64,000 nucleotides of DNA from Alphaproteobacteria bacterium (GTDB lineage: Bacteria > Pseudomonadota > Alphaproteobacteria > Rickettsiales > UBA8987). Positions 1 to 64,000 of this stretch are shown here, piece after piece. Below the pieces are notes generated by a model, which made no database searches, had not been told where the DNA came from, and saw only the letters and a list, made by a program, of their open reading frames with translations. How positions within the stretch are numbered: position 1 is the stretch's first letter; the number at the start of each line of letters is the position of its first letter. The translations under genes were made by a program, and so were the position numbers. The stretch covers positions 71,477 to 135,476 of the forward strand of contig JANPLD010000068.1 in NCBI GenBank assembly GCA_031426355.1. Reading direction: 5' to 3'.

Positions 1-12656: not shown

Positions 12657-12683
12657 AATTACAGAATATTGGATTATTTGTTA

Positions 12684-13166
12684 TTATAATTTTCTGTACA
12701 TAATAAAAGCATCCACCAATCCAAGTTTTGAATGACGGAAACCATTGGGAATAGTGCCTATTATTTCAAAACCTAGAGACTTCCATAAATTTACCGCAGG
12801 AGTATTTGTTGAAACAACAAAGTTGAATTGCATGGCGATATAGCATTCTTTCTTCGCCTGCTCTATCGAATGCATGCCTAGCGCTTTACCAATACCTTTC
12901 CCGTGAAAATCAAGTGATACCATGTAGCTTGCGTTTCCTATGTGATCGCCCAAACCTTTCCGGTTTTTGCGGAGGGCGTACATTCCTGCAACTTTGCCAT
13001 CAATTTCAGCTACGAAGCATTTTGTGTGTTTACCGGTGAAATAATCTATCGCTTCTTCTTTTGAGGTATTGGGAAGAAAAGTATAAGTATCACCACCCTG
13101 AACTACAGCATGAAATATATTCCAGACAGATTCGGAATCGGAAGGTTTATAAGGGCGGATTAACAT
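12684..13166 (-). CDS. GNAT-family N-acetyltransferase
   Basis: 160 aa. The acetyl-CoA binding segment is VSLDFHGKGIGKALGMHSIEQAKK, followed by NTPAVNLWKSLGFEIIG. The start overlaps the stop of the upstream VirD4-like gene (TAATG). Confidence 0.85.
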   Translation of the reverse strand: MLIRPYKPSDSESVWNIFHAVVQGGDTYTFLPNTSKEEAIDYFTGKHTKCFVAEIDGKVAGMYALRKNRKGLGDHIGNASYMVSLDFHGKGIGKALGMHSIEQAKKECYIAMQFNFVVSTNTPAVNLWKSLGFEIIGTIPNGFRHSKLGLVDAFIMYRKL

Positions 13167-14497
13167 TAATCTTTATCTTCATTGTTATCATTAACAATAT
13201 TCCTTTTATTTGCAGTACTATCATGCACTAAAGAAAGATAAGATATATTATTGCGTTTATTTTTATCATTATTTTCCTTTGGCATTTTCATTTCTTTTTT
13301 TGAAATTTCTTGTACTGGTAACCAACTTTCTCCTTTTAATCTGTCTTTAAACATTTCTTTAGGATTTATTTTTTTAAGAAATTTAGGTTTTTGTCCCTCT
13401 TTAAAGAAAAGTAAGTTATTTGACAAAAGTTTAGATAAATATTTATCTCTCATTTTTTCTAATAAAAAGAAAGCTTCTAAAGTTTTTTTATCATTAATTA
13501 AGTATGCTATTTTATTTCCTGAGTTCGCGAAAAAACTGTAAGAGAAATTTTTTAAACAATTTTCAACTTGACTAAAATCATCAAAAACAGAACATAATTT
13601 TATATTATTGTTATAAAGAAGTGGCAAATCTGAAAGAACTTCAGCAGCATAACCTAAAGTATTAAAATTATTAATCATAAGTAATATGGGAATATTACCA
13701 TTACTATTTATCTTTTTTTTGATTAGCTGTTTATAAAAGATAGCTATAAGGGGATTAACTTTTTCTATATCAGTAGAATTAAGAGTTATATAGATAGTTA
13801 TTTTTTCTTTGGAAAGCTTAGATAAATCAAAATCACTATGATAGGTGAAGGTTTTAAGCTTAGGATTAGAAAATTTGTGAATTACATTATTTATTGTAGC
13901 TATAATTTTTGATTTTTCTTCATTAGATTTTTGAAGAAAATTTGCTATTTCTTTGTAAGCTATAGGATGTATTATGTTATTATGCCTATCTAATATAACC
14001 GCTAAATCATATGGAACATCGCTTGAGCTAATTATAGTATATATTTCGGAAAATGTACAAGGTCTTTCAATTAGAGAAACTAAGCAAATTAATAATCCTG
14101 TAAGTAAATTTTTTGCTTCAATATCGCAGGATTCATTTTTTGGAAAAAACCAATGAGAAATCTCTGTCATATCATCTACTATTTCACTAAAATCTCTATT
14201 TATCCAATCTAAAGGATTATAACAATACCCTCTAAGATCTGAAGCTAAAGGATTCCAAATATAAACTTTTTGACCAATTGACTCCCTATAACCGCTTGTT
14301 GCTTTAAAAATTTCTCCAGTTGGATCCTGTACAACTGCGGAATGGTTCCAATTCAATAGATTAGTTATAGCAAAACTTTCTGTCTTATTAGTTCCTATTG
14401 GCCCGCATAGGAGAAAATGATTATTATCATCTACTGAAATTATATTTTCATCATTTCTACCAATTATGATCTCTTTTGAGATTTTTGGTTTTTCCAT
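13166..14497 (-). CDS. VirD4/TraG-like (type IV coupling protein family) paralog, TM-less, with degenerate NTPase motifs
   Basis: HFLLCGPIGTNKTESFAITNLLNWNHSAVVQDPTGEIFKATSGYRESIGQKVYIWNPL...YNPLDWI aligns with the Walker-A region of VirD4/TraG (…APTRSGKGVG…P.LL…S.vv.D.KGE….T…R….G..V….P……NPL…). The Walker-B position reads LLMINNFNTLG instead of llDEF..lG. No N-terminal TM helices. Very AT-rich. Confidence 0.6.
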   Translation of the reverse strand: MEKPKISKEIIIGRNDENIISVDDNNHFLLCGPIGTNKTESFAITNLLNWNHSAVVQDPTGEIFKATSGYRESIGQKVYIWNPLASDLRGYCYNPLDWINRDFSEIVDDMTEISHWFFPKNESCDIEAKNLLTGLLICLVSLIERPCTFSEIYTIISSSDVPYDLAVILDRHNNIIHPIAYKEIANFLQKSNEEKSKIIATINNVIHKFSNPKLKTFTYHSDFDLSKLSKEKITIYITLNSTDIEKVNPLIAIFYKQLIKKKINSNGNIPILLMINNFNTLGYAAEVLSDLPLLYNNNIKLCSVFDDFSQVENCLKNFSYSFFANSGNKIAYLINDKKTLEAFFLLEKMRDKYLSKLLSNNLLFFKEGQKPKFLKKINPKEMFKDRLKGESWLPVQEISKKEMKMPKENNDKNKRNNISYLSLVHDSTANKRNIVNDNNEDKD

Positions 14498-14540
14498 TTG
14501 TACATAATTTATATTATTAAATTTAATATAATAACATAAA

Positions 14541-14563
14541 AGAGTTAATAAATTATTAACTCT
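14541..14563 (-). terminator. Intrinsic terminator of ppdK (11-bp-arm perfect palindrome followed by a T-run on the minus strand)
   Basis: AGAGTTAATAA-A-TTATTAACTCT overlaps the ppdK TAG stop by 2 nt. The minus strand continues TTTTATG. Confidence 0.55.
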
Positions 14564-17243
14564 AAGCTGCTTTTTTAAGGTGCTGCTTGGCTTTGATGGT
14601 TGCTTGCGCTGCTGCCAGGCGCGCTATAGGAACGCGGAATGGTGAGCATGAAACATAATTGAGTCCAACGTTATGACAGAACTCAATAGATGGCGGGTTG
14701 CCGCCATGTTCACCGCAGATACCAAGCTTGATATCCTTGCGCGTTTTCCTGCCCCTTTCAACTGCAAGCTCAATTAACTGGCCAACGCCTTCTACATCTA
14801 AAACCGCGAAGGGGTCTTTCTCGAATAATCCCCTTTCAACATATTGCGGGATGAATGAACCGGAATCATCACGGGAAATTCCGAGAGTTGTTTGAGTTAA
14901 ATCATTTGTTCCGAAGCTGAAGAATTCTGCATGTTCTGCGATCTTATCAGCAACTAAAGCGGCTCTAGGAAGCTCTATCATAGTGCCAACGAGGTATTCG
15001 ATCTTAGATTTTTTCTCAGCGAAAACTTTCTGCGCAACTTCATCGATCAGGTTTTTCAGTATCTCTAATTCCCTTGCGTTTAGAACAAGCGGTATCATTA
15101 TTTCAGGTAATACTTTTTTACCTTTTTTAGCAGTTTCAATTGCTGCTTCGAAAATAGCGCGGGCCTGCATCTCGTAAAGCTCAGGGTAAGTTATACCAAG
15201 CCTGCAACCACGGTGGCCTAACATCGGGTTAGATTCATGAAGTTCTTTTGCGCGCGTTTTGATTTTCTCAACTGCAATTCCTGAAGCTTTTGAAACTTCG
15301 GCGAATTCAGAATCAGTATGTGGAAGGAATTCATGAAGAGGTGGATCTAGCAAGCGGATCGTTACTGGCAGACCTTCCATGATTTCAAATATATCTTCAA
15401 AATCTTTACGCTGGTATGGGAGAAGTTTAGTAATGGCTTTCCTTCTTTCATTTTCGTCATTAGCAACGATCATTTCGCGAATAGCGATGATACGGTCAGC
15501 ATCAAAGAACATATGCTCTGTTCTGCAAAGGCCAATGCCTTCTGCGCCGAATTTACGGGCTGTTAGACAATCTTGTGGAGTTTCAGCATTTGTGCGTACT
15601 TTGAGGGTTCTGGTCTCATCAGCCCATTTCATCATGGTTTCGAACTCTGCTGACAATTCAGGATCAATCGTTGGCACCCTGCCTAAAATAACTTCGCCTG
15701 TGCTGCCATCGATCGTGATTATATCACCTTCATTGATGGTTTTATTACCGACAGTGAATTTTTTTGCCTTGTAATCAATAGTTACCTGACCTGCTCCAGT
15801 AACGCATGGCCTGCCCATACCGCGGGCAACAACTGCCGCGTGGGATGTCATACCGCCGCGTGAAGTTAATATGCCTCTGGCAGCATTCATTCCGTGGATA
15901 TCTTCAGGGCTGGTTTCAGCGCGAACTAAAATTACCGCTTCTTCTTTTTTAGCATGTTCTTCAGCATCATTAGCGTTGAACACAACTTTACCGCATGCCG
16001 CTCCCGGGGAAGCAGGAAGACCTTTTGCGATAACATCTTTTTTCGCTTTAGGATCAAGCGTCGGGTGAAGTAATTTATCAAGTTCATCAGGGGATACGCG
16101 GAGGATAGCTTCATCTTTAGAGATCAAACCTTCAGCAACCATATCAACTGCAATTTTGATAGAGGCTTTTGATGTACGTTTGCCATTACGCGTCTGAAGC
16201 ATCCAGAGTTTTCCGTCTTCAACGGTAAATTCGATATCCTGCATGTCGCGGTAATGTTTCTCAAGTTTTTTGTATATGTCAACAAGCTGCGCGTAAACTT
16301 CAGGAAGGGATTCTTCCATCGCAGGGAGTTTGCTTTTCTGGGAATTTTTACCGGCGATAGTGATCTGCTGGGGAGTACGGATACCTGCAACAACATCTTC
16401 ACCTTGGGCGTTAATTAAATATTCACCGTAAAATGCTTTTTCGCCCGTTGACGGGTTACGAGTGAATGCAACGCCTGTCGCGCTGTTCTCACCAGTATTA
16501 CCGAACACCATGGATTGCACGTTAACTGCAGTTCCCCAGCTTTCTGGGATGTCATACATTCTGCGGTAAGTTATCGCGCGGTGGTTCATCCAGCTTGAGA
16601 ATACTGCGCCAACTGCGCCCCATAACTGTTCTTTAACATCCTGCGGGAATGGTTTTCCTGTTTCTTCCTGAACCTTCTTTTTAAATCTCAGAACGAGGTC
16701 TTTCAGATCATCAGCGTTAAGTTCAGTATCAAGGAATATGCCTTTATCCTGTTTTTTAAGATCAAGAATATCTTCAAATAAGTGCCTTTCAACTTCAAGG
16801 ACGACATCAGAATACATCTGGATGAAGCGGCGGTATGAATCATATGCGAAACGAGGGTTGCCACTTTTGATCGCTAAACCTTCAACGGTTTCATCATTAA
16901 GACCAAGGTTTAATATCGTATCCATCATCCCCGGCATTGAAGCGCGGGCGCCTGAACGGACAGAAACAAGAAGCGGATTGGTTTTATCACCAAATTTCTT
17001 ACCGATAGTTTTTTCAATTGCAGCTATACCTTCAACAACCTGCTTTTCAAGGGCGTCAGGGTATTTGCGGTCATTTTTATAAAATTCCGTACATACTTCA
17101 CTTGTGATAGTGAAACCGGGAGGAACAGGCAGGCCAACCCTGCACATTTCAGCAAGGTTTGCACCTTTACCGCCGAGCAGGTTTTTCATTGAACCTTCGC
17201 CCTCAGCATTACCGTTACCGAACGTATATACCCATTTAGTCAT
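14562..17243 (-). CDS. ppdK: Pyruvate, phosphate dikinase
   Basis: 893 aa. Contains an N-terminal GGKGANLAEM ATP-grasp segment, the phosphohistidine segment RGGMTSHAAVVARGMG, and the C-terminal PEP-utilising motifs GTNDLTQ and GICGEHGG. Confidence 0.97.
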   Translation of the reverse strand: MTKWVYTFGNGNAEGEGSMKNLLGGKGANLAEMCRVGLPVPPGFTITSEVCTEFYKNDRKYPDALEKQVVEGIAAIEKTIGKKFGDKTNPLLVSVRSGARASMPGMMDTILNLGLNDETVEGLAIKSGNPRFAYDSYRRFIQMYSDVVLEVERHLFEDILDLKKQDKGIFLDTELNADDLKDLVLRFKKKVQEETGKPFPQDVKEQLWGAVGAVFSSWMNHRAITYRRMYDIPESWGTAVNVQSMVFGNTGENSATGVAFTRNPSTGEKAFYGEYLINAQGEDVVAGIRTPQQITIAGKNSQKSKLPAMEESLPEVYAQLVDIYKKLEKHYRDMQDIEFTVEDGKLWMLQTRNGKRTSKASIKIAVDMVAEGLISKDEAILRVSPDELDKLLHPTLDPKAKKDVIAKGLPASPGAACGKVVFNANDAEEHAKKEEAVILVRAETSPEDIHGMNAARGILTSRGGMTSHAAVVARGMGRPCVTGAGQVTIDYKAKKFTVGNKTINEGDIITIDGSTGEVILGRVPTIDPELSAEFETMMKWADETRTLKVRTNAETPQDCLTARKFGAEGIGLCRTEHMFFDADRIIAIREMIVANDENERRKAITKLLPYQRKDFEDIFEIMEGLPVTIRLLDPPLHEFLPHTDSEFAEVSKASGIAVEKIKTRAKELHESNPMLGHRGCRLGITYPELYEMQARAIFEAAIETAKKGKKVLPEIMIPLVLNARELEILKNLIDEVAQKVFAEKKSKIEYLVGTMIELPRAALVADKIAEHAEFFSFGTNDLTQTTLGISRDDSGSFIPQYVERGLFEKDPFAVLDVEGVGQLIELAVERGRKTRKDIKLGICGEHGGNPPSIEFCHNVGLNYVSCSPFRVPIARLAAAQATIKAKQHLKKAA

Positions 17244-17373
17244 GGTGGATAATCCTTTATGTTGGAATTTGCCGCCCTTTTATTGGATTTCTGCCAATAT
17301 TTCAATAAGAAAGTTGGCCTTGTGAAATAGTGTAATATATGGTATTATTAGTATTATAAATAATATACGTATT

Positions 17374-17592
17374 ATGACTTTATCAGTAAAATTAGGCGAT
17401 GATATTGAGAATAGATTAAGTGAACTCGCCGATATAACGGGCCGTACTAAAACCTATTATATAAAAAAAGCGGTGCTAGAAATGCTTGAGGACATGGAAG
17501 ATATTTATATTACAGAAAAAAGAATTGAAAATAAAAGTGAAAAAATCTGGTCAATGAAAGAAATAGAGGCTGAACTTGACCTGGCGCATTGA
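17374..17592 (+). CDS. relB: Ribbon-helix-helix (RelB/CopG-type) antitoxin
   Basis: 72 aa. An N-terminal beta-strand plus helices (LSVKLGDDIENRLSELADITGRTKTYYIKKAVLEMLE). Overlaps the downstream RelE-like ORF by 17 nt. Confidence 0.75.
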   Translation: MTLSVKLGDDIENRLSELADITGRTKTYYIKKAVLEMLEDMEDIYITEKRIENKSEKIWSMKEIEAELDLAH

Positions 17593-17845
17593 ATGGAAAG
17601 AGAGTGCAAGAAAAGAGCTTAGAAAACTGAATAAACAAGCTCAGTCACAGATAATTTCCTATTTAAAAGAATCTATAGAAAAATCTGATAATCCTAAAAA
17701 TTTTGGCAAGCCACTTGTAGGAAATTTAAAAGGATTGTGGAGATATAGAATTGGTGATTATCGGGCAGTGTGCCAAATACAGGATGAAAAAATTACTGTT
17801 TTAGTTGTAAGAATCGCCCATAGAAAAGAGGTTTATGATAACTAG
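17576..17845 (+). CDS. relE: RelE/ParE-family type II toxin
   Basis: 89 aa with a TTG start. Contains WRIEWKESARKELRKL...GLWRYRIGDYRAVCQIQDEKITVLVVRIAHRKEVY, which matches the RelE pattern (…YRLVYQV.D..v.v.vi.vg.R..vY). Confidence 0.8.
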   Translation: MTWRIEWKESARKELRKLNKQAQSQIISYLKESIEKSDNPKNFGKPLVGNLKGLWRYRIGDYRAVCQIQDEKITVLVVRIAHRKEVYDN

Positions 17846-19911
17846 ATCTTATCAAAAGCGCAGACACTTTCAAATATGGCAACTATAAGGGATGAAAGAC
17901 GAAGGCGGTTCTCACGGAGTTTTTTGTCAGGAGCATTTATCATAGTGTTATCGAAGAAGTTATTTATGTAGCCCGCAAGTTCAGTTAGTGTTTTGAGAGA
18001 ATCAGCAAATTTGCCTGATTTTTCGAAATCAGCTATTTCATCATATGATTTTTCAAGCATCTCAAACAAGAATTTTTCTGAGCCTTCAATAAGCCCTGAT
18101 TTTGAAGGTTTTGCAGGGTATTTCTGCTTGTCTTTATTTTCTTCAATTGAGAGGATATTCTTTGCCCTTTTGTAAGCATCGATAGATTCCATACCATCTT
18201 TAGTGCTCGCGAACTGAGAGAAAATAATTATCTTCTGACGGAGCTCATAAATATTCAGTTCACCTACATATTCCAGAATTGCGTTGATTATATCCTGTCT
18301 GAAATTATCATTCTTAAACTGGAATTTCAGCCTGTCTGCGAAAAAGAAGGATATTTCTTCTGATAAAGCATCTTTATCAATTTCCCTCAGGGTAGTCGAT
18401 GGCAGCAGTTTCACTGCTTTTTTTATGTAAGATAATAGCTCGAACGATATTTTGTTTTCCAGAATTATCCTAATAATACCTAGCGCCAAGCGGCGTAATG
18501 CGAACGGGTCTTTAGAGCCGGTCGCCCTTTCCCCGCCTGCATAAAGCGCGACAAGAGAATCAATTTTATCGGCAAGCGCAACTATAACTGAAGTTGAATT
18601 TTTTGGTACGTTATCATTAGGGCCTTGCGGCTTATAATGGTCACGAATTGCCTCGGCAACCTCTTTAGCTTCGCCACTAGCAAGGGCGTAATAATAACCC
18701 ATTAAACCCTGAAGTTCAGGGAATTCGCCCACCATGTCAGTGGCCAGATCAGCTTTTGCGAGTTTGGCGGCATGGGAAATTATATCTTTATGTTCAGGCG
18801 CTAACTCTTTAGCTATCTCATAAGAAAGTTTTGAAATGCGCTCAACTTTGTCACCTATCGTTCCAACTTTATTGTGAAAAACTATGCCGGATAATTTTGG
18901 TATGAAATTGCGGAGACCCTTCTCCTTATCGGTGCGGAAGAAGAATTCAGCATCTGAAAGTCTTGCGCGGACGACCTTCTGGTTACCTTCAACGATCTTT
19001 ATCCCGCCATCTTTAGTCTTATTATTTGAGACCAGGATAAAATATGGAGAAAGGTTCCCTTCCCTGTCAACAAGGTTAAAATATTTCTGGTTAGTGCGTA
19101 TGGTGCTGACAAGAACTTCCTTCGGAAGGCTCATGAATTTATTCTCAATAGTTCCAAGCAGGATAACAGGATATTCAACTAGGCCTGTTACTTCATTCAC
19201 TAAGTTTTCGTCATCTATCAAACTCAGGTTATTATCATTTGCTATCTTGGTAACATTTTCAAAAATGAATTTTTTTCTCTTTTCATTATCTGCAATGACA
19301 TATCTTTTTTCGAGATCGGAAATAAACTGATCAAAATTCTGTATCCTGAAACTATCGGGAGCTAAAAATCTGTGGCCAAAGCTTATATCATTTGCCACAA
19401 TATGCCCGAATTCTATTGGCAATATCTCACCGCCAAATATACATGCAATATTTCTTACCGGGCGTACCCAGCGAATTCTATACTCACCCCAACGCATGGA
19501 TTTAGGCCAGGAAAAGTTATTTAGAATATCTTCAAGAAGTTCCTTTAATATTTCCTTCGTTGGCTTACCTTTAGTGCGAACTATCGCAAAGTAAAAATCC
19601 CCCTTTGGGGTGTTTTTTACTGTTAATTGGTCTTTACGAAGACCGGTAGAACGAAGGAACCCATCAAGCGCGTTAGCATCTGCATCAGTGCGCGGACCTT
19701 TTCTTTCGGTAACAGAATCCTCCTGGGTGAGTGACAGACCTTCAGCAAATAAAATAAGCCTTCTAGGAGTTACAAAACATTTGCAGTGCTGATAGAACAA
19801 ATTGAGGGATTTTAACTTTCCTTCAAAAGAATTTTTAAGTTGTTCAGCCGCATTCAGCTGCATTCTGGCAGGTATCTCTTCAGAAAGTATTTCAAATATT
19901 AATTGCGCCAC
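17842..19911 (-). CDS. glyS: Glycine--tRNA ligase beta subunit
   Basis: 689 aa with a GTG start. N-terminal LIFEILSEEIPARM and internal SFGHRFL, typical of GlyS. glyQ is not adjacent. Confidence 0.93.
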   Translation of the reverse strand: MAQLIFEILSEEIPARMQLNAAEQLKNSFEGKLKSLNLFYQHCKCFVTPRRLILFAEGLSLTQEDSVTERKGPRTDADANALDGFLRSTGLRKDQLTVKNTPKGDFYFAIVRTKGKPTKEILKELLEDILNNFSWPKSMRWGEYRIRWVRPVRNIACIFGGEILPIEFGHIVANDISFGHRFLAPDSFRIQNFDQFISDLEKRYVIADNEKRKKFIFENVTKIANDNNLSLIDDENLVNEVTGLVEYPVILLGTIENKFMSLPKEVLVSTIRTNQKYFNLVDREGNLSPYFILVSNNKTKDGGIKIVEGNQKVVRARLSDAEFFFRTDKEKGLRNFIPKLSGIVFHNKVGTIGDKVERISKLSYEIAKELAPEHKDIISHAAKLAKADLATDMVGEFPELQGLMGYYYALASGEAKEVAEAIRDHYKPQGPNDNVPKNSTSVIVALADKIDSLVALYAGGERATGSKDPFALRRLALGIIRIILENKISFELLSYIKKAVKLLPSTTLREIDKDALSEEISFFFADRLKFQFKNDNFRQDIINAILEYVGELNIYELRQKIIIFSQFASTKDGMESIDAYKRAKNILSIEENKDKQKYPAKPSKSGLIEGSEKFLFEMLEKSYDEIADFEKSGKFADSLKTLTELAGYINNFFDNTMINAPDKKLRENRLRLSSLIVAIFESVCAFDKI

Positions 19912-19934
19912 AGCTTACTGAAAACTTCGTTGTT

Positions 19935-20291
19935 TTAACTTTTTCTTTTAACTTTGTTATTCTCATCTACCAGAACAACACTTGGTTTATGCTTTGATAC
20001 TTGCAAACTATCAATAGAGCAATAGGCACAGATAATTACCAGATCACCCGCACTTGCTTTATGCGCGGCAGAACCACGGATCGAGATTATTCCGCTTCCG
20101 CGTTCTTCAGGTATCGCGTAAGTAGTAAGGCGCTCACCATTAGTGATGTTGTAAATATCAACCTGTTCCCAGTGAGTTATGCCAACCTCATCAAGGAGGT
20201 TCTGGTCAATACCGACGGAGCCTTCATAATGGAGGTTGCAATCTGTTACGGTTGCACGGTGGATCTTTGATTTAAGTAAATTAACTAACAT
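19935..20291 (-). CDS. panD: Aspartate 1-decarboxylase
   Basis: LKSKIHRATVTDCNLHYEGSVGID contains the Gly-Ser self-processing site. 118 aa, collinear with E. coli PanD. Confidence 0.95.
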   Translation of the reverse strand: MLVNLLKSKIHRATVTDCNLHYEGSVGIDQNLLDEVGITHWEQVDIYNITNGERLTTYAIPEERGSGIISIRGSAAHKASAGDLVIICAYCSIDSLQVSKHKPSVVLVDENNKVKRKS

Positions 20292-20368
20292 TGTTACTAT
20301 ATAGGTGCGCTAATATATTTTTCAGCGCGCTTTTACAGCTAAATTATAAAATTTTCAATTGAAAAGGA

Positions 20369-20728
20369 TTAGATGAACAGATCGATCAGTGAACCTGACT
20401 GTTTTGAAAACCCCGTGCCTGCAAGAAGGCTCAAGGCAGGATCAGCGCTAGAGTCGCTATCATTATTGGAAAATAGCTGACGAAGGCTGGCAATACTTGC
20501 AAATAATTTATCGGCATCTTTTCCCGTAACATTATCTTTTACGAATTTTTCTAAACCGGCCAGCGTATCAGTTTGTGTTGATATAAGGCTTGAAGTTGAA
20601 AGACTGGAAGCATTAAACAAGGAGTTGGTTATATCCTGAGTTCCAGTAAGCAGATCATATACGCCAACTTTGCTGTTGGCGGCATTGGTACCGAATAATG
20701 TACCTATCTGATTTACGTTTAGTGACAT
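20369..20728 (-). CDS. Hypothetical Ser/Thr-rich protein
   Basis: 119-aa ORF with no recognisable motif. Divergent from the 20834 gene. Confidence 0.4.
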   Translation of the reverse strand: MSLNVNQIGTLFGTNAANSKVGVYDLLTGTQDITNSLFNASSLSTSSLISTQTDTLAGLEKFVKDNVTGKDADKLFASIASLRQLFSNNDSDSSADPALSLLAGTGFSKQSGSLIDLFI

Positions 20729-20833
20729 AATTTGACCTATAGCCCTATTATACTCTCTTTAAAGGGGTTGGTCAAATTTATTATATTTCAATGAGTTACT
20801 CAGTTAACGAAGTTTTAATGCTTTTGTGTTAAT

Positions 20834-21604
20834 ATGTTAGCTATGAATAACAATATTAACATTTCTGATAATTTTGACCCAACTGGAATTGACTTGGACA
20901 GGTTAGGAAGAATTCATTACCAAGCCTATCAGTTGGTTACAAAGTATTTAGATAAAAATGGACTTCCCAGAATTGATAAGAGGGAAATCCTTTTGGAAGA
21001 TTATAAACATGGAGGCGAGTCACATGGTGGGAAAATTTCCCTATCAATTAATTTTAAAGAAGCAAATGACGAAAAGTTTCTATTTAGACTTGTACACGAG
21101 TATGTTCATGAACTTAACAGCAAACCATATACAAATGCCTTCACATATGAAAACATTATACATAATGTAAATAGGTTTTTACACAAAGCTAGTATAGCTA
21201 CAGGCTTTTCAAGTTTTTTATCTGGAATTGCTGCAACGGCTTCAGGATTTGATAATGTTCCTATGTGCATAGTATTTGCTGCATCTACTATCTTGACTGC
21301 TGCTTCTCACATTTTTGAAAAAAAGCGTTTACCACAAATATGTGGAAAAATGGAACTCAGAACTGATGCACTTGCAGTAGAAATAATTGATAACCCAGAA
21401 ACTTTAATCAAAGCTCATTTACCTATACCAGAAAAACTAAATCAATATTTATTTTCAGATAGTAAGCCTGATTTTGAGAATATAAATATTTATTATAATG
21501 AAATCCTTAAACAACAACCAAACTTACGAAAGATAGATCCCGAATATGCTTTTTCTCCAGCAACCCGAATAAAGAATATTATAAATGTAGCTTCAAGCAA
21601 TTGA
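20834..21604 (+). CDS. Putative M48 (HtpX-like) zinc metalloprotease, minimal form
   Basis: An HExxH motif (LVHEYVHEL) is followed by two hydrophobic helices (IATGFSSFLSGIAATASGF / MCIVFAASTILTAASHIF). Then come MELRTDALAVE (an E..AD..A-like third-ligand region) and a C-terminal SPATRIKNI (compare HPp..eRi..L). Confidence 0.4.
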   Translation: MLAMNNNINISDNFDPTGIDLDRLGRIHYQAYQLVTKYLDKNGLPRIDKREILLEDYKHGGESHGGKISLSINFKEANDEKFLFRLVHEYVHELNSKPYTNAFTYENIIHNVNRFLHKASIATGFSSFLSGIAATASGFDNVPMCIVFAASTILTAASHIFEKKRLPQICGKMELRTDALAVEIIDNPETLIKAHLPIPEKLNQYLFSDSKPDFENINIYYNEILKQQPNLRKIDPEYAFSPATRIKNIINVASSN

Positions 21605-21640
21605 GGAGAAAAAACCGCGAGCCATATAATTCTTTGTTAA

Positions 21641-22609
21641 TTAAAAAGCCTCGAAAGCATCTTCCCAAGTTCCCTGAGTTGCAGCCTTGGTATATTCTGT
21701 TACGCGGTTCTCGAAGAAGTTTGCGTGTTCTACACCGTTAAGGATCTCATCCATCCATGGAAGCGGATTTCTGCTGGTGCCATACATAGGTTGAAGTTCA
21801 AGCTGCATTAACCTTCTATCTGCGATATAGCGGAGGTAATTTTTTACATCTTTAGATGTTAAGCCTTGGATCGAGCCTTCGATATTAAATGCCAGATCAA
21901 CAAACGCGTCTTCATGGGTAATTATCGTGTCGCAGATCTTATATAATCTTTTGTTGAGTTCTTCGCGGTCGATCTCCGGATTTTCTTTTACGAAAGTATG
22001 GAATAACCTGATGATGGAATTAGTGTGAAGTGATTCATCACGAACAGACCATGTAACAATCTGCCCCATTCCTTTCATTTTACCGAAGCGAGGGAAGTTC
22101 ATGAGTATCGCGAATGAACCGAATAATTGCAGGCCTTCTGTGAAGGCACCGAACGCTGCAAGAGTAGTTGCTATATTAATGTTTGAATCAACATTGAACT
22201 GCTGCATGTAATCATATTTATCTTTCATTTCCTTATATTTCAGGAACTCAGAATACATAGTTTCAGGCATCCCCACGGTATCGATCAAGTGAGAATAAGC
22301 ATCAATATGAATAGTTTCCATATTAGAAAATGCTGCGAGCATCATCTGAATTTCAGTTGGCTGAAATACGCGGGAATAGTGCCTCATGTAACAGTTATTC
22401 ACTTCGATATCTGCTTGCGTGAAGAAACGGAATATCTGCGTAAGAAGTTGTTTTTCTTGCGGAGTAAGATTATTTTTCCAGTCTTTTACGTCATCGCCCA
22501 TTGGCACTTCTTCAGGGAGCCAGTGGATACGCTGCTGCGTCAACCATGCTTCATATGCCCAAGGATAGTTGAATGGTTTGAATATTGGTTCTGCTTTTAA
22601 GAGTGACAT
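21641..22609 (-). CDS. nrdB: Ribonucleoside-diphosphate reductase beta subunit (class I R2)
   Basis: 322 aa with the R2 ferritin-like fold signature (…FFTQADIEVNN…, SNMETIHIDAYSHLI, FGAFTEGLQLFGSFA, VRDESLHTN). Confidence 0.93.
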   Translation of the reverse strand: MSLLKAEPIFKPFNYPWAYEAWLTQQRIHWLPEEVPMGDDVKDWKNNLTPQEKQLLTQIFRFFTQADIEVNNCYMRHYSRVFQPTEIQMMLAAFSNMETIHIDAYSHLIDTVGMPETMYSEFLKYKEMKDKYDYMQQFNVDSNINIATTLAAFGAFTEGLQLFGSFAILMNFPRFGKMKGMGQIVTWSVRDESLHTNSIIRLFHTFVKENPEIDREELNKRLYKICDTIITHEDAFVDLAFNIEGSIQGLTSKDVKNYLRYIADRRLMQLELQPMYGTSRNPLPWMDEILNGVEHANFFENRVTEYTKAATQGTWEDAFEAF

Positions 22610-22616
22610 AAAATCC

Positions 22617-22668
22617 TAGAGTTTAGTGGTTAGAATTTAGTGGTCAGAAAACTAACTACTAAACTCTA
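22617..22668. repeat. Intercistronic repeat/hairpin element A (AGAGTTTAG family), between the glycosyltransferase-like stop and the nrdB start
   Basis: Plus strand TAGAGTTTAGTGGTTAG (22617..22633) pairs 16/17 with CTAACTACTAAACTCTA (22652..22668). Direct copies AGAGTTTAG (22618..22626) and AGAATTTAG (22632..22640) are 14 nt apart. It shares a 22/28-nt block with the element at 62632..62692. Confidence 0.6.
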
Positions 22669-23658
22669 ATTACTATTTACTAAATCAACCATATCTTGTG
22701 TAATATTTTTTGAGTTATACAACATATGGTATTTATTCCAACCTTTTTCTGCGATCAGATTTCTCTTCCCTTTATCTATTGTAAACTTCTGTATCTTTTC
22801 TGCAAGGTCTTCCCATTCACTATAATACACCGCTTCAACATCTGGCTCAAACATGGTTTGCAGCTGAGTTTTTTCGTGGATGATAGTAAGCAGGCCATTA
22901 CCAAATATCTGCGCGATCCTGTCAGAGGAATAAAGTGGCGGCTGATAAATATCTTCCACAAATTGCGGAAGATTTAAACCAGTATGGCACTTACGCATTT
23001 CGTCTAAATATTTCTGGCCGTAAGTAATATCCTTTCCCCATAAACCAAGAACATTGAATTTCACTTCGGGAAGATTTGTTTTCACGTAATGCAGGGTTGG
23101 TGTCCGGTAATCACCGCGACCACCAAAAAATATATCATATTCATGATCGGTTTTTTCAAAGCCTTTACCAGTATCTATTGAGCTATCAACCGGATTTGGA
23201 ATGTAGGAAACTTTTAATTCAGGATTTACTTTTTTAAAATCATTTAGCTGGTCGCCGGAAGTTGTAAGAAATAATGCATCTAAAACCGCGGCACGTTCGA
23301 GCAGATATTTTTTTATATGCTCAACCCATAACGCGTCGACATTTATTTCTGCGATCTTTATATTTTTATTTTCTTCCCTGATGATCTGTAGCGTCTCATT
23401 TCTTATCATGTCACAATGAGAAAGAAAAATAATTTCAGGTTTTAATTCCCGAACAGTTTTAATAAGTTTTTTATTTACTGAATTCTCGGAACCAAAACGC
23501 GATTTAAAAAAACCTTCCTGCCTTGCAAGATCACGATTTGAAAATTGGTATACGGAATGGTTATTTCTGATGAGGCCGAAATAGAATTTATAATCACAAT
23601 TATAAAACTGGTGATAATTTTTCTTATATCCGAAATTTCCTACAAATAATATCTTCAC
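22666..23658 (-). CDS. Glycosyltransferase-like protein (CgeB/DUF3880-like, GT-B fold suspected)
   Basis: 330 aa with a GTG start. MKILFVGNFGY... and the overall length and pattern resemble CgeB-type glycosyltransferases. The assignment is tentative. Confidence 0.45.
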   Translation of the reverse strand: MKILFVGNFGYKKNYHQFYNCDYKFYFGLIRNNHSVYQFSNRDLARQEGFFKSRFGSENSVNKKLIKTVRELKPEIIFLSHCDMIRNETLQIIREENKNIKIAEINVDALWVEHIKKYLLERAAVLDALFLTTSGDQLNDFKKVNPELKVSYIPNPVDSSIDTGKGFEKTDHEYDIFFGGRGDYRTPTLHYVKTNLPEVKFNVLGLWGKDITYGQKYLDEMRKCHTGLNLPQFVEDIYQPPLYSSDRIAQIFGNGLLTIIHEKTQLQTMFEPDVEAVYYSEWEDLAEKIQKFTIDKGKRNLIAEKGWNKYHMLYNSKNITQDMVDLVNSN

Positions 23659-23733
23659 AACTTCGTTGATTTTGTTTTCTTAGAGAAAATATAGGAAATA
23701 AAAATTATCTACACAAAATAAAGCATAAAAAAA

Positions 23734-23756
23734 GGCCCGGGAAATATCCTCGGGCC
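23734..23756 (-). terminator. Intrinsic terminator downstream of the 29-aa Lys/Ala-rich ORF
   Basis: GGCCCG (23734..23739) pairs with CGGGCC (23751..23756). The plus-strand A7 at 23727..23733 gives U7 after the hairpin on the minus strand. Confidence 0.7.
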
Positions 23757-23788
23757 TGTATATGTTTAAGAACCAGTAGAGCTCTTAA

Positions 23789-23878
23789 CTATTTTCTTTT
23801 AGCAGCAGTTTTTTTAGCAGCTGGTTTCTTAGCAGGTGCTTTTTTAGCAGCTGGTTTTTTCTTTGCTTTTGCAGCCAT
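23789..23878 (-). CDS. Small basic Lys/Ala-rich protein (histone-H1-like AKKP repeats), 29 aa
   Basis: Not in the ORF track because it is under 60 aa. The minus strand reads GGAGGAAACT-ATG GCT GCA AAA GCA AAG AAA AAA CCA GCT GCT AAA ... TAG, giving MAAKAKKKPAAKKAPAKKPAAKKTAAKRK. Strong SD and a GC-rich terminator about 30 nt downstream. Confidence 0.6.
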   Translation of the reverse strand: MAAKAKKKPAAKKAPAKKPAAKKTAAKRK

Positions 23879-24262
23879 AGTTTCCTCCATTTGTTTTTAA
23901 AAACAGATTTTAACATCTGTTCCCGAAAATAATTTTTCGGCGTACTTGGCATAAATACTTTCGTGCCGTTCCTGAATTTAAATATAACAAAAGTTTTTGT
24001 TTATAGGAAGTGTGAATATGCAATTTCCAATGCAGAATTTATCTTTATTCACGATTTGTGTGTTTTTAAACACAGAAGATATTTTGTTGTTCGAATTTAA
24101 AATATTTTTCTGTTTTTTAAACCTCTTGAAACAATATATTTTCTGCGCGTTACAGAAGGTAGAAGAAAAATATTTATTTTAGAATGAAAAATAAACTTCT
24201 TGGTCAGAAAGTTTTTTGGCCGGAAAAGTTTTTGTTCCGATTTATCAAAACTTTTAGGTAAA

Positions 24263-25006
24263 TTATTGCTGATCAGAATTATTTATTGTGTCCTGAACGG
24301 TCGAATCAGTAATTCCTTTTCCCTGTTTTATCATGTCAATTACCTGCTGTTCACTGAAGCCTTCTGCTTTTAATTTCTGCGCGAAAGCTTTTATTTGTTC
24401 AGGAGTTATTTTAAAATTTTCCGGCAGATTACTTACCGTTCCCTGAGCTGCGTCATTAAGAGGAGATGCGATAGCTGCCTGATTTTCTGATGCTTTGGAA
24501 CCAAGTTTTACGCCAAGATCCTGCGCAATCTTCAGCGCGTCATCATCAAGAACATCTTTCATAAGATCAGATCCGGATTTGGTAATTTCATAAGTTTGTC
24601 CCGCTTTGAGCCAGTCAGGATCTTCACCATCAAACGCGGAGTTAATACCAAAATGGACACCGGAAACAATCAGCACACCCATAACAAGACCAAGTATTAC
24701 ACCAAGCGCCCTATCAACCAGGTTACCAACTATCGCCGTGAAAGCTGCCGAAATTAATTTGCAAATAATTGACAGAACAATGAGGGAAACAACATATATA
24801 CCGATAACTGAAATTGCATTCACCGCAACTGATGGCTGGACAATCTCACTAACTGCATCTTTTGCGATCGGGTAAAGCAGCATTGAAACTATAAATGCGC
24901 CGTACCATTTAAACATTGAAAGGACAGTTCCTATCCCGCCTTTTATAAGGCCGTAAGTGATGAAAATTAATACAATGACGGAAACGATAATGTCAAAATT
25001 GGTCAC
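24263..25006 (-). CDS. cvpA: CvpA-family membrane protein with C-terminal soluble extension
   Basis: FDIIVSVIVLIFITYGLIKGGIGTVLSMFKWYGAFIVSMLLYP plus further TM helices match CvpA. 247 aa. Confidence 0.75.
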   Translation of the reverse strand: MTNFDIIVSVIVLIFITYGLIKGGIGTVLSMFKWYGAFIVSMLLYPIAKDAVSEIVQPSVAVNAISVIGIYVVSLIVLSIICKLISAAFTAIVGNLVDRALGVILGLVMGVLIVSGVHFGINSAFDGEDPDWLKAGQTYEITKSGSDLMKDVLDDDALKIAQDLGVKLGSKASENQAAIASPLNDAAQGTVSNLPENFKITPEQIKAFAQKLKAEGFSEQQVIDMIKQGKGITDSTVQDTINNSDQQ

Positions 25007-25045
25007 GGCTGGAATAGTTTGGTTTATGAAAACAATCTAAGATTC

Positions 25046-28000
25046 TTAGCCAACAACAGCAAGTGAAATTTCGATCGTGTCTTTTTCTATCTCATAACTC
25101 TGCGAGAATTTTGCAAGTTTGTTACCTTCCATATCAAGAGAGTTTGCGAGCGTCTGTTCACAGATATAATTATTATTTGCGGCAACGGCCTGCTTATAAT
25201 TTTCAGGAAGTTTGAGAGATAAATTAATCCTGTCACTTATATTAAGGTCTGCTTCCTTACGGGCCTGCTGTATAAGACGAACAACATCACGCGCTATGCC
25301 TTCTTCGATAAGTTCAGGGGTTAAATTGAGATCAAGAATCACTAGCGCATCGTTAGTTGAAAGTGCGCTGGCACCTTTTTTATCTTTTGGTTCTAGTAAT
25401 AATTCACATTCTTCTTTCTCTAATATCTCGTCAGCAATTTTAACCCTGCCATCAGGAAGTTTTTCCCATTGGTTTGCTTTTGATGCAGGGATTATCTGTT
25501 TCACTTTATCAGGTAATCTTTTTCCAAGAACAGGAAAATTTATTTTTAGTTTATGTTCCGCATATTTATTAATATCGTAATCTAATGAAAAGCCTTTAAC
25601 GTTTATCTCATCCGCAATTATTGCAGCAGCTAAAGCATTTACTTCAAGTTCTTTTGGTATTATTTTACTGACAATTGTTAGATGTCCTAGAGGCTGTCTG
25701 ACTCTTATATTTTCCTTATTCCTAATGCTAAGAGCTGTATTACAAACATCTCGGATGAAATCCATTGAAGATATTAATTCGCTTTCATCTTTCACTTTTG
25801 AAACATCAGGGAATTTTTCCAGATGCACAGACTCTTTTCCAGTCAAACCTTTGAATATTTCTTCGGAAGTAAATGGCATTAATGGAGACGCCGCCTGACA
25901 TAAAGTTACCAAACAAGTATATAGGGTACTATAGGCTGATATCTTTTCTTTGCTTTCATTTGATTCCCAGAATCTTTCGCGGCTTCTTCTGATGTACCAG
26001 TTATTTAAAACTTCGAAGAAGTCTTCGACTGCTTTACATGCGGTTTGGGTATTATAAGAATCAAGTGAAGATTTAATTTGCTCAACAGCATTTTTGAGTT
26101 TCGCGAGAATATATTTGTCTAATAAATTCTCGGAAGAGAAATTTATTTCTGCTTTGATGCCATCGCTGTTGGCATAGAGGCAAAAGAAGTGGTAAGCGTT
26201 CCAGATTGGTTTTAATACTAAACGAACGATCTCTTTTATATCATCACCTGATTTGGATATTGTAAGTTCTCCACCATTCATCACTGGAGACGATATCATC
26301 ATCCAGCGCATTGCGTCTGCGCCAAGCGTATTGAATACTTCTACAGGGTCAGGATAATTTTTAAGGCGTTTGGAAAGTTTTTGTTTTTCCATTGCGCCGG
26401 TATTAGGATTTTTCATTGGCTCGCCAAGTATCACGCCGTGGCAGATGCAATTCTTGAATGGTATCTCATCAAAAAGCGCAGTTGAAAGAACCATCAATGT
26501 ATAGAACCAGCCGCGGGTCTGCGCGGAATATTCTACGATGAAATCGGCGGGGAAGCGTGATTTGAATTTATCCTGATTCTCGAACGGATAGTGGAATTGC
26601 GCGAAAGGCATGCTGCCAGATTCAAACCAGCAATCCAGAACTTCAGGAACTCTCTTTATCGTAAATTTTGGATTCTCCGGATCAGGTTTTGTGAGTTCAT
26701 CTATGTAAGGGCGATGAAGATCATTTACTTTTGTACCGAAGAATTCTTCTATTTCTTTTATTGAACCGAAAACATAAAGTTTCTTGCTTTGCGGATCATT
26801 ACTGCGCCAGATAGGAATTGGCGCGCCCCAAAATCGGTTGCGGGATATTGCCCAGTCATGGGCGTTCTCCAGCCATTTGCCGAACTGGCCGTCTCGGATG
26901 TGGTCAGGTATCCAGTTTATTTTCTGGTTGAGTTCTACCATCCTGTCTTTGAACGCGGTAACTTTCACATACCAGCTTGGTATGGCGCGATAGATAAGCG
27001 GAGTATCCGTTCTCCAGCAATGCGGATAATTATGTTTGTAGTCTTCTTCCTTGATCACCTGATTACTATTCTTCAGGTATTTCACGATGCGGAGATTTGC
27101 TAACCCATATTTTTTTAACTGGTCTTCCTTATAAGGTTCGTCCTCTGACTTATTAGTTTCAGCGATCACATTTAAATGGTAAAGTTTGAGCTCAGGGATA
27201 TCAAAAATATCTGCTGTGAATTTTCCAGCTTCATCAACCGGACATATTATGCCGCCGCTATCAGGTAAGCATATTCCATTCTCCTGACAAACGCGCTGAT
27301 CGTCTTCACCGAAACCCGGGGCTAGATGTACTATACCTGTACCATCAGCGTCAGAAACAAAATCACCTTCTAGTATAGTAAATGCTTTTGCACCTCTCTG
27401 TTTTGTATATTTCTCACCTGCGAAATATGGGAGGAGTGGTTTGTATTTTAAGCCTACCAATTTTTCAGCGCCCATAGTGGAGAGAACTTCTATATCAGCT
27501 TCATCAAAATATTTGGCAACTGCATTGCCGCTTAATATGTAAACATTATCGCCTTTTCTTATGGCTTTATATTTAACATCTTTACCAACTGCTAAAGCTA
27601 AGTTTGAAGGAAGTGTCCACGGAGTTGTCGTCCATGCGAGAACGAATACTTTATTAACTGAGATATCTAGCCCAACTATTGATTCCTCTTCCAGCTCAAA
27701 CGCAACTGTTATCGCTTTGCTTATTTTCTCACGGTAAGCGTTATCTAAACGCGTTTCAAAATTCGAGAGTGGGGTTTCAGCGGCCCATGAATATGGCATA
27801 ACTTTATGGCCTTCATACACCAATCCCTTTTTATATAATTCGGAGAAGGCCCAGATGACGGATTCGATGTAATTCTTATCCATCGTCTTATAACCGTTAT
27901 CGAAATCTACCCAGCGGCCAACGCGGTTAACATATTCCTTCCACTCGCTCGTATATTTCATCACTGATGTGCGGCAGGTATTATTGAATTTCTCTATACC

Positions 28001-28354
28001 ATATTCCTGAATGGCGATCTGGCCTTGTATGCCGAGCTCCTTTTCAGCTTCCATCTCTGCTGGTAAACCATGGCAATCCCAACCGAAAACGCGTTCGGTA
28101 TGTTCGCCTGTCATAGTATGATACCGCGCATAAAGGTCTTTCACACATGATGTGAGCAAATGCCCGTAGTGCGGCAGGCCATTGGCAAATGGCGGGCCAT
28201 CAAAGAAGGAAAATTCTTTCCCGTTATTTTTTTTGTCCGGAAGATTCTCAACGGATTTCTGGAAAATATTATTCTCCAGCCAGAATTTCTGGATCTTTTT
28301 CTCTATTTCAGGAAAATTCGGGGATGATGTTGTTTCGGGATAATGTTTAGACAT
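25046..28354 (-). CDS. ileS: Isoleucine--tRNA ligase, eukaryote-like type 2
   Basis: 1102 aa. Contains FSFFDGPPFANGLPHYGHLL (the type-2 HIGH region) and KLSKRLKNYPDP (KMSKS). Confidence 0.96.
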   Translation of the reverse strand: MSKHYPETTSSPNFPEIEKKIQKFWLENNIFQKSVENLPDKKNNGKEFSFFDGPPFANGLPHYGHLLTSCVKDLYARYHTMTGEHTERVFGWDCHGLPAEMEAEKELGIQGQIAIQEYGIEKFNNTCRTSVMKYTSEWKEYVNRVGRWVDFDNGYKTMDKNYIESVIWAFSELYKKGLVYEGHKVMPYSWAAETPLSNFETRLDNAYREKISKAITVAFELEEESIVGLDISVNKVFVLAWTTTPWTLPSNLALAVGKDVKYKAIRKGDNVYILSGNAVAKYFDEADIEVLSTMGAEKLVGLKYKPLLPYFAGEKYTKQRGAKAFTILEGDFVSDADGTGIVHLAPGFGEDDQRVCQENGICLPDSGGIICPVDEAGKFTADIFDIPELKLYHLNVIAETNKSEDEPYKEDQLKKYGLANLRIVKYLKNSNQVIKEEDYKHNYPHCWRTDTPLIYRAIPSWYVKVTAFKDRMVELNQKINWIPDHIRDGQFGKWLENAHDWAISRNRFWGAPIPIWRSNDPQSKKLYVFGSIKEIEEFFGTKVNDLHRPYIDELTKPDPENPKFTIKRVPEVLDCWFESGSMPFAQFHYPFENQDKFKSRFPADFIVEYSAQTRGWFYTLMVLSTALFDEIPFKNCICHGVILGEPMKNPNTGAMEKQKLSKRLKNYPDPVEVFNTLGADAMRWMMISSPVMNGGELTISKSGDDIKEIVRLVLKPIWNAYHFFCLYANSDGIKAEINFSSENLLDKYILAKLKNAVEQIKSSLDSYNTQTACKAVEDFFEVLNNWYIRRSRERFWESNESKEKISAYSTLYTCLVTLCQAASPLMPFTSEEIFKGLTGKESVHLEKFPDVSKVKDESELISSMDFIRDVCNTALSIRNKENIRVRQPLGHLTIVSKIIPKELEVNALAAAIIADEINVKGFSLDYDINKYAEHKLKINFPVLGKRLPDKVKQIIPASKANQWEKLPDGRVKIADEILEKEECELLLEPKDKKGASALSTNDALVILDLNLTPELIEEGIARDVVRLIQQARKEADLNISDRINLSLKLPENYKQAVAANNNYICEQTLANSLDMEGNKLAKFSQSYEIEKDTIEISLAVVG

Positions 28355-28428
28355 TTAATTTATTGTAAATTTGTGAGATTTCTGGCTTTATTTAAACCAT
28401 ATACATTAAATAGACAACAAAATTTGAT

Positions 28429-28713
28429 ATGGCAACTTCACCACTTGATGATCTTAAATACCTGGAAAATCTTTCAGGATTTGTAAGAAAAAATAGGTAT
28501 CCAATTATACTTATAACTCTTGCTGCTACTACCTGCCTTTCACCTTGCTCAAGTAAAAAGCAAGAACCTCAACAAAATTATCCACAGATGCATGAGGAGT
28601 TATTTGAAGAATTACGGCAAATCTCTAGTAACCCCCCAGAAATTCCTGTAACCACTTTATCCCACCTCTTATCTGAAAGTGCAAAGCGGCTCGGAAGAGC
28701 TTTGTTTAAATAA
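28429..28713 (+). CDS. Hypothetical protein (weak call)
   Basis: 94-aa ORF filling the ileS/DUF2336 gap. It has one hydrophobic stretch, no SD and no recognisable motif. Confidence 0.3.
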   Translation: MATSPLDDLKYLENLSGFVRKNRYPIILITLAATTCLSPCSSKKQEPQQNYPQMHEELFEELRQISSNPPEIPVTTLSHLLSESAKRLGRALFK

Positions 28714-28731
28714 GCAAAGAACGTAGCTTTG

Positions 28732-29967
28732 TTACCACTCGCCTTGCGCCCTATCGACGTGCTTCTTGACGATTGAGATGAAGCTGGAGAGATTCTTGAT
28801 CTTCTTGCCTTGTGATAATGTGATTATCTTTTTGATATATTCGTGAAGGTCTTGATGGGAGCGCGGGGTGCCGAATTTCTCTGCTTCGGTATCCATTTGG
28901 TTTATTACCCATATTGAAAAGCGCACTGCGTCAAATAAAGCTTCCGGCAGACCGGCGCGGTCGTAGAGGGCTTTGAGGCCGTGATCCAGATCAATAACGA
29001 GCTTGCGGATGTTTGAGAATTTTACACCAGTGATACGAGACATGCATATCTCGAACATGGTCTTATTACCAAGGGCAATGGCTGAAACGGGCACGAACTG
29101 GCCGATCGGTTCAAAATCATTTAATACAAAAGTAAGTTTACCATGAAGCGGGTCAAGTGCTTGCTCCAGTTGGTTATTGGATTCCAGCATGTTGATCAAC
29201 TCAAGAAGGTCATCTCCGAATATTTTCATGTTACCGAAGCGGAAGGCAGCTATCTCGCCTGATTCCTTGAAGAGTGAATTTATCTTGTCAAAGTTACAGC
29301 TATATTTTTTCTCGAGCTTGCCACGGATAGCCTGCGAAACTTTTTTAGTGATGTTGACCACGATATCAGGCGGGATGGAACCCCTGGTTATCATCGATTC
29401 AATTATTTCTTCCTTGCTGGCGTGGTTATCAACTATCTTATTGTAGTCGCCTTCACTTATCTGGGCAGAAGCATTATCAAGGAGGTTTTCAACAACAACA
29501 GGTTTGTTGGTCTCAACCAGAGCGCCTGCGACCTTCTGGGATAGGCCTTCCCTGTGGGCAATGGCTATCTGAGGGGCTTCGCTTTTGGAATTCTTGATTA
29601 TGTCTACGAGGTCATCATCAGTCAGCAGTTCTGAGAATTCAAGTATAGGGCGGGATACATCATCTATATCCTTGGCAAGGGAAAGCAGGATATCCCTTGG
29701 AACCGCATCTGAGTTCATCAGATTTTCTGACAAGGATTTCCTTACCCCGATTTCAGAATATTTAAGAAGGAGGCGGAATATCTCTTCAGCTAATCCTTTC
29801 TCCTTAGAACCAAAACTTCTTGTGGCATATTGACCAGATATTTTGTCAATAACCTTAACTTTGGCCTCAACATCCTTACTTTGGGTTAGCATTTGCACGT
29901 CTTCGTGGGTGAGTCTCTCTTCGCTCATTCGCTTTTCGCCGACCTTCTTTTTTAATATATCTAACAT
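28732..29967 (-). CDS. DUF2336-family protein
   Basis: 411 aa of helical-repeat-like sequence (…AEEIFRLLLKYSEIGVRKSLSENLMNSDAVPRDILLSLAKDIDDVSRPILEFSELLTDDDLVDII…). It resembles alphaproteobacterial DUF2336 proteins. Confidence 0.55.
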   Translation of the reverse strand: MLDILKKKVGEKRMSEERLTHEDVQMLTQSKDVEAKVKVIDKISGQYATRSFGSKEKGLAEEIFRLLLKYSEIGVRKSLSENLMNSDAVPRDILLSLAKDIDDVSRPILEFSELLTDDDLVDIIKNSKSEAPQIAIAHREGLSQKVAGALVETNKPVVVENLLDNASAQISEGDYNKIVDNHASKEEIIESMITRGSIPPDIVVNITKKVSQAIRGKLEKKYSCNFDKINSLFKESGEIAAFRFGNMKIFGDDLLELINMLESNNQLEQALDPLHGKLTFVLNDFEPIGQFVPVSAIALGNKTMFEICMSRITGVKFSNIRKLVIDLDHGLKALYDRAGLPEALFDAVRFSIWVINQMDTEAEKFGTPRSHQDLHEYIKKIITLSQGKKIKNLSSFISIVKKHVDRAQGEW

Positions 29968-30152
29968 AGCTCTCTAATATAAGGAAAAATACAAATTTTT
30001 GTATAACTGGCCTGTTACTACTATAATAATTATAGTTTGCAACATATTAGGCCCACCTGTCAAACCTTGCGAATTTACTAGGTTCTAAGCTGGATATAGG
30101 TATAAAAGCCCCTATATCTATGGGGATGATAATATATTGTCAAAAATTTTGG

Positions 30153-30180
30153 TTGCAATCAAGGAATTCACCTTTATTAT
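30153..30180 (+). promoter_or_regulatory. Candidate sigma70-type promoter of rpsF-rpsR-rplI
   Basis: TTGCAA (30153..30158), a 16-nt spacer, then TATTAT (30175..30180). This is 43 nt upstream of the rpsF ATG. Confidence 0.4.
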
Positions 30181-30222
30181 GCGCGCCTCAAATTAATAGA
30201 TAAAAGATAACATTTTTACCAT

Positions 30223-30546
30223 ATGGCACTATACGAAACAACATTGATCTTACGCCCTGACCTAGCTCAGGCAGACGTTGAGAAAACCATGGCAGCTTTT
30301 GAAGAAATCATATCTTCTGACGGCGGCAAGATCGTTAAAAAAGAATTCTGGGGCCTGAGAGATCTGGCTTACAAGATCAAAAAAAGCAAAAAAGGTCACT
30401 ATGTACACCTTGGTATTGATGCTAAACCTGCAACAGTTACTGAACTCCGCAGGAAAATTGGTATCAGCGAAGAAGTTATAAGGGATCTTACTATAAATGT
30501 TGAGAGGATATCTAAAGATGCCGCTCACCTTGACAGCGAAGATTAA
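30223..30546 (+). CDS. rpsF: 30S ribosomal protein S6
   Basis: MALYETTLILRPDL...KKEFWGLRDLAYKIKK is the S6 signature. Confidence 0.96.
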   Translation: MALYETTLILRPDLAQADVEKTMAAFEEIISSDGGKIVKKEFWGLRDLAYKIKKSKKGHYVHLGIDAKPATVTELRRKIGISEEVIRDLTINVERISKDAAHLDSED

Positions 30547-30576
30547 TCTTAACAAATAACAACACCGGTAATAATT

Positions 30577-30888
30577 ATGGCACCTCCTCCTAGAAAAAAT
30601 AATAGAAACGGTAGAAATAAAGATGCGGCGAATAACCCGAACTTTATGATCAACCCTGCGATGTTACCACAGGTTTTCTCGAAAAGATCTAGAGCTTGTC
30701 CACTTTCTGGCGAGAACAGCCCTATCGTTGATTACAAAAACATAGCTCTGCTCACAAAATTCGTTTCTGAAAGAGGCAAGATCCTTCCTAGAAGGATATC
30801 TTCTGTAAGTTCTAAAAAACAAAGGGCCCTTGCAAATGCTATTAAAAGAGCGCGTACACTTGCTCTTCTCCCTTATGTAAGCAATTAA
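30577..30888 (+). CDS. rpsR: 30S ribosomal protein S18
   Basis: …[50 protein letters not shown] is the S18 signature. Confidence 0.95.
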
Positions 30889-30905
30889 TAATAATAGTAA
30901 GTACA

Positions 30906-31466
30906 ATGAAAGTAATTTTATTAGAAAAACTCAAAAACCTCGGTGAAGTAGGCGAAGTTGTTGAAGTTAAATCAGGTTATGCGAGAAATTTCCTTGTTCC
31001 TAACAGGAAAGCTTCCATAGCTACAAAAGAAAATAAGGTTCAATTCGAATCTAAGAAAGCTGAACTTATAGCCCTTTCTAAAAAGAGAGAAGATGAAGCA
31101 AATAAAGTTGTTGAGAAAATCAGGAACCAGATCGCTTCTATCGTTAAGCAAGCAGGTGATGATGGCCGTTTATATGGCGCAGTAAGCTCTGCTGATATTG
31201 CTACTGAGATCAATAAAGTTACGGGCGCGCAAGTTGACAGAAAAACTATAGTTATCTCTACTGCGATCAAATTCGTTGGTTTATATCAGGTGTATGTTGA
31301 TCTTGGTGAAGGTGTTAACACTCAGATCTTTGTGAACGTAGCAAGAAGCGAAAGCGAAGCTGAAGAGCAAAAAAATAAATTCACTGCAGGAAAGATCAAA
31401 CTTGGCGCTGCTGAAGCTGAGTCTCCTCAACAAAAACAAAGAAAAGAAGAAGCAGAAGCTGCTTAA
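30906..31466 (+). CDS. rplI: 50S ribosomal protein L9 (with acidic C-terminal tail)
   Basis: MKVILLEKLKNLGEVGEVVEVKSGYARNFLVPNRKA is the L9 N-terminal domain. Confidence 0.95.
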   Translation: MKVILLEKLKNLGEVGEVVEVKSGYARNFLVPNRKASIATKENKVQFESKKAELIALSKKREDEANKVVEKIRNQIASIVKQAGDDGRLYGAVSSADIATEINKVTGAQVDRKTIVISTAIKFVGLYQVYVDLGEGVNTQIFVNVARSESEAEEQKNKFTAGKIKLGAAEAESPQQKQRKEEAEAA

Positions 31467-31493
31467 GTTCTTTGTCTTTTATACAAATTTAAA

Positions 31494-31528
31494 CCCCACC
31501 CAATTATTATGATCTGGTGGGGTTTTTT
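31494..31528 (+). terminator. Intrinsic terminator after rplI
   Basis: CCCCACC (31494..31500) pairs with GGTGGGG (31516..31522), followed by T6 (31523..31528). Confidence 0.8.
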
Positions 31529-31594
31529 ATTGGATAAATATCTATGGTAAAAATCCTCATGAATTGTTAATATCTATATTCAAATTCTTTTCAC

Positions 31595-33124
31595 ATGGAA
31601 ACTAAAAAAAAATTAGCCGCAGTAGAAAACAAAGCGGAAACTGCAAACGAGCAGGTAAAGGAACTCCCTCACAATTTTGATGCGGAGCAGTCTTTGCTTG
31701 GCGCTCTCCTCAATAATAATGAATATCTTAACAGGGTTGGGGATTTTTTAATGCCGGAGCATTTCTATGAGCCGCTTCACCAGAAAATATACCAGTCGAT
31801 AAATACTTTTTACGACAAAGGTATAATCGCGAATGCAATAACTCTCAAGAACCAGTTCCAGAATAATGAGGCAATGGAAATCCTTGGCGGACAGAATTAC
31901 CTTCTCCAGCTTAGCTCTAAAGGTATGACCATTATAAGCATCCGGGAATTTGCGACGCTGATCTACAATCTTTATATCAGCCGCCAGCTGATTGATGTTG
32001 CCAATGAAATGCTGGAGCAATCATATAATACTTCCGGCACAGAAACTGCAACTGCGCAGATAGAACAACCTGAAAGTAAATTATTTAATCTTGCTTCCAC
32101 AGGATTCAGTGAGAAAGGTTTTATACACGCTAAACATGCACTTGTGAATGTTGTGAAAATGGCAGACCTTGCTTCACATCATCAGGATAATTTTAATGGC
32201 GTTACTACGGGATTCAAATTCCTCAATAACCTCATTGGGGGATTCAGTAATTCCGATCTTATAATTCTTGCTGCCCGTCCTTCCATGGGTAAAACTGCAC
32301 TCGCTCTTAATTTTGCCATGAACGCGGTTAAGCATGTGAAGAATAAATATGATGAGGATCTTGAGAAATATAAGAATGACCCGAAGGATAAAGAAGCTCC
32401 GGTAATGGGTTCAGTTGCGGTTATTTCCTTAGAGATGTCATCTGAGCAATTATCGACGCGTCTTATTTCCATGAAAACGGGTATAAACGCTGCAAATATC
32501 AGGCTTGGAAGGCTTAACAAACATGGTCCTAATGATGAGCTGGCAAAACTGGTTGATGCCTCTGTGGAACTCCAGCAATTGCCGCTGTTCCTTGATGATA
32601 CGCCTGCCCTAACCATTTCCGCGATAAGAACAAGAGCAAGAAGATTAAAGCGCAAGCATAATATGCAGTTCCTGATCGTCGATTATTTACAGCTTATTTA
32701 CGGCGTAAGTAAAAAGTCAGAGGCAAGCAGGGTACAAGAGATATCGGAGATATCAATGGGACTTAAAACGATTGCGAAAGAGCTTAATATTCCTGTTATG
32801 GCACTCTCTCAACTTTCAAGAAAAGTGGAAGACCGCCCTGATAAAAAACCACAGCTTGCTGACTTAAGGGAATCAGGCTCAATAGAGCAGGATGCTGACG
32901 TTGTGATGTTCATTTACCGTGAAGCCTATTATGAGGAACGTAAAAAACCTTCTGAAGAAAGCAGCGGAGATTTTACCGCATGGCGTGAGAAGATGGAGAA
33001 GATCGATAACGTATCAGAGATAATAATCGCCAAGAACCGTAACGGCCCCATCGGTAACGTAACACTTCACTTCAATAAGAACACCACCGAATTCACTGAC
33101 CCTGCACCTGAGTATGAGAGCTAG
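31595..33124 (+). CDS. dnaB: Replicative DNA helicase DnaB
   Basis: LPHNFDAEQSLLGALL (N-terminal domain), ARPSMGKTALALNFA (Walker A), LIVDYLQL (Walker B) and IAKNRNGP. Confidence 0.96.
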   Translation: METKKKLAAVENKAETANEQVKELPHNFDAEQSLLGALLNNNEYLNRVGDFLMPEHFYEPLHQKIYQSINTFYDKGIIANAITLKNQFQNNEAMEILGGQNYLLQLSSKGMTIISIREFATLIYNLYISRQLIDVANEMLEQSYNTSGTETATAQIEQPESKLFNLASTGFSEKGFIHAKHALVNVVKMADLASHHQDNFNGVTTGFKFLNNLIGGFSNSDLIILAARPSMGKTALALNFAMNAVKHVKNKYDEDLEKYKNDPKDKEAPVMGSVAVISLEMSSEQLSTRLISMKTGINAANIRLGRLNKHGPNDELAKLVDASVELQQLPLFLDDTPALTISAIRTRARRLKRKHNMQFLIVDYLQLIYGVSKKSEASRVQEISEISMGLKTIAKELNIPVMALSQLSRKVEDRPDKKPQLADLRESGSIEQDADVVMFIYREAYYEERKKPSEESSGDFTAWREKMEKIDNVSEIIIAKNRNGPIGNVTLHFNKNTTEFTDPAPEYES

Positions 33125-33129
33125 TTAAT

Positions 33130-33188
33130 AGTTTGAAGATTGAAGTTTGAAGAATTTTCTTCCAACTTCCAACTTTAAACTTCCAACT
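33130..33188 (+). repeat. Intercistronic repeat/hairpin element B (TTGAAG / CTTCCAA repeats) between dnaB and the epimerase gene
   Basis: AGTTTGAAGATTGAAGTTTGAAGAA-TTTT-CTTCCAACTTCCAACTTTAAACTTCCAACT. GAAGTTTGAAG (33142..33152) pairs 10/11 with CTTCCAACTTC (33159..33169), with a further imperfect extension. The architecture (TAG stop, tandem-repeat arm, TTTTCT, inverted tandem-repeat arm, ATG) matches elements A and C. Confidence 0.55.
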
Positions 33189-33191
33189 ATA

Positions 33192-34157
33192 ATGAAATAT
33201 ATCATCACAGGCGCGGCGGGATTCATAGGTTTTCACCTTGCGAAAAAACTTCTATCTGAGGGTAATGAGGTAGTTGGTATTGATAATCTTAATGATTATT
33301 ATTCAGTAAAATTAAAAGAAGACAGACTTAAAATTCTCGAAAATAAAAATTTTACTTTCTACAAAGCCGATATTTCTGATTCCAAAGCTATAGATGATAT
33401 ATTTAAAAAACATTCTGATGCAAATTACCTTATTCACTTAGCAGCGCAAGCAGGTGTGAGGTATAGCTTAGAAAACCCAATCGCTTATGCTAACAGCAAT
33501 ATGCTTGGGCAGGTGGTAATTTTTGATGCTGCATTCAGGAATCTGAAAAACATACCTCAGATAGTTTATGCTTCATCAAGTTCAGTTTACGGGCATCAGG
33601 AAAAAACACCATTCAGTGAGCAGGACAGAGTTGATAAACCAGTTTCACTTTACGCGGCAACTAAAAAATCATGTGAGTTAATTGCAGAAAGTTTCGCGGC
33701 AACCCATAATCTGAATTCTACAGGCTTGCGCTTCTTTACTGTTTACGGAGAATATGGACGCCCTGACATGGCTTATTTCAGCTTCAGCGATAATATACTT
33801 TCGGGTAAGCCGATAAAATTATTCAATGACGGTAACCTCCGCCGGGATTTTACTTATGTTGATGATATTATTTCCGGGATAATTTCTGTTACTCACAGAA
33901 CAAAAAAATCTAAACATGAAGTGTTCAATCTTGGAAATAACAAGCCGGTGGAGCTTAAATATTTTGTAGAAGTTCTCGAAAATGCCTTAGGCAAAAAAGC
34001 AGTTATTGAATATCTGCCGATGCAAAAAGGTGATGTTTACCAAACCTATGCGGATATCTCGCTTGCTGAAAAAGAATTCGGATTCAAACCGAAAACTTCG
34101 ATTGAAGAAGGGCTCGGGAAATTCGTGAAATGGTATAAAGAGTATTTTAAGCGTTAA
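33192..34157 (+). CDS. NAD-dependent sugar-nucleotide epimerase (UDP-glucuronate 4-epimerase-like)
   Basis: MKYIITGAAGFIGFHL (Rossmann GxxGxxG), NLNDYYSVKLKEDRL, and the YAATK catalytic YxxxK. ATG 33192 is preferred over the track's TTG at 33147, which lies inside the hairpin element. Confidence 0.88.
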   Translation: MKYIITGAAGFIGFHLAKKLLSEGNEVVGIDNLNDYYSVKLKEDRLKILENKNFTFYKADISDSKAIDDIFKKHSDANYLIHLAAQAGVRYSLENPIAYANSNMLGQVVIFDAAFRNLKNIPQIVYASSSSVYGHQEKTPFSEQDRVDKPVSLYAATKKSCELIAESFAATHNLNSTGLRFFTVYGEYGRPDMAYFSFSDNILSGKPIKLFNDGNLRRDFTYVDDIISGIISVTHRTKKSKHEVFNLGNNKPVELKYFVEVLENALGKKAVIEYLPMQKGDVYQTYADISLAEKEFGFKPKTSIEEGLGKFVKWYKEYFKR

Positions 34158-35286
34158 GGGTTTTAGCTCTTACTGCTAATTTTAAAATTACTGCTCCCCA
34201 GAGACCGGAAAGAACTGAACCGGCGATAACGCCAATTTTTACTTCTTCCTGCAAGGTTGAGCTTGTAAACGCAAGCATGCCTATAAATAAACTCATAGTG
34301 AAACCAACGCCTGCTATTACCGCAACACCATAAATATCTAACCAGCTGGTGCTAGCTGGTTTTGGAGCTATTTTCAGTTTTACCGCTGCTAACGTAAATA
34401 GTAATATTCCGATTTGCTTTCCGAAAAATAAACCAAGTGTAATTCCAATAGTTAAAGGGCTGAACATTTCATCCATTGTTAAACCACCGAAACTTACCCC
34501 GGCGCTTACCAATGCAAAAAGTGGCAATATAAAAAAAGCGACATAGGGATGGAATTTTTTTATTAGTGAATCAAGGGTTTTACCTGAGGGTACGAAAAAA
34601 CCTAATATCACTCCAGCGACAGTTGTATGTATTCCGGAATAATGAAAACTTCCCCATAATATTATGGCGAGTAAAATATGACCTGCGTTAAAAATTTTTT
34701 TCTTATGGAGGAAATATAAAACCCCGACAGTTAAACCTGCAATAAAAAATGGCAGTGGCTGCACACCGCTACTGTAAAAAAATGCGATGATTATTATAGC
34801 GGCGATATCATCATAGATCGCTATCGCAAGCAGAAATATTTTTGCTGACTGCGGAACTGATTTGCCAACTATAGTTAACACACATAATGCAAACGCTATA
34901 TCTGTTGCAGTTGGAATGGCCCAGCCACGGCTATTTTCAGGAGATACGTGGTTTATAATAAGAAATATAATTGCAGGCGTTATTATTCCACCAAAAGCAG
35001 CAATAAGCGGTAATATCTTCTGGCCTTTTTTTGATAAATGACCATCTACCATTTCTTTTTTTAGCTCCATACCAACCACAAAAAAGAAGATCACCATGAG
35101 GATATCTTTTACAAAATCCTGTAGCGAAAATTCAAACTGGCTGAATGAGATATGATAAGAAATTGCAGCTTTATAAAAATCAGATAGAGGAGAATTTGCG
35201 AGCAACATTGCTATTGCTGCAAATACTATCATTACAATTCCACCTGCTGATTCGGTCTGGATGAATTTTTTTAAAAATATTCTCAT
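34147..35286 (-). CDS. nhaA: Na+/H+ antiporter NhaA
   Basis: MRIFLKKFIQTESAGGIVMIVFAAIAMLLANSPL matches the NhaA N-terminus, and the AIYDDIAAIIIIAFFY motif is present. Start 35286 is preferred over the track's 35385, which would overlap rlmH. Confidence 0.9.
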   Translation of the reverse strand: MRIFLKKFIQTESAGGIVMIVFAAIAMLLANSPLSDFYKAAISYHISFSQFEFSLQDFVKDILMVIFFFVVGMELKKEMVDGHLSKKGQKILPLIAAFGGIITPAIIFLIINHVSPENSRGWAIPTATDIAFALCVLTIVGKSVPQSAKIFLLAIAIYDDIAAIIIIAFFYSSGVQPLPFFIAGLTVGVLYFLHKKKIFNAGHILLAIILWGSFHYSGIHTTVAGVILGFFVPSGKTLDSLIKKFHPYVAFFILPLFALVSAGVSFGGLTMDEMFSPLTIGITLGLFFGKQIGILLFTLAAVKLKIAPKPASTSWLDIYGVAVIAGVGFTMSLFIGMLAFTSSTLQEEVKIGVIAGSVLSGLWGAVILKLAVRAKTLNA

Positions 35287-35361
35287 TTGTATATTTCTGG
35301 TAAAACCTGTTTGTGCATTTATAGTGTTTATAGCATTCAATAAAATTAAACCAGCGAAGCT

Positions 35362-35787
35362 GTGAAAGTTAAAATCTATTATCATTCGTTAGATAAAAAA
35401 GAAGTGGTAAATGAACTGATAGAAGTTTACCTGAAACGCTGTCCATGGAAATTCGAGTTTGAGAATTATCAGGGGAAGAAATACCAGAACGCCATAATTG
35501 AGGAAGTTAAAGGCAAATATTTCACTATTGCACTGACTGAGAATGGTAAAGAATATACCAGTGAAGCATTCACAAAATATATGCAAGGGCTTTCAGCAAA
35601 TCATGGCAGCAGGATAGCATTTGTTTTGGGACCCGCAGAGGGCTTTGATAAAAATGACATCCTTAAGGCCAATGCAACACTTTCGCTAGGAAAAATGACA
35701 TATCCGCATAATTTGGCTCGGTTATTGCTTGTTGAACAAATGTACCGTAGCTGGACTATTTTAGAGAATAAGCCCTATCACAAATAG
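35362..35787 (+). CDS. rlmH: 23S rRNA (pseudouridine1915-N3)-methyltransferase RlmH
   Basis: 141 aa with a GTG start. IAFVLGPAEGF...LSLGKMTYPHNLARLLLVEQMYRSWTI is the SPOUT/RlmH C-terminal signature. Confidence 0.88.
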   Translation: MKVKIYYHSLDKKEVVNELIEVYLKRCPWKFEFENYQGKKYQNAIIEEVKGKYFTIALTENGKEYTSEAFTKYMQGLSANHGSRIAFVLGPAEGFDKNDILKANATLSLGKMTYPHNLARLLLVEQMYRSWTILENKPYHK

Positions 35788-35852
35788 GTTTTGATTGATA
35801 GCAGGCCAATGATAGAGAATAATCCAGCTAAGGTAAGGGCGTAATAGCCTGA

Positions 35853-35882
35853 TTAAGGCCAGGCTTAACAACCTGGCCTTAA
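35853..35882. other. Perfect 11-bp-stem GC-rich hairpin/palindrome upstream of flgB
   Basis: TTAAGGCCAGG (35853..35863), an 8-nt loop, then CCTGGCCTTAA (35872..35882). No U-tract on either strand. It lies 22 nt upstream of the flgB ATG. Confidence 0.5.
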
Positions 35883-35903
35883 GATATAATCCCAAGTCAT
35901 TTT

Positions 35904-36293
35904 ATGGACTTAAGTAAAATTACATCCTTTGCGCTTCTTGAAGAGAAGATGAAATATAATGCCGACAGGCAGCAGGTTATCGCTGAGAATTTCGCTAATG
36001 TGGATACGCCGGGATATAAGAGGAAAGATATTGAGAAGCCTGATTTTGCTAATATTTTTAATGAAAAGCTTTCAGCACTTACTCCGGCGCAGACAAATTC
36101 GAAGCATATTGGCGCGGTTGATGATGATTCGATAAATGGCAGAAAGGTCATAACTTCCGAAGATAAAGTTCAACTTGATATGGAAGCGTTGGAAATGATG
36201 CAGAACAGCACATCTTATTCAGAGGCTAACGCAACTTATAAAAAGATGCTTTCCCTTGTAAGGGTTGCAATAGAAGGAAGCGGAGCGAGATAA
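35904..36293 (+). CDS. flgB: Flagellar basal-body rod protein FlgB
   Basis: …RQQVIAENFANVDTPGYKRKDI… is the rod-protein N-terminal motif. First gene of a flgB-flgC-fliE cluster. Confidence 0.85.
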   Translation: MDLSKITSFALLEEKMKYNADRQQVIAENFANVDTPGYKRKDIEKPDFANIFNEKLSALTPAQTNSKHIGAVDDDSINGRKVITSEDKVQLDMEALEMMQNSTSYSEANATYKKMLSLVRVAIEGSGAR

Positions 36294-36763
36294 TGAAAGA
36301 ACTTGTTTACATATTTTTATTTATAATTTGCGTGCCTTCGGTTTCAGAGGCGGCGGGCGGTCTTAAAAAAGCCCTGACAAGTTCGGCCTCTGCAATGAAA
36401 GCGCAGTCTGAAAGGATACGTGTCATCACTGAGAATATCGCCAACTCTGATACAACAGGTCTTACTGAAACTGAGGAGCCTTATAGAAGGAAGACCGTAT
36501 ATTTTGAGAATGTCAAAGATGATGAGACCGGCGCAAATGTAGTAAAAGTAAAAAAGATTGCCCGAGATGATAGTGAGTTCAAACTTATTTACCGCCCTGA
36601 TCACCCTGCGGCTAACGCAGATGGGTATGTTCGCTTCCCAAATGTTGACAGGAACCTTGAAAACATTGATATTCGTGAAGCGCAAAGAAGTTACGAAGCT
36701 AATGTTACAGCAATTGAAGTAACTAAACAGATGATGGAAAGATCACTAGATTTAATGAGATAA
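36293..36763 (+). CDS. flgC: Flagellar basal-body rod protein FlgC (with unusual hydrophobic N-terminal extension)
   Basis: SASAMKAQSERIRVITENIANSDTTG and the C-terminal DGYVRFPNVDRNLENIDIREAQRSYEANVTAIEVTKQMMERSLDL are FlgC signatures. There is a 1-nt TAATG overlap with flgB. Confidence 0.88.
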   Translation: MKELVYIFLFIICVPSVSEAAGGLKKALTSSASAMKAQSERIRVITENIANSDTTGLTETEEPYRRKTVYFENVKDDETGANVVKVKKIARDDSEFKLIYRPDHPAANADGYVRFPNVDRNLENIDIREAQRSYEANVTAIEVTKQMMERSLDLMR

Positions 36764-37090
36764 ATGACAAAAAGAAAAGTTATGACCAGTTTAAATATGT
36801 TAGATGCAGTTTCTGCCTATAATAAAACTTCCTCTCTTGACGGGAAAGGTTTTGGCGTATCACAGGCACCTTCCAGCGATTTTACCTCTCTGGTGGAAAA
36901 AGCACTTAGTGATACTAAAGATAAGTTAGATATTGCGGAAACCTCAACAGCTGGCTCAGTAAAAGGTGATATCAGCCTTGAAGACCTTGCAATAGCAGTT
37001 GCCAATGCGGAAGTAAGCCTCAAGACCTTAGTTTCCATTCGTGATAAACTTGTCAGCGCATTGCAGGATATTCTAAGGATGCCTATTTAG
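36764..37090 (+). CDS. fliE: Flagellar hook-basal body complex protein FliE
   Basis: 108 aa. The C-terminal …AIAVANAEVSLKTLVSIRDKLVSALQDILRMPI matches the FliE C-terminus (…vRnK…AYqeImrMqv). Position after flgC. Confidence 0.8.
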   Translation: MTKRKVMTSLNMLDAVSAYNKTSSLDGKGFGVSQAPSSDFTSLVEKALSDTKDKLDIAETSTAGSVKGDISLEDLAIAVANAEVSLKTLVSIRDKLVSALQDILRMPI

Positions 37091-37127
37091 GTTGATGGTT
37101 GATAGTTCATAGTTTATTGAAAATATC

Positions 37128-38126
37128 ATGACTATCAGAAAATACAAAATCGGCACAAGGAAAAGTAAACTTGCACTCGCGCAGACTGAAGAAGTTATTG
37201 CGGAGATAAAAAAGTCGATCCCTGATTTTGTATATGAGATAGTTTCCATAAATACTAAAGGTGATCAGGTTCATCACAAGCCTTTGCGTGAATTATTTGA
37301 AGGTGGTAAAAGCGCTTTTACCAGTGAATTACAGCAGGCATTGAAAGAAAAGGAAATTGATATTGCTGTGCATTCCATGAAAGATGTTGCAGGTAATGTC
37401 AGAGAAGAAACCCTTACTTTTGGGGCGTTCCTTAAAAGAAGGTCAGCCAGCGATGTTTTTATCAGCCGGAATTTTATACAGAATATAGAATCATTACCGC
37501 AGGGTTTTATAGTTGGTACAGTTTCTCTCCGCCGCAAAGCAGCTTTGCTTAAACTGAATAATAAAGTGAAGGTAAGGAATCTGCGTGGAAGCATCCAGAC
37601 GAGAATTGCAAAACTTCGCCATGAATTTATTTGGGATGATCACCCACCCATTCTATATGACGGAATAGTAATGGCAGAGGCGGCACTTGAACGTAGTGAT
37701 AAAAACCTGACGAAAGATTTATACATCCTAAAAATATCCGAGAGCAAAATGGTTCCCGCGGCGTGCCAAGGAACTATAGGTGTTGAGTGCAGGAAAGATG
37801 ATCATGAAACTTACAGGTTATTAAGAAAAATAAACCACGTGGAAACAGAGGAAGTAAGTTTATCTGAAAGGGATTTTTTATATATGATCGGCGGAAATTG
37901 CCATACTTCAGTTGGCGTTTATTGTTATGAGAAAGATAAAGGTTTTGAAATGAGCGCAGAAATATCTGATGAAAAAGGTAAAATAATTCTTGATGAAATA
38001 TTGCAATGCGAAATGCCTGATATATCCAGCCTTCCAAAAAAACTTGCTGCTAAAATAATAGAAAAAGCTCAAGATAAGCTTGGTGAAAATTATAAAGAGA
38101 TATTAAATATAGAACCAAGAATATAA
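37128..38126 (+). CDS. hemC: Hydroxymethylbilane synthase (porphobilinogen deaminase)
   Basis: IGTRKSKLALAQTEEV...INTKGD...FTSELQQALKEKEIDIAVHSMKDV and the cofactor-binding region PAACQGTIGVE. Confidence 0.93.
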   Translation: MTIRKYKIGTRKSKLALAQTEEVIAEIKKSIPDFVYEIVSINTKGDQVHHKPLRELFEGGKSAFTSELQQALKEKEIDIAVHSMKDVAGNVREETLTFGAFLKRRSASDVFISRNFIQNIESLPQGFIVGTVSLRRKAALLKLNNKVKVRNLRGSIQTRIAKLRHEFIWDDHPPILYDGIVMAEAALERSDKNLTKDLYILKISESKMVPAACQGTIGVECRKDDHETYRLLRKINHVETEEVSLSERDFLYMIGGNCHTSVGVYCYEKDKGFEMSAEISDEKGKIILDEILQCEMPDISSLPKKLAAKIIEKAQDKLGENYKEILNIEPRI

Positions 38127-38153
38127 AACCGGACTGAGAACGGAAATAAAAAA

Positions 38154-38169
38154 GGAGCTAAAAAGCTCC
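38154..38169. terminator. Bidirectional intrinsic terminator between hemC (+) and rpmJ (-)
   Basis: GGAGCT-AAAA-AGCTCC. An A-run precedes it (a U-run for the minus-strand rpmJ transcript) and T-rich CTTTATAAAATCTTT follows it (for hemC). Confidence 0.65.
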
Positions 38170-38207
38170 CTTTATAAAATCTTTAAGAAATAAAATTACG
38201 GCCCGGA

Positions 38208-38333
38208 TTAACCTTGGCGAGCTTTCATTTTAGGGTTTTTCTTATTGATAACATAAATCCTGCCTTTTCTACGAACTACTCTGCAGTTCTTATCTCTTGC
38301 TTTAGCAGATTTGAGTGAGCTTACAACTTTCAT
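38208..38333 (-). CDS. rpmJ: 50S ribosomal protein L36
   Basis: Not in the ORF track (41 aa). The minus strand reads ATG AAA GTT GTA AGC TCA CTC AAA ..., giving [41 protein letters not shown]. This is the alphaproteobacterial-type L36 sequence. Confidence 0.9.
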
Positions 38334-38439
38334 AACCTTGAGTTTTATTAGTTTTGAAGGGGCTTTCTATACAAAACTATCACTGTAGTCAACCAAATAC
38401 CCTGCAAATTCACAATTATTTATATGTTTCAAAAGGTTA

Positions 38440-40821
38440 TCATAATAAAACCTCTGTAATTGCCACCTCCCCCCGCCCGACTTTATCAGACATCTGGTAT
38501 ATTCTGGCGGTAAAGTTAGTTGCTAGAGAACCAAAGTCAGAACTCTGCATACCTTCAGTATAATTAAAACTTGGAGAGGTTATTTTCTCAGTCCTTTTTA
38601 AAGTAGAAGCATCGAAAATGTCTATTTCATATTCTTCCTTAGTTTCAAAAACAGGGATCTCTACACTTGAAGAAAAAGAGATATTACCGCGTGATCTTCT
38701 CAGCCATTGTATATTGATGTCATCATCCATTTCCCTTTCGGCAGAAATATGGACAGGTGAATATGGCTTTAATGAATTTCCAGAAAAGTTAATTTCTTTT
38801 GCGGTAACATCATCTGCACTTTTACCAAAGGTTACAGCTTTTATCCAGATAGTTTGGCCGATCTGTGAAACAGGCATCTCTATCTTTAAAACATTCTCAT
38901 CAAGCAGGATGAACCTGCTGCCTGCAGGATGAGTTTCACCTGCGTAATTTTCTGTACCCTGACGGCCGCGATATAAGTGGCTAAGCGTATATTTATTTAA
39001 TTCTGTCTGGTTGATATTTTTAAACTGAAAATTTTCATTTCCTATCAAAGCTAAATTTCCAAATGATTGTAGATTATCTTCTGTTAGTGATTCTAAAGTT
39101 CCACCGATCAAATTTATATTCAGCTGATTAATTTTATCAATAACAGGGGAGCTGAATTGTAACAGTTCAGTTTCAATAACTCCCATTGTTGCAGGGGAAA
39201 CAATATCAGTTATTTTCTGAAAACCTTCTGTTGCGGAAATATTGCTTACATATATTGCGCAACCATTCCAGTTAGAAGAAGTACCGCAGACAGCCAGATG
39301 CAGATATGCTTTATCTATTGAAGTTTCATTTGGCAAATGATGTGTATCAATTATCTCAAAATAAGTATCGGAGATAGGTTCCAGATTTTCACTGTTATAA
39401 TCAGTCGTAAGTTCCTCATTGGCGGAAGAATAAAAATCATTTTCAAATCTTATTGCAGATATTTTTATCTTGCCTTGCTGCGTGAGTGAGGAAATTATTT
39501 TCAGCTTATAGGTCTCATCATTTTTAATGATGTTCACTATATCGCCTGCTTCAATATATAAATATTCAGATGGCAGTGAGAATTCTATCTTCTGAGTTAT
39601 TGCTTCCTCTTCAAGAAGTAAAGTTTGTGCTATTTTTTCAGCATATGATCTGTTCAATAATAATGGCAGATTAATCTCAATACCGGATGAATTATTTTTA
39701 TCTTCGCGCGAGATGTCAAAATTTCCGACAAGGTAATTATTATTTTCCGATATATAATTAAGGCTGAGGTTTGAAGTAATATTCAGGCTAGATGCATTTT
39801 CAAACAGCATGGTCTCATTATTCTTTTCGAAAATTAATCTGCTAAAATCTATATTTATTTCTTCAGTGTTTTCACTCTGCCTTGGGAAGAATTTCACTTT
39901 ATCACTTTCAACAAAATCAAAAAAGTAACCTGATTGTAATGTTCGCAGGGCTTCTAAAGCTGTGATAGCACCCGAGAGATTATATCCGCTGACAAGTTTA
40001 TTAACATTATTTATTTCTGGAGTTTCAATACCGGCTTTTTTGCAGAGGTCAGAAATTATATTCTTAAGTTCAGCTACCCCTAATTTTCCATTTATCCAAT
40101 GGCCGCGGCTCCATAAATTTCCATCACCCCAGACATTTTTCATATCAGGGTAAAATGGATAGGACCTCGCATCATAAGCCCAAATAAATTTCTGCTCCAC
40201 CATTTCAGAATTCTGCCATTTTGCCAAGGTTCCCTGAAGCGCCGTTCTTTGCGCCAGAAAATCAATATATCCTTTGGATAAATATGGCAGGTTGCCATCA
40301 ACTGAATCAGGATTATAAAAAACATTTGGCTGATTGGCGCAGCCATCAACTGAAGGAAAACCAAACTCAGTGAACCATATTTTTTTACTTTGTGGTACAA
40401 ACTCTGTTTGTTCTGAATCAGGATTTGTATGAGTATTATTCCACCAATATTCAATATTTTTCCAAGCATCTTGAGGTGTTAAATCTGCTTTTACAGTGCG
40501 TTCTTCATCAGTGTAATACCAGTCATAACCTTCACCATTTTCCCAGCCGTCTATAATTTCTTGCTTATCGTATATTCCATTCTGCTCCCTGTCAGTGAGT
40601 GGGAAATATGCATCGATACCGATGAAATCTATATTGTCTGATGCCCATAGAGGATCCATATTATACCAGCCATTTGTGGAATGGTATTCACTCCAATCCG
40701 CTGCGTAACCTATTTTGGTTTCAGACCCCATTATTGTTTTAACTTCCTCTACAAGGGCTATCAGTTCGTCCACTGCCGAGAAACTATCATCAGCATCCTG
40801 AATTTGTGTCAGGCCTTTCAT
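38440..40821 (-). CDS. GTA host-specificity/tail-fibre protein (RcGTA g15-like), C-terminal fragment; the frame is actually open up to the frameshift at 40910..40915
   Basis: The 793-aa ORF begins inside the conserved …VDAFIIGSEMKGLTQI…TKIGYAADWSEY… TIM-barrel-like region of g15-type proteins. Upstream in the same frame, FFTKTNGYNNFILHYADLVKDKVDAFIIGSE is also readable. Confidence 0.8.
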   Translation of the reverse strand: MKGLTQIQDADDSFSAVDELIALVEEVKTIMGSETKIGYAADWSEYHSTNGWYNMDPLWASDNIDFIGIDAYFPLTDREQNGIYDKQEIIDGWENGEGYDWYYTDEERTVKADLTPQDAWKNIEYWWNNTHTNPDSEQTEFVPQSKKIWFTEFGFPSVDGCANQPNVFYNPDSVDGNLPYLSKGYIDFLAQRTALQGTLAKWQNSEMVEQKFIWAYDARSYPFYPDMKNVWGDGNLWSRGHWINGKLGVAELKNIISDLCKKAGIETPEINNVNKLVSGYNLSGAITALEALRTLQSGYFFDFVESDKVKFFPRQSENTEEINIDFSRLIFEKNNETMLFENASSLNITSNLSLNYISENNNYLVGNFDISREDKNNSSGIEINLPLLLNRSYAEKIAQTLLLEEEAITQKIEFSLPSEYLYIEAGDIVNIIKNDETYKLKIISSLTQQGKIKISAIRFENDFYSSANEELTTDYNSENLEPISDTYFEIIDTHHLPNETSIDKAYLHLAVCGTSSNWNGCAIYVSNISATEGFQKITDIVSPATMGVIETELLQFSSPVIDKINQLNINLIGGTLESLTEDNLQSFGNLALIGNENFQFKNINQTELNKYTLSHLYRGRQGTENYAGETHPAGSRFILLDENVLKIEMPVSQIGQTIWIKAVTFGKSADDVTAKEINFSGNSLKPYSPVHISAEREMDDDINIQWLRRSRGNISFSSSVEIPVFETKEEYEIDIFDASTLKRTEKITSPSFNYTEGMQSSDFGSLATNFTARIYQMSDKVGRGEVAITEVLL

Positions 40822-40856
40822 TTCTGAGCCGATGATAAATGCATCTACCTTATCTT

Positions 40857-42146
40857 TTACCAGATCAGCATAATGAAGAATAAAATTATTATACCCGTTG
40901 GTTTTAGTGAAAAAATATGAACTTCAGATGAATCGCAGGTTATATATCCGCGCCATGGCTTATCTATAATATCCATAAAAATCATCGGATAGAATTTTAC
41001 TTTTAGTCCTCTGTTTGTTGCTTCTTCTATAAATCTTAAAATACTTTCATCACTTGGTGTGCCGCCATAAATAGGGCGTTCATCTGCGTAAGTTACCAGC
41101 GCTGCAGTGTCGCGGTTATATCCAGCAACATGCCATTCAGTGGGAAAAGTTTTCGTCTGGGTTTTATATTCTACGCGTGGCGCAACAGTGCAAACATTTG
41201 CATCAAGTGAATTGCCAAACCAGCAGCAAACCAGACTTACATATTCAATATTTGGGAAATTATTTTGTAAATTATCCAAGGCAACTAATGCATCTGCTTT
41301 ACCGCTGGCATTATTCTGATTGATAAATTTTTCTTCACCGGTCTGGTGCCAGATACCTAAAATTTCCACCCCATCTTTTTTACTATGGGTTAAAGTATCA
41401 TAAACAAATTCGCCGCTTCCCGGTATAATATTCACTGCGGTAACATTATTTTCTAGATTGTTTTCATCTCCTGATATTTTTAAATTGCGGATTATCTCAA
41501 AAGTGAAATTCGGTATTCTGCCCCTAAATTCAGTTAGTTCAAAATCTTCAAAAACTATATAGGCAAGGCCACGATATGCAGGGGTTTTATTTTCACCTTC
41601 ATAAGATTCTATTACAGGGTCTGGAAGTTGGGTTTCATCCCCTTTATAGATACTGTAAGAAGCGCAGTAATCATTGGGATTGATCAGATTTGAATCTGCC
41701 CAGACACGGTCGACATAGTCAATTTCACCTTCGCATAATGCAATGGCGATATTTACGAAATAACGGAAATTAGTTTCGGTTTTCCTTTCTACTTTCGCGC
41801 TGCTGCCTTTACCGCCCTGATTGACAGGTGCTCTTTCTTCGACGATCCTGACATTGGTTGACCAGACGATATTACCGGCTATCCTTGTTTTGCCGTAAAT
41901 TATAGGGATCGCGTCACCATAAGAAGATTTCTGTATTGAGAAATCAGTTAGTTTTTTTCCTCGGATTATATTCTTTTCATTCTCACCGAAAAGGTTTGAA
42001 TCAATTGAATTGCCGAGCCTTGTGGCTCCGGCATTAAGCCCTTCTTTAACCTGACCCTCAACAATATTACCGAATACCGGGATCTGCGAAAGACCAAATG
42101 ATTCTACAAAACTATTTGATGCACTTGTTAATACTGTTGTTGTCAT
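40857..42146 (-). CDS. GTA host-specificity/tail-fibre protein (RcGTA g15-like), N-terminal fragment
   Basis: …YGKTRIAGNIVW…FRYFVNIAIALCEGEIDYVDRVWADSNLI…YKGDETQLPDPVIESYEG…PAYRGLAYIVFEDFELTEFRGRIPNFTFEI… matches the conserved N-terminus of alphaproteobacterial GTA g15 proteins. The last 30 or so residues are out-of-frame nonsense. Confidence 0.8.
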   Translation of the reverse strand: MTTTVLTSASNSFVESFGLSQIPVFGNIVEGQVKEGLNAGATRLGNSIDSNLFGENEKNIIRGKKLTDFSIQKSSYGDAIPIIYGKTRIAGNIVWSTNVRIVEERAPVNQGGKGSSAKVERKTETNFRYFVNIAIALCEGEIDYVDRVWADSNLINPNDYCASYSIYKGDETQLPDPVIESYEGENKTPAYRGLAYIVFEDFELTEFRGRIPNFTFEIIRNLKISGDENNLENNVTAVNIIPGSGEFVYDTLTHSKKDGVEILGIWHQTGEEKFINQNNASGKADALVALDNLQNNFPNIEYVSLVCCWFGNSLDANVCTVAPRVEYKTQTKTFPTEWHVAGYNRDTAALVTYADERPIYGGTPSDESILRFIEEATNRGLKVKFYPMIFMDIIDKPWRGYITCDSSEVHIFSLKPTGIIILFFIMLIW

Positions 42147-42158
42147 AACTTCATTAAT

Positions 42159-42584
42159 TTAGTTTTTGATTCTATAAATTTTTACTATCTTTGATCTCCA
42201 CACATCATTAAGGCGATGTTTCACCGCTTTGCCAATCTGGCTGTAACAGTGAATGAGTGCTAGGTTTTCATTATTATATTTCGTGATGAAGCCAGTATGC
42301 TGAGGGAATTTTCCGAACTTCATCAGAAATATATCACCTTCTTGCATCTTATTTTTTTCAATTGAAAGAAGCGAAGCTTCCATTTTTTCCTGCAGTAAAA
42401 ATGTTGAGGGGATACGGGAATATCCTGCTTCATCATTTTGCGTGAGGTCAACTTCGCAATTTTTCAGGACAGTTAGTACAAACCCTATGCAATCAACACC
42501 TATAGCAATATTCCTGCCTTGATGGACAAAGGGAACTCCGATCAGTTTTTCAGCTTCTGAGATTATTTTATTTTGTAAATCCAT
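42159..42584 (-). CDS. NlpC/P60-family cell-wall peptidase (RcGTA g14-like)
   Basis: 141 aa. …GVPFVHQGRNIAIGVDCIGFVL… provides the catalytic Cys context, followed by …HTGFI…LIHCY. Position between the g13- and g15-like genes. Confidence 0.8.
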   Translation of the reverse strand: MDLQNKIISEAEKLIGVPFVHQGRNIAIGVDCIGFVLTVLKNCEVDLTQNDEAGYSRIPSTFLLQEKMEASLLSIEKNKMQEGDIFLMKFGKFPQHTGFITKYNNENLALIHCYSQIGKAVKHRLNDVWRSKIVKIYRIKN

Positions 42585-42586
42585 AT

Positions 42587-43414
42587 CTATACTTTTAATA
42601 TCCTGTCTGTTCCCGGGATATGAGGTTCCCCACGAAAATTAATTATGTTGTCGAATTTGGAGATACAGGTTTGTGAATTTTTATCGCAGCCTACAGAGAC
42701 CTGATATTCATCACCTGTTTCAATATCTTTTATAAGAGAAGTAAGAAGTTTGAATTTGCCTTCTGTGAAATTTGCGATCTCTCTTATAGAACCAGAGTTC
42801 GCGCCGCTTAAGAATGTAATCACCCCTTTTGAGAAATAATTTTTCTCTTCAGTTCGCGCGGTATCAATGAATTCCATTTTATTTATTGTGAATGTAACTG
42901 CTCCTGAGAATGTATGGTCAGCAATATTTATTCCGCATTTGCTATCGCCAAATTTTGCTCTGCAATTAGGTGAGAAATTCTGTGATATTCTGTTTTTAAG
43001 TAATGAAGAATATCCTGATATCTCAATAAATAATTTATCGTCATCATATCTTATTTTTGAAATAAAACCTTTTTTGAGAATTAATTTCCCATCTTCAGGA
43101 GATTCATAATTCAGTAAAAATATTTCTATATCGGCAGAATCTAATTTACTTGATTCAACTTCAGTTTTTGAGATGATATCATCTTCAATAACACTTAAGA
43201 TACTTTCTTTTTTATTAACTGAAAACCCTGAATAATCAGCAAAGATATCAGATGACAGATAAGGTTTATAAATATTGCCGTCATATTGGAATTCCTTATC
43301 GAAACTGGTTAAGGCGATCACTGATCCATCCTTACAGGTAATAAGAATGAATTTTGCTAAGGTTGTTACTTCTTTTGCAAGATGCCCTTTTAAATTTTCG
43401 GAAATGTTTTTCAT
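42587..43414 (-). CDS. DUF2163 / BR0599-type phage protein (RcGTA g13-like hub protein)
   Basis: 275 aa. Contains …TLAKFILITCKDGSVIALTSFDKEFQYDGNIYKP… and the C-terminal CDKNSQTCISKFDNIINFRGEPHIPG motif typical of this family. Confidence 0.78.
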   Translation of the reverse strand: MKNISENLKGHLAKEVTTLAKFILITCKDGSVIALTSFDKEFQYDGNIYKPYLSSDIFADYSGFSVNKKESILSVIEDDIISKTEVESSKLDSADIEIFLLNYESPEDGKLILKKGFISKIRYDDDKLFIEISGYSSLLKNRISQNFSPNCRAKFGDSKCGINIADHTFSGAVTFTINKMEFIDTARTEEKNYFSKGVITFLSGANSGSIREIANFTEGKFKLLTSLIKDIETGDEYQVSVGCDKNSQTCISKFDNIINFRGEPHIPGTDRILKV

Positions 43415-44013
43415 ATTTTTACCTCTATCAATTCAATTTTTGACATTGAAGCTTTGGAGAAATTTTCTGTTGAGTATGAAAGGATATCTGAGTTGAAACG
43501 CGCCGGAACATCGAATTCGAAATCTGCTTTTACCACCACAGAATTTGCAGGAGGACTTGAAAAAGTAATAACTCCATTATTATTCCCGAGGGAAAATCCC
43601 GAAGCCTGCTTAATATTATCAAGATAGACCTATATGCTCTGCGGCACCGGTTTCGTAATTTTTCTCTCAATCTCATAAATCTCATCTCCGTATTTTTTAA
43701 TAAGCTGGAATTGTGTTTTTAAATTATTGCCTGTTCCGAGTATTTGGCCTTTCGCCTGAAAATCTGCCCAGTCTTTGAAGCGGAAGCCATAGGCCATACC
43801 CCGGCGTGCGATAAAGAAATCGCGGATCTTTTCTGCCTGAGCGGTAGAAATATTTTTGAAATCGATCTCATATTTCGCGCGAGGGATTGAATTATTTATA
43901 TTCCGCTTCTCGTGGCCGCTCGTCATTAAATTAACGGAAGTTGAGAATTCCTGACCACCTTGCGCTTTAAAAGAAATATCTGCGGGGAACCTTGCTTCGT
44001 GAAAATCTGTCAT
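43411..44013 (-). pseudogene. DUF2460 protein (RcGTA g12-like) interrupted by an in-frame TAG at 43630..43632
   Basis: The track ORF 43630..44013 (FHEARFPADISF…GGQEF…SGHEKRN…RRGMAYGFRFKDWADF…KPVPQSI*) stops at TAG. The same frame continues for 72 codons (VYLDN…GVITFSSPPANSVVVKADFEFDVPARFNSDIL…) to a TGA that overlaps the g13-like ATG. Together this is about 200 aa, the normal length of the family. Confidence 0.8.
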
Positions 44014-44109
44014 TGGGAATCTCCTATAAAATTATTCTGCGATAGAGATTATAAACTTCCTTTGATGCCGGATTTATATCGGCCTTGCCCCTATTCTCAA
44101 AACGATAGG

Positions 44110-44577
44110 CTATCTGGTAAAAAGCGCCGTTTTGATGATCTGTGGAACATTATCTGCTTCCTCACCATATCCGGCAAAGTAATCTATGTAGATAAACTTT
44201 GCAGAAGGAAGAACATCAAAAAAGAGGAAATATTTTGCCGGAGAAAGATAATAATTCGAAGCAGAAAATGCTGTTTCATCACCATTTTTATCTATCAATT
44301 TTACCGAGTCGATAGAACTTACCGGACCCATCGGCAAATCAACTTCCATTTCAGTTGAACTGCAATATGCAAGGCGCCATTTCTGTGTGATGAGAGAAGC
44401 CTTCATATATTTTTCAGCTTCGATACGAGCTGATTTTATAAGATCCTCAATAGTACTATTTTCTGCATCGCCGCTGATGCGTAAGAATTCCTTTACTTCA
44501 TCTGCTGTTACCGGTTCAATTTCCGGTTCAGTTAATTTTATCAATTCCGGTTTCCTGCTTTTAAAAATTCCGAACAT
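44110..44577 (-). CDS. gp6-type head-tail connector/adaptor (RcGTA g6-like), C-terminus displaced by a frameshift
   Basis: …PVTADEVKEFLRISGDAENSTIEDLIKSARIEAEKYMKASLITQKW… is the gp6-like N-terminal signature. The expected C-terminal …YRFENRGKADINPASKEVYNLYRRIIL* is readable in the -1 frame down to TAG 44024..44026. Confidence 0.75.
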   Translation of the reverse strand: MFGIFKSRKPELIKLTEPEIEPVTADEVKEFLRISGDAENSTIEDLIKSARIEAEKYMKASLITQKWRLAYCSSTEMEVDLPMGPVSSIDSVKLIDKNGDETAFSASNYYLSPAKYFLFFDVLPSAKFIYIDYFAGYGEEADNVPQIIKTALFTR

Positions 44578-44657
44578 GATGCTCCTTTATTTGTATGTTT
44601 AAAATCCTTCTATTTTTAAGATTATGTGCGAAAAAATATGTGCGGAAGGGTGAAAAT

Positions 44658-44694
44658 TCATGTGCCACACCATGAATAAGCATGGCACATGAAG
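44658..44694 (-). terminator. Hairpin/terminator immediately downstream of the capsid gene
   Basis: TTCATGTGCC (44658..44667) pairs with GGCACATGAA (44685..44694), with an inner CCATG/CATGG extension. On the minus strand it is followed by TTTTCACCC. Confidence 0.55.
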
Positions 44695-44701
44695 TAAAAA
44701 A

Positions 44702-45904
44702 CTAACTAGCTGCCAGTTTTAATAATTTGATCGCTTCAAAATTAACCACACCACCACCTACACGTTTAGTCGTGTAGAATTTCACGAATGGTTTTTCAGT
44801 GTATGGATCGCGGAGGATGCGGATACCTGTCCTATCAACGATCTGATATGCACGTTTAAAATCTGCAACGGCAACTGAAAGTGAGTTGGTTGCGGGAACC
44901 GGCATATCGGAAGCCTTAACCACTGGAACGCCGAGTAATGTATCAGGCGTTCCTGCTGTTAGGCCGGGCTGCCAGAGATATTGATTCGTAGTTGCTTCTT
45001 TCAGTAAACGAACTGCCTGAACTGTTGCTCTGTTCATCATGAAGGCGTTATTTGCATATTCATCTTTTAAAGCATAATAGAGTTTGATGAGTGAATCGGA
45101 AGTTACCGCGCCTGCTGAAAGTGAGCTGATCTGTTCAATCTGCCCGGCACCGGTTCCTGCGGTATAGGCAAGTATACCTTTTGGTTTGCCCGAACCATTA
45201 CCTGAAACAAAGGCAGTGTTTTCTTTGCGTGAGAAAACTTCCACCAGTTTTTCAGTAAGCCAGCTTTCAATATCAATTGACGAATCATCAATTAATTTTT
45301 GCGTTGCCTTAGGCTGTGCCACAAGCTCATATGCAGTGATAGAAAGCTTGCCGATCTGCGGTGTATCGGAATCAGAAACGGCAGCGGATTCTGAAGATGC
45401 CCAGTCTGCTCCAGCTTCGTCGCTATCTTCTATTATTTCGAAAACGTCAGATGAAAGTTGCGTAACATTTGCAACCTGCCTCATTGGTGAGCTTTCATAG
45501 ATGATGCGTGCAAGCTGCGCGCTCATTTGCGGTGTAACCAGATATCCGCCGTCTGCATCAGTGCCAACTGAAAGGGCTTTCTTCTCGAGGAAAGAAAGAT
45601 CACCTTCAACGCCTTTACGAACGTAATTGATGAAAGCTGCTTTATGTTCGCCTGCAATATTTGATGAAACATCGCTTTTATATTCACCACCAAGTGAGGG
45701 GCGGTTCAGAACTGTCTCAACACCGTCAAGACGGTTCTTGAATTCGTCTATTACATTATTTAATTTGTTAATATGATTTGTTGTTAAAGAATCCGCAGAG
45801 CCTTTTTTCTCTATCTCCTGCAGCCTCCTTTCATTAAGTTTTTTGAAATCATCCCATGCGGAGCCGAGTTCATCAACTTTTCTTGTTATTGTAGAAATAC
45901 TCAT
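44702..45904 (-). CDS. HK97-family major capsid protein (RcGTA g5-like)
   Basis: 400 aa. An N-terminal coiled delta-like region (…VDELGSAWDDFKKLNERRLQEIEKKG…) is followed by the HK97-fold body (…GGYLVTPQMS…, …NQYLWQPGLTAGTPDTLLGVPV…). Confidence 0.9.
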   Translation of the reverse strand: MSISTITRKVDELGSAWDDFKKLNERRLQEIEKKGSADSLTTNHINKLNNVIDEFKNRLDGVETVLNRPSLGGEYKSDVSSNIAGEHKAAFINYVRKGVEGDLSFLEKKALSVGTDADGGYLVTPQMSAQLARIIYESSPMRQVANVTQLSSDVFEIIEDSDEAGADWASSESAAVSDSDTPQIGKLSITAYELVAQPKATQKLIDDSSIDIESWLTEKLVEVFSRKENTAFVSGNGSGKPKGILAYTAGTGAGQIEQISSLSAGAVTSDSLIKLYYALKDEYANNAFMMNRATVQAVRLLKEATTNQYLWQPGLTAGTPDTLLGVPVVKASDMPVPATNSLSVAVADFKRAYQIVDRTGIRILRDPYTEKPFVKFYTTKRVGGGVVNFEAIKLLKLAAS

Positions 45905-45912
45905 AATTTTCC

Positions 45913-46422
45913 TTATTTTAAAATGTTAATTGTCTTGTCCAGTAAGGAGAGAAGCTCTGCTTCAGGCTCATCTGATTTTACACTGAGGATCTTTGCGGAA
46001 TCATTGGCCGGGAAAGTGACCAGACTTATTTCGAATAATTCTGCTTTTTTGATTACGCGAACTTCGGTTTCATCATCAATTTCAAAATCAGTGACCCTGA
46101 AACCAATGCTTAAGCCTTTCAGCGCACCGCTTTTGAGGAGTGCGTAAGCTTCGCGAGCGCGTTCGATCTCAAGTAGAAGCTGGCCTTCAACGTACAGTCC
46201 GTTGTCATCTTCTTCTATGTGAGTAAAAATCCCGATCGGTTCATCTGCGCGGTGTTGCCAGAGTAATTTTATTTCCCCGGCATTTTTGGTCAGATCTGAA
46301 AAAGCACCTTCCAGAATTATATCATCGTGATTATCTATAACGCCGAATACGCTGGCGTAACCTGAGAAAAAACCCTTTTTATTAAGAGATTTTATCTCAA
46401 GGGAATAATTATAATTTTGCAT
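45913..46422 (-). CDS. HK97-family prohead protease (RcGTA g4-like)
   Basis: 169 aa. GYASVFGVIDNHDDIILEGAF…LWQHR…PIG…LSIGF…EISLVTFPAN matches the S78/U35 prohead protease pattern. Confidence 0.88.
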   Translation of the reverse strand: MQNYNYSLEIKSLNKKGFFSGYASVFGVIDNHDDIILEGAFSDLTKNAGEIKLLWQHRADEPIGIFTHIEEDDNGLYVEGQLLLEIERAREAYALLKSGALKGLSIGFRVTDFEIDDETEVRVIKKAELFEISLVTFPANDSAKILSVKSDEPEAELLSLLDKTINILK

Positions 46423-46556
46423 AAGATAATTTATTAATGATTAAATCTAAAGTAAGACAATGCTTCACCTTACATTCTTAAGGTTATGGATGAAAAATAG
46501 AGTGCGGAAGGGAGCTGAATAAGATTTTGATTAAAATCTTTATTGTAAGAGGTGAA

Positions 46557-46592
46557 ATTATGCTCTATATTATGTTCTAGATTATGTTCTAG
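46557..46592 (+). promoter_or_regulatory. Three tandem 12-mers (ATTATGYTCTAK) upstream of recA; candidate operator/promoter element
   Basis: ATTATGCTCTAT / ATTATGTTCTAG / ATTATGTTCTAG at 46557..46568, 46569..46580 and 46581..46592. They end 29 nt before the recA ATG and contain GTTC-N8-GTTC. Confidence 0.45.
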
Positions 46593-46621
46593 TTTTCAAA
46601 AAAATTAATGATGTAGGTTTT

Positions 46622-47641
46622 ATGGATAAAAAGAAAGCATTAGAAACAGCACTTAGCCAGATCGAAAAAGCATATGGCAAAGGCTCGATAATGAAGCTTG
46701 GTGACAAGGAACATGTAAGTGTTGAAGCTATTTCAACAGGTTCTCTTGGTTTAGATATGGCTTTAGGAATTGGCGGAATACCGCGTGGTAGGGTAATCGA
46801 GATATTTGGCCCGGAAAGTTCTGGTAAAACTACGCTTACACTTCACATTATTGCAGAAGCGCAGAAAAAAGGCGGAGCTTGTGCATTTATAGATGCTGAG
46901 CATGCACTTGATCCTGTTTATGCAGAAAAACTTGGTATTAAAATTGATGATCTTATTATTTCCCAACCGGATACTGGTGAACAAGCATTAGAGATAGTAG
47001 ATACTTTAGTTCGCTCAGGTGCAGTTGATGTTGTAGTAATCGATTCCGTTGCGGCACTTGTACCAAAAGCTGAGATCGAAGGTGAAATGGGTGATGCACA
47101 AATGGGTGCTCAAGCAAGGCTAATGAGTCAAGCGCTTCGTAAACTTACAGGCTCAATATCAAAAACAAACTGTACGGTTATTTTCATTAACCAAATCCGT
47201 CAGAAAATTGGCGTTATGTTTGGTAACCCTGAAACTACCACAGGTGGTAATGCCCTTAAATTCTATGCTTCTGTGCGTTTGGATATACGTAGGACTGGTG
47301 CTATCAAAGATAAAGACGTAAATATCGGGAACTTGACAAGAGCAAAGGTTGTTAAGAACAAAGTTTCCCCTCCTTTCAAACAGGCTGATTTTGAAATAAT
47401 CTACGGCGAAGGTATTTCCCGTATCGGTGAGATAATTGATATGGGCGCAAATGCCAATATCATTGAAAAAGCTGGTTCATGGTTTGCTTATAATGGCACA
47501 AGGATAGGCCAAGGTAAGGAAAATGCTAAGCAATATCTCAAAGATAATCCGAAAATAGCTAAGGAAATTGAAGAGAAGATAAGGGCGCAAGCTGCTTCAC
47601 TTACCACTACCATAGCAAATTCGGAAGAGGATGCAGCTTAG
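46622..47641 (+). CDS. recA: Recombinase RecA
   Basis: [35 protein letters not shown] (Walker A), [22 protein letters not shown] and [37 protein letters not shown]. Confidence 0.98.
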
Positions 47642-47710
47642 TTTGATTATTTGCCAACTATTTCTTTTTGTGTATAAAACATCTTACAAACTGAATGTTA
47701 GCAAGCAATA

Positions 47711-50359
47711 ATGCCGCCAAAAACACTTTCATCAATCCGCACTGCATTTCTGGATTTTTTCAAATCCAAGGGGCATTTTATTGCGCCTTCATCGCCGCTT
47801 ATCCCGCATAGTGACCCGACTTTGATGTTCACTAATGCAGGTATGGTGCAGTTTAAGAATGTATTTGCCGGGCGTGAGGAAATTAAAGATAAGCAAGGCA
47901 AAGTTACACATAGAGTTGCAACATCACAAAAATGTGTTCGTGCCGGTGGAAAACATAATGACCTTGAGAATGTAGGTTATACTACGCGTCACCATACATT
48001 TTTTGAAATGCTAGGTAATTTTAGTTTTGGAGATTATTTTAAAGAAGATGCGATCTCTTATGCATGGGAATTCCTGACAAAAACATTGGCACTTCCTAAA
48101 GATAAATTATGTGTAACTGTTTATCATACGGATGATGAGGCTTTTAATCTTTGGAAGAAAATCGCTAACTTACCTGATGAAAAAATAATACGCATAGCTT
48201 CTGATGATAATTTCTGGGCAATGGCTGATACCGGTCCGTGCGGGCCGTGCAGTGAGATATTCTTTGATCACGGCCCACAAGTTGCAGGCGGCCCGCCAGG
48301 TTCACCTGAACAGGATGGTGACAGGTTCGTTGAGATATGGAACCTTGTATTTATGCAATACGAGAAGTTAGAGAACGGTGAGCGTACAAACCTCCCAAAA
48401 CCATGTATTGATACTGGTATGGGCTTGGAGAGATTGACTACGGTTCTGCAAGGTGTTCACGACAATTATCAAACGGATATTTTTGTAAGATTAATTGAAG
48501 CAAGTAAAAATATTTCAGGGCAGAATAAGCCTGAATTTGATAATTCCCACAGGATAATCTCTGACCATTTACGTTCCACATGCTTCCTGATCGCCGATGG
48601 AGTACTGCCTTCAAATGAAGGTCGAGGATATGTTCTCCGCCGTATAATGCGACGCGCCATGAGGCACTGCCATCGCTTAAGCCCTAATAAAATTATGATG
48701 CACCGTTTAGTTCCAGCATTACTTGCTGAAATGAGCGAAGCGTATCCTGAGCTTGAACGCGCAAGAGCCTTAATTATACAAACGATTGAAAATGAGGAAG
48801 AAAGATTCAGGGAAACTTTGGGCAATGGTTTAAAGGTCCTTGAAAATGAATCGAAGCATTTAAAGAATAAAACCCTTTCAGGCGAAATTGCTTTCAAACT
48901 TTATGATACTTATGGGTTTCCAATAGATCTTACGCAGGATATCCTCAAAGAAAGAGGGATAAAAGTTGATGAAGCTGGTTTTAACGCAGCATTAGGAAAA
49001 CAGAAAGAAAAAGCCCGGGCTAATTGGACAGGAAGTGGTGAAGCTGCGACTGAAACATTATGGCTAGAACTTGCAAAGGAACTGGAGGAAACAGAATTCT
49101 TAGGATATACTAATACAAACTCATCAGGTGATGTAATTGCCATTATTGCGAGTGGTGCAAAACAGAATAAATTATCAGAAGGTGAAGGCGCGATAATCAC
49201 CAACCAGACACCTTTCTATGCGGAATCTGGTGGTCAGGCTGGCGATAGGGGTTTCATCAAAAACGATAAAGGTGTTTTTGAAGTTCATGATACTAAAAAA
49301 TTCAGCGGTTCATTATTTGTACATTTCGGAAAAATGATTTCCGGTGAAATCAAAATGCATGACATTGCCAAACTTGAAGTTAATGAGAATCGCAGGGCAA
49401 GGGTACGCAAGAACCATTCTGCTACCCATATACTTCATGCGGTGTTGAGGAAAAACCTTGGCGACCATGTAACACAAAAAGGCTCACTGGTTGAGGAAGA
49501 TTATCTACGTTTTGATTTTTCAAACCCTAAAGCTGTTACTGATGAAGAGATCAGAAAGATAGAATTTGAAGTTAACAAAATAATTTCTCAAAATACTTTG
49601 GTGAATACCAAGATCATGAATATTGACCAGGCCTTAGAATCAGGAGCTATGGCATTATTCGGCGAGAAATATTCTGATGAGGTTCGCGTACTTTCTATGG
49701 GTGATAGTTACTCAGTAGAGCTTTGCGGCGGAATACATGTTGAACGCACCGGAGATATCGGAACCTTCCGTATCACTAAGGAGTCCGGCGTTGCATCAGG
49801 TGTCAGAAGGATAGAAGCTGTAACCGACCAGAAAGCATTGGAATTTGTTTTCAGCAAGGAAGATAAATTAAACAATATAATGGAGATAACCAAATCTTCA
49901 GAAAATGATGTTGTTGAGAAATTGGAAAAGCTTCTTCTTGAGAGAAAAGAGCTGGAAAAGCAGGTTTCTGAACTTAAGAAGAAAGCTGCTCTTGGCGGAA
50001 ATTCAGGCTCTAGTAATAATAATGAAGAAGTGGAAGTAATAAATGGAACGAAGTTCCTTGCTAAAAAACTTGATGGCGTTGATGCGAAAGACCTGCGCGG
50101 TATTGTTGACGAAATAAAAACCAAACACACTTCATGTGTAGTATTTTTGGTTGCGGAGAATAAAGGCAAGGTTTCAGTTCTGGCGGGTGTTACCAATGAC
50201 CTTACAAATAAAATATCTGCCGTTGATATAGTTAAGAAATCCGTTGAGATAATGGGCGGCAAAGGCGGTGGCGGGCGCCCGGATTTTGCCCAAGGCGGCG
50301 CTCCTGATAGCAATAATTACGAGAAAGCTATTGTAGAGATTAAAAAACTAATTATATAA
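47711..50359 (+). CDS. alaS: Alanine--tRNA ligase
   Basis: 882 aa. Contains FTNAGMVQFKNVF, RHHTFFEMLGNFSFGDYFK, the editing-domain HSATHILH, and CGGIHV. Confidence 0.97.
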   Translation: MPPKTLSSIRTAFLDFFKSKGHFIAPSSPLIPHSDPTLMFTNAGMVQFKNVFAGREEIKDKQGKVTHRVATSQKCVRAGGKHNDLENVGYTTRHHTFFEMLGNFSFGDYFKEDAISYAWEFLTKTLALPKDKLCVTVYHTDDEAFNLWKKIANLPDEKIIRIASDDNFWAMADTGPCGPCSEIFFDHGPQVAGGPPGSPEQDGDRFVEIWNLVFMQYEKLENGERTNLPKPCIDTGMGLERLTTVLQGVHDNYQTDIFVRLIEASKNISGQNKPEFDNSHRIISDHLRSTCFLIADGVLPSNEGRGYVLRRIMRRAMRHCHRLSPNKIMMHRLVPALLAEMSEAYPELERARALIIQTIENEEERFRETLGNGLKVLENESKHLKNKTLSGEIAFKLYDTYGFPIDLTQDILKERGIKVDEAGFNAALGKQKEKARANWTGSGEAATETLWLELAKELEETEFLGYTNTNSSGDVIAIIASGAKQNKLSEGEGAIITNQTPFYAESGGQAGDRGFIKNDKGVFEVHDTKKFSGSLFVHFGKMISGEIKMHDIAKLEVNENRRARVRKNHSATHILHAVLRKNLGDHVTQKGSLVEEDYLRFDFSNPKAVTDEEIRKIEFEVNKIISQNTLVNTKIMNIDQALESGAMALFGEKYSDEVRVLSMGDSYSVELCGGIHVERTGDIGTFRITKESGVASGVRRIEAVTDQKALEFVFSKEDKLNNIMEITKSSENDVVEKLEKLLLERKELEKQVSELKKKAALGGNSGSSNNNEEVEVINGTKFLAKKLDGVDAKDLRGIVDEIKTKHTSCVVFLVAENKGKVSVLAGVTNDLTNKISAVDIVKKSVEIMGGKGGGGRPDFAQGGAPDSNNYEKAIVEIKKLII

Positions 50360-50855
50360 GCCTACTTTTTTCAGGAGAATCTGTTTTTAATGGTAGATTC
50401 TTTTCCATATCAGGATTTAATATCTTTAATGCTAATGTTCTAGCTTCCTGATTTAATTCAATATCTGTGCTGTTATTTTGCCAAGGCATATCCGGATCAA
50501 AATTATTATTTTGTGATATATTCTGAATAAATTTCCTATAGTTTTTTGGAGCTAAAATTTTTCCTTCCGATTCTTTTTCATTTTTACATGTAACAACTAC
50601 ATTAGTTTGTTCTAAAAATTTATTTAACTCACGTATTGTATCTTCTTTAGTATGAAGCTTATTTTTAGAATCTAAATATTTTCCATTATTTGTTTTATTA
50701 TAAGATAATGAAATACCGTTCTCATTTGTAATAGTAAAACCGGTAAAATCTTTTCCTTCCTGATTTCTATCATTTTCATCAAATAAAACCGTTACTTTCG
50801 GTTTACCAGAATGTTGCTGCTGTTGCTGAATTCCTGTTTGAGCTAAAAATATCAT
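50352..50855 (-). CDS. Hypothetical protein (AT-rich orphan with N-terminal poly-Gln)
   Basis: 167-aa ORF (…GIQQQQQHSGKP…). No recognisable motif. It overlaps the alaS 3' end convergently by 8 nt. Confidence 0.4.
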   Translation of the reverse strand: MIFLAQTGIQQQQQHSGKPKVTVLFDENDRNQEGKDFTGFTITNENGISLSYNKTNNGKYLDSKNKLHTKEDTIRELNKFLEQTNVVVTCKNEKESEGKILAPKNYRKFIQNISQNNNFDPDMPWQNNSTDIELNQEARTLALKILNPDMEKNLPLKTDSPEKSRLI

Positions 50856-50897
50856 ATTTCCTCTATTAGATTACAAAGCTATAATAGCACTAAATTG

Positions 50898-50912
50898 TTA
50901 ATAAAACGTTAA
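50898..50912. promoter_or_regulatory. CtrA-box-like site TTAA-N7-TTAA upstream of the portal gene
   Basis: TTAATAAAACGTTAA lies 144 nt upstream of the portal ATG, in the divergent intergenic region. This is an AT-rich context, so a chance occurrence is plausible. Confidence 0.25.
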
Positions 50913-51055
50913 TTAGGGTATTATTTAACCATCTGAAAACAATAGCAATTTTTTATCACGTCATTACAGATTTGATTTTCTACCTCATAATCCCTTCCGG
51001 GCGTTATTTTTCATAAATATCTTGGTTAGTAGGTGATTCAACTAACAGGGCTAAT

Positions 51056-52258
51056 ATGAAAAAATCTAAACGATCTATCTTTTCTATATTCAAAAAATTT
51101 TCTCCTAAAAAAATAGAGAAAAAAAGTTTAAGTTCTGATCAGTATAAGACATATTTCTATGACTCGGCAAAACCTGTGTGGATGAGCCGTAATTACGGAA
51201 AATTCGCTGACGAAGGTTATATCAGGAATGTCATTGCGAATCGCTGCGCTTCAATGATAGCAAAAAATATTTCATCGATAAAAATAAAATTATTTGAGAA
51301 TAATTCCGAAAAGAAATTCGAGATAAAAAACCATCCGCTGCTTAATATTATCAGATTCCCTAACCCCGCAACTAATGGGAATCTATTCAGGGAAGCACTT
51401 TTCTCACACCGCCTTATAAGCGGCAATTCCTATATATTAGCGGTTAAGAATTCTGCCGGGATACCGCTTGAACTTTATACTCTACGTCCTGATAGAATAA
51501 GCATTACAACTGACAGATCAGGTTTTGTGACCTCATATATTTATAAAGGAACTGATAAGGAAATACGTTATTCAGTTGATAAACTGACTGGGCAATCTGA
51601 TGTTCTGCATCTTAAGAACTTCCACCCGCTTGATGATCATTTTGGACTCAGCCCTATAGAGCCTGCGGCATATTCAATTGACCAGCATAATCAGGCGGCC
51701 CAGTGGAACCAAAGTTTACTTCAGAATGGTGCGAAGCCAAGCGGCGCGCTCGTAATAAAACCGCAGAATGAAGGCGGGATGGGTAGCCTTACAGATGAGC
51801 AATACACAAGAATAAAAAGGCAGATGGAGGAGGAATTCAGCGGACATAATAATGCTGGGAAACCTATGCTGCTGGAAGGTGGCTTAGACTGGAAAGAGAT
51901 GAGCCTGTCGCCACGTGATATGGATTTTATCTCATCAAAACATAATTCTGCCCGTGAAATTGCGCTGGCATTTGGTGTGCCACCGCAACTACTCGGAATT
52001 CCAGGTGATAACACTTACAGTAATTTGATTGAGGCAAGACTTGAACTCTGGGAACAAACAATACTTCCGCTTGCAGAAGAATATATTTCCGCTCTTAACC
52101 ACTGGCTGACGCCAATGTTCAATAATGATGACCTTGAGCTTGATATAGAGAATATTCCGGCGCTTCTGCCGCGCAGGGAAAGCCTGTGGAAACGGGTAAA
52201 TGAAAGCAGTTTTATTTCAGAAGAGGAAAAAAGAAGACTGGTTGGAATGGGAGATTAG
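51056..52258 (+). CDS. HK97-family phage portal protein (RcGTA g3-like)
   Basis: 400 aa. …YIRNVIANRCASMIAKNISSIKIKLF…GNSYIL…LHLKNFHPLDDHFGLSPIEPAAYSIDQHN…NGAKPSGAL…PRDMDFI… matches the HK97-type portal pattern. Confidence 0.9.
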   Translation: MKKSKRSIFSIFKKFSPKKIEKKSLSSDQYKTYFYDSAKPVWMSRNYGKFADEGYIRNVIANRCASMIAKNISSIKIKLFENNSEKKFEIKNHPLLNIIRFPNPATNGNLFREALFSHRLISGNSYILAVKNSAGIPLELYTLRPDRISITTDRSGFVTSYIYKGTDKEIRYSVDKLTGQSDVLHLKNFHPLDDHFGLSPIEPAAYSIDQHNQAAQWNQSLLQNGAKPSGALVIKPQNEGGMGSLTDEQYTRIKRQMEEEFSGHNNAGKPMLLEGGLDWKEMSLSPRDMDFISSKHNSAREIALAFGVPPQLLGIPGDNTYSNLIEARLELWEQTILPLAEEYISALNHWLTPMFNNDDLELDIENIPALLPRRESLWKRVNESSFISEEEKRRLVGMGD

Positions 52259-52272
52259 GTTATATAGGATAC

Positions 52273-52515
52273 ATGAAAAGAATATCCATAAAAGTAACAC
52301 CTAAATCATCAAAAAACAAAGTTGTTCCTGATATAATGCCTGATGAAAAAGGTAACGAATTTTTTCGGGTCTTTATAACTTCAGTTCCTGAGAATAATAA
52401 GGCCAATAAAGCTGTGATAGAGCTACTGGCCGGATATTTTGACGTTGCAAAAAGTGATGTCAGGATAGTTTCAGGACTTACCTCAAAAAGCAAAATCATA
52501 GATATTAATTTATGA
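52273..52515 (+). CDS. DUF167 (YggU-like) protein
   Basis: 80 aa. ISIKVTPKSSKNKV…VFITSVPENNKANKAVIELLAGYFDVAKSDVRIVSGLTSKSKII is the YggU/DUF167 signature. Confidence 0.8.
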   Translation: MKRISIKVTPKSSKNKVVPDIMPDEKGNEFFRVFITSVPENNKANKAVIELLAGYFDVAKSDVRIVSGLTSKSKIIDINL

Positions 52516-52802
52516 TCTTTTCAGTAAGTGAGATCGTAATATATTTTATCTTAATAAATATAATTACATTTACACTTTTCAGGTTAGACAAGAAATCTGC
52601 AATAGACGGTACATGGAGAATAACTGAAAGAACTTTGATAATATTTTGCTTGCTTGGCGGAACACCTGCCGGGTTTTTTGCTGGCAAGATATACCGGCAT
52701 AAAACATCCGATCAATCATTCAAATCAAAATTTGTAATGGTGTATGTATTGCAGGGTTTTATGATCGCCTGCCTGATCATTAAAGGTTTAGGTTTGGTTT
52801 AA
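52512..52802 (+). CDS. DUF1294 membrane protein
   Basis: 96 aa. F.LDKKSAIDGTWRITERTLIIFCLLGGTPAGFFAGKIYRHKT matches DUF1294. ATGA overlap with the DUF167 gene. Confidence 0.75.
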   Translation: MIFSVSEIVIYFILINIITFTLFRLDKKSAIDGTWRITERTLIIFCLLGGTPAGFFAGKIYRHKTSDQSFKSKFVMVYVLQGFMIACLIIKGLGLV

Positions 52803-55363
52803 ACCGCAATGGCTTCTTCAATGAACTTCAATGAAACAGCAATTTCACTGCCGGAATTATTATAAATAATTTCAGTAGAGCTTGTTACATTTGCCAGATC
52901 TTTCTCAACCTGTTTCAGTTTTGAAATTATCTCAGCGTTGGCACTGATTGTTGTGATAGTTGGTTTTTTGATTGAAACATTGGCTTCGGCTTTGATCTTC
53001 CTGATCTGCTCAAGGATTTCAACGGCATATTTACCGACTTTTTCAGATTCCTCGTCTATTTTGAAATCACTGCCATCAGGCCAATTTCCTTGAGAGTGAA
53101 TTGAATTATTCTCATCAAAAATATGAGAGTATAATTCTTCAGTAATATGCGGAGTGAATGGTGCAAATAATTTTAGAATTGCATTTAAACAGAAGTAAAT
53201 TGTATAGATGGCGCTTAAGCGGGATTGCTGGTTTTGCGGTTCATCATTATAAGTACGGGCTTTTGCAATCTCTAAATAATTATCGCAGAAATCTTTCCAG
53301 AAGAATTCTTCTGTAGCCAAGCGAGCGAGGGAATATTCGTAAACATCAAGCTCCTCAGTTGCTTTTGCAATTGTACGCGTGAGGCTTGAGATAATCCATT
53401 TGTCTACAGGTTCGGTTATCAAACCTTTTTCGATATATTCTTTTGCGGTAGTTGGTTTTTCTTTAATTAAGTTAAAGTGAATTGATGCAAACTTGGTTGC
53501 GTTCCATAATTTATTCACAAGTTTTTTACCCACTTTCAGAACATCGCGTGAGAACGCGGTATCTGCACCAAGGCGGGAAGTTGAGGCCCAGTAACGAACT
53601 ACATCGGCAGAGTTTTCCTCAATGATAGCAAGTGGAGTTACTACATTACCTTTTGATTTACTCATCTTGGTTTTATCTTCTGCCAAGCACCAGCCGGATA
53701 TCATCAGGTTTTTCCACGGGATAGTATTCTCGTGAAGATGTGCTTTCACGATAGTATAAAACGCCCATGTCCTGATTATCTCGTGCGCCTGAGGGCGGAG
53801 ATCAGCAGGAAATAATTTTTGGTGACGGTCATAGTCAATCGCATATTCTTTTGTGATAGCTTTGCTGGAAATCTGCGGGCTTATTGATGATGTTGCCCAG
53901 GTATCCATTACGTCAAGATCAGGAGTAACTTCATCTTTAGAATAACCTTCCGGTAGATCTGTTATAGGATTTACAGGTAATTGACTAATTTTTGGAAGTA
54001 AAATTTTACCTTCCTCACCTGCCCTTTTTGAATACCATATAGGAAATGGAACGCCGAAATAACGCTGGCGGGAAATGCACCAATCCCATGAAAGGGAGTC
54101 TATCCACTGCTCAATTCTTTTCACCATGAATTCCGGTTTCCAGTTACATTCATTGGCTTTCTTTTTTAAAGCTTCCTTATGTTCCAGAACCCTTATGAAC
54201 CACTGGTCAGTCGGGATTATCTCAATTGCAGCGCCCGAACGTTCAGCGCATTTAACCATATGTTTGATAGGTTTTTTCTCTTTTGCTGTGAGATTATTTT
54301 CCTCTAATAATTTCGTTATCGTTTTCTTTGCGGAAAGATTTGCTTCTTGATGATCGGCTTTTTTGCCGTCAATTGCTGTATAAAATTCATGTGCATCAGT
54401 TTTTTCTATCTGACTGAAATCTAATTTTCCGAATTTATTTAAAACAATTTTCAAACCGAGTTTATGCTGCTTCCACCATCTAACGTCTTGCTCATCACCA
54501 AAAGTACAGCACATTACAACGCCGGTTCCTTTATCTTTCTGTACTGCTTCATCGGCAACAATTGGAACTATGGCTTGGAATAAAGGAGTAACGGCTTTTT
54601 TGCCTTTGTATTTTTCTACGTCATCAGGATGAACCATAAGTGCGACACAGGCAGGGAGTAATTCAGGGCGGGTTGTCATTATTTCAACCTTCTCAATATC
54701 ATCCCAGTTTATTTTTTTGCCTTGCTGATGCTGCTTTTCTTGTTCTTCGGTAATTAATCCAAAGAAAATATAATTCTCAAAACTGTCCAGTTCCTTTTCT
54801 TCAATTTCAGCCTGCGCGATAGCGGTCTGGTCAGCGGGGTCCCAGAACATAGGTTCGAGTGTGCGATATGCCTGTTTCTTGTTATAGAGGTCAAGGAATG
54901 ACATCTGTGAAATTTTGCGGACTTCGTCAGAGATAGTATGATATTCCTGATTCCAGTCTACGCTGAGTGCAATCGACCTGAAAAGATCACGGAATTCCAC
55001 GCGGTATTTCTCTACTGTTTCATTGCACATCTTTATGAAATCTTCGCGGGAATGGAGGTGTGCTTTGGTTTTCTTTTCCTTTTCAACTAAACGCTCGGTA
55101 GGTAAACCGTTATCATCAAAACCCATCGGGTAGAAAACATTAAGGCCGCGCATGCGTTTGTAACGCGCGATAAAATCCGTTTGCGTATAGCTGAAAATAT
55201 GGCCCATATGGAGGGAGCCGGAAATTGTTGGTGGCGGCGTATCAATTACATATGATTCTTTTTTGGAGTTGGAATCCCAGTTATAAACTCCGTTACTTAG
55301 CCAGATTTCCTGCCATTTCTTTTCGGTTGATTTATCATCAAATTTTTTGGGTAATTTCTTCAT
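52799..55363 (-). CDS. valS: Valine--tRNA ligase, archaeal-type
   Basis: 854 aa. Contains YVIDTPPPTISGSLHMGHIFSYTQTDFIARYKRMRGLNVFYPMGFDDNGLPTE (an archaeal-like HIGH region) and KMSKSKGN. It lacks the long bacterial C-terminal coiled coil. Confidence 0.95.
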   Translation of the reverse strand: MKKLPKKFDDKSTEKKWQEIWLSNGVYNWDSNSKKESYVIDTPPPTISGSLHMGHIFSYTQTDFIARYKRMRGLNVFYPMGFDDNGLPTERLVEKEKKTKAHLHSREDFIKMCNETVEKYRVEFRDLFRSIALSVDWNQEYHTISDEVRKISQMSFLDLYNKKQAYRTLEPMFWDPADQTAIAQAEIEEKELDSFENYIFFGLITEEQEKQHQQGKKINWDDIEKVEIMTTRPELLPACVALMVHPDDVEKYKGKKAVTPLFQAIVPIVADEAVQKDKGTGVVMCCTFGDEQDVRWWKQHKLGLKIVLNKFGKLDFSQIEKTDAHEFYTAIDGKKADHQEANLSAKKTITKLLEENNLTAKEKKPIKHMVKCAERSGAAIEIIPTDQWFIRVLEHKEALKKKANECNWKPEFMVKRIEQWIDSLSWDWCISRQRYFGVPFPIWYSKRAGEEGKILLPKISQLPVNPITDLPEGYSKDEVTPDLDVMDTWATSSISPQISSKAITKEYAIDYDRHQKLFPADLRPQAHEIIRTWAFYTIVKAHLHENTIPWKNLMISGWCLAEDKTKMSKSKGNVVTPLAIIEENSADVVRYWASTSRLGADTAFSRDVLKVGKKLVNKLWNATKFASIHFNLIKEKPTTAKEYIEKGLITEPVDKWIISSLTRTIAKATEELDVYEYSLARLATEEFFWKDFCDNYLEIAKARTYNDEPQNQQSRLSAIYTIYFCLNAILKLFAPFTPHITEELYSHIFDENNSIHSQGNWPDGSDFKIDEESEKVGKYAVEILEQIRKIKAEANVSIKKPTITTISANAEIISKLKQVEKDLANVTSSTEIIYNNSGSEIAVSLKFIEEAIAV

Positions 55364-55375
55364 ATGAATCGGATA

Positions 55376-56404
55376 TTATTTTCTAAAAACTTTATTTGGT
55401 GCGAGAGCGTCACGGGCAGCCTCACCTGTAAATACCAGCAGTGACAGCATTAAAGATACTATCACAAAACCAGTTATACCAAGCCATGGAGCCTGAAGAT
55501 TTTGTTTTGCCTGGGATAATATCTCACCAAGGGATGGGTATTGGGCTGGCAGTCCGAATCCTAAGAAATCAAGTGATGTAAGAGTTGTTATTGCGCCGCT
55601 GACAACAAAAGGCATTTTTGTAACTGTTGTTACAAGGGAGTTTGGCAGGATATGAGTGAATATTAATCTTGGAGTGGTTACACCAAGCGCCCTTGCGGCA
55701 GTTACATATTCATAATTCCTGACCTTTAGAACTTCTGCGCGAACTGCACCAACCATGTCCGTCCATTTGAAAAGTAAGATGATAAATATTAGTAGAAGGA
55801 AATTAAGCTCGAACATGCTGGCGATGATTATCAGAACGAAAAGATTCGGGATACTATCCCAGAGTTCGCGGAATCTTTCCATCAATAAGTCGAACCAGCC
55901 AGCGATATAACCCTGAAGAGCGCCAAGGAATATGCCGATGATAGAACTGAAAACTGTTAGGATAAGCCCGAACACTACTGATATCCTGAAGCCATAAATG
56001 GTCATCGCAAGAATATCACGGCCGCGGTCATCTGTGCCAAGCCAGTTATCTTTATTAGGCGGTGCGGGGTGAGTATCTTCACGGGAATAGTTTATTGTAT
56101 CATAGGAAAACCTTATCGGAGGCCATATCGTAAAACCGTTATTCTCAATTTCTTCCGACGTGTATTCGTCTTTGTAATCAGCTTCGGTTTCAAATATTCC
56201 GCCAAATATGGTTTCAGGATAATCCACCAGCACAGGGAAATAAAACTCGCCCTTATATTTGAGAAGAATAGGTTTGTCGTTTGCAATAAATTCAGCAAAG
56301 AATGTGAGAAATAAAAGAAATACGAAAAGTATCAGGGAATAGTATCCGCGTTTATTCTTTTTAAAATTCGCTAAGCGCTTTTTATTTATCTCAGATAAAG
56401 CCAT
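55376..56404 (-). CDS. yejE: ABC transporter permease, YejE-like (peptide/opine family)
   Basis: 342 aa. An N-terminal TM is followed by a long periplasmic loop with WLGTDDRGRDIL and the BPD-transporter EAA-like segment (YVTAARALGVTTPRLIFTHILPN). Confidence 0.8.
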   Translation of the reverse strand: MALSEINKKRLANFKKNKRGYYSLILFVFLLFLTFFAEFIANDKPILLKYKGEFYFPVLVDYPETIFGGIFETEADYKDEYTSEEIENNGFTIWPPIRFSYDTINYSREDTHPAPPNKDNWLGTDDRGRDILAMTIYGFRISVVFGLILTVFSSIIGIFLGALQGYIAGWFDLLMERFRELWDSIPNLFVLIIIASMFELNFLLLIFIILLFKWTDMVGAVRAEVLKVRNYEYVTAARALGVTTPRLIFTHILPNSLVTTVTKMPFVVSGAITTLTSLDFLGFGLPAQYPSLGEILSQAKQNLQAPWLGITGFVIVSLMLSLLVFTGEAARDALAPNKVFRK

Positions 56405-56407
56405 TTC

Positions 56408-56965
56408 TTAAATTAGTCCCTTGTCTTTAGCTGATTTGAAATATAGCCAACCCGTGTAGGCCGTTAATACCATAGCAGCCCAAAGAGCCGCGGCGCCTAG
56501 AATAAAGATGAATAAGAACTCTTCCGTATCACCAGCGGCAAGAAGTATGATTATGGCAATCATTTGTGTAGCAGTTTTCCATTTTGCAAGTTTGGTCACC
56601 GGCATATCAACAGAAGCCTTGGCGAGAAATTCCCTCAAGCCGGAAATGAATATCTCACGGCACATAATGCCAATTATAGGGATTATAAGTATATGCCCCA
56701 TATCTTTATCAAGAAGGAGCGCGAGGGCAGTTATAACTACAAGCTTATCGGCGATGGGATCCATCAGTTCGCCGAATTTGGTCTGGACATTCCACCTGCG
56801 GGAGAGGTATCCATCAAGGTAATCACTTATGCATGCTATAATAAAAAGCGTCGAAGTTACTGTTTTTAAACCTTCTTCCGTAAAATAAGCGATTACCAGA
56901 AATGGTATAATGGCGATTCTGCTAAATGTGAGACAATTGGGTATTTTTTCCTTAAATGATGCCAT
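56408..56965 (-). CDS. pgsA: CDP-diacylglycerol--glycerol-3-phosphate 3-phosphatidyltransferase
   Basis: PNCLTFSRIAIIP…DYLDGYLSRRWNVQTKFGELMDPIADKL is the CDP-alcohol phosphatidyltransferase motif. 185 aa. Confidence 0.92.
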   Translation of the reverse strand: MASFKEKIPNCLTFSRIAIIPFLVIAYFTEEGLKTVTSTLFIIACISDYLDGYLSRRWNVQTKFGELMDPIADKLVVITALALLLDKDMGHILIIPIIGIMCREIFISGLREFLAKASVDMPVTKLAKWKTATQMIAIIILLAAGDTEEFLFIFILGAAALWAAMVLTAYTGWLYFKSAKDKGLI

Positions 56966-57049
56966 CTGAAAATTATTTCTAACAGTTTATTGGATTTTCG
57001 CTTATAATTACTATATTAGAGCTACAGGAAACGCAATATTTATAGCATC

Positions 57050-57754
57050 ATGGGCGCCGGATATACAGACATAATATTTTTCGCGGTAGTCGCCGCTTTT
57101 TTAGTTCTTAAGCTTATCAGCGTTCTAGGGCGCAAGGATAGCGATGAGAAGGTAAATGAGATCGTCAAAAAGCATGATCAGGCAAAAGCCGCTTTTGAAG
57201 AAAGGATAGCTACAGCACAAAGGGCAAAACAGCCGGTTGCAGTACCTAAACTTTTGGTCGCTCCATTGCCTGTAATTGAAGAGATAGACGAAGTTGATTT
57301 TGGAAGTGACGAGATCAAGAAAACTATTGAAATTATCAAAGAGAAAGATGCCAGCTTTAATGTAAATAACTTTGTGATAGGTGCCAAAGGTGCTTTTGAT
57401 ATGGTTATGAAGGCGTTCAGCAAAAACAATAAAGAAACACTTAAGCTTTTATTGAGTGATGATGTTTATAAAACTATCTCAAAAATAGTTGATGAGAATA
57501 TTGCGCAGAATAAATTTGAAGAAAGATCGATAGTTTCAATTGATGCAAAAACAATTAGTGCGGCAGAATTATCAGAAAATATTGTTAAATTGAGGCTTAA
57601 TTTTGTCTCTGAGCAGATTAGCCTTGTTAAAGACAGGGAAGGAAAGTTAATCTCGGGTAATCCTACTAAGATCGAAGCGGTAGAGGATAGCTGGGAGTTC
57701 GAAAGAAATATCAGGTCAACTGACCCTAACTGGAAGATCACCGCAATATCTTAG
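57050..57754 (+). CDS. Tim44-like domain protein (alphaproteobacterial TimA/Tim44 family)
   Basis: An N-terminal TM (IIFFAVVAAFLVLKLISVLG) and a C-terminal Tim44-like domain (…GAKGAFDMVMKAFSKNNKETLKLLLSDDVY…VEDSWEFERNIRSTDPNWKITAI). Confidence 0.8.
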   Translation: MGAGYTDIIFFAVVAAFLVLKLISVLGRKDSDEKVNEIVKKHDQAKAAFEERIATAQRAKQPVAVPKLLVAPLPVIEEIDEVDFGSDEIKKTIEIIKEKDASFNVNNFVIGAKGAFDMVMKAFSKNNKETLKLLLSDDVYKTISKIVDENIAQNKFEERSIVSIDAKTISAAELSENIVKLRLNFVSEQISLVKDREGKLISGNPTKIEAVEDSWEFERNIRSTDPNWKITAIS

Positions 57755-57779
57755 GCAATTTATTACTCTGCCTTTTTAG

Positions 57780-58868
57780 ATGAAAACAATATCAGTATTT
57801 TTTGCCCTGCTGTTCTGCTTTGTGCTTTTTGCATGTGAAGTAGGGGTTATCCACAAGAAACAGGAAGTTCGCCAGACCAGCTATAAAAGTTTTTACGGCT
57901 GGAAATATGGCAATGTGGTTTTAGGTTATAAAGGTTTTATGGAAACCTGTAACGCCATTGACCAAGCCAGATGGCCGGGTAATACACTGTTCCGGGAAAA
58001 TAAGGAAGTCTGGCTGAATAAATGCAAAACAGGCAGAAACTACAAAACAAACCCGCAGGCATTCTTTGAAAAATATTTCAATCCTTATCTGGTTGAGGGT
58101 GAAAACGGTTATCAGGGAACATTTACGGGATATTACGAGATAGAAGTTAAAGGTTGTTTAAAGCCAACACCAACCTGTAAATATCCTATTTATGGAATTC
58201 CAAGAGACAGCTCTTTGTTAAATCTCACACGCGCGCAGATAGACCTTCAAGGCGCACTCAAAGGCAAAAATCTTGAGATCGCTTATACTGAAAGTTTAGG
58301 AAGGTTATATTTCCTGCATATTCAAGGAACCGGCAGGGTAGCACTTCCTGATGGAAAATTCCTGCATATTGGCTTTGCGGGAACTAATAATTATCAATAC
58401 AAGTCTTTTGCAGCTGACGTGATCGCAAATGGTAAAATGCCGCGCGATCAGTTAAGCGCCACTAAAATGATGGACTGGATAGACCGCAATGGTGAATTCG
58501 CCCGTAGGGAACTTACCAAGAACCAGCGCTATATATTCTTTGAACCACGGGATAACAGCCCCAGGGGTTCACAGGGCGTATATCTGACGCCGATGGGTTC
58601 AGTTGCAGTTGACAGGGAGTATATACCTCTTGGCACTCCACTCTGGGTGGAAACCGTATATCCTAAGGTTGCTTATGAAGGCCTGCCAAGAAATTTAACT
58701 TTCCTCGCCAATGCGCAAGATACCGGGGCCGCTATTAAAGGAGCAGTTCGCGCAGATATATTCTTTGGCGCCGGAACTTTTGCTGAAACAGTCTCAAGCG
58801 GCATGAAACAACAAGGAAAATATTATATACTCCTTCCTAAAGAGATAAGGGCGGATAAGTATTTTTAA
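57780..58868 (+). CDS. mltA: Membrane-bound lytic murein transglycosylase A
   Basis: Signal/lipobox-like N-terminus (FCFVLFAC), the MltA domain (…TGYYEIEVKG…LHIQGTGRV.LPDG…) and the 3D domain (…VAVDREYIPLGTPLWVET…AQDTGAAIKGAVRADIFFG). Confidence 0.88.
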   Translation: MKTISVFFALLFCFVLFACEVGVIHKKQEVRQTSYKSFYGWKYGNVVLGYKGFMETCNAIDQARWPGNTLFRENKEVWLNKCKTGRNYKTNPQAFFEKYFNPYLVEGENGYQGTFTGYYEIEVKGCLKPTPTCKYPIYGIPRDSSLLNLTRAQIDLQGALKGKNLEIAYTESLGRLYFLHIQGTGRVALPDGKFLHIGFAGTNNYQYKSFAADVIANGKMPRDQLSATKMMDWIDRNGEFARRELTKNQRYIFFEPRDNSPRGSQGVYLTPMGSVAVDREYIPLGTPLWVETVYPKVAYEGLPRNLTFLANAQDTGAAIKGAVRADIFFGAGTFAETVSSGMKQQGKYYILLPKEIRADKYF

Positions 58869-59573
58869 TTATTGTCTTCCTCTTTGCTCATTATTTTGAA
58901 TAGGAATATTATTTATGTTTCCATTACCGGCAATAGTAATACCTTGTTTAGCTAACCCTAAGTCTTTTGCTTTAACCATTCCCCAAAGAGCATCTGCTAC
59001 AGCCTTTTGTTGAGCTTTATCTCTATTTAAAGATACTCCTGTAGGGGTTTCCTTATCAAAAATCTTTAAGTCATCAATTTTATTAATGTCATTATGACCT
59101 TGTAAGATTACTCCTGAAACAATTTTTCCTTCAGAATTGGCAGTATAAATATAAGTATTTTTATCATCACAAAATCCCCTGATTACATTATTATCAGGAT
59201 AAAATTGTAATTTATCATAATCTCTTTCAAAAGATCCAATAACTACAAAAGAAGAATTCTTGATTGTTATAAAATCTTCATCCACTTTTTCCATATAACC
59301 TTTACCACTTGATAAATCTACCAAAGCAATAGAATTATTTATCTCTACAAAATCATCACGGCTTCCTACTGAAAGATCGCCAATGGAATTAATTAAGCTA
59401 ATCTGATCAACTGTATTTTTTAGAACCAGTACTGCATTAGTATTTTCCAAATTAAATTTGGTACTGGGTGGAATAAGAGCTTGAGTATCATTAAGAGTTT
59501 GATTTAAATTTCCACCTTTCTGGTTAACAATAATTACCGGATCGCCATTATTTTTTGTTTTCATAAGTTTCAT
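58869..59573 (-). CDS. Hypothetical protein (AT-rich orphan), divergent from the LysR gene
   Basis: The track ORF starts at TTG 59795 but would overlap the LysR gene by 136 nt. ATG 59573 (MKLMKTKNNGDPV…) is preferred. No recognisable motif. Confidence 0.45.
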   Translation of the reverse strand: MKLMKTKNNGDPVIIVNQKGGNLNQTLNDTQALIPPSTKFNLENTNAVLVLKNTVDQISLINSIGDLSVGSRDDFVEINNSIALVDLSSGKGYMEKVDEDFITIKNSSFVVIGSFERDYDKLQFYPDNNVIRGFCDDKNTYIYTANSEGKIVSGVILQGHNDINKIDDLKIFDKETPTGVSLNRDKAQQKAVADALWGMVKAKDLGLAKQGITIAGNGNINNIPIQNNEQRGRQ

Positions 59574-59659
59574 TTTTTGATTTCCAGAAAATATAGACAA
59601 AAATCTGTTATTGTTATAGTTAATAGTATTAAAGTTTATTGTTGAAGAATTGAATAGTA

Positions 59660-60631
59660 ATGAAAAACGATATAAATAATTTCTATTATAAAAATAACAG
59701 ACTTCAACAATTGCGGGGGTTTTGCTATGCCGCTCAATTTGGGAATATCTCAAAAGCAGCAGAGCGTATGAATTTAACTCACTCGACTGTATCAATACAA
59801 ATAAAAACTCTTGAAGAAGATTTTAAAATAAAACTCTTTGAAAGAAATGGCCCGAATATAAAAATAACAACTGACGGAGAAAGGCTACTGAAACTTTCTT
59901 TACCCTATATTGAAGGAATTGATAATCTACAGCTTGAATTTAAAAAAGAGCTAAAAATAGAAAAAAGAACCGAGTTCCATATAGCTACTAATAGCACTGG
60001 CCTAAATTTTATCCTGCCGAAAATAATGAAAAAATATCTTAACGCTAATAAAGATATTAATATTACGATTCATTATGCTGAATATCATGAAGCATTAAAA
60101 AAACTAAAATCTGGAGAAGTGGAATTAGCATTACTTCCAAAAAGGGAACATTTACCATTCCCTGATTATTCAGAATATTTACCGGTATTTTTCCATGAAG
60201 TTTCATTGATAACGCAGCTAAATCATCCTCTGGCTGGCAGGAAAAATCTTTCGGTTGAAGAAATAAGCAGATATCCTCTCACATTGCCTGCTGAAGACCT
60301 GAGAGTAATACCTGATCTTTACAATATATTTCCCAAGAATAATATTGATAAAAAACTCCGGATAAAATTTGTTAATTGGGAAACTACAAGAAAATATATT
60401 GAACAAGGGCTTGTTATAAGCATTTCATCAGATGTTATAATTTCTGACGAAGAAGATACGTTAATGGCGACTTCTCTTAAACATTTGTTTCCTAAAATAA
60501 GTTATGGATATGTTTCATTAAAAAATAAAGAGCTGCCAGAAAAAATCAATAATCTGATCGAAGCCTCAAGGGATATTTATTCTGAACGGAAGTGGAATAA
60601 AGTTTATAGAGATAAGAAAAAATCTAAATAG
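59660..60631 (+). CDS. LysR-family transcriptional regulator
   Basis: N-terminal wHTH LQQLRGFCYAAQFGNISKAAERMNLTHSTVSIQIKTLEEDFKIKLFER plus a roughly 200-aa substrate-binding domain. Confidence 0.88.
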   Translation: MKNDINNFYYKNNRLQQLRGFCYAAQFGNISKAAERMNLTHSTVSIQIKTLEEDFKIKLFERNGPNIKITTDGERLLKLSLPYIEGIDNLQLEFKKELKIEKRTEFHIATNSTGLNFILPKIMKKYLNANKDINITIHYAEYHEALKKLKSGEVELALLPKREHLPFPDYSEYLPVFFHEVSLITQLNHPLAGRKNLSVEEISRYPLTLPAEDLRVIPDLYNIFPKNNIDKKLRIKFVNWETTRKYIEQGLVISISSDVIISDEEDTLMATSLKHLFPKISYGYVSLKNKELPEKINNLIEASRDIYSERKWNKVYRDKKKSK

Positions 60632-61673
60632 ATTTTTTGTATATATTCAAACTATCTTCGCCTAATTTCTTAATTTCTTTTAGGTAAAATCTGCTGCTTT
60701 CAATTTCGTTTAAATTTAAATCACCGAATATAGAAACTGCGTCGTCACCAAATATTTTTGGCGCTGAAATAATCTGAATTTCATCAATAATATCTTCTTT
60801 CAGGAATGAAGTTGCCAGCGATGCACCGCCTTCTAGTAATATTCGGCAAATGCCTATATCAGAAAGTTTTTCTAGAACTTTCCTAAGGTCTAAATGATTA
60901 GAATTCGTTTTAGAAAGTTCAATATTTTCTTTTGTGAAAATTATTGTTTTATATTTATCTGTATCATGATGAATTTTTGCAATTTTTGGAATTTTGGAAT
61001 CCTTATCAATTACAACCCTTATCGGCGAATATTTTTCGAGGCCTTCCAGCCTTAAAGTTAGAGATGGATCGTCATTGATCACAGTATTTGCGCCGACCAT
61101 TATTGCATCATTACGATAGCGTAACATTTGTGAATATTGGCGAGCATATTCTGAAGTGACCCATTTGCTTTTGCCGTTTGAAAGGGCGATCTTTCCATCT
61201 AAGCTGGCACCCATTTTTAAAGTTACGAAAGGCAGTTTTTGAGTGATGGAGCGGAAGAAAGGGTAATTAATTTCCATTGCTTGTTTTTCACAAATTCCAG
61301 TCACGACTTCAATTCCGGCTTCCTGAAGGGCTTTGATACCGCCGCCATTAACTTTCGGGTTCACATCTTTATTTGCGATCACAACTTTTTTGATGCCGCT
61401 TGGGATAATAGAATTAACGCAAGGCGGGCTTTTACCGAAATGAGAACAAGGCTCCATCGTAACAAATAATATGGCATCTTTCAGGTCTTCTGGGTTAGCC
61501 TTATTTATTGCCGATACTTCTGCGTGGGTTTTGCCTTGGGGCTGGGTAAATGATGTGCTTATTATCTTACTATCTTTAACAATCACGCACCCGACCGGGG
61601 GGTTCGGGAATGTAGTGCCAACCGCTCTCTTAGCCAGTTCTATGGCTATTTTCATGTATTTGGTATAATTCAT
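60624..61673 (-). CDS. ribD: Bifunctional riboflavin biosynthesis protein RibD (deaminase/reductase)
   Basis: PNPPVGCVIV…HAEVSAI…MEPCSHFGKSPPC is the CDA zinc site. The C-terminal reductase domain contains SLDGKIA…GGASLATSFL. Confidence 0.93.
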   Translation of the reverse strand: MNYTKYMKIAIELAKRAVGTTFPNPPVGCVIVKDSKIISTSFTQPQGKTHAEVSAINKANPEDLKDAILFVTMEPCSHFGKSPPCVNSIIPSGIKKVVIANKDVNPKVNGGGIKALQEAGIEVVTGICEKQAMEINYPFFRSITQKLPFVTLKMGASLDGKIALSNGKSKWVTSEYARQYSQMLRYRNDAIMVGANTVINDDPSLTLRLEGLEKYSPIRVVIDKDSKIPKIAKIHHDTDKYKTIIFTKENIELSKTNSNHLDLRKVLEKLSDIGICRILLEGGASLATSFLKEDIIDEIQIISAPKIFGDDAVSIFGDLNLNEIESSRFYLKEIKKLGEDSLNIYKKSI

Positions 61674-61706
61674 TATACTAGTGAATTATCAGGTTTTTAT
61701 GTTAGA

Positions 61707-62150
61707 ATGGGGAAAAATATAGGCTTTATGCTGAGAATTACATCTATAATCTTACTTTCTTTCACTTTATCGTCATGCTCTTTCTTCAGCTGGGTCTGGA
61801 ATAAATTTGAAGGTATGGGCAGCCATATGCCTGTTTCTGGGTCGGCCCCAAGATGTACTGGAAGCGCTTTCTGCTTTAATAAAGGGCAGCAACCATTACC
61901 TGATCAAAGCTACTCTGAACAGGGCTATCCTGTTATGCCACCAGATAGTCAGCACCCTTCGCAATATCCAGACCAAACCATGATGCCACAAGGTTATAAT
62001 GCTACTTCGCAAAGCCAGGTGTATAATATGCAGATGCCAAATTATCAGCAGGATCCTTATTACCAGAATACTAATCCTTATCCGGCGATATCGCCGGTCA
62101 ATAATATGGTTTATGGGCAGCCAACACAGCCTAGGCAACCAGGTTACTAG
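61707..62150 (+). CDS. Putative lipoprotein with Pro/Gln/Tyr-rich low-complexity C-terminus
   Basis: Signal peptide plus lipobox (ILLSFTLSSC), followed by a P/Q/Y/M/N-rich region (…QYPDQTMMPQGYNATSQSQVYNMQMPNYQQDPYYQNTNPYP…). Confidence 0.6.
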   Translation: MGKNIGFMLRITSIILLSFTLSSCSFFSWVWNKFEGMGSHMPVSGSAPRCTGSAFCFNKGQQPLPDQSYSEQGYPVMPPDSQHPSQYPDQTMMPQGYNATSQSQVYNMQMPNYQQDPYYQNTNPYPAISPVNNMVYGQPTQPRQPGY

Positions 62151-62156
62151 AGCGTA

Positions 62157-62618
62157 TTATTTCTTTTCAGAACTTTTGATATTGTCGACGAAATCCTCGA
62201 AATCGCCTGCTTTGCTGAAATCTTTATATACAGATGCAAAACGTATATAGGCAACTTTATCTAGCTTGGAAAGCTCACGCATCACTTCCTCACCAATGAT
62301 GTTTGAAGTTATTTCGTTTTCACCTAATTTTTCGAATTTGCTGACTATCTTATCAACTATCGCTTCTATCTGCGCTTCAGTTACCGGGCGCTTTCGCGTT
62401 GAAAGCTGGATAGAGCGGGTGATCTTATCCCTATCAAATAATTTTTTCTCACCATTTCTTTTGGAAACAACAAGTTCACGAAGCTGCACTCTTTCAAAAG
62501 TCGTAAAACGCGAATCACATTTCGGGCAATATCTGCGGCGGCGTATAGAGCTGCCATCCTCAGAAGGTCGGGAATCTTTCACCTGTGTATCGTGAAAACT
62601 GCAAAACGGGCAACGCAT
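62157..62618 (-). CDS. nrdR: Transcriptional repressor NrdR
   Basis: [42 protein letters not shown] is the zinc ribbon, followed by an ATP-cone domain. 153 aa. Confidence 0.95.
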
Positions 62619-62631
62619 TCTATTAGTTGTT

Positions 62632-62692
62632 AGAGTTTAGTCTTTAGAGTTTAGAGGATAGAAGAAAAACTAAACTCTGTAAACTGGACTCT
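62632..62692. repeat. Intercistronic repeat/hairpin element C (AGAGTTTAG family), between the glyA stop and the nrdR start
   Basis: Plus-strand AGAGTTTAG occurs at 62632..62640 and 62646..62654 (14-nt spacing). The inverted CTAAACTCT is at 62670..62678 (a perfect 9-bp stem with the inner copy, plus an imperfect outer extension to 62692). A 22/28-nt block is shared with element A. Confidence 0.6.
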
Positions 62693-62697
62693 TTTAA

Positions 62698-64000
62698 CTA
62701 GAAACAAGCGTCATAAATAGGGAATTTAGCGCAAAGTGCTTCAACCTTATTTTTAACTTTTGTTTCTGTTTCAGTGTTATTTTCAGGGTTTTTAGCAAGA
62801 CCATCAAATACATCACCGATAAGATTTCCAATCTCTTCGAATTCTTTTGCACCAAATCCGCGGGTAGTTCCTGCAGGAGTTCCTAAGCGAACGCCTGAAG
62901 TAACGAAGGGTGGTTGTGGGTCAAAAGGGATAGCGTTCTTGTTACAAGTTAAACCTGCTCTTTCTAAAGACTCTTCCGCTGCTTTACCTGTAAGATTTTT
63001 AGGACGGAGATCACATAAAACAATGTGGTTGTCAGTTCCGCCGGAAACGATATTCAAACCGCGTTTGATAAGAGTTGCTGCGAGGATACGGGCGTTATCT
63101 ATAACCTGTTTTGCATATATCTTGAATTCAGGAGTGTTATCTTCCTTAAAGCAAACTGCCTTTGCAGCAATCACGTGAACTAATGGGCCGCCCTGTATAC
63201 CAGGGAAGATAGCTGAATTGATTGCGCTGGCTAAAGTTATATCATTACCTTTTGCTGTTTTACCAACTGCTTTTTCAGGGAAGTTAGAAAGGATCAAGCC
63301 GCCTCTAGGGCCTCTTAAAGTTTTGTGGGTAGTTGATGTTACAACATCTGCATATGGAAGTGGTGATGGGTATTCACCGGCTGCAACTAAGCCTGCAACG
63401 TGAGCCATATCAACGAGGAAATAAGCGCCAACTTTATCAGCGATTTCACGGAATCTTTTCCAGTCAACAACTCTTGGATATGCAGAGAAACCTGCGATTA
63501 TCAATTTCGGTTTATGCTCAATAGCGAGCTTTTCAACCTGATCATAATCAATAAGGCCATCAGCTTCTTTAACGCCATACTGAATAGAGTTGAACCATTT
63601 ACCTGACTGGTTTGGAGCTGCACCATGAGTCAAGTGACCACCTGCTGCAAGTGACTGGCCGAGAATAGTATCACCCGGCTTTATAAGGGCGGTAAACACT
63701 GCCTGATTTGCCTGAGAACCTGAATTTGGCTGAACGTTAGCGTATTTAGCGTTGAATAAAACGCAAGCTCTGTCTATTGCAAGCTGCTCAACTTTATCGG
63801 CATATTCGCAGCCGCCATAATATCTTTTTCCCGGATAACCTTCGGCGTATTTATTGGTAAATACCGAACCTTGAGCTGTCATTACTGCGCGTGATGCGAT
63901 ATTTTCAGAAGCAATAAGTTCTATTTGATTTTGCTGTCTTTTGAGTTCACCATCAATAGCGGATTTAAGTTCGCTATCAGTTTCTGCATAAGATGCGGTA
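62698..64000 (-). CDS. glyA: Serine hydroxymethyltransferase (5' end just beyond the window)
   Basis: …[39 protein letters not shown]… and [16 protein letters not shown] (PLP-Lys). The reading frame stays open upstream of the track's Met (63882) to the window edge (…[28 protein letters not shown]…). Confidence 0.95.

Follow-up and report, generated by a model that had tools for sequence, protein, structure and literature searches.

A detached portal gene and a clade-specific promoter-like element in a fragmented, partly decaying GTA cluster of an uncultured alphaproteobacterium

Genes of the window

The window, that is, the whole 64-kb stretch of DNA analysed, comes from an uncultured, Rickettsiales-labelled alphaproteobacterial lineage. 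It contains an RcGTA-like cluster on the minus strand (38440-46422) with the order g4-g5-g6-g12-g13-g14-g15, supported by TIGR02217, TIGR02218, PF00877 and NF048004 matches; g12 (Rcc01695 family), g13, g14 and g15 lie downstream of an HK97-type protease and capsid in the conserved order. The prohead protease g4 (45913-46422, PF04586 and TIGR01543), the major capsid protein g5 (44702-45904, PF05065 and TIGR01554), the baseplate hub g13 (42587-43414, TIGR02218, PF09931 and PF09356) and the NlpC/P60 peptidase g14 (42159-42584, PF00877) are all intact. The portal gene g3 (51056-52258) is on the plus strand, 4.6 kb off and divergent from g4. Its product matches PF04860 (1.4e-83, 281 bits against a cutoff of 39.1) over profile positions 4-320 of 321, and TIGR01537 with 227.6 bits (cutoff 112), a full-length match above the curated cutoff that places it in the HK97-type portal family. 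The portal is also the first gene of a closely packed unit with a DUF167 gene (52273-52515) and a DUF1294 gene (52512-52802).

Three genes separate the portal from the protease. The recA gene (46622-47641, plus strand, Pfam RecA 7e-145) is divergent from g4, and the housekeeping gene alaS (47711-50359, plus strand, Pfam tRNA-synt_2c 1e-213) lies with it in a segment that is inverted relative to the common order of the clade. The third is an AT-rich ORFan (50352-50855, minus strand). This layout is essentially that of the initial annotation. Pfam and NCBIfam matches confirm a portal divergent from the protease, with recA, alaS and the AT-rich orphan between them (46622-50855) and DUF167 and DUF1294 downstream. 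The portal ORF is intact at 400 aa, as was claimed, and keeps every invariant column of a 23-sequence alignment. No terminase was said to lie upstream of the portal, and none is found in the whole window; the best E-value of a tblastn search with five GTA large terminases, one of the five confirmed as terminase, is 0.23. Nor is there a second portal in the window, and g7-g11 (adaptor, tail tube and tape measure) were not found in it; only 96 bp separate the g6 ORF from g12, or 13 bp counting the frameshifted g6 tail. A contiguous, co-oriented g1-g15 cluster is therefore not what the window holds, with the portal divergent and displaced, no terminase and no g7-g11. Pfam scans of its principal ORFs of at least 100 aa and of the small DUF167 and DUF1294 ORFs find no integrase, and tRNA and Rfam scans of the window find nothing. 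The hemC-flanked site of the cluster is common to the window, the related loci L087 and L089 and the independent contig L096, with no prophage integration or replication genes, as expected for vertical inheritance.

The ORFan encodes 167 aa at 27% GC. It has no Pfam or NCBIfam match and no counterpart in any of the relatives, and a search of 5.8 billion proteins returns only the ORFan itself. Its codon composition is coding-like (GC1>GC2>GC3) and an ORF of its length arises in 1 of 2000 shuffles; composition and shuffling point to a genuine AT-rich gene of this lineage and not to an ORF that arose by chance. The possibility of a degraded terminase, of g3.5 or of some other known gene was rejected, there being no family match and no homologue.

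Two details escaped the initial annotation, and the rest of the head module is not intact: g6, g12 and g15 carry frameshift or nonsense lesions, and g7-g11 are missing too. The head-tail connector g6 (44027-44577, minus strand) has a 1-nt deletion at about 44113-44116; its called ORF is 155 aa versus 184 aa in relatives, and the tblastn alignment to the g6 of L095 and L092 splits into two frames. The distal tail protein g12 (43414-44013, minus strand) has an in-frame TAG at 43630-43632, codon 128 of 200. The 'megatron' g15 (38440-42146, minus strand) is interrupted by a frameshift near 40893-40914, which leaves two ORFs (429 aa and 793 aa) that match NF048004 positions 1-392 and 464-1297; a tblastn search with the intact g15 of L092 changes frame in the window. 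L095, with 94% capsid identity, is free of all three lesions. Lesions affect three of the nine GTA genes of the window versus none of 48 other ORFs (Fisher p=0.003). Relative to L095, dN/dS is 0.054 for g4 and 0.070 for g5, and lies at 0.05-0.07 for g4, g5, g6 and the N-terminal part of g12, rising to 0.23 in g12 downstream of the TAG; the frameshifted tail of g6 is still 97% identical to L095. Portal dN is 0.23, and its dN/dS is not estimable, synonymous sites being saturated in the comparison with each available relative. Among the retained genes, g4 and g5 are under purifying selection and the portal is consistent with it, whereas g6, g12 and g15, with their lesions, do not fit it. The GTA cluster is eroding, with portal, protease and capsid intact. 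The lesions speak against the formation of a complete tailed particle by this organism, and since g6, g12 and g15 are disrupted, a coordinated system may no longer make a working particle.

Gene order in related genomes

Seven related metagenomic genomes, with portals 57-63% identical to that of the window, share the order <g15...g4 <alaS <recA / portal>, which we call state A. Here recA is divergent from the portal, and alaS lies upstream of g4 and is co-oriented with it (L001, L002, L097 and L098). The order is also that of L087 and L089, except that g5-g14 are deleted there, and L084 keeps recA/portal only; the recA/portal junction is present in L001, L002, L084, L087, L089, L097 and L098. 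On the left, the window, L087 and L089 all keep the flanking genes rlmH-flgBC-fliE-hemC. The window itself (state B) differs from state A only by an inversion of recA-alaS and by the ORFan. In the closest relative, GCA_964445765.1 (state C), <recA/g4>...g15 lies on contig L092 and ubiE-portal-ppdK on another contig, L081; the recA/g4 junction of L092 is shared by L094. A terminase is adjacent in no clade member examined. The canonical terL-portal-g4-g5 order is found in L003, the nearest canonical relative, and in more than 50 more distant genomes, so that more distant relatives keep terminase, portal, protease and capsid in this order.

The initial annotation had placed a breakpoint exactly at the portal/protease junction, in agreement with L003, where terL, portal, g4 and g5 stand in one line. 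The rearrangement at this junction is real, but it is not a property of this genome alone, being common to at least 11 other genomes. Comparison of gene order with relatives recovers the detached portal there and leaves, as events apparently specific to the window, a secondary recA-alaS inversion and the gain of the ORFan. Because the same detached portal is found in related genomes, the split itself is an ancient, inherited rearrangement and not a recent one. The polarity from state A to B to C would follow by parsimony over the portal identity matrix, which stands in for a resolved species tree. The portal also belongs with this cluster by descent. Its homologues are directly followed by g4-g5-g6...g15 in more than 60 alphaproteobacterial loci, and the identity of the portal rises and falls with that of the capsid over 55 loci (Spearman 0.68). 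These comparisons support the portal as the cluster's own g3 orthologue.

A promoter-like element upstream of separated GTA genes

A composite motif, CCCTTCCG-N18-TAnnnT, is found 48-90 nt upstream of the portal, g4 and g6. The element upstream of the portal (50992-51023, plus strand) has CCCTTCCG at 50992-50999 and a -10-like TATCTT at 51018-51023, and ends 33 nt before the ATG; it lies at the same distance in L001, L002, L081, L084, L087, L089, L097 and L098. The element upstream of g4 (46481-46512, minus strand) has CCCTTCCG at 46512-46505 and a -10-like TAACCT at 46486-46481. Together, the g4 and portal copies form a 29-nt inverted repeat (46485-46513 and 50991-51019) that is 79% complementary. 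The element upstream of g6 (44619-44650, minus strand) has CCCTTCCG at 44650-44643 and TAATCT at 44624-44619. A hairpin with a 9-bp stem (44691-44659) lies between this element and the capsid stop codon, and L095 has an orthologous motif site upstream of its g6.

In the clade DNA scanned, the motif is confined to GTA genes. CCCTTCCG occurs three times in the 64 kb, each time sense-oriented and upstream of the portal, g4 or g6; a 24-nt element matches the portal and g4 sites only, with 0.09 matches expected. The composite pattern has 17 matches in 483,750 strand-positions (242 kb of clade DNA), and all 17 are upstream of GTA genes or their remnants in the clade loci; L097 and L098 contain further sites. 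In 10 of 12 aligned sites a TAnnnT hexamer follows CTTCCG at a spacing of exactly 18 nt, the exceptions being L081, which has CACAAT there, and L003, which has TAATAT at 17 nt. Variants of the motif co-vary by genome: CCCCTTCCAT...GTTCCAnAAT is the reading at L081 and at L092, two contigs from a single assembly, ACTTCCGG is found at the two L002 sites, and the portal and g4 sites of the window both read TCCCTTCCG-N5-TATTTTTCAT. Motif and spacing are kept across genomes whose other intergenic DNA is unalignable.

The initial annotation had expected the detached portal to require its own promoter, and the element at 50992-51023 is a candidate for it. It is probably the portal's own promoter and a copy of a clade-specific GTA promoter. 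The dispersed GTA loci share this promoter architecture, which does not of itself imply dependence on an activator. As a general alphaproteobacterial GTA promoter the motif was rejected: among 58 loci, those with a co-oriented terminase match, the full motif stands upstream of the terminase only in L003, and the more distant alphaproteobacteria lack it there. A generic sigma-70 and terminator scan does not flag the motif sites, and its matches are not enriched in the region; the miss is expected because the -35 is non-canonical, and the scan gives no positive support. Control by CtrA was considered as well, but the perfect TTAA-N7-TTAA at 50898-50912 carries no weight because seven such sites occur in the window versus 6.6 expected. 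A GafA-like regulator was looked for among the unannotated ORFs of the window, without an NCBIfam or Pfam match.

Interpretation and comparison with known systems

The locus is likely to be a vertically inherited RcGTA-like cluster, now divided into separate transcription units and in partial decay, whose split portal may be co-regulated through the shared element. In the clade ancestor the portal would have been separated from g4-g15 and inverted, to give hemC> <g15...g4 <alaS <recA / portal>. In the window lineage the recA-alaS segment would later have been inverted so that recA faces g4, and the portal would have acquired the AT-rich ORFan as a neighbour; the portal of the closest relative would have moved to another contig. 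The inverted recA-alaS segment is flanked by what may be two inverted copies of the GTA promoter element, and the inversion may have passed through these repeats, although at 29 nt and 79% complementarity they are short for homologous recombination and leave about 630 bp holding the ORFan unexplained. The portal, g4-g5 and g6-g15 each carry a copy of the clade-specific CC(C/A)CTTCCG(G)-N17/18-TAnnnT, probably a promoter composed of a sigma-70-like -10 and a non-canonical operator in the -35 region, which a GTA activator may recognise. If the element is such an activator-driven promoter, the detached portal would stay co-regulated with the head genes despite the split.

Two other readings concern the assembly and the origin of the portal. 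A chimeric join or mis-oriented segment at 46.4-51 kb, the mis-assembly against which the initial annotation had warned, might be suspected in a window that comes from a metagenome-assembled genome and whose exact arrangement (state B) is seen in this organism only. We give this practically no credence: Logan contig L091, assembled separately from the same run (SRR20217183), covers DUF167-portal-ORFan-alaS-recA-g4, i.e. all junctions, and matches the window over 6539 bp at 100% identity, while the recA/g4 junction recurs in L092 and L094 and the portal is detached from g4 in eleven genomes. The second independent contig, L096, is also identical to the window and reproduces the g6, g12 and g15 lesions. 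It is nearly as improbable that the portal was left behind by an unrelated prophage, with the true GTA portal elsewhere or lost. The physical separation from the cluster and the lack of a terminase, g3.5 or other phage gene adjoining the portal would fit such an origin, but portal homologues stand at the head of canonical GTA clusters in over 60 genomes, portal divergence tracks capsid divergence, and the clade-specific motif of g4 and g6 also precedes the portal. No integrase, tRNA or further prophage gene turned up in the scans of the window. A second copy, which was thought capable of making the portal at 51056-52258 an unrelated relic, was not found in the window, and in the closest relative, too, there is one portal of this lineage, likewise detached.

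Decay bears on two further readings, which concern the present role of the portal. The whole system may be a dying relic, with a portal that decay has not yet reached and a motif left over without a current coordinating role; we hold this to be improbable, but the least so of the alternatives. The excess of broken genes in the GTA set over the other ORFs of the window, the absence of g7-g11 and terminase from the locus, the deletion of g5-g14 in L087 and L089 and the raised dN/dS of g12 past its TAG all speak for it. Portal, g4 and g5 are nevertheless intact, with dN/dS of about 0.05-0.07 or saturated dS with low dN; the lesions are young, judging by the g6 tail relative to lesion-free L095; and motif and spacing persist where the surrounding intergenic DNA cannot be aligned. 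Purifying selection on reduced endosymbiont GTA sets is reported in PMC9254644. In the second of these readings, which seems quite unlikely, the portal was co-opted for a role without need of the neighbouring head-tail genes and was kept beside recA for it. L087 and L089 keep the recA/portal junction with an intact portal and promoter motif, and their g5-g14 deletions have different end points; in the window, too, the portal is intact with tail genes broken, and repurposing of reduced GTA structures is raised in PMC9254644. No capsid on the L087, L089 and L084 contigs is found among the best 120 capsid matches. However, L087 and L089 were read for 10 kb on each side of the portal and capsid genes may lie elsewhere, no known stand-alone function of HK97-type portals speaks in support, and with saturated dS the deletions are not datable against portal conservation. 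There is a slight chance that the portal, beside recA and behind a GTA-type promoter, is maintained by selection independently of the other particle genes. If capsid genes are really missing from the L087 and L089 genomes, an HK97-type portal would serve the cell on its own.

For the favoured reading of a fragmented and co-regulated cluster, the clade offers a series of stepwise dismantling, from canonical order to split portal, secondary inversion, transfer to another contig and head-tail deletion. Of the GTA genes beside recA, the portal is the last to remain intact along this series, being kept in L087 and L089 where g5-g14 are lost from the locus. Fragmented Rickettsiales GTA clusters are already published, and the rearrangement is an ordinary example of the published pattern. 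What is new here is the composite CCCTTCCG-N18-TAnnnT motif in front of separated GTA units. Fragmentation of GTA clusters is known from reduced, host-associated alphaproteobacteria, and a clade-specific element could define the full GTA regulon of uncultured lineages, with the missing terminase and any regulators and recruited genes.

Like RcGTA of Rhodobacter capsulatus and its alphaproteobacterial homologues, the window has homologues of g3, g4, g5, g6, g12, g13, g14 and g15, with g4 to g15 in canonical order on one strand of a chromosomal, housekeeping-flanked site without integrase. It departs from RcGTA in its detached, divergent portal, in the lack of g7-g11 and of a g1/g2 terminase in the 64 kb, and in the disruption of g6, g12 and g15; in place of a single operon, the genes appear as several transcription units. 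The closer likeness is to Rickettsiales and Holosporaceae, for which PMC9254644 (George et al. 2022) describes a GTA gene set dispersed over several loci, with the terminase as a singlet and the tail-tube genes missing, and cites Lang & Beatty 2007 and Shakya et al. 2017 for reduced GTA sets. As in the sets described there, the window keeps the capsid/portal head complex with distal tail, hub and megatron, the tail tube being undetected in the window and apparently lost, and in the clade the GTA genes occupy more than one locus, the terminase is not adjacent and the head genes g4 and g5 show purifying selection. L034 (Rickettsia typhi), L017 (Neoehrlichia) and L021 (an Anaplasma endosymbiont) likewise have a portal with no capsid gene beside it. 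The window genome differs from the published sets by the pseudogenisation of three retained genes, and the parts of PMC9254644 used here do not mention the recA/alaS-linked divergent arrangement, the inversion series or the CCCTTCCG-N18-TAnnnT element. GafA of R. capsulatus and GafY activate several dispersed GTA loci via promoters with a poor -35 (PMC9638019, PMC11150451). The window differs from these systems in that no GafA/GafY homologue was identified among its ORFs and its motif is clade-specific, with binding and activation predicted only. As a possible mechanism, the likeness to the GafA regulon and to the GafYZ/IHF regulon of C. crescentus would lie in separate GTA loci that are jointly activated from promoters with a usable -10 and a poor -35, a dedicated activator working at or close to the latter.

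The portal gene and the GTA cluster

The phage-derived gene transfer agent (GTA) genes, numbered as in RcGTA, lie on the minus strand: g15 'megatron' (38440-42146, called as two ORFs), g14 NlpC/P60 (42159-42584), g13 hub (42587-43414), g12 distal tail (43414-44013), g6 connector (44027-44577), g5 capsid (44702-45904) and g4 prohead protease (45913-46422). The portal gene (51056-52258) is on the plus strand, followed by DUF167 and DUF1294 on the same strand. Between g4 and the portal are recA (46622-47641, plus), alaS (47711-50359, plus) and a 167-aa ORF without family match (50352-50855, minus), here called the ORFan. The Pfam/NCBIfam matches confirm the detached and inverted portal described in the initial annotation. 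The rest of the window (~38-40% G+C) carries housekeeping genes, among them nuo genes, gyrB, recF, ppdK, glyS, ileS, dnaB, flgBC-fliE, hemC, leuS and pgsA. The source is an uncultured alphaproteobacterium, and its nearest relatives are MAGs submitted as 'Rickettsiales bacterium' or 'Alphaproteobacteria bacterium'. No integrase and no terminase (best tblastn E 0.23) was found in the window, and its tRNA and Rfam scans gave 0 matches. A VirD4/TraG-type coupling protein fragment (13166-14497, minus; PF02534, profile positions 43-374 of 468), probably a conjugative-element remnant, lies where the window is richest in AT (26% G+C). ORFs without Pfam/NCBIfam match are also found at 5838-7499 (+), 20369-21604, 58869-59795 (-) and 61707-62150 (+). 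The three measured (5838-6737, 6750-7499 and 58869-59795) are AT-rich like the ORFan (30-33% G+C), and these ORFs may represent a class of lineage-specific or acquired genes.

Mis-assembly and a stray prophage portal, with a second portal copy elsewhere, were the alternatives raised along with the split. An independent Logan assembly of run SRR20217183 contains a contig that matches the window at 100% identity over 6539 bp. It covers DUF167, portal, ORFan, alaS and recA and reaches into g4, and this rules out an assembly artefact. No second portal was found in the window. Portal homologues of 42-58% identity are directly followed by g4-g5-g6-...-g15 in dozens of alphaproteobacterial genomes, most of them preceded by the large terminase, and over 55 loci the portal's identity to the window tracks that of the capsid (Spearman 0.68). 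This canonical GTA neighbourhood and the co-variation rule out a stray prophage portal. Because its homologues precede g4-g15 and its identities track those of the capsid, we assign the gene by sequence comparison as the cluster's own g3.

Gene order in related genomes

The gene-order comparison suggested in the initial annotation shows the portal detached from g4 in relatives, while the canonical terL-portal-g4-g5 order is found in L003, the next relative out, and in all more distant genomes. The rearrangement at the portal/protease junction is real, but it is ancient and clade-wide rather than peculiar to this genome. State A (hemC> <g15...g4 <alaS <recA, with recA divergent from portal>) is found at loci L001, L002, L097 and L098. 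Two further loci keep the state-A frame with only the first ~30-36 g4 codons left (codons 2-30 or 2-36; L087:3745-6036, L089:4586-6067), fused to g15 fragments that have different end points. Since the g4 remnant is fused straight to g15, g5-g14 have been deleted there; the g4-type promoter element and the adjoining intact portal are both still present. L084 keeps only the recA|portal junction. The window has state B (<g15...g4 | recA> alaS> <ORFan | portal>). The closest relative, GCA_964445765.1 (portal 74% and capsid 77% identical), has state C, with <prfA <recA | g4>...g15> on contig L092 and ubiE> portal> ppdK> on the separate contig L081. The recA|g4 junction of L092 is the same in GCA_033762595.1 (L094). 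At L097 (state A) a small Phage_lysozyme (PF00959) gene directly follows the portal (L097:9042-9332). The ppdK gene adjoining the L081 portal downstream (L081:11303-13984) is at 14562-17243 (minus) in the window, 34 kb from the portal, illustrating extensive local reshuffling between the two genomes.

In the portal identity matrix the window groups with L081, and L001, L087, L089 and L002 group together, with L084 and L003 apart. State A is present in two of the three sub-lineages, making it the most parsimonious clade ancestor, with B and C derived. Set against the left flank (rlmH-flgBC-fliE-hemC-g15...g4), which is conserved, and the portal, whose orientation is unchanged, the difference between A and B is a simple recA-alaS inversion together with gain of the ORFan. 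Within the clade, portals are down to 57-63% identity and synonymous sites are saturated, so the detachment is old; the split arrangement is stably inherited in the clade.

If an ancestral [alaS< recA< portal>] block adjoined g4, a single inversion of it would account for state A. This step is speculative, since no outgroup with the pre-inversion order was found among the loci compared, and the A to B step is better supported. In the latter, recA-alaS would flip as a segment bounded by two inverted copies of the promoter-like element, which are candidate recombination substrates, although the repeat is short. The 630-bp ORFan-containing stretch must then have come in by a separate event. The ORFan has 27% G+C and its codon-position composition is coding-like; 1 of 2000 shuffles gave an ORF as long, and no homologues were found among 5.8 billion proteins. 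It probably represents a lineage-specific gene, either young or acquired.

A promoter-like motif ahead of GTA genes

The region's longest inverted repeat (46485-46513 / 50991-51019, 29 nt, 79% complementary) has one arm in the g4|recA spacer and the other in the ORFan|portal spacer. Since g4 and the portal run in opposite directions, the same element precedes both genes in the same orientation. This shared element, TCCCTTCCG-N5-TATTTTTCAT, has two matches in the window at ≤3 mismatches, the portal and g4 sites only (0.09 expected). CCCTTCCG has three copies in 64 kb (0.83 expected), the third upstream of g6 and also in sense orientation. Twelve CTTCCG-aligned sites from eight genomes lie 48-88 nt ahead of the start codon, except in the canonical L003, where the single copy is before a small ORF ahead of the terminase. 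TAnnnT is exactly 18 nt downstream of CTTCCG in 10 of the 12; the other two are L081, with CACAAT in that position, and L003, with TAATAT at 17 nt. The composite pattern C[CA]CTTCC[GA]-N17-18-[TC]AnnnT, searched on both strands of 241,875 bp of clade DNA, gives 17 matches, 17/17 upstream of GTA features (portal, g4 or its remnant, g6, a g5-g6 insertion and the L003 cluster start), and the three intergenic matches in the window are all GTA sites. Motif variants co-vary within genomes: the portal and g4 sites of GCA_964445765.1, on different contigs, are both CCCCTTCCAT...GTTCCAnAAT, L002 has ACTTCCGG at both sites and L001 has ACCCCTTCCGG-N-TAAG at both. More distant alphaproteobacteria do not carry the motif upstream of their terminases. 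A generic sigma-70 scan did not flag the GTA motif sites, and the region is not enriched in its hits.

We infer from these patterns that the motif is a GTA promoter specific to the clade, combining a sigma-70-like -10 with an unusual element in the -35 region. With this putative promoter ahead of it, the portal would be its own transcription unit, in agreement with the initial annotation. By analogy, the -35-region element presumably serves as the contact site of a dedicated activator. The C-terminal domain of GafA binds the -35/-10 region and GafA also controls dispersed loci (PMC9638019), similar to a putative activator acting at the -35 region of dispersed GTA loci here. GafY/IHF activate the main GTA cluster and about 18 accessory promoters with degenerate -35 (PMC11150451), and the putative GTA promoters here likewise have an unusual -35 element.

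A close relative, at L095:1781-3235 (capsid 94% identical), has two extra ORFs of 55 and 197 aa between g5 and g6, neither with a Pfam match, and the promoter element twice in this interval, at 2218 and 3143; the g6-proximal copy closely resembles the window g4 element. The antisense strand of the ORFan (plus) has two degenerate direct repeats resembling the element, TTCCTTCCGATTCTTTTTCAT (50554-50584) and TTCCTTCCTGATTTCTATCAT (50746-50776). Immediately past the capsid stop and immediately ahead of the g6 promoter-like element, a hairpin (44659-44691, minus; 9-bp stem CATGTGCCA...TGGCACATG) may serve as a terminator, as an attenuator or to stabilise the transcript. Between ORFan and portal, at 50898-50912 (plus), there is a perfect CtrA-box-like TTAA-N7-TTAA, a pattern at chance frequency in the window (7 found, 6.6 expected). 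Upstream of recA (46555-46595, plus), three tandem 12-nt units TATGCTCTATAT / TATGTTCTAGAT / TATGTTCTAGTT give GTTC-N8-GTTC. This is LexA-box-like, one base longer than the alphaproteobacterial LexA box GTTC-N7-GTTC, and in relatives the interval from recA to the GTA promoter contains GTTC-like boxes.

Cluster decay and comparison with known GTAs

The locus lacks g7-g11. In g6, one nucleotide is deleted near 44113-44116, and the out-of-frame tail retains 97% identity to L095; g12 is interrupted by an in-frame TAG at 43630-43632, and g15 changes frame near 40893-40914. All three lesions recur in L096, an independently assembled contig. Relatives are free of them: in L095, g6 (184 aa) and g12 (200 aa) are full-length, and g6, g12 and g15 are all intact in L092 and L098. 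Broken genes make up 3 of 9 for the GTA versus 0 of 48 other ORFs in the window (Fisher p = 0.003); portal, protease and capsid remain intact. dN/dS versus L095 is 0.054 for g4, 0.070 for g5, 0.049 for g6, and for g12 0.047 before and 0.23 after the TAG. The lesions are thus recent and follow a long period of purifying selection.

This class of phenomenon is already published; what the locus adds is a promoter-like motif exclusive to GTA genes, a recA-linked arrangement series and evidence of a portal outlasting loss of neighbouring head-tail genes. For Rickettsiales and Holosporaceae, PMC9254644 describes head and portal, distal tail, hub and megatron as kept and the tail tube as lost, with GTA genes at several loci and the terminase a singlet. 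The window cluster fits that picture and adds signs of ongoing decay.

Follow-up and report, generated by a model that had tools for sequence, protein, structure and literature searches.

Between glyA and nrdR, in a 64,000-nt stretch of alphaproteobacterial DNA (the window), lies a short element of direct and inverted repeats whose parts recur in front of nrdB. Is it an operator through which nrdR would be autoregulated together with nrdB, as a sequence-only reading of the locus had mainly proposed, an RNA element that would insulate or attenuate glyA-nrdR read-through, or something of another kind? The evidence does not support the view that the element before nrdR is an NrdR operator, and the operator of nrdB is a separate, canonical pair of boxes. 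What fills the gap between the two genes looks like a patchy, fast-turning hairpin, which is found at nrdB and nrdR in a Rickettsiales-like clade.

Anatomy of the repeat element

The glyA-nrdR spacer (79 nt, 62619-62697 of the minus strand; glyA is identified as SHMT by a Pfam match) is occupied over its whole length by roughly ten diverged heptamers arranged as an inverted array, units of the form nnnnnAG coming first and CTAAnnn units second. Read in the sense direction, this array, copy C, runs TAG (glyA stop, 62698-62700) TTAAAAGAGTCCAGTTTAC AGAGTTTAG TTTTTCTTCTATCCT CTAAACTCT AAAGA CTAAACTCT AACAACTAATAGA ATG (62616-62618). Divided into units, it opens with TAG TTAAAAG AGTCCAG TTTACAG AGTTTAG and, after the middle block TTTTTCTT, continues as CTATCCT CTAAACT CTAAAGA CTAAACT CTAACAA CTAATAG A. 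The earlier layout of the element before nrdR proves exact on the minus-strand sequence, and the distances given to the start codon, 13 nt in copy C and 8 nt in copy A before nrdB, are both right. An additional imperfect left copy, AGAGTCCAG, which the sequence-only reading lacked, lies 14 nt upstream. The 7-nt period of the spacer as a whole was likewise absent from that reading.

Copy A belongs to the same family. Its first half reads TAAATAG TAATTAG (glycosyltransferase stop) AGTTTAG TAGTTAG TTTT and its second half CTGACCA CTAAATT CTAACCA CTAAACT CTAGGAT, followed by TTT and the nrdB ATG; its 9-mers are laid out as AGAGTTTAG-N18-CTAAATTCT-N5-CTAAACTCT-N8-ATG. Exact 9-mers number three before nrdR and two, with one near copy, before nrdB. 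These five occurrences compare with 0.45 expected in the window, none of 100 shuffles reaches five, and within the 64 kb the exact 9-mer is confined to the upstream loci of these two genes.

On the plus strand, TAG recurs at period 7 six times at 62624-62661 (copy C) and four times at 22617-22640 (copy A), and CTA five times at 22652-22682 (copy A). The runs have 4-6 members, and their units are diverged, not identical; TAG or CTA runs at periods of 5, 6 or 8 are found nowhere in the window. The copy C spacer gives an autocorrelation signal at lags 7 and 14, and heptamer units are often ordered A-B-A-B, which produces the 14-nt period. A weak promoter-like match within copy C, TTTACA-N17-TATCCT (62683..62655), agrees at 9 of 12 positions, about the chance level, and its TATCCT falls in the loop of the predicted hairpin.

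Table 1. Features of the nrdR and nrdB loci and other heptamer arrays in the window, with the evidence for each.
Feature	Position	Strand	Evidence
nrdR	62157-62618	-	Pfam Zn_ribbon_NrdR and ATP-cone
Copy C, heptamer-periodic inverted array	62619..62700	-	Sequence, period-7 TAG run, autocorrelation, RNA fold, covariance model
Copy C hairpin, 3' arm	62624..62654	-	Sequence, 9-mer count, RNA fold
Copy C loop, 15 nt, pyrimidine-rich, UUUUUCUUCUAUCCU	62655..62669	-	Minimum-free-energy and centroid structure
Copy C hairpin, 5' arm	62670..62700	-	Minimum-free-energy and centroid structure
nrdB	21641-22609	-	Pfam Ribonuc_red_sm
Copy A, same family as copy C	22610..22683	-	Sequence, period-7 runs, autocorrelation, RNA fold, covariance model
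Canonical NrdR operator of nrdB, separate from the repeat element	22686..22732	-	Both boxes with all six conserved positions
Putative nrdB promoter	22714..22741	-	By-eye reading, same layout in relatives; absent from promoter scanner list
Third heptamer palindrome, other unit, between dnaB and NAD-dependent epimerase gene	33122..33191	+	Autocorrelation, fold, Pfam flanks
Direct heptamer array without inverted arm, between fliE and hemC	37088..37127	+	Autocorrelation, Pfam flanks

Predicted fold and covariation

As RNA, the copy C spacer folds at -22.0 kcal/mol (z = -3.9) and copy A at -22.7 kcal/mol (z = -3.5), and each is more stable than all 200 of its 200 shuffles. The predicted copy C structure is a 24-bp segmented hairpin that begins at the stop codon of glyA and ends 5 nt short of the nrdR start codon. 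Its 5' arm pairs through the segments 62696-62700 (which includes the UAG stop of glyA), 62688-62692, 62681-62685 and 62670-62678 (AGAGUUUAG), and its 3' arm through 62646-62654 (CUAAACUCU), 62639-62643, 62632-62636 and 62624-62628; both direct copies of CTAAACTCT, at their 14-nt period, lie in the 3' arm. The antisense strand of copy C folds as well or better (-27.3 versus -22.0 kcal/mol), so the fold carries no mark of sense RNA, rather than DNA, as the active form; strand-specific G:U pairing as a sign of sense RNA was dropped on the same grounds. A reading of the loops as DnaA or CtrA boxes was also set aside, the matches by eye reaching at most 5-6 of 9 positions.

The whole window has no match to Rfam at gathering thresholds, and at relaxed E-values (up to 10) it yields only sub-threshold hits to eukaryotic miRNA or snoRNA hairpin models. 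A covariance model built on the family scores copy C at 97.9 bits and copy A at 74.8 bits, both being members of its training set. Two of its three hits in the window precede nrdB and nrdR, and both are training copies; by our own post hoc estimate, over about 45 spacers, the chance of two in three hits falling at nrd genes is ~0.006. The best non-training hit (E = 0.029) is the palindrome between dnaB and the epimerase gene. In 83 kb of relatives, a sample biased by the choice of loci around nrd genes, the only further hits are the nrdB or nrdR leaders of L079, L080 and L011. Among only four sequences, RNAalifold scores 3 of 15 pairs as carrying compensatory changes, and one stem pair appears across relatives as U:A, G:C or C:G (in DNA, T:A replaced by G:C or C:G).

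Turnover among close relatives

The sequence-only reading had staked its proposal on conservation of the repeats in orthologous spacers; they are present, with covariation, before nrdB in L081 and before nrdR in L015, and are replaced or absent elsewhere. In L081 (NrdB 91% identical) AGAGTTGAG pairs with two copies of CTCAACTCT, where the window pairs AGAGTTTAG with CTAAACTCT, and in L015 (NrdR 94% identical) AGAGTTCAG pairs with CTGAACTCT. The CTNAACTCTAACAAC unit family precedes nrdB in L081 but nrdR in the window and L015. The direct repeats keep a steady period of 14 nt across family members and the loop measures 15, 18 or 29 nt; such variation in the inverted-to-direct distance suits a hairpin loop and not a fixed protein-binding geometry.

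At the same site, L079 and L080 carry TTGATGG/CCATCAA units that form hairpins of other sequence, and they differ from each other by exactly one 7-nt unit, GTTGATG. L011 has CTAACCC units before nrdR with a fold that is not significant (z = -0.5); the persistence of start-proximal direct repeats there, with no significant hairpin, hints that the direct repeats may matter themselves. L078, at 98% NrdB identity, has a 12-nt spacer with no element, and the element is likewise missing from L012-L014, L084-L086 and L001-L008. Its loss in L078 and other relatives argues against an important function. A scan for NrdR over one genome per species returned 10 loci, and the motif is kept in no relative at 78-88% identity. 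Public assemblies gave no exact match to the NrdR protein of the window; a NrdB identical to that of the window does exist (P0121, and the locus L077 of Logan run SRR20217183, viewed at ±3 kb).

Other heptamer arrays in the window and in metagenomes

Copies A and C are two of several such arrays: autocorrelation at lag 7 marks four loci in the window, versus at most one at any other lag not divisible by 3. All four arrays extend from an upstream stop codon to 2-13 nt short of the next ATG. The palindrome between dnaB and the epimerase gene reads TAG TTAATAG TTTGAAG ATTGAAG TTTGAAG AATTTT CTTCCAA CTTCCAA CTTTAAA CTTCCAA CTATA, then ATG, and folds at -23.4 kcal/mol (z = -6.5); the direct array between fliE and hemC reads TAG GTTGATG GTTGATA GTTCATA GTTTATT GAAAATATC, then ATG.

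The exact triple motif is found in 61 metagenome contigs, where it forms part of heptamer palindromes that adjoin unrelated genes and occur in every orientation. These contigs (309 kb) contain 115 lag-7 regions versus 0-10 at other lags. A single contig can hold near-identical dispersed copies, as in L033 (70 of 85 positions), and many different heptamer units can occur within one contig. We also considered a stop-codon ladder, in which the stop-bearing arm would always come first on both strands, so that ribosomes arriving from either direction would run into stops in all three frames; counted only over metagenome heptamer palindromes outside the selection of the search pattern, it gave 9 versus 5, which is not significant, and the idea was dropped. 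A missing Shine-Dalgarno motif proved uninformative as a mark of genes preceded by the element, such motifs being seen in 9 of 44 window genes.

A separate NrdR operator at nrdB

An NrdR box spans 16 bp, its conserved positions being C4, A6, A8, T9, T11 and G13, and boxes are paired across linkers of 15-16 or 26-27 bp (PMC13584703). The window has a single pair that scores 12/12 (0 expected from shuffles), and it belongs to nrdB: box 1 ATACCATATGTTGTAT (22717-22732), a 15-nt linker and box 2 ACACAAGATATGGTTG (22686-22701). This pair is embedded in the 3' end of the glycosyltransferase gene and precedes copy A by 20 nt. A perfect pair with the 15-nt linker recurs in all eight nrdB relatives examined (L078-L081 and L084-L086 among them), and box 2 stands 15-99 nt before the ATG; the long leaders of 76, 83, 91 and 99 nt are exactly those with a heptamer palindrome. 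The putative promoter has a -35 element TTGGAA (22736-22741), a 16-nt spacer within box 1 and a -10 element TATAAC (22714-22719), a layout that recurs in L084 (TTGGAA-N16-TATAAT) and L080 (TTGCTT-N16-TATAAT). Copy A lies downstream of this promoter and should therefore be transcribed.

Upstream of nrdR we find no NrdR box pair, the best pair overlapping 62600-63100 reaching 8/12 in position-specific scoring. The AGAGTTTAG element has none of the six conserved positions in register, and a direct reading of its 9-mers does not match the pattern. Its spacing differs as well: 5 nt separate the direct 9-mers from each other, and 15, 18 or 29 nt separate them from the inverted copy, against the linkers known for NrdR. 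The 9-mers as NrdR boxes are ruled out by this scoring. The proposed coupling of nrdR autoregulation with nrdB through a shared operator is not supported, the element having no box features and nrdB having its canonical pair elsewhere, in all relatives.

Interpretation

Under our best reading, the element is a slippage-prone heptanucleotide-repeat palindrome that would be transcribed as a leader or intercistronic stem-loop, with a putative function at that level. We regard the chances as about evenly balanced that copy C belongs to a small hairpin family of diverged 7-nt units, itself part of a wider class of heptanucleotide-repeat arrays, and acts as RNA. Arrays of this class lie between stop and start codons, gain and lose whole 7-nt units, and turn over fast among close relatives. 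The element would be active only once transcribed, as an interrupted stem-loop of about 24 bp, and would act on translation or RNA stability. At nrdB, with the NrdR-controlled promoter upstream of it, it would be part of the 5' UTR, and at nrdR it would form the intercistronic RNA of a glyA-nrdR transcript; in both positions the stem would link the stop codon of the preceding gene with the 30-40 nt before the start codon. Such a stem might make the start region less accessible to ribosomes and impede 3' exonucleases, like REP-type intercistronic palindromes, with an effect that is probably modest and dispensable.

The RNA element that had been put forward as the alternative to an operator gains partial support from the compensatory changes that keep the arms of the hairpin complementary and from the position of copy A after the putative nrdB promoter, while the part that it was to play, insulation or attenuation, is left unsupported by a stem with no T-run. 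A stable hairpin right behind a stop codon could indeed suggest an intrinsic terminator or attenuator, of glyA in copy C and of the glycosyltransferase gene in copy A. This is scarcely credible: the interrupted stem is A+U-rich, no T-run follows on either strand (AACAAC or GGATTTT comes next), the scanner found no terminator-like site in 62400-63000 or 22400-23000, and the genome does have terminators with a GC-rich stem and T-run, for example at 23733-23757. Since copy A lies downstream of the putative nrdB promoter, termination there would also silence nrdB. An NrdR operator, whose one point in favour is the position before two nrd genes, is just as implausible. To the missing boxes and linkers at the element and the perfect pair kept upstream of copy A is added that NrdR proteins bind heterologous canonical boxes (PMC13584703), which makes a box type private to this clade improbable. 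Direct 9-mers at 14-bp spacing with an inverted copy might instead be bound as double-stranded DNA by some other transcription factor; the exact 9-mers before both genes, their constant direct spacing and the overlap of the copy C repeats with the weak promoter-like match speak for such a site. We consider it very unlikely, because the inverted-to-direct distance varies, 14 bp do not make up an integral number of helical turns, copy A comes after the likely nrdB promoter and operator, and the 9-mers change jointly with their complement in relatives, so that the specificity of the protein must have shifted too.

A more serious contender, possible though on balance doubtful, would make the element a mere by-product, neutral or selfish: a palindrome-prone heptamer repeat made by slippage, akin in spirit to REP or MITE elements, that settles wherever a spacer tolerates it and leaves nrdR and nrdB unaffected. 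The patchy occurrence in very close relatives, down to the missing element of L078, the wholesale replacement of units in L079, L080 and L011, the one-unit difference between the first two of these, and the near-identical dispersed copies and many different units of single metagenome contigs are what this would predict, and heptanucleotides were reported to be commoner than any other long simple repeats in most prokaryotic genomes, which was attributed to polymerase slippage (PMC4679880). Against it stand the compensatory changes in the arms and the repeated use of the same two nrd spacers across lineages, and the enrichment at nrd genes in the window is hard to reconcile with random settling. 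That enrichment could point the opposite way, to a clade-specific post-transcriptional nrd regulon in which a hairpin with two alternative 3' partners is the target of a trans-acting protein or small RNA co-regulating nrdB and nrdR. The covarying 9-mer family before nrdB (window, L081) and nrdR (window, L015) and the covariance-model hits in the window and in the relatives favour it. We nevertheless rate it as quite improbable, given the biased sample of relatives, the presence of the same units beside unrelated genes in unrelated organisms, and the other unit sequences of L079, L080 and L011 and the absence of the element in L078, where the site of a trans-acting factor should be conserved.

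The heptanucleotide-repeat palindrome, if it is a generic element, does not explain the nrd association of the model hits in the window, nor the CTNAACTCTAACAAC units shared by nrdB and nrdR loci. Heptad-periodic inverted arrays might be an uncharacterised functional class of leader or intercistronic elements, spread over distant bacteria, one family of which had been recruited here for joint post-transcriptional control of nrdB and nrdR; we think this unlikely. The hairpin would then have two interchangeable 3' partners; ribosomes that finish at the upstream stop codon would open it, or a factor recognising the 7- or 14-nt period would bind it, and NrdR control would be supplemented by a further regulatory level.

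For annotation, the NrdR operator and likely promoter of nrdB are to be placed at 22686-22741, within the 3' end of the glycosyltransferase gene ahead of it, and nrdR gives no sign of NrdR autoregulation. More generally, a shared repeat that resembles an operator can be a fast-evolving structural spacer element, a warning for motif-based reconstruction of regulons. If the nrd association is true, the clade would offer a natural comparison for the effect of a heptanucleotide hairpin on expression, hairpin-bearing and hairpin-free leaders occurring in strains with 98% identical NrdB.

Comparison with known systems

HutP-type RNA sites consist of periodic triplets, UAG-N4-UAG-N4-UAG, and the element shares with them UAG or CUA triplets at a 7-nt period. 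In sister elements, however, the units are of UGA type or of other kinds, copy C shows UAG in only the first and the last unit of its sense 5' arm, and no HutP-like protein is visible in the window. Cyanobacterial STRR heptamers, reportedly described by Mazel et al. in 1990, are tandem heptanucleotide arrays in intergenic regions; they would be alike in being tandem, intergenic and of 7-nt period, and would differ in units and host.

REP palindromes act as barriers to exonucleases. Like REP and BIME sequences, the element is a short imperfect palindrome between co-directional genes and belongs to a dispersed family. Copies A and C, when read directly, have no common GTAG or CGTC end, and no RAYT transposase is seen in the 64-kb window; REPs, moreover, are palindromes of 20-40 nt with no internal 7-nt period, as opposed to a periodic element of about 75 nt. 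Effects of REP and BIME on mRNA stability and termination have been hypothesised (PMC3733652). With an NrdR box pair the element has in common that it is repeated, partly palindromic and upstream of an nrd gene, and it differs in having no 16-bp box, no conserved positions and no linker of 15-16 or 26-27 bp (PMC13584703).

A likeness in position and unit length is seen with the TAACTGA direct repeats, intergenic heptamers of marine Beggiatoaceae and some Cyanobacteria and Bacteroidetes (MacGregor 2015, PMC4679880). These arrays of 2-6 units stand directly before start codons, some of them over the upstream stop codon; their downstream genes have no common function, and close relatives have shorter, repeat-free spacers (PMC4679880). 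Our element agrees in its 7-nt unit, start-codon proximity, overlap with the upstream stop and lack of a clear Shine-Dalgarno motif, and the published 'split' sets, in which a related 7-mer stands between identical ones, recall its A-B-A pattern. It differs in its unit sequence, in its Rickettsiales-like alphaproteobacterial host and in a density of 3-4 arrays per 64 kb, and it is inverted and hairpin-forming, the published arrays being direct with one inverted case (PMC4679880). The heptanucleotide long simple sequence repeats of Mrazek et al. 2007, by the summary in PMC4679880, are similar in their 7-nt unit and slippage-type evolution, and differ from the element with its diverged units, few copies and inverted pair. 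With at least 2-3 head-to-tail 7-nt units, a position from stop to start codon, and variation by slippage and by presence or absence, the element has these features of a heptanucleotide array.

Heptanucleotide arrays upstream of nrdR and nrdB

Units of 7 nt make up the whole glyA-nrdR spacer, here called copy C, from the stop codon of the one gene (62698-62700) to the start codon of the other (62616-62618). The sequence-only reading had given its minus-strand string exactly and the layout of the related element upstream of nrdB (copy A) correctly; the 7-nt composition was absent from it, and its 14-nt period corresponds to two heptamers in an A-B-A-B pattern. In sense orientation, copy C reads TAG TTAAAAG AGTCCAG TTTACAG AGTTTAG / TTTTTCTT / CTATCCT CTAAACT CTAAAGA CTAAACT CTAACAA CTAATAG A ATG, and copy A reads TAAATAG TAATTAG AGTTTAG TAGTTAG TTTT CTGACCA CTAAATT CTAACCA CTAAACT CTAGGAT TTT ATG. 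The repeats themselves are real and non-random: counting both AGAGTTTAG and its complement, the 64 kb contain five occurrences where 0.45 would be expected, all of them within copies A and C. A scan of the window likewise places period-7 TAG/CTA runs of 4-6 members at the copy A and copy C loci only, with no such runs at periods 5, 6 or 8.

Positions of the arrays, their neighbouring genes and the NrdR boxes in the window
Feature	Position	Strand	Description
Copy C	62619-62700	minus	inverted heptamer array, glyA-nrdR spacer
nrdR	62157-62618	minus	NrdR zinc ribbon and ATP-cone
glyA			serine hydroxymethyltransferase; ORF upstream of nrdR
Copy A	22610-22683	minus	same family, upstream of nrdB
nrdB	21641-22609	minus	RNR small subunit
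NrdR box pair of nrdB	22686-22732	minus	ATACCATATGTTGTAT-N15-ACACAAGATATGGTTG; 12/12, sole perfect pair in the window
TTGAAG/CTTCCAA palindrome	33122-33191	plus	whole spacer between dnaB and NAD-dependent epimerase; -23.4 kcal/mol, z = -6.5
Direct array GTTGATG GTTGATA GTTCATA GTTTATT	37088-37127	plus	fliE stop to hemC start

The NrdR operator of nrdB

Copy C had been proposed as a possible operator through which nrdR would be autoregulated together with nrdB. Published NrdR sites are paired 16-bp boxes with conserved C4, A6, A8, T9, T11 and G13, separated by a linker of 15-16 or 26-27 bp, and we scored candidate sites by these criteria (PMC13584703). Neither the glyA-nrdR spacer nor the sequence upstream of it holds anything similar, the best score there being 8/12, and the canonical pair lies by nrdB; the operator reading of copy C, and with it any NrdR autoregulation by way of copy C, is therefore unsupported. 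Shuffled sequences gave no 12/12 pairs. The nrdB pair is placed in the last codons of a glycosyltransferase gene (22666-23658), 20 nt upstream of copy A, and recurs as an equally perfect pair in all nrdB relatives examined (L078-L081, L084, L085/L086, and L077, whose nrdB upstream region is identical to that of the window). NrdR control of nrdB is exerted through this conserved operator, which is separate from copy A. Conserved -35-like TTGGAA and -10-like TATAAC/TATAAT hexamers, read by eye, flank box 1 and suggest a putative nrdB promoter; if this is right, transcription would start in the linker and copy A would lie in the nrdB 5' UTR. Boxes and hexamers together (22686-22741, minus strand) fall entirely within the 3' coding end of the glycosyltransferase gene, a layout kept in relatives.

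The window holds nrdB as a solitary gene, with no nrdA within 64 kb. An 11/12 NrdR-like pair with a 15-nt linker (TAGCAATATATGGCCA ... AACCAATATCTTAGAA) at 11619-11665, in the 5' part of a recF-like gene, is probably due to chance, shuffles giving about 1.5 such pairs. The strongest lag-12 signal of the window is a 12-nt direct repeat, ATTATGTTCTAG, present twice at 46560-46595 (plus strand) about 30 nt upstream of an ATG at 46622, which might be an operator.

Compensatory changes in the predicted hairpin

As RNA, the whole copy C spacer is predicted to form a stem of four helices (5, 5, 5 and 9 bp) interrupted by small symmetric internal loops; at its base, UAGUU with the glyA stop codon pairs with AACUA, 5 nt ahead of the nrdR AUG. 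Fold energies are -22.0 kcal/mol for copy C (z = -3.9) and -22.7 kcal/mol for copy A (z = -3.5), and the antisense strands fold equally well. In every family member (both copies, the nrdB element of L081 and the nrdR element of L015) the stop codon of the preceding gene falls within the 5' arm. Among four sequences, 3 of the 15 pairs found by RNAalifold carry compensatory changes, and one stem position is U:A in the window, G:C in L081 and C:G in L015, while the loop from the inverted copy to the first direct copy spans 15, 18 or 29 nt. The arms remain complementary while their sequence drifts; such pair-preserving changes and variable loop length agree with the prediction for a hairpin, as against a fixed protein-binding site. 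The RNA element that the sequence-only reading had offered as its alternative is partly supported.

For this element, Rfam returned no family at the gathering threshold, and relaxed E-values yielded only sub-threshold eukaryotic miRNA hairpin models. An intrinsic terminator was rejected, the stem being A+U-rich and the T-run absent; classical terminators with a GC-rich stem and a T-run are in use in this genome, and a textbook example at 23733-23757 follows a very small Lys/Ala-rich ORF (MAAKAKKKPAAKKAPAKKPAAKKTAAKRK, about 23790-23880, minus strand). A repeat inside the coding sequence of this ORF produces a lag-15 signal at 23733-23885. Nor is it a strict REP element, as no GTAG or CGTC head is common to the copies.

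Turnover of the element among close relatives

The nearest species representatives of the uncultured Rickettsiales-like source are MAGs labelled uncultured Rickettsiales. Upstream of nrdR, L015 (94% NrdR identity) keeps the architecture, with AGAGTTCAG paired with CTGAACTCT. L011 (95%) has a heptamer array of other units (CTAACCC CTTAACC CTAACCC CTAGTCT), whose start-proximal direct repeats are retained without a significant hairpin, and L014 shows remnants only. Other genes are inserted between glyA and nrdR in L012 and L013 (one relative, 93%): small DUF4160 and DUF2442 genes (L012 59-301, L013 1539-1793) displace the spacer element. Upstream of nrdR in relatives at 78-88% identity, the motif is absent. 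Upstream of nrdB, L078 (98% NrdB identity) has a 12-nt spacer without the element, L079 (94%) and L080 (93%) carry a palindrome of TTGATGG/CCATCAA units and differ by exactly one 7-nt unit, L081 (91%) reads AGAGTTGAG-N29-CTCAACTCT-N5-CTCAACTCT, and the short leaders of L084-L086 hold no array. Box 2 is separated from the ATG by 15, 29 or 53 nt in leaders lacking an array, as against 76, 83, 91 or 99 nt in those that have one. Conservation across the orthologous spacers is mixed, the family being kept in L015 and L081 and, identical to the window, in L077; length changes come in whole units, and the element itself comes and goes between close relatives.

Heptamer arrays in other spacers

Lag-7 autocorrelation revealed two further arrays in the window, in the dnaB-epimerase and fliE-hemC spacers. 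The GTTGATG-type unit of the latter resembles the TTGATGG unit of the L079 and L080 nrdB leaders. The flagellar genes flgB, flgC and fliE (35904-37090) lie near a large minus-strand gene (38440-40821) whose GTA TIM-barrel, Phage-tail_3 and Rcc01698_C domains mark it as a tail gene of gene-transfer-agent type, here in a Rickettsiales-like genome. With a covariance model trained on the four family members and searched without filters, we recovered both nrd copies in the window, then the dnaB-epimerase element (E = 0.029), and no more; in 83 kb of relatives the model matched the nrdB leaders in L079 and L080 and the nrdR leader in L011, and nothing else.

The exact triple motif, sought in public metagenome contigs, turned up in 61 of them, with G+C from 32% to 66%. 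In those examined, the match always lies within an inverted heptamer array (units such as TAGAGTT, TAGATAG, TAGGGTT and CAGAGTT), in spacers beside unrelated genes such as rpsD- and ackA-like starts, and in every orientation. The 61 contigs hold 115 lag-7 regions in 309 kb, against 0-10 at other lags, with up to 8 per 7 kb; unit types are many, arrays direct and inverted, and near-identical copies dispersed. Some inverted arrays stand 90-150 nt apart, like terminal repeats of small mobile elements (for example L016 7849-8062 and 9773-10009). A distant alphaproteobacterial relative (L005, 64% NrdR identity) carries four CTAAnnn heptamers, CTAATAA CTAACTA CTAATGA CTAATCA, at 2987-3021, just 5' of the ATG after nrdR.

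Possible role and relation to known repeats

Two of the three covariance-model matches in the unbiased 64 kb precede the window's only two nrd genes, with a chance of about 0.006 that both would be so preceded (our own post hoc estimate, about 45 spacers). Units of one family, CTNAACTCTAACAAC, precede nrdB in L081 and nrdR in both the window and L015. Given this placement, the units common to nrdB and nrdR, and the repeats without a hairpin in L011, a clade-specific nrd function deserves mention, but we consider it rather unlikely. Most likely, the element would be transcribed as part of the nrdB leader (copy A) and of the glyA-nrdR intercistronic RNA (copy C), where the stem-loop would hide the 30-40 nt before the start codon and put a folded obstacle behind the stop codon of the preceding gene. 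Ribosomes terminating at that stop codon, within the 5' arm, would open part of the stem, an arrangement known classically from translational coupling by unmasking, which may apply here. Any effect on translation initiation or mRNA decay would be modest and dispensable. A weak promoter-like TTTACA-N17-TATCCT also lies within copy C (TTTACA-N17-TAAACT in L015), and any RNA initiated from it would be missing the 5' arm; we give this little weight, since the match is at chance level.

Copies A and C belong to the class of intergenic heptanucleotide repeats. Their closest published likeness is the TAACTGA heptamer repeats, which stand directly 5' of start codons and in some cases run over the preceding stop codon; there are 'split' A-B-A sets among them, and close relatives lack the repeats (PMC4679880). 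According to the same paper, heptanucleotide units were reported to outnumber all other long simple repeats in most prokaryotic genomes, with polymerase slippage given as the cause (PMC4679880). Within this class, copies A and C are an inverted, hairpin-forming array in an alphaproteobacterium.
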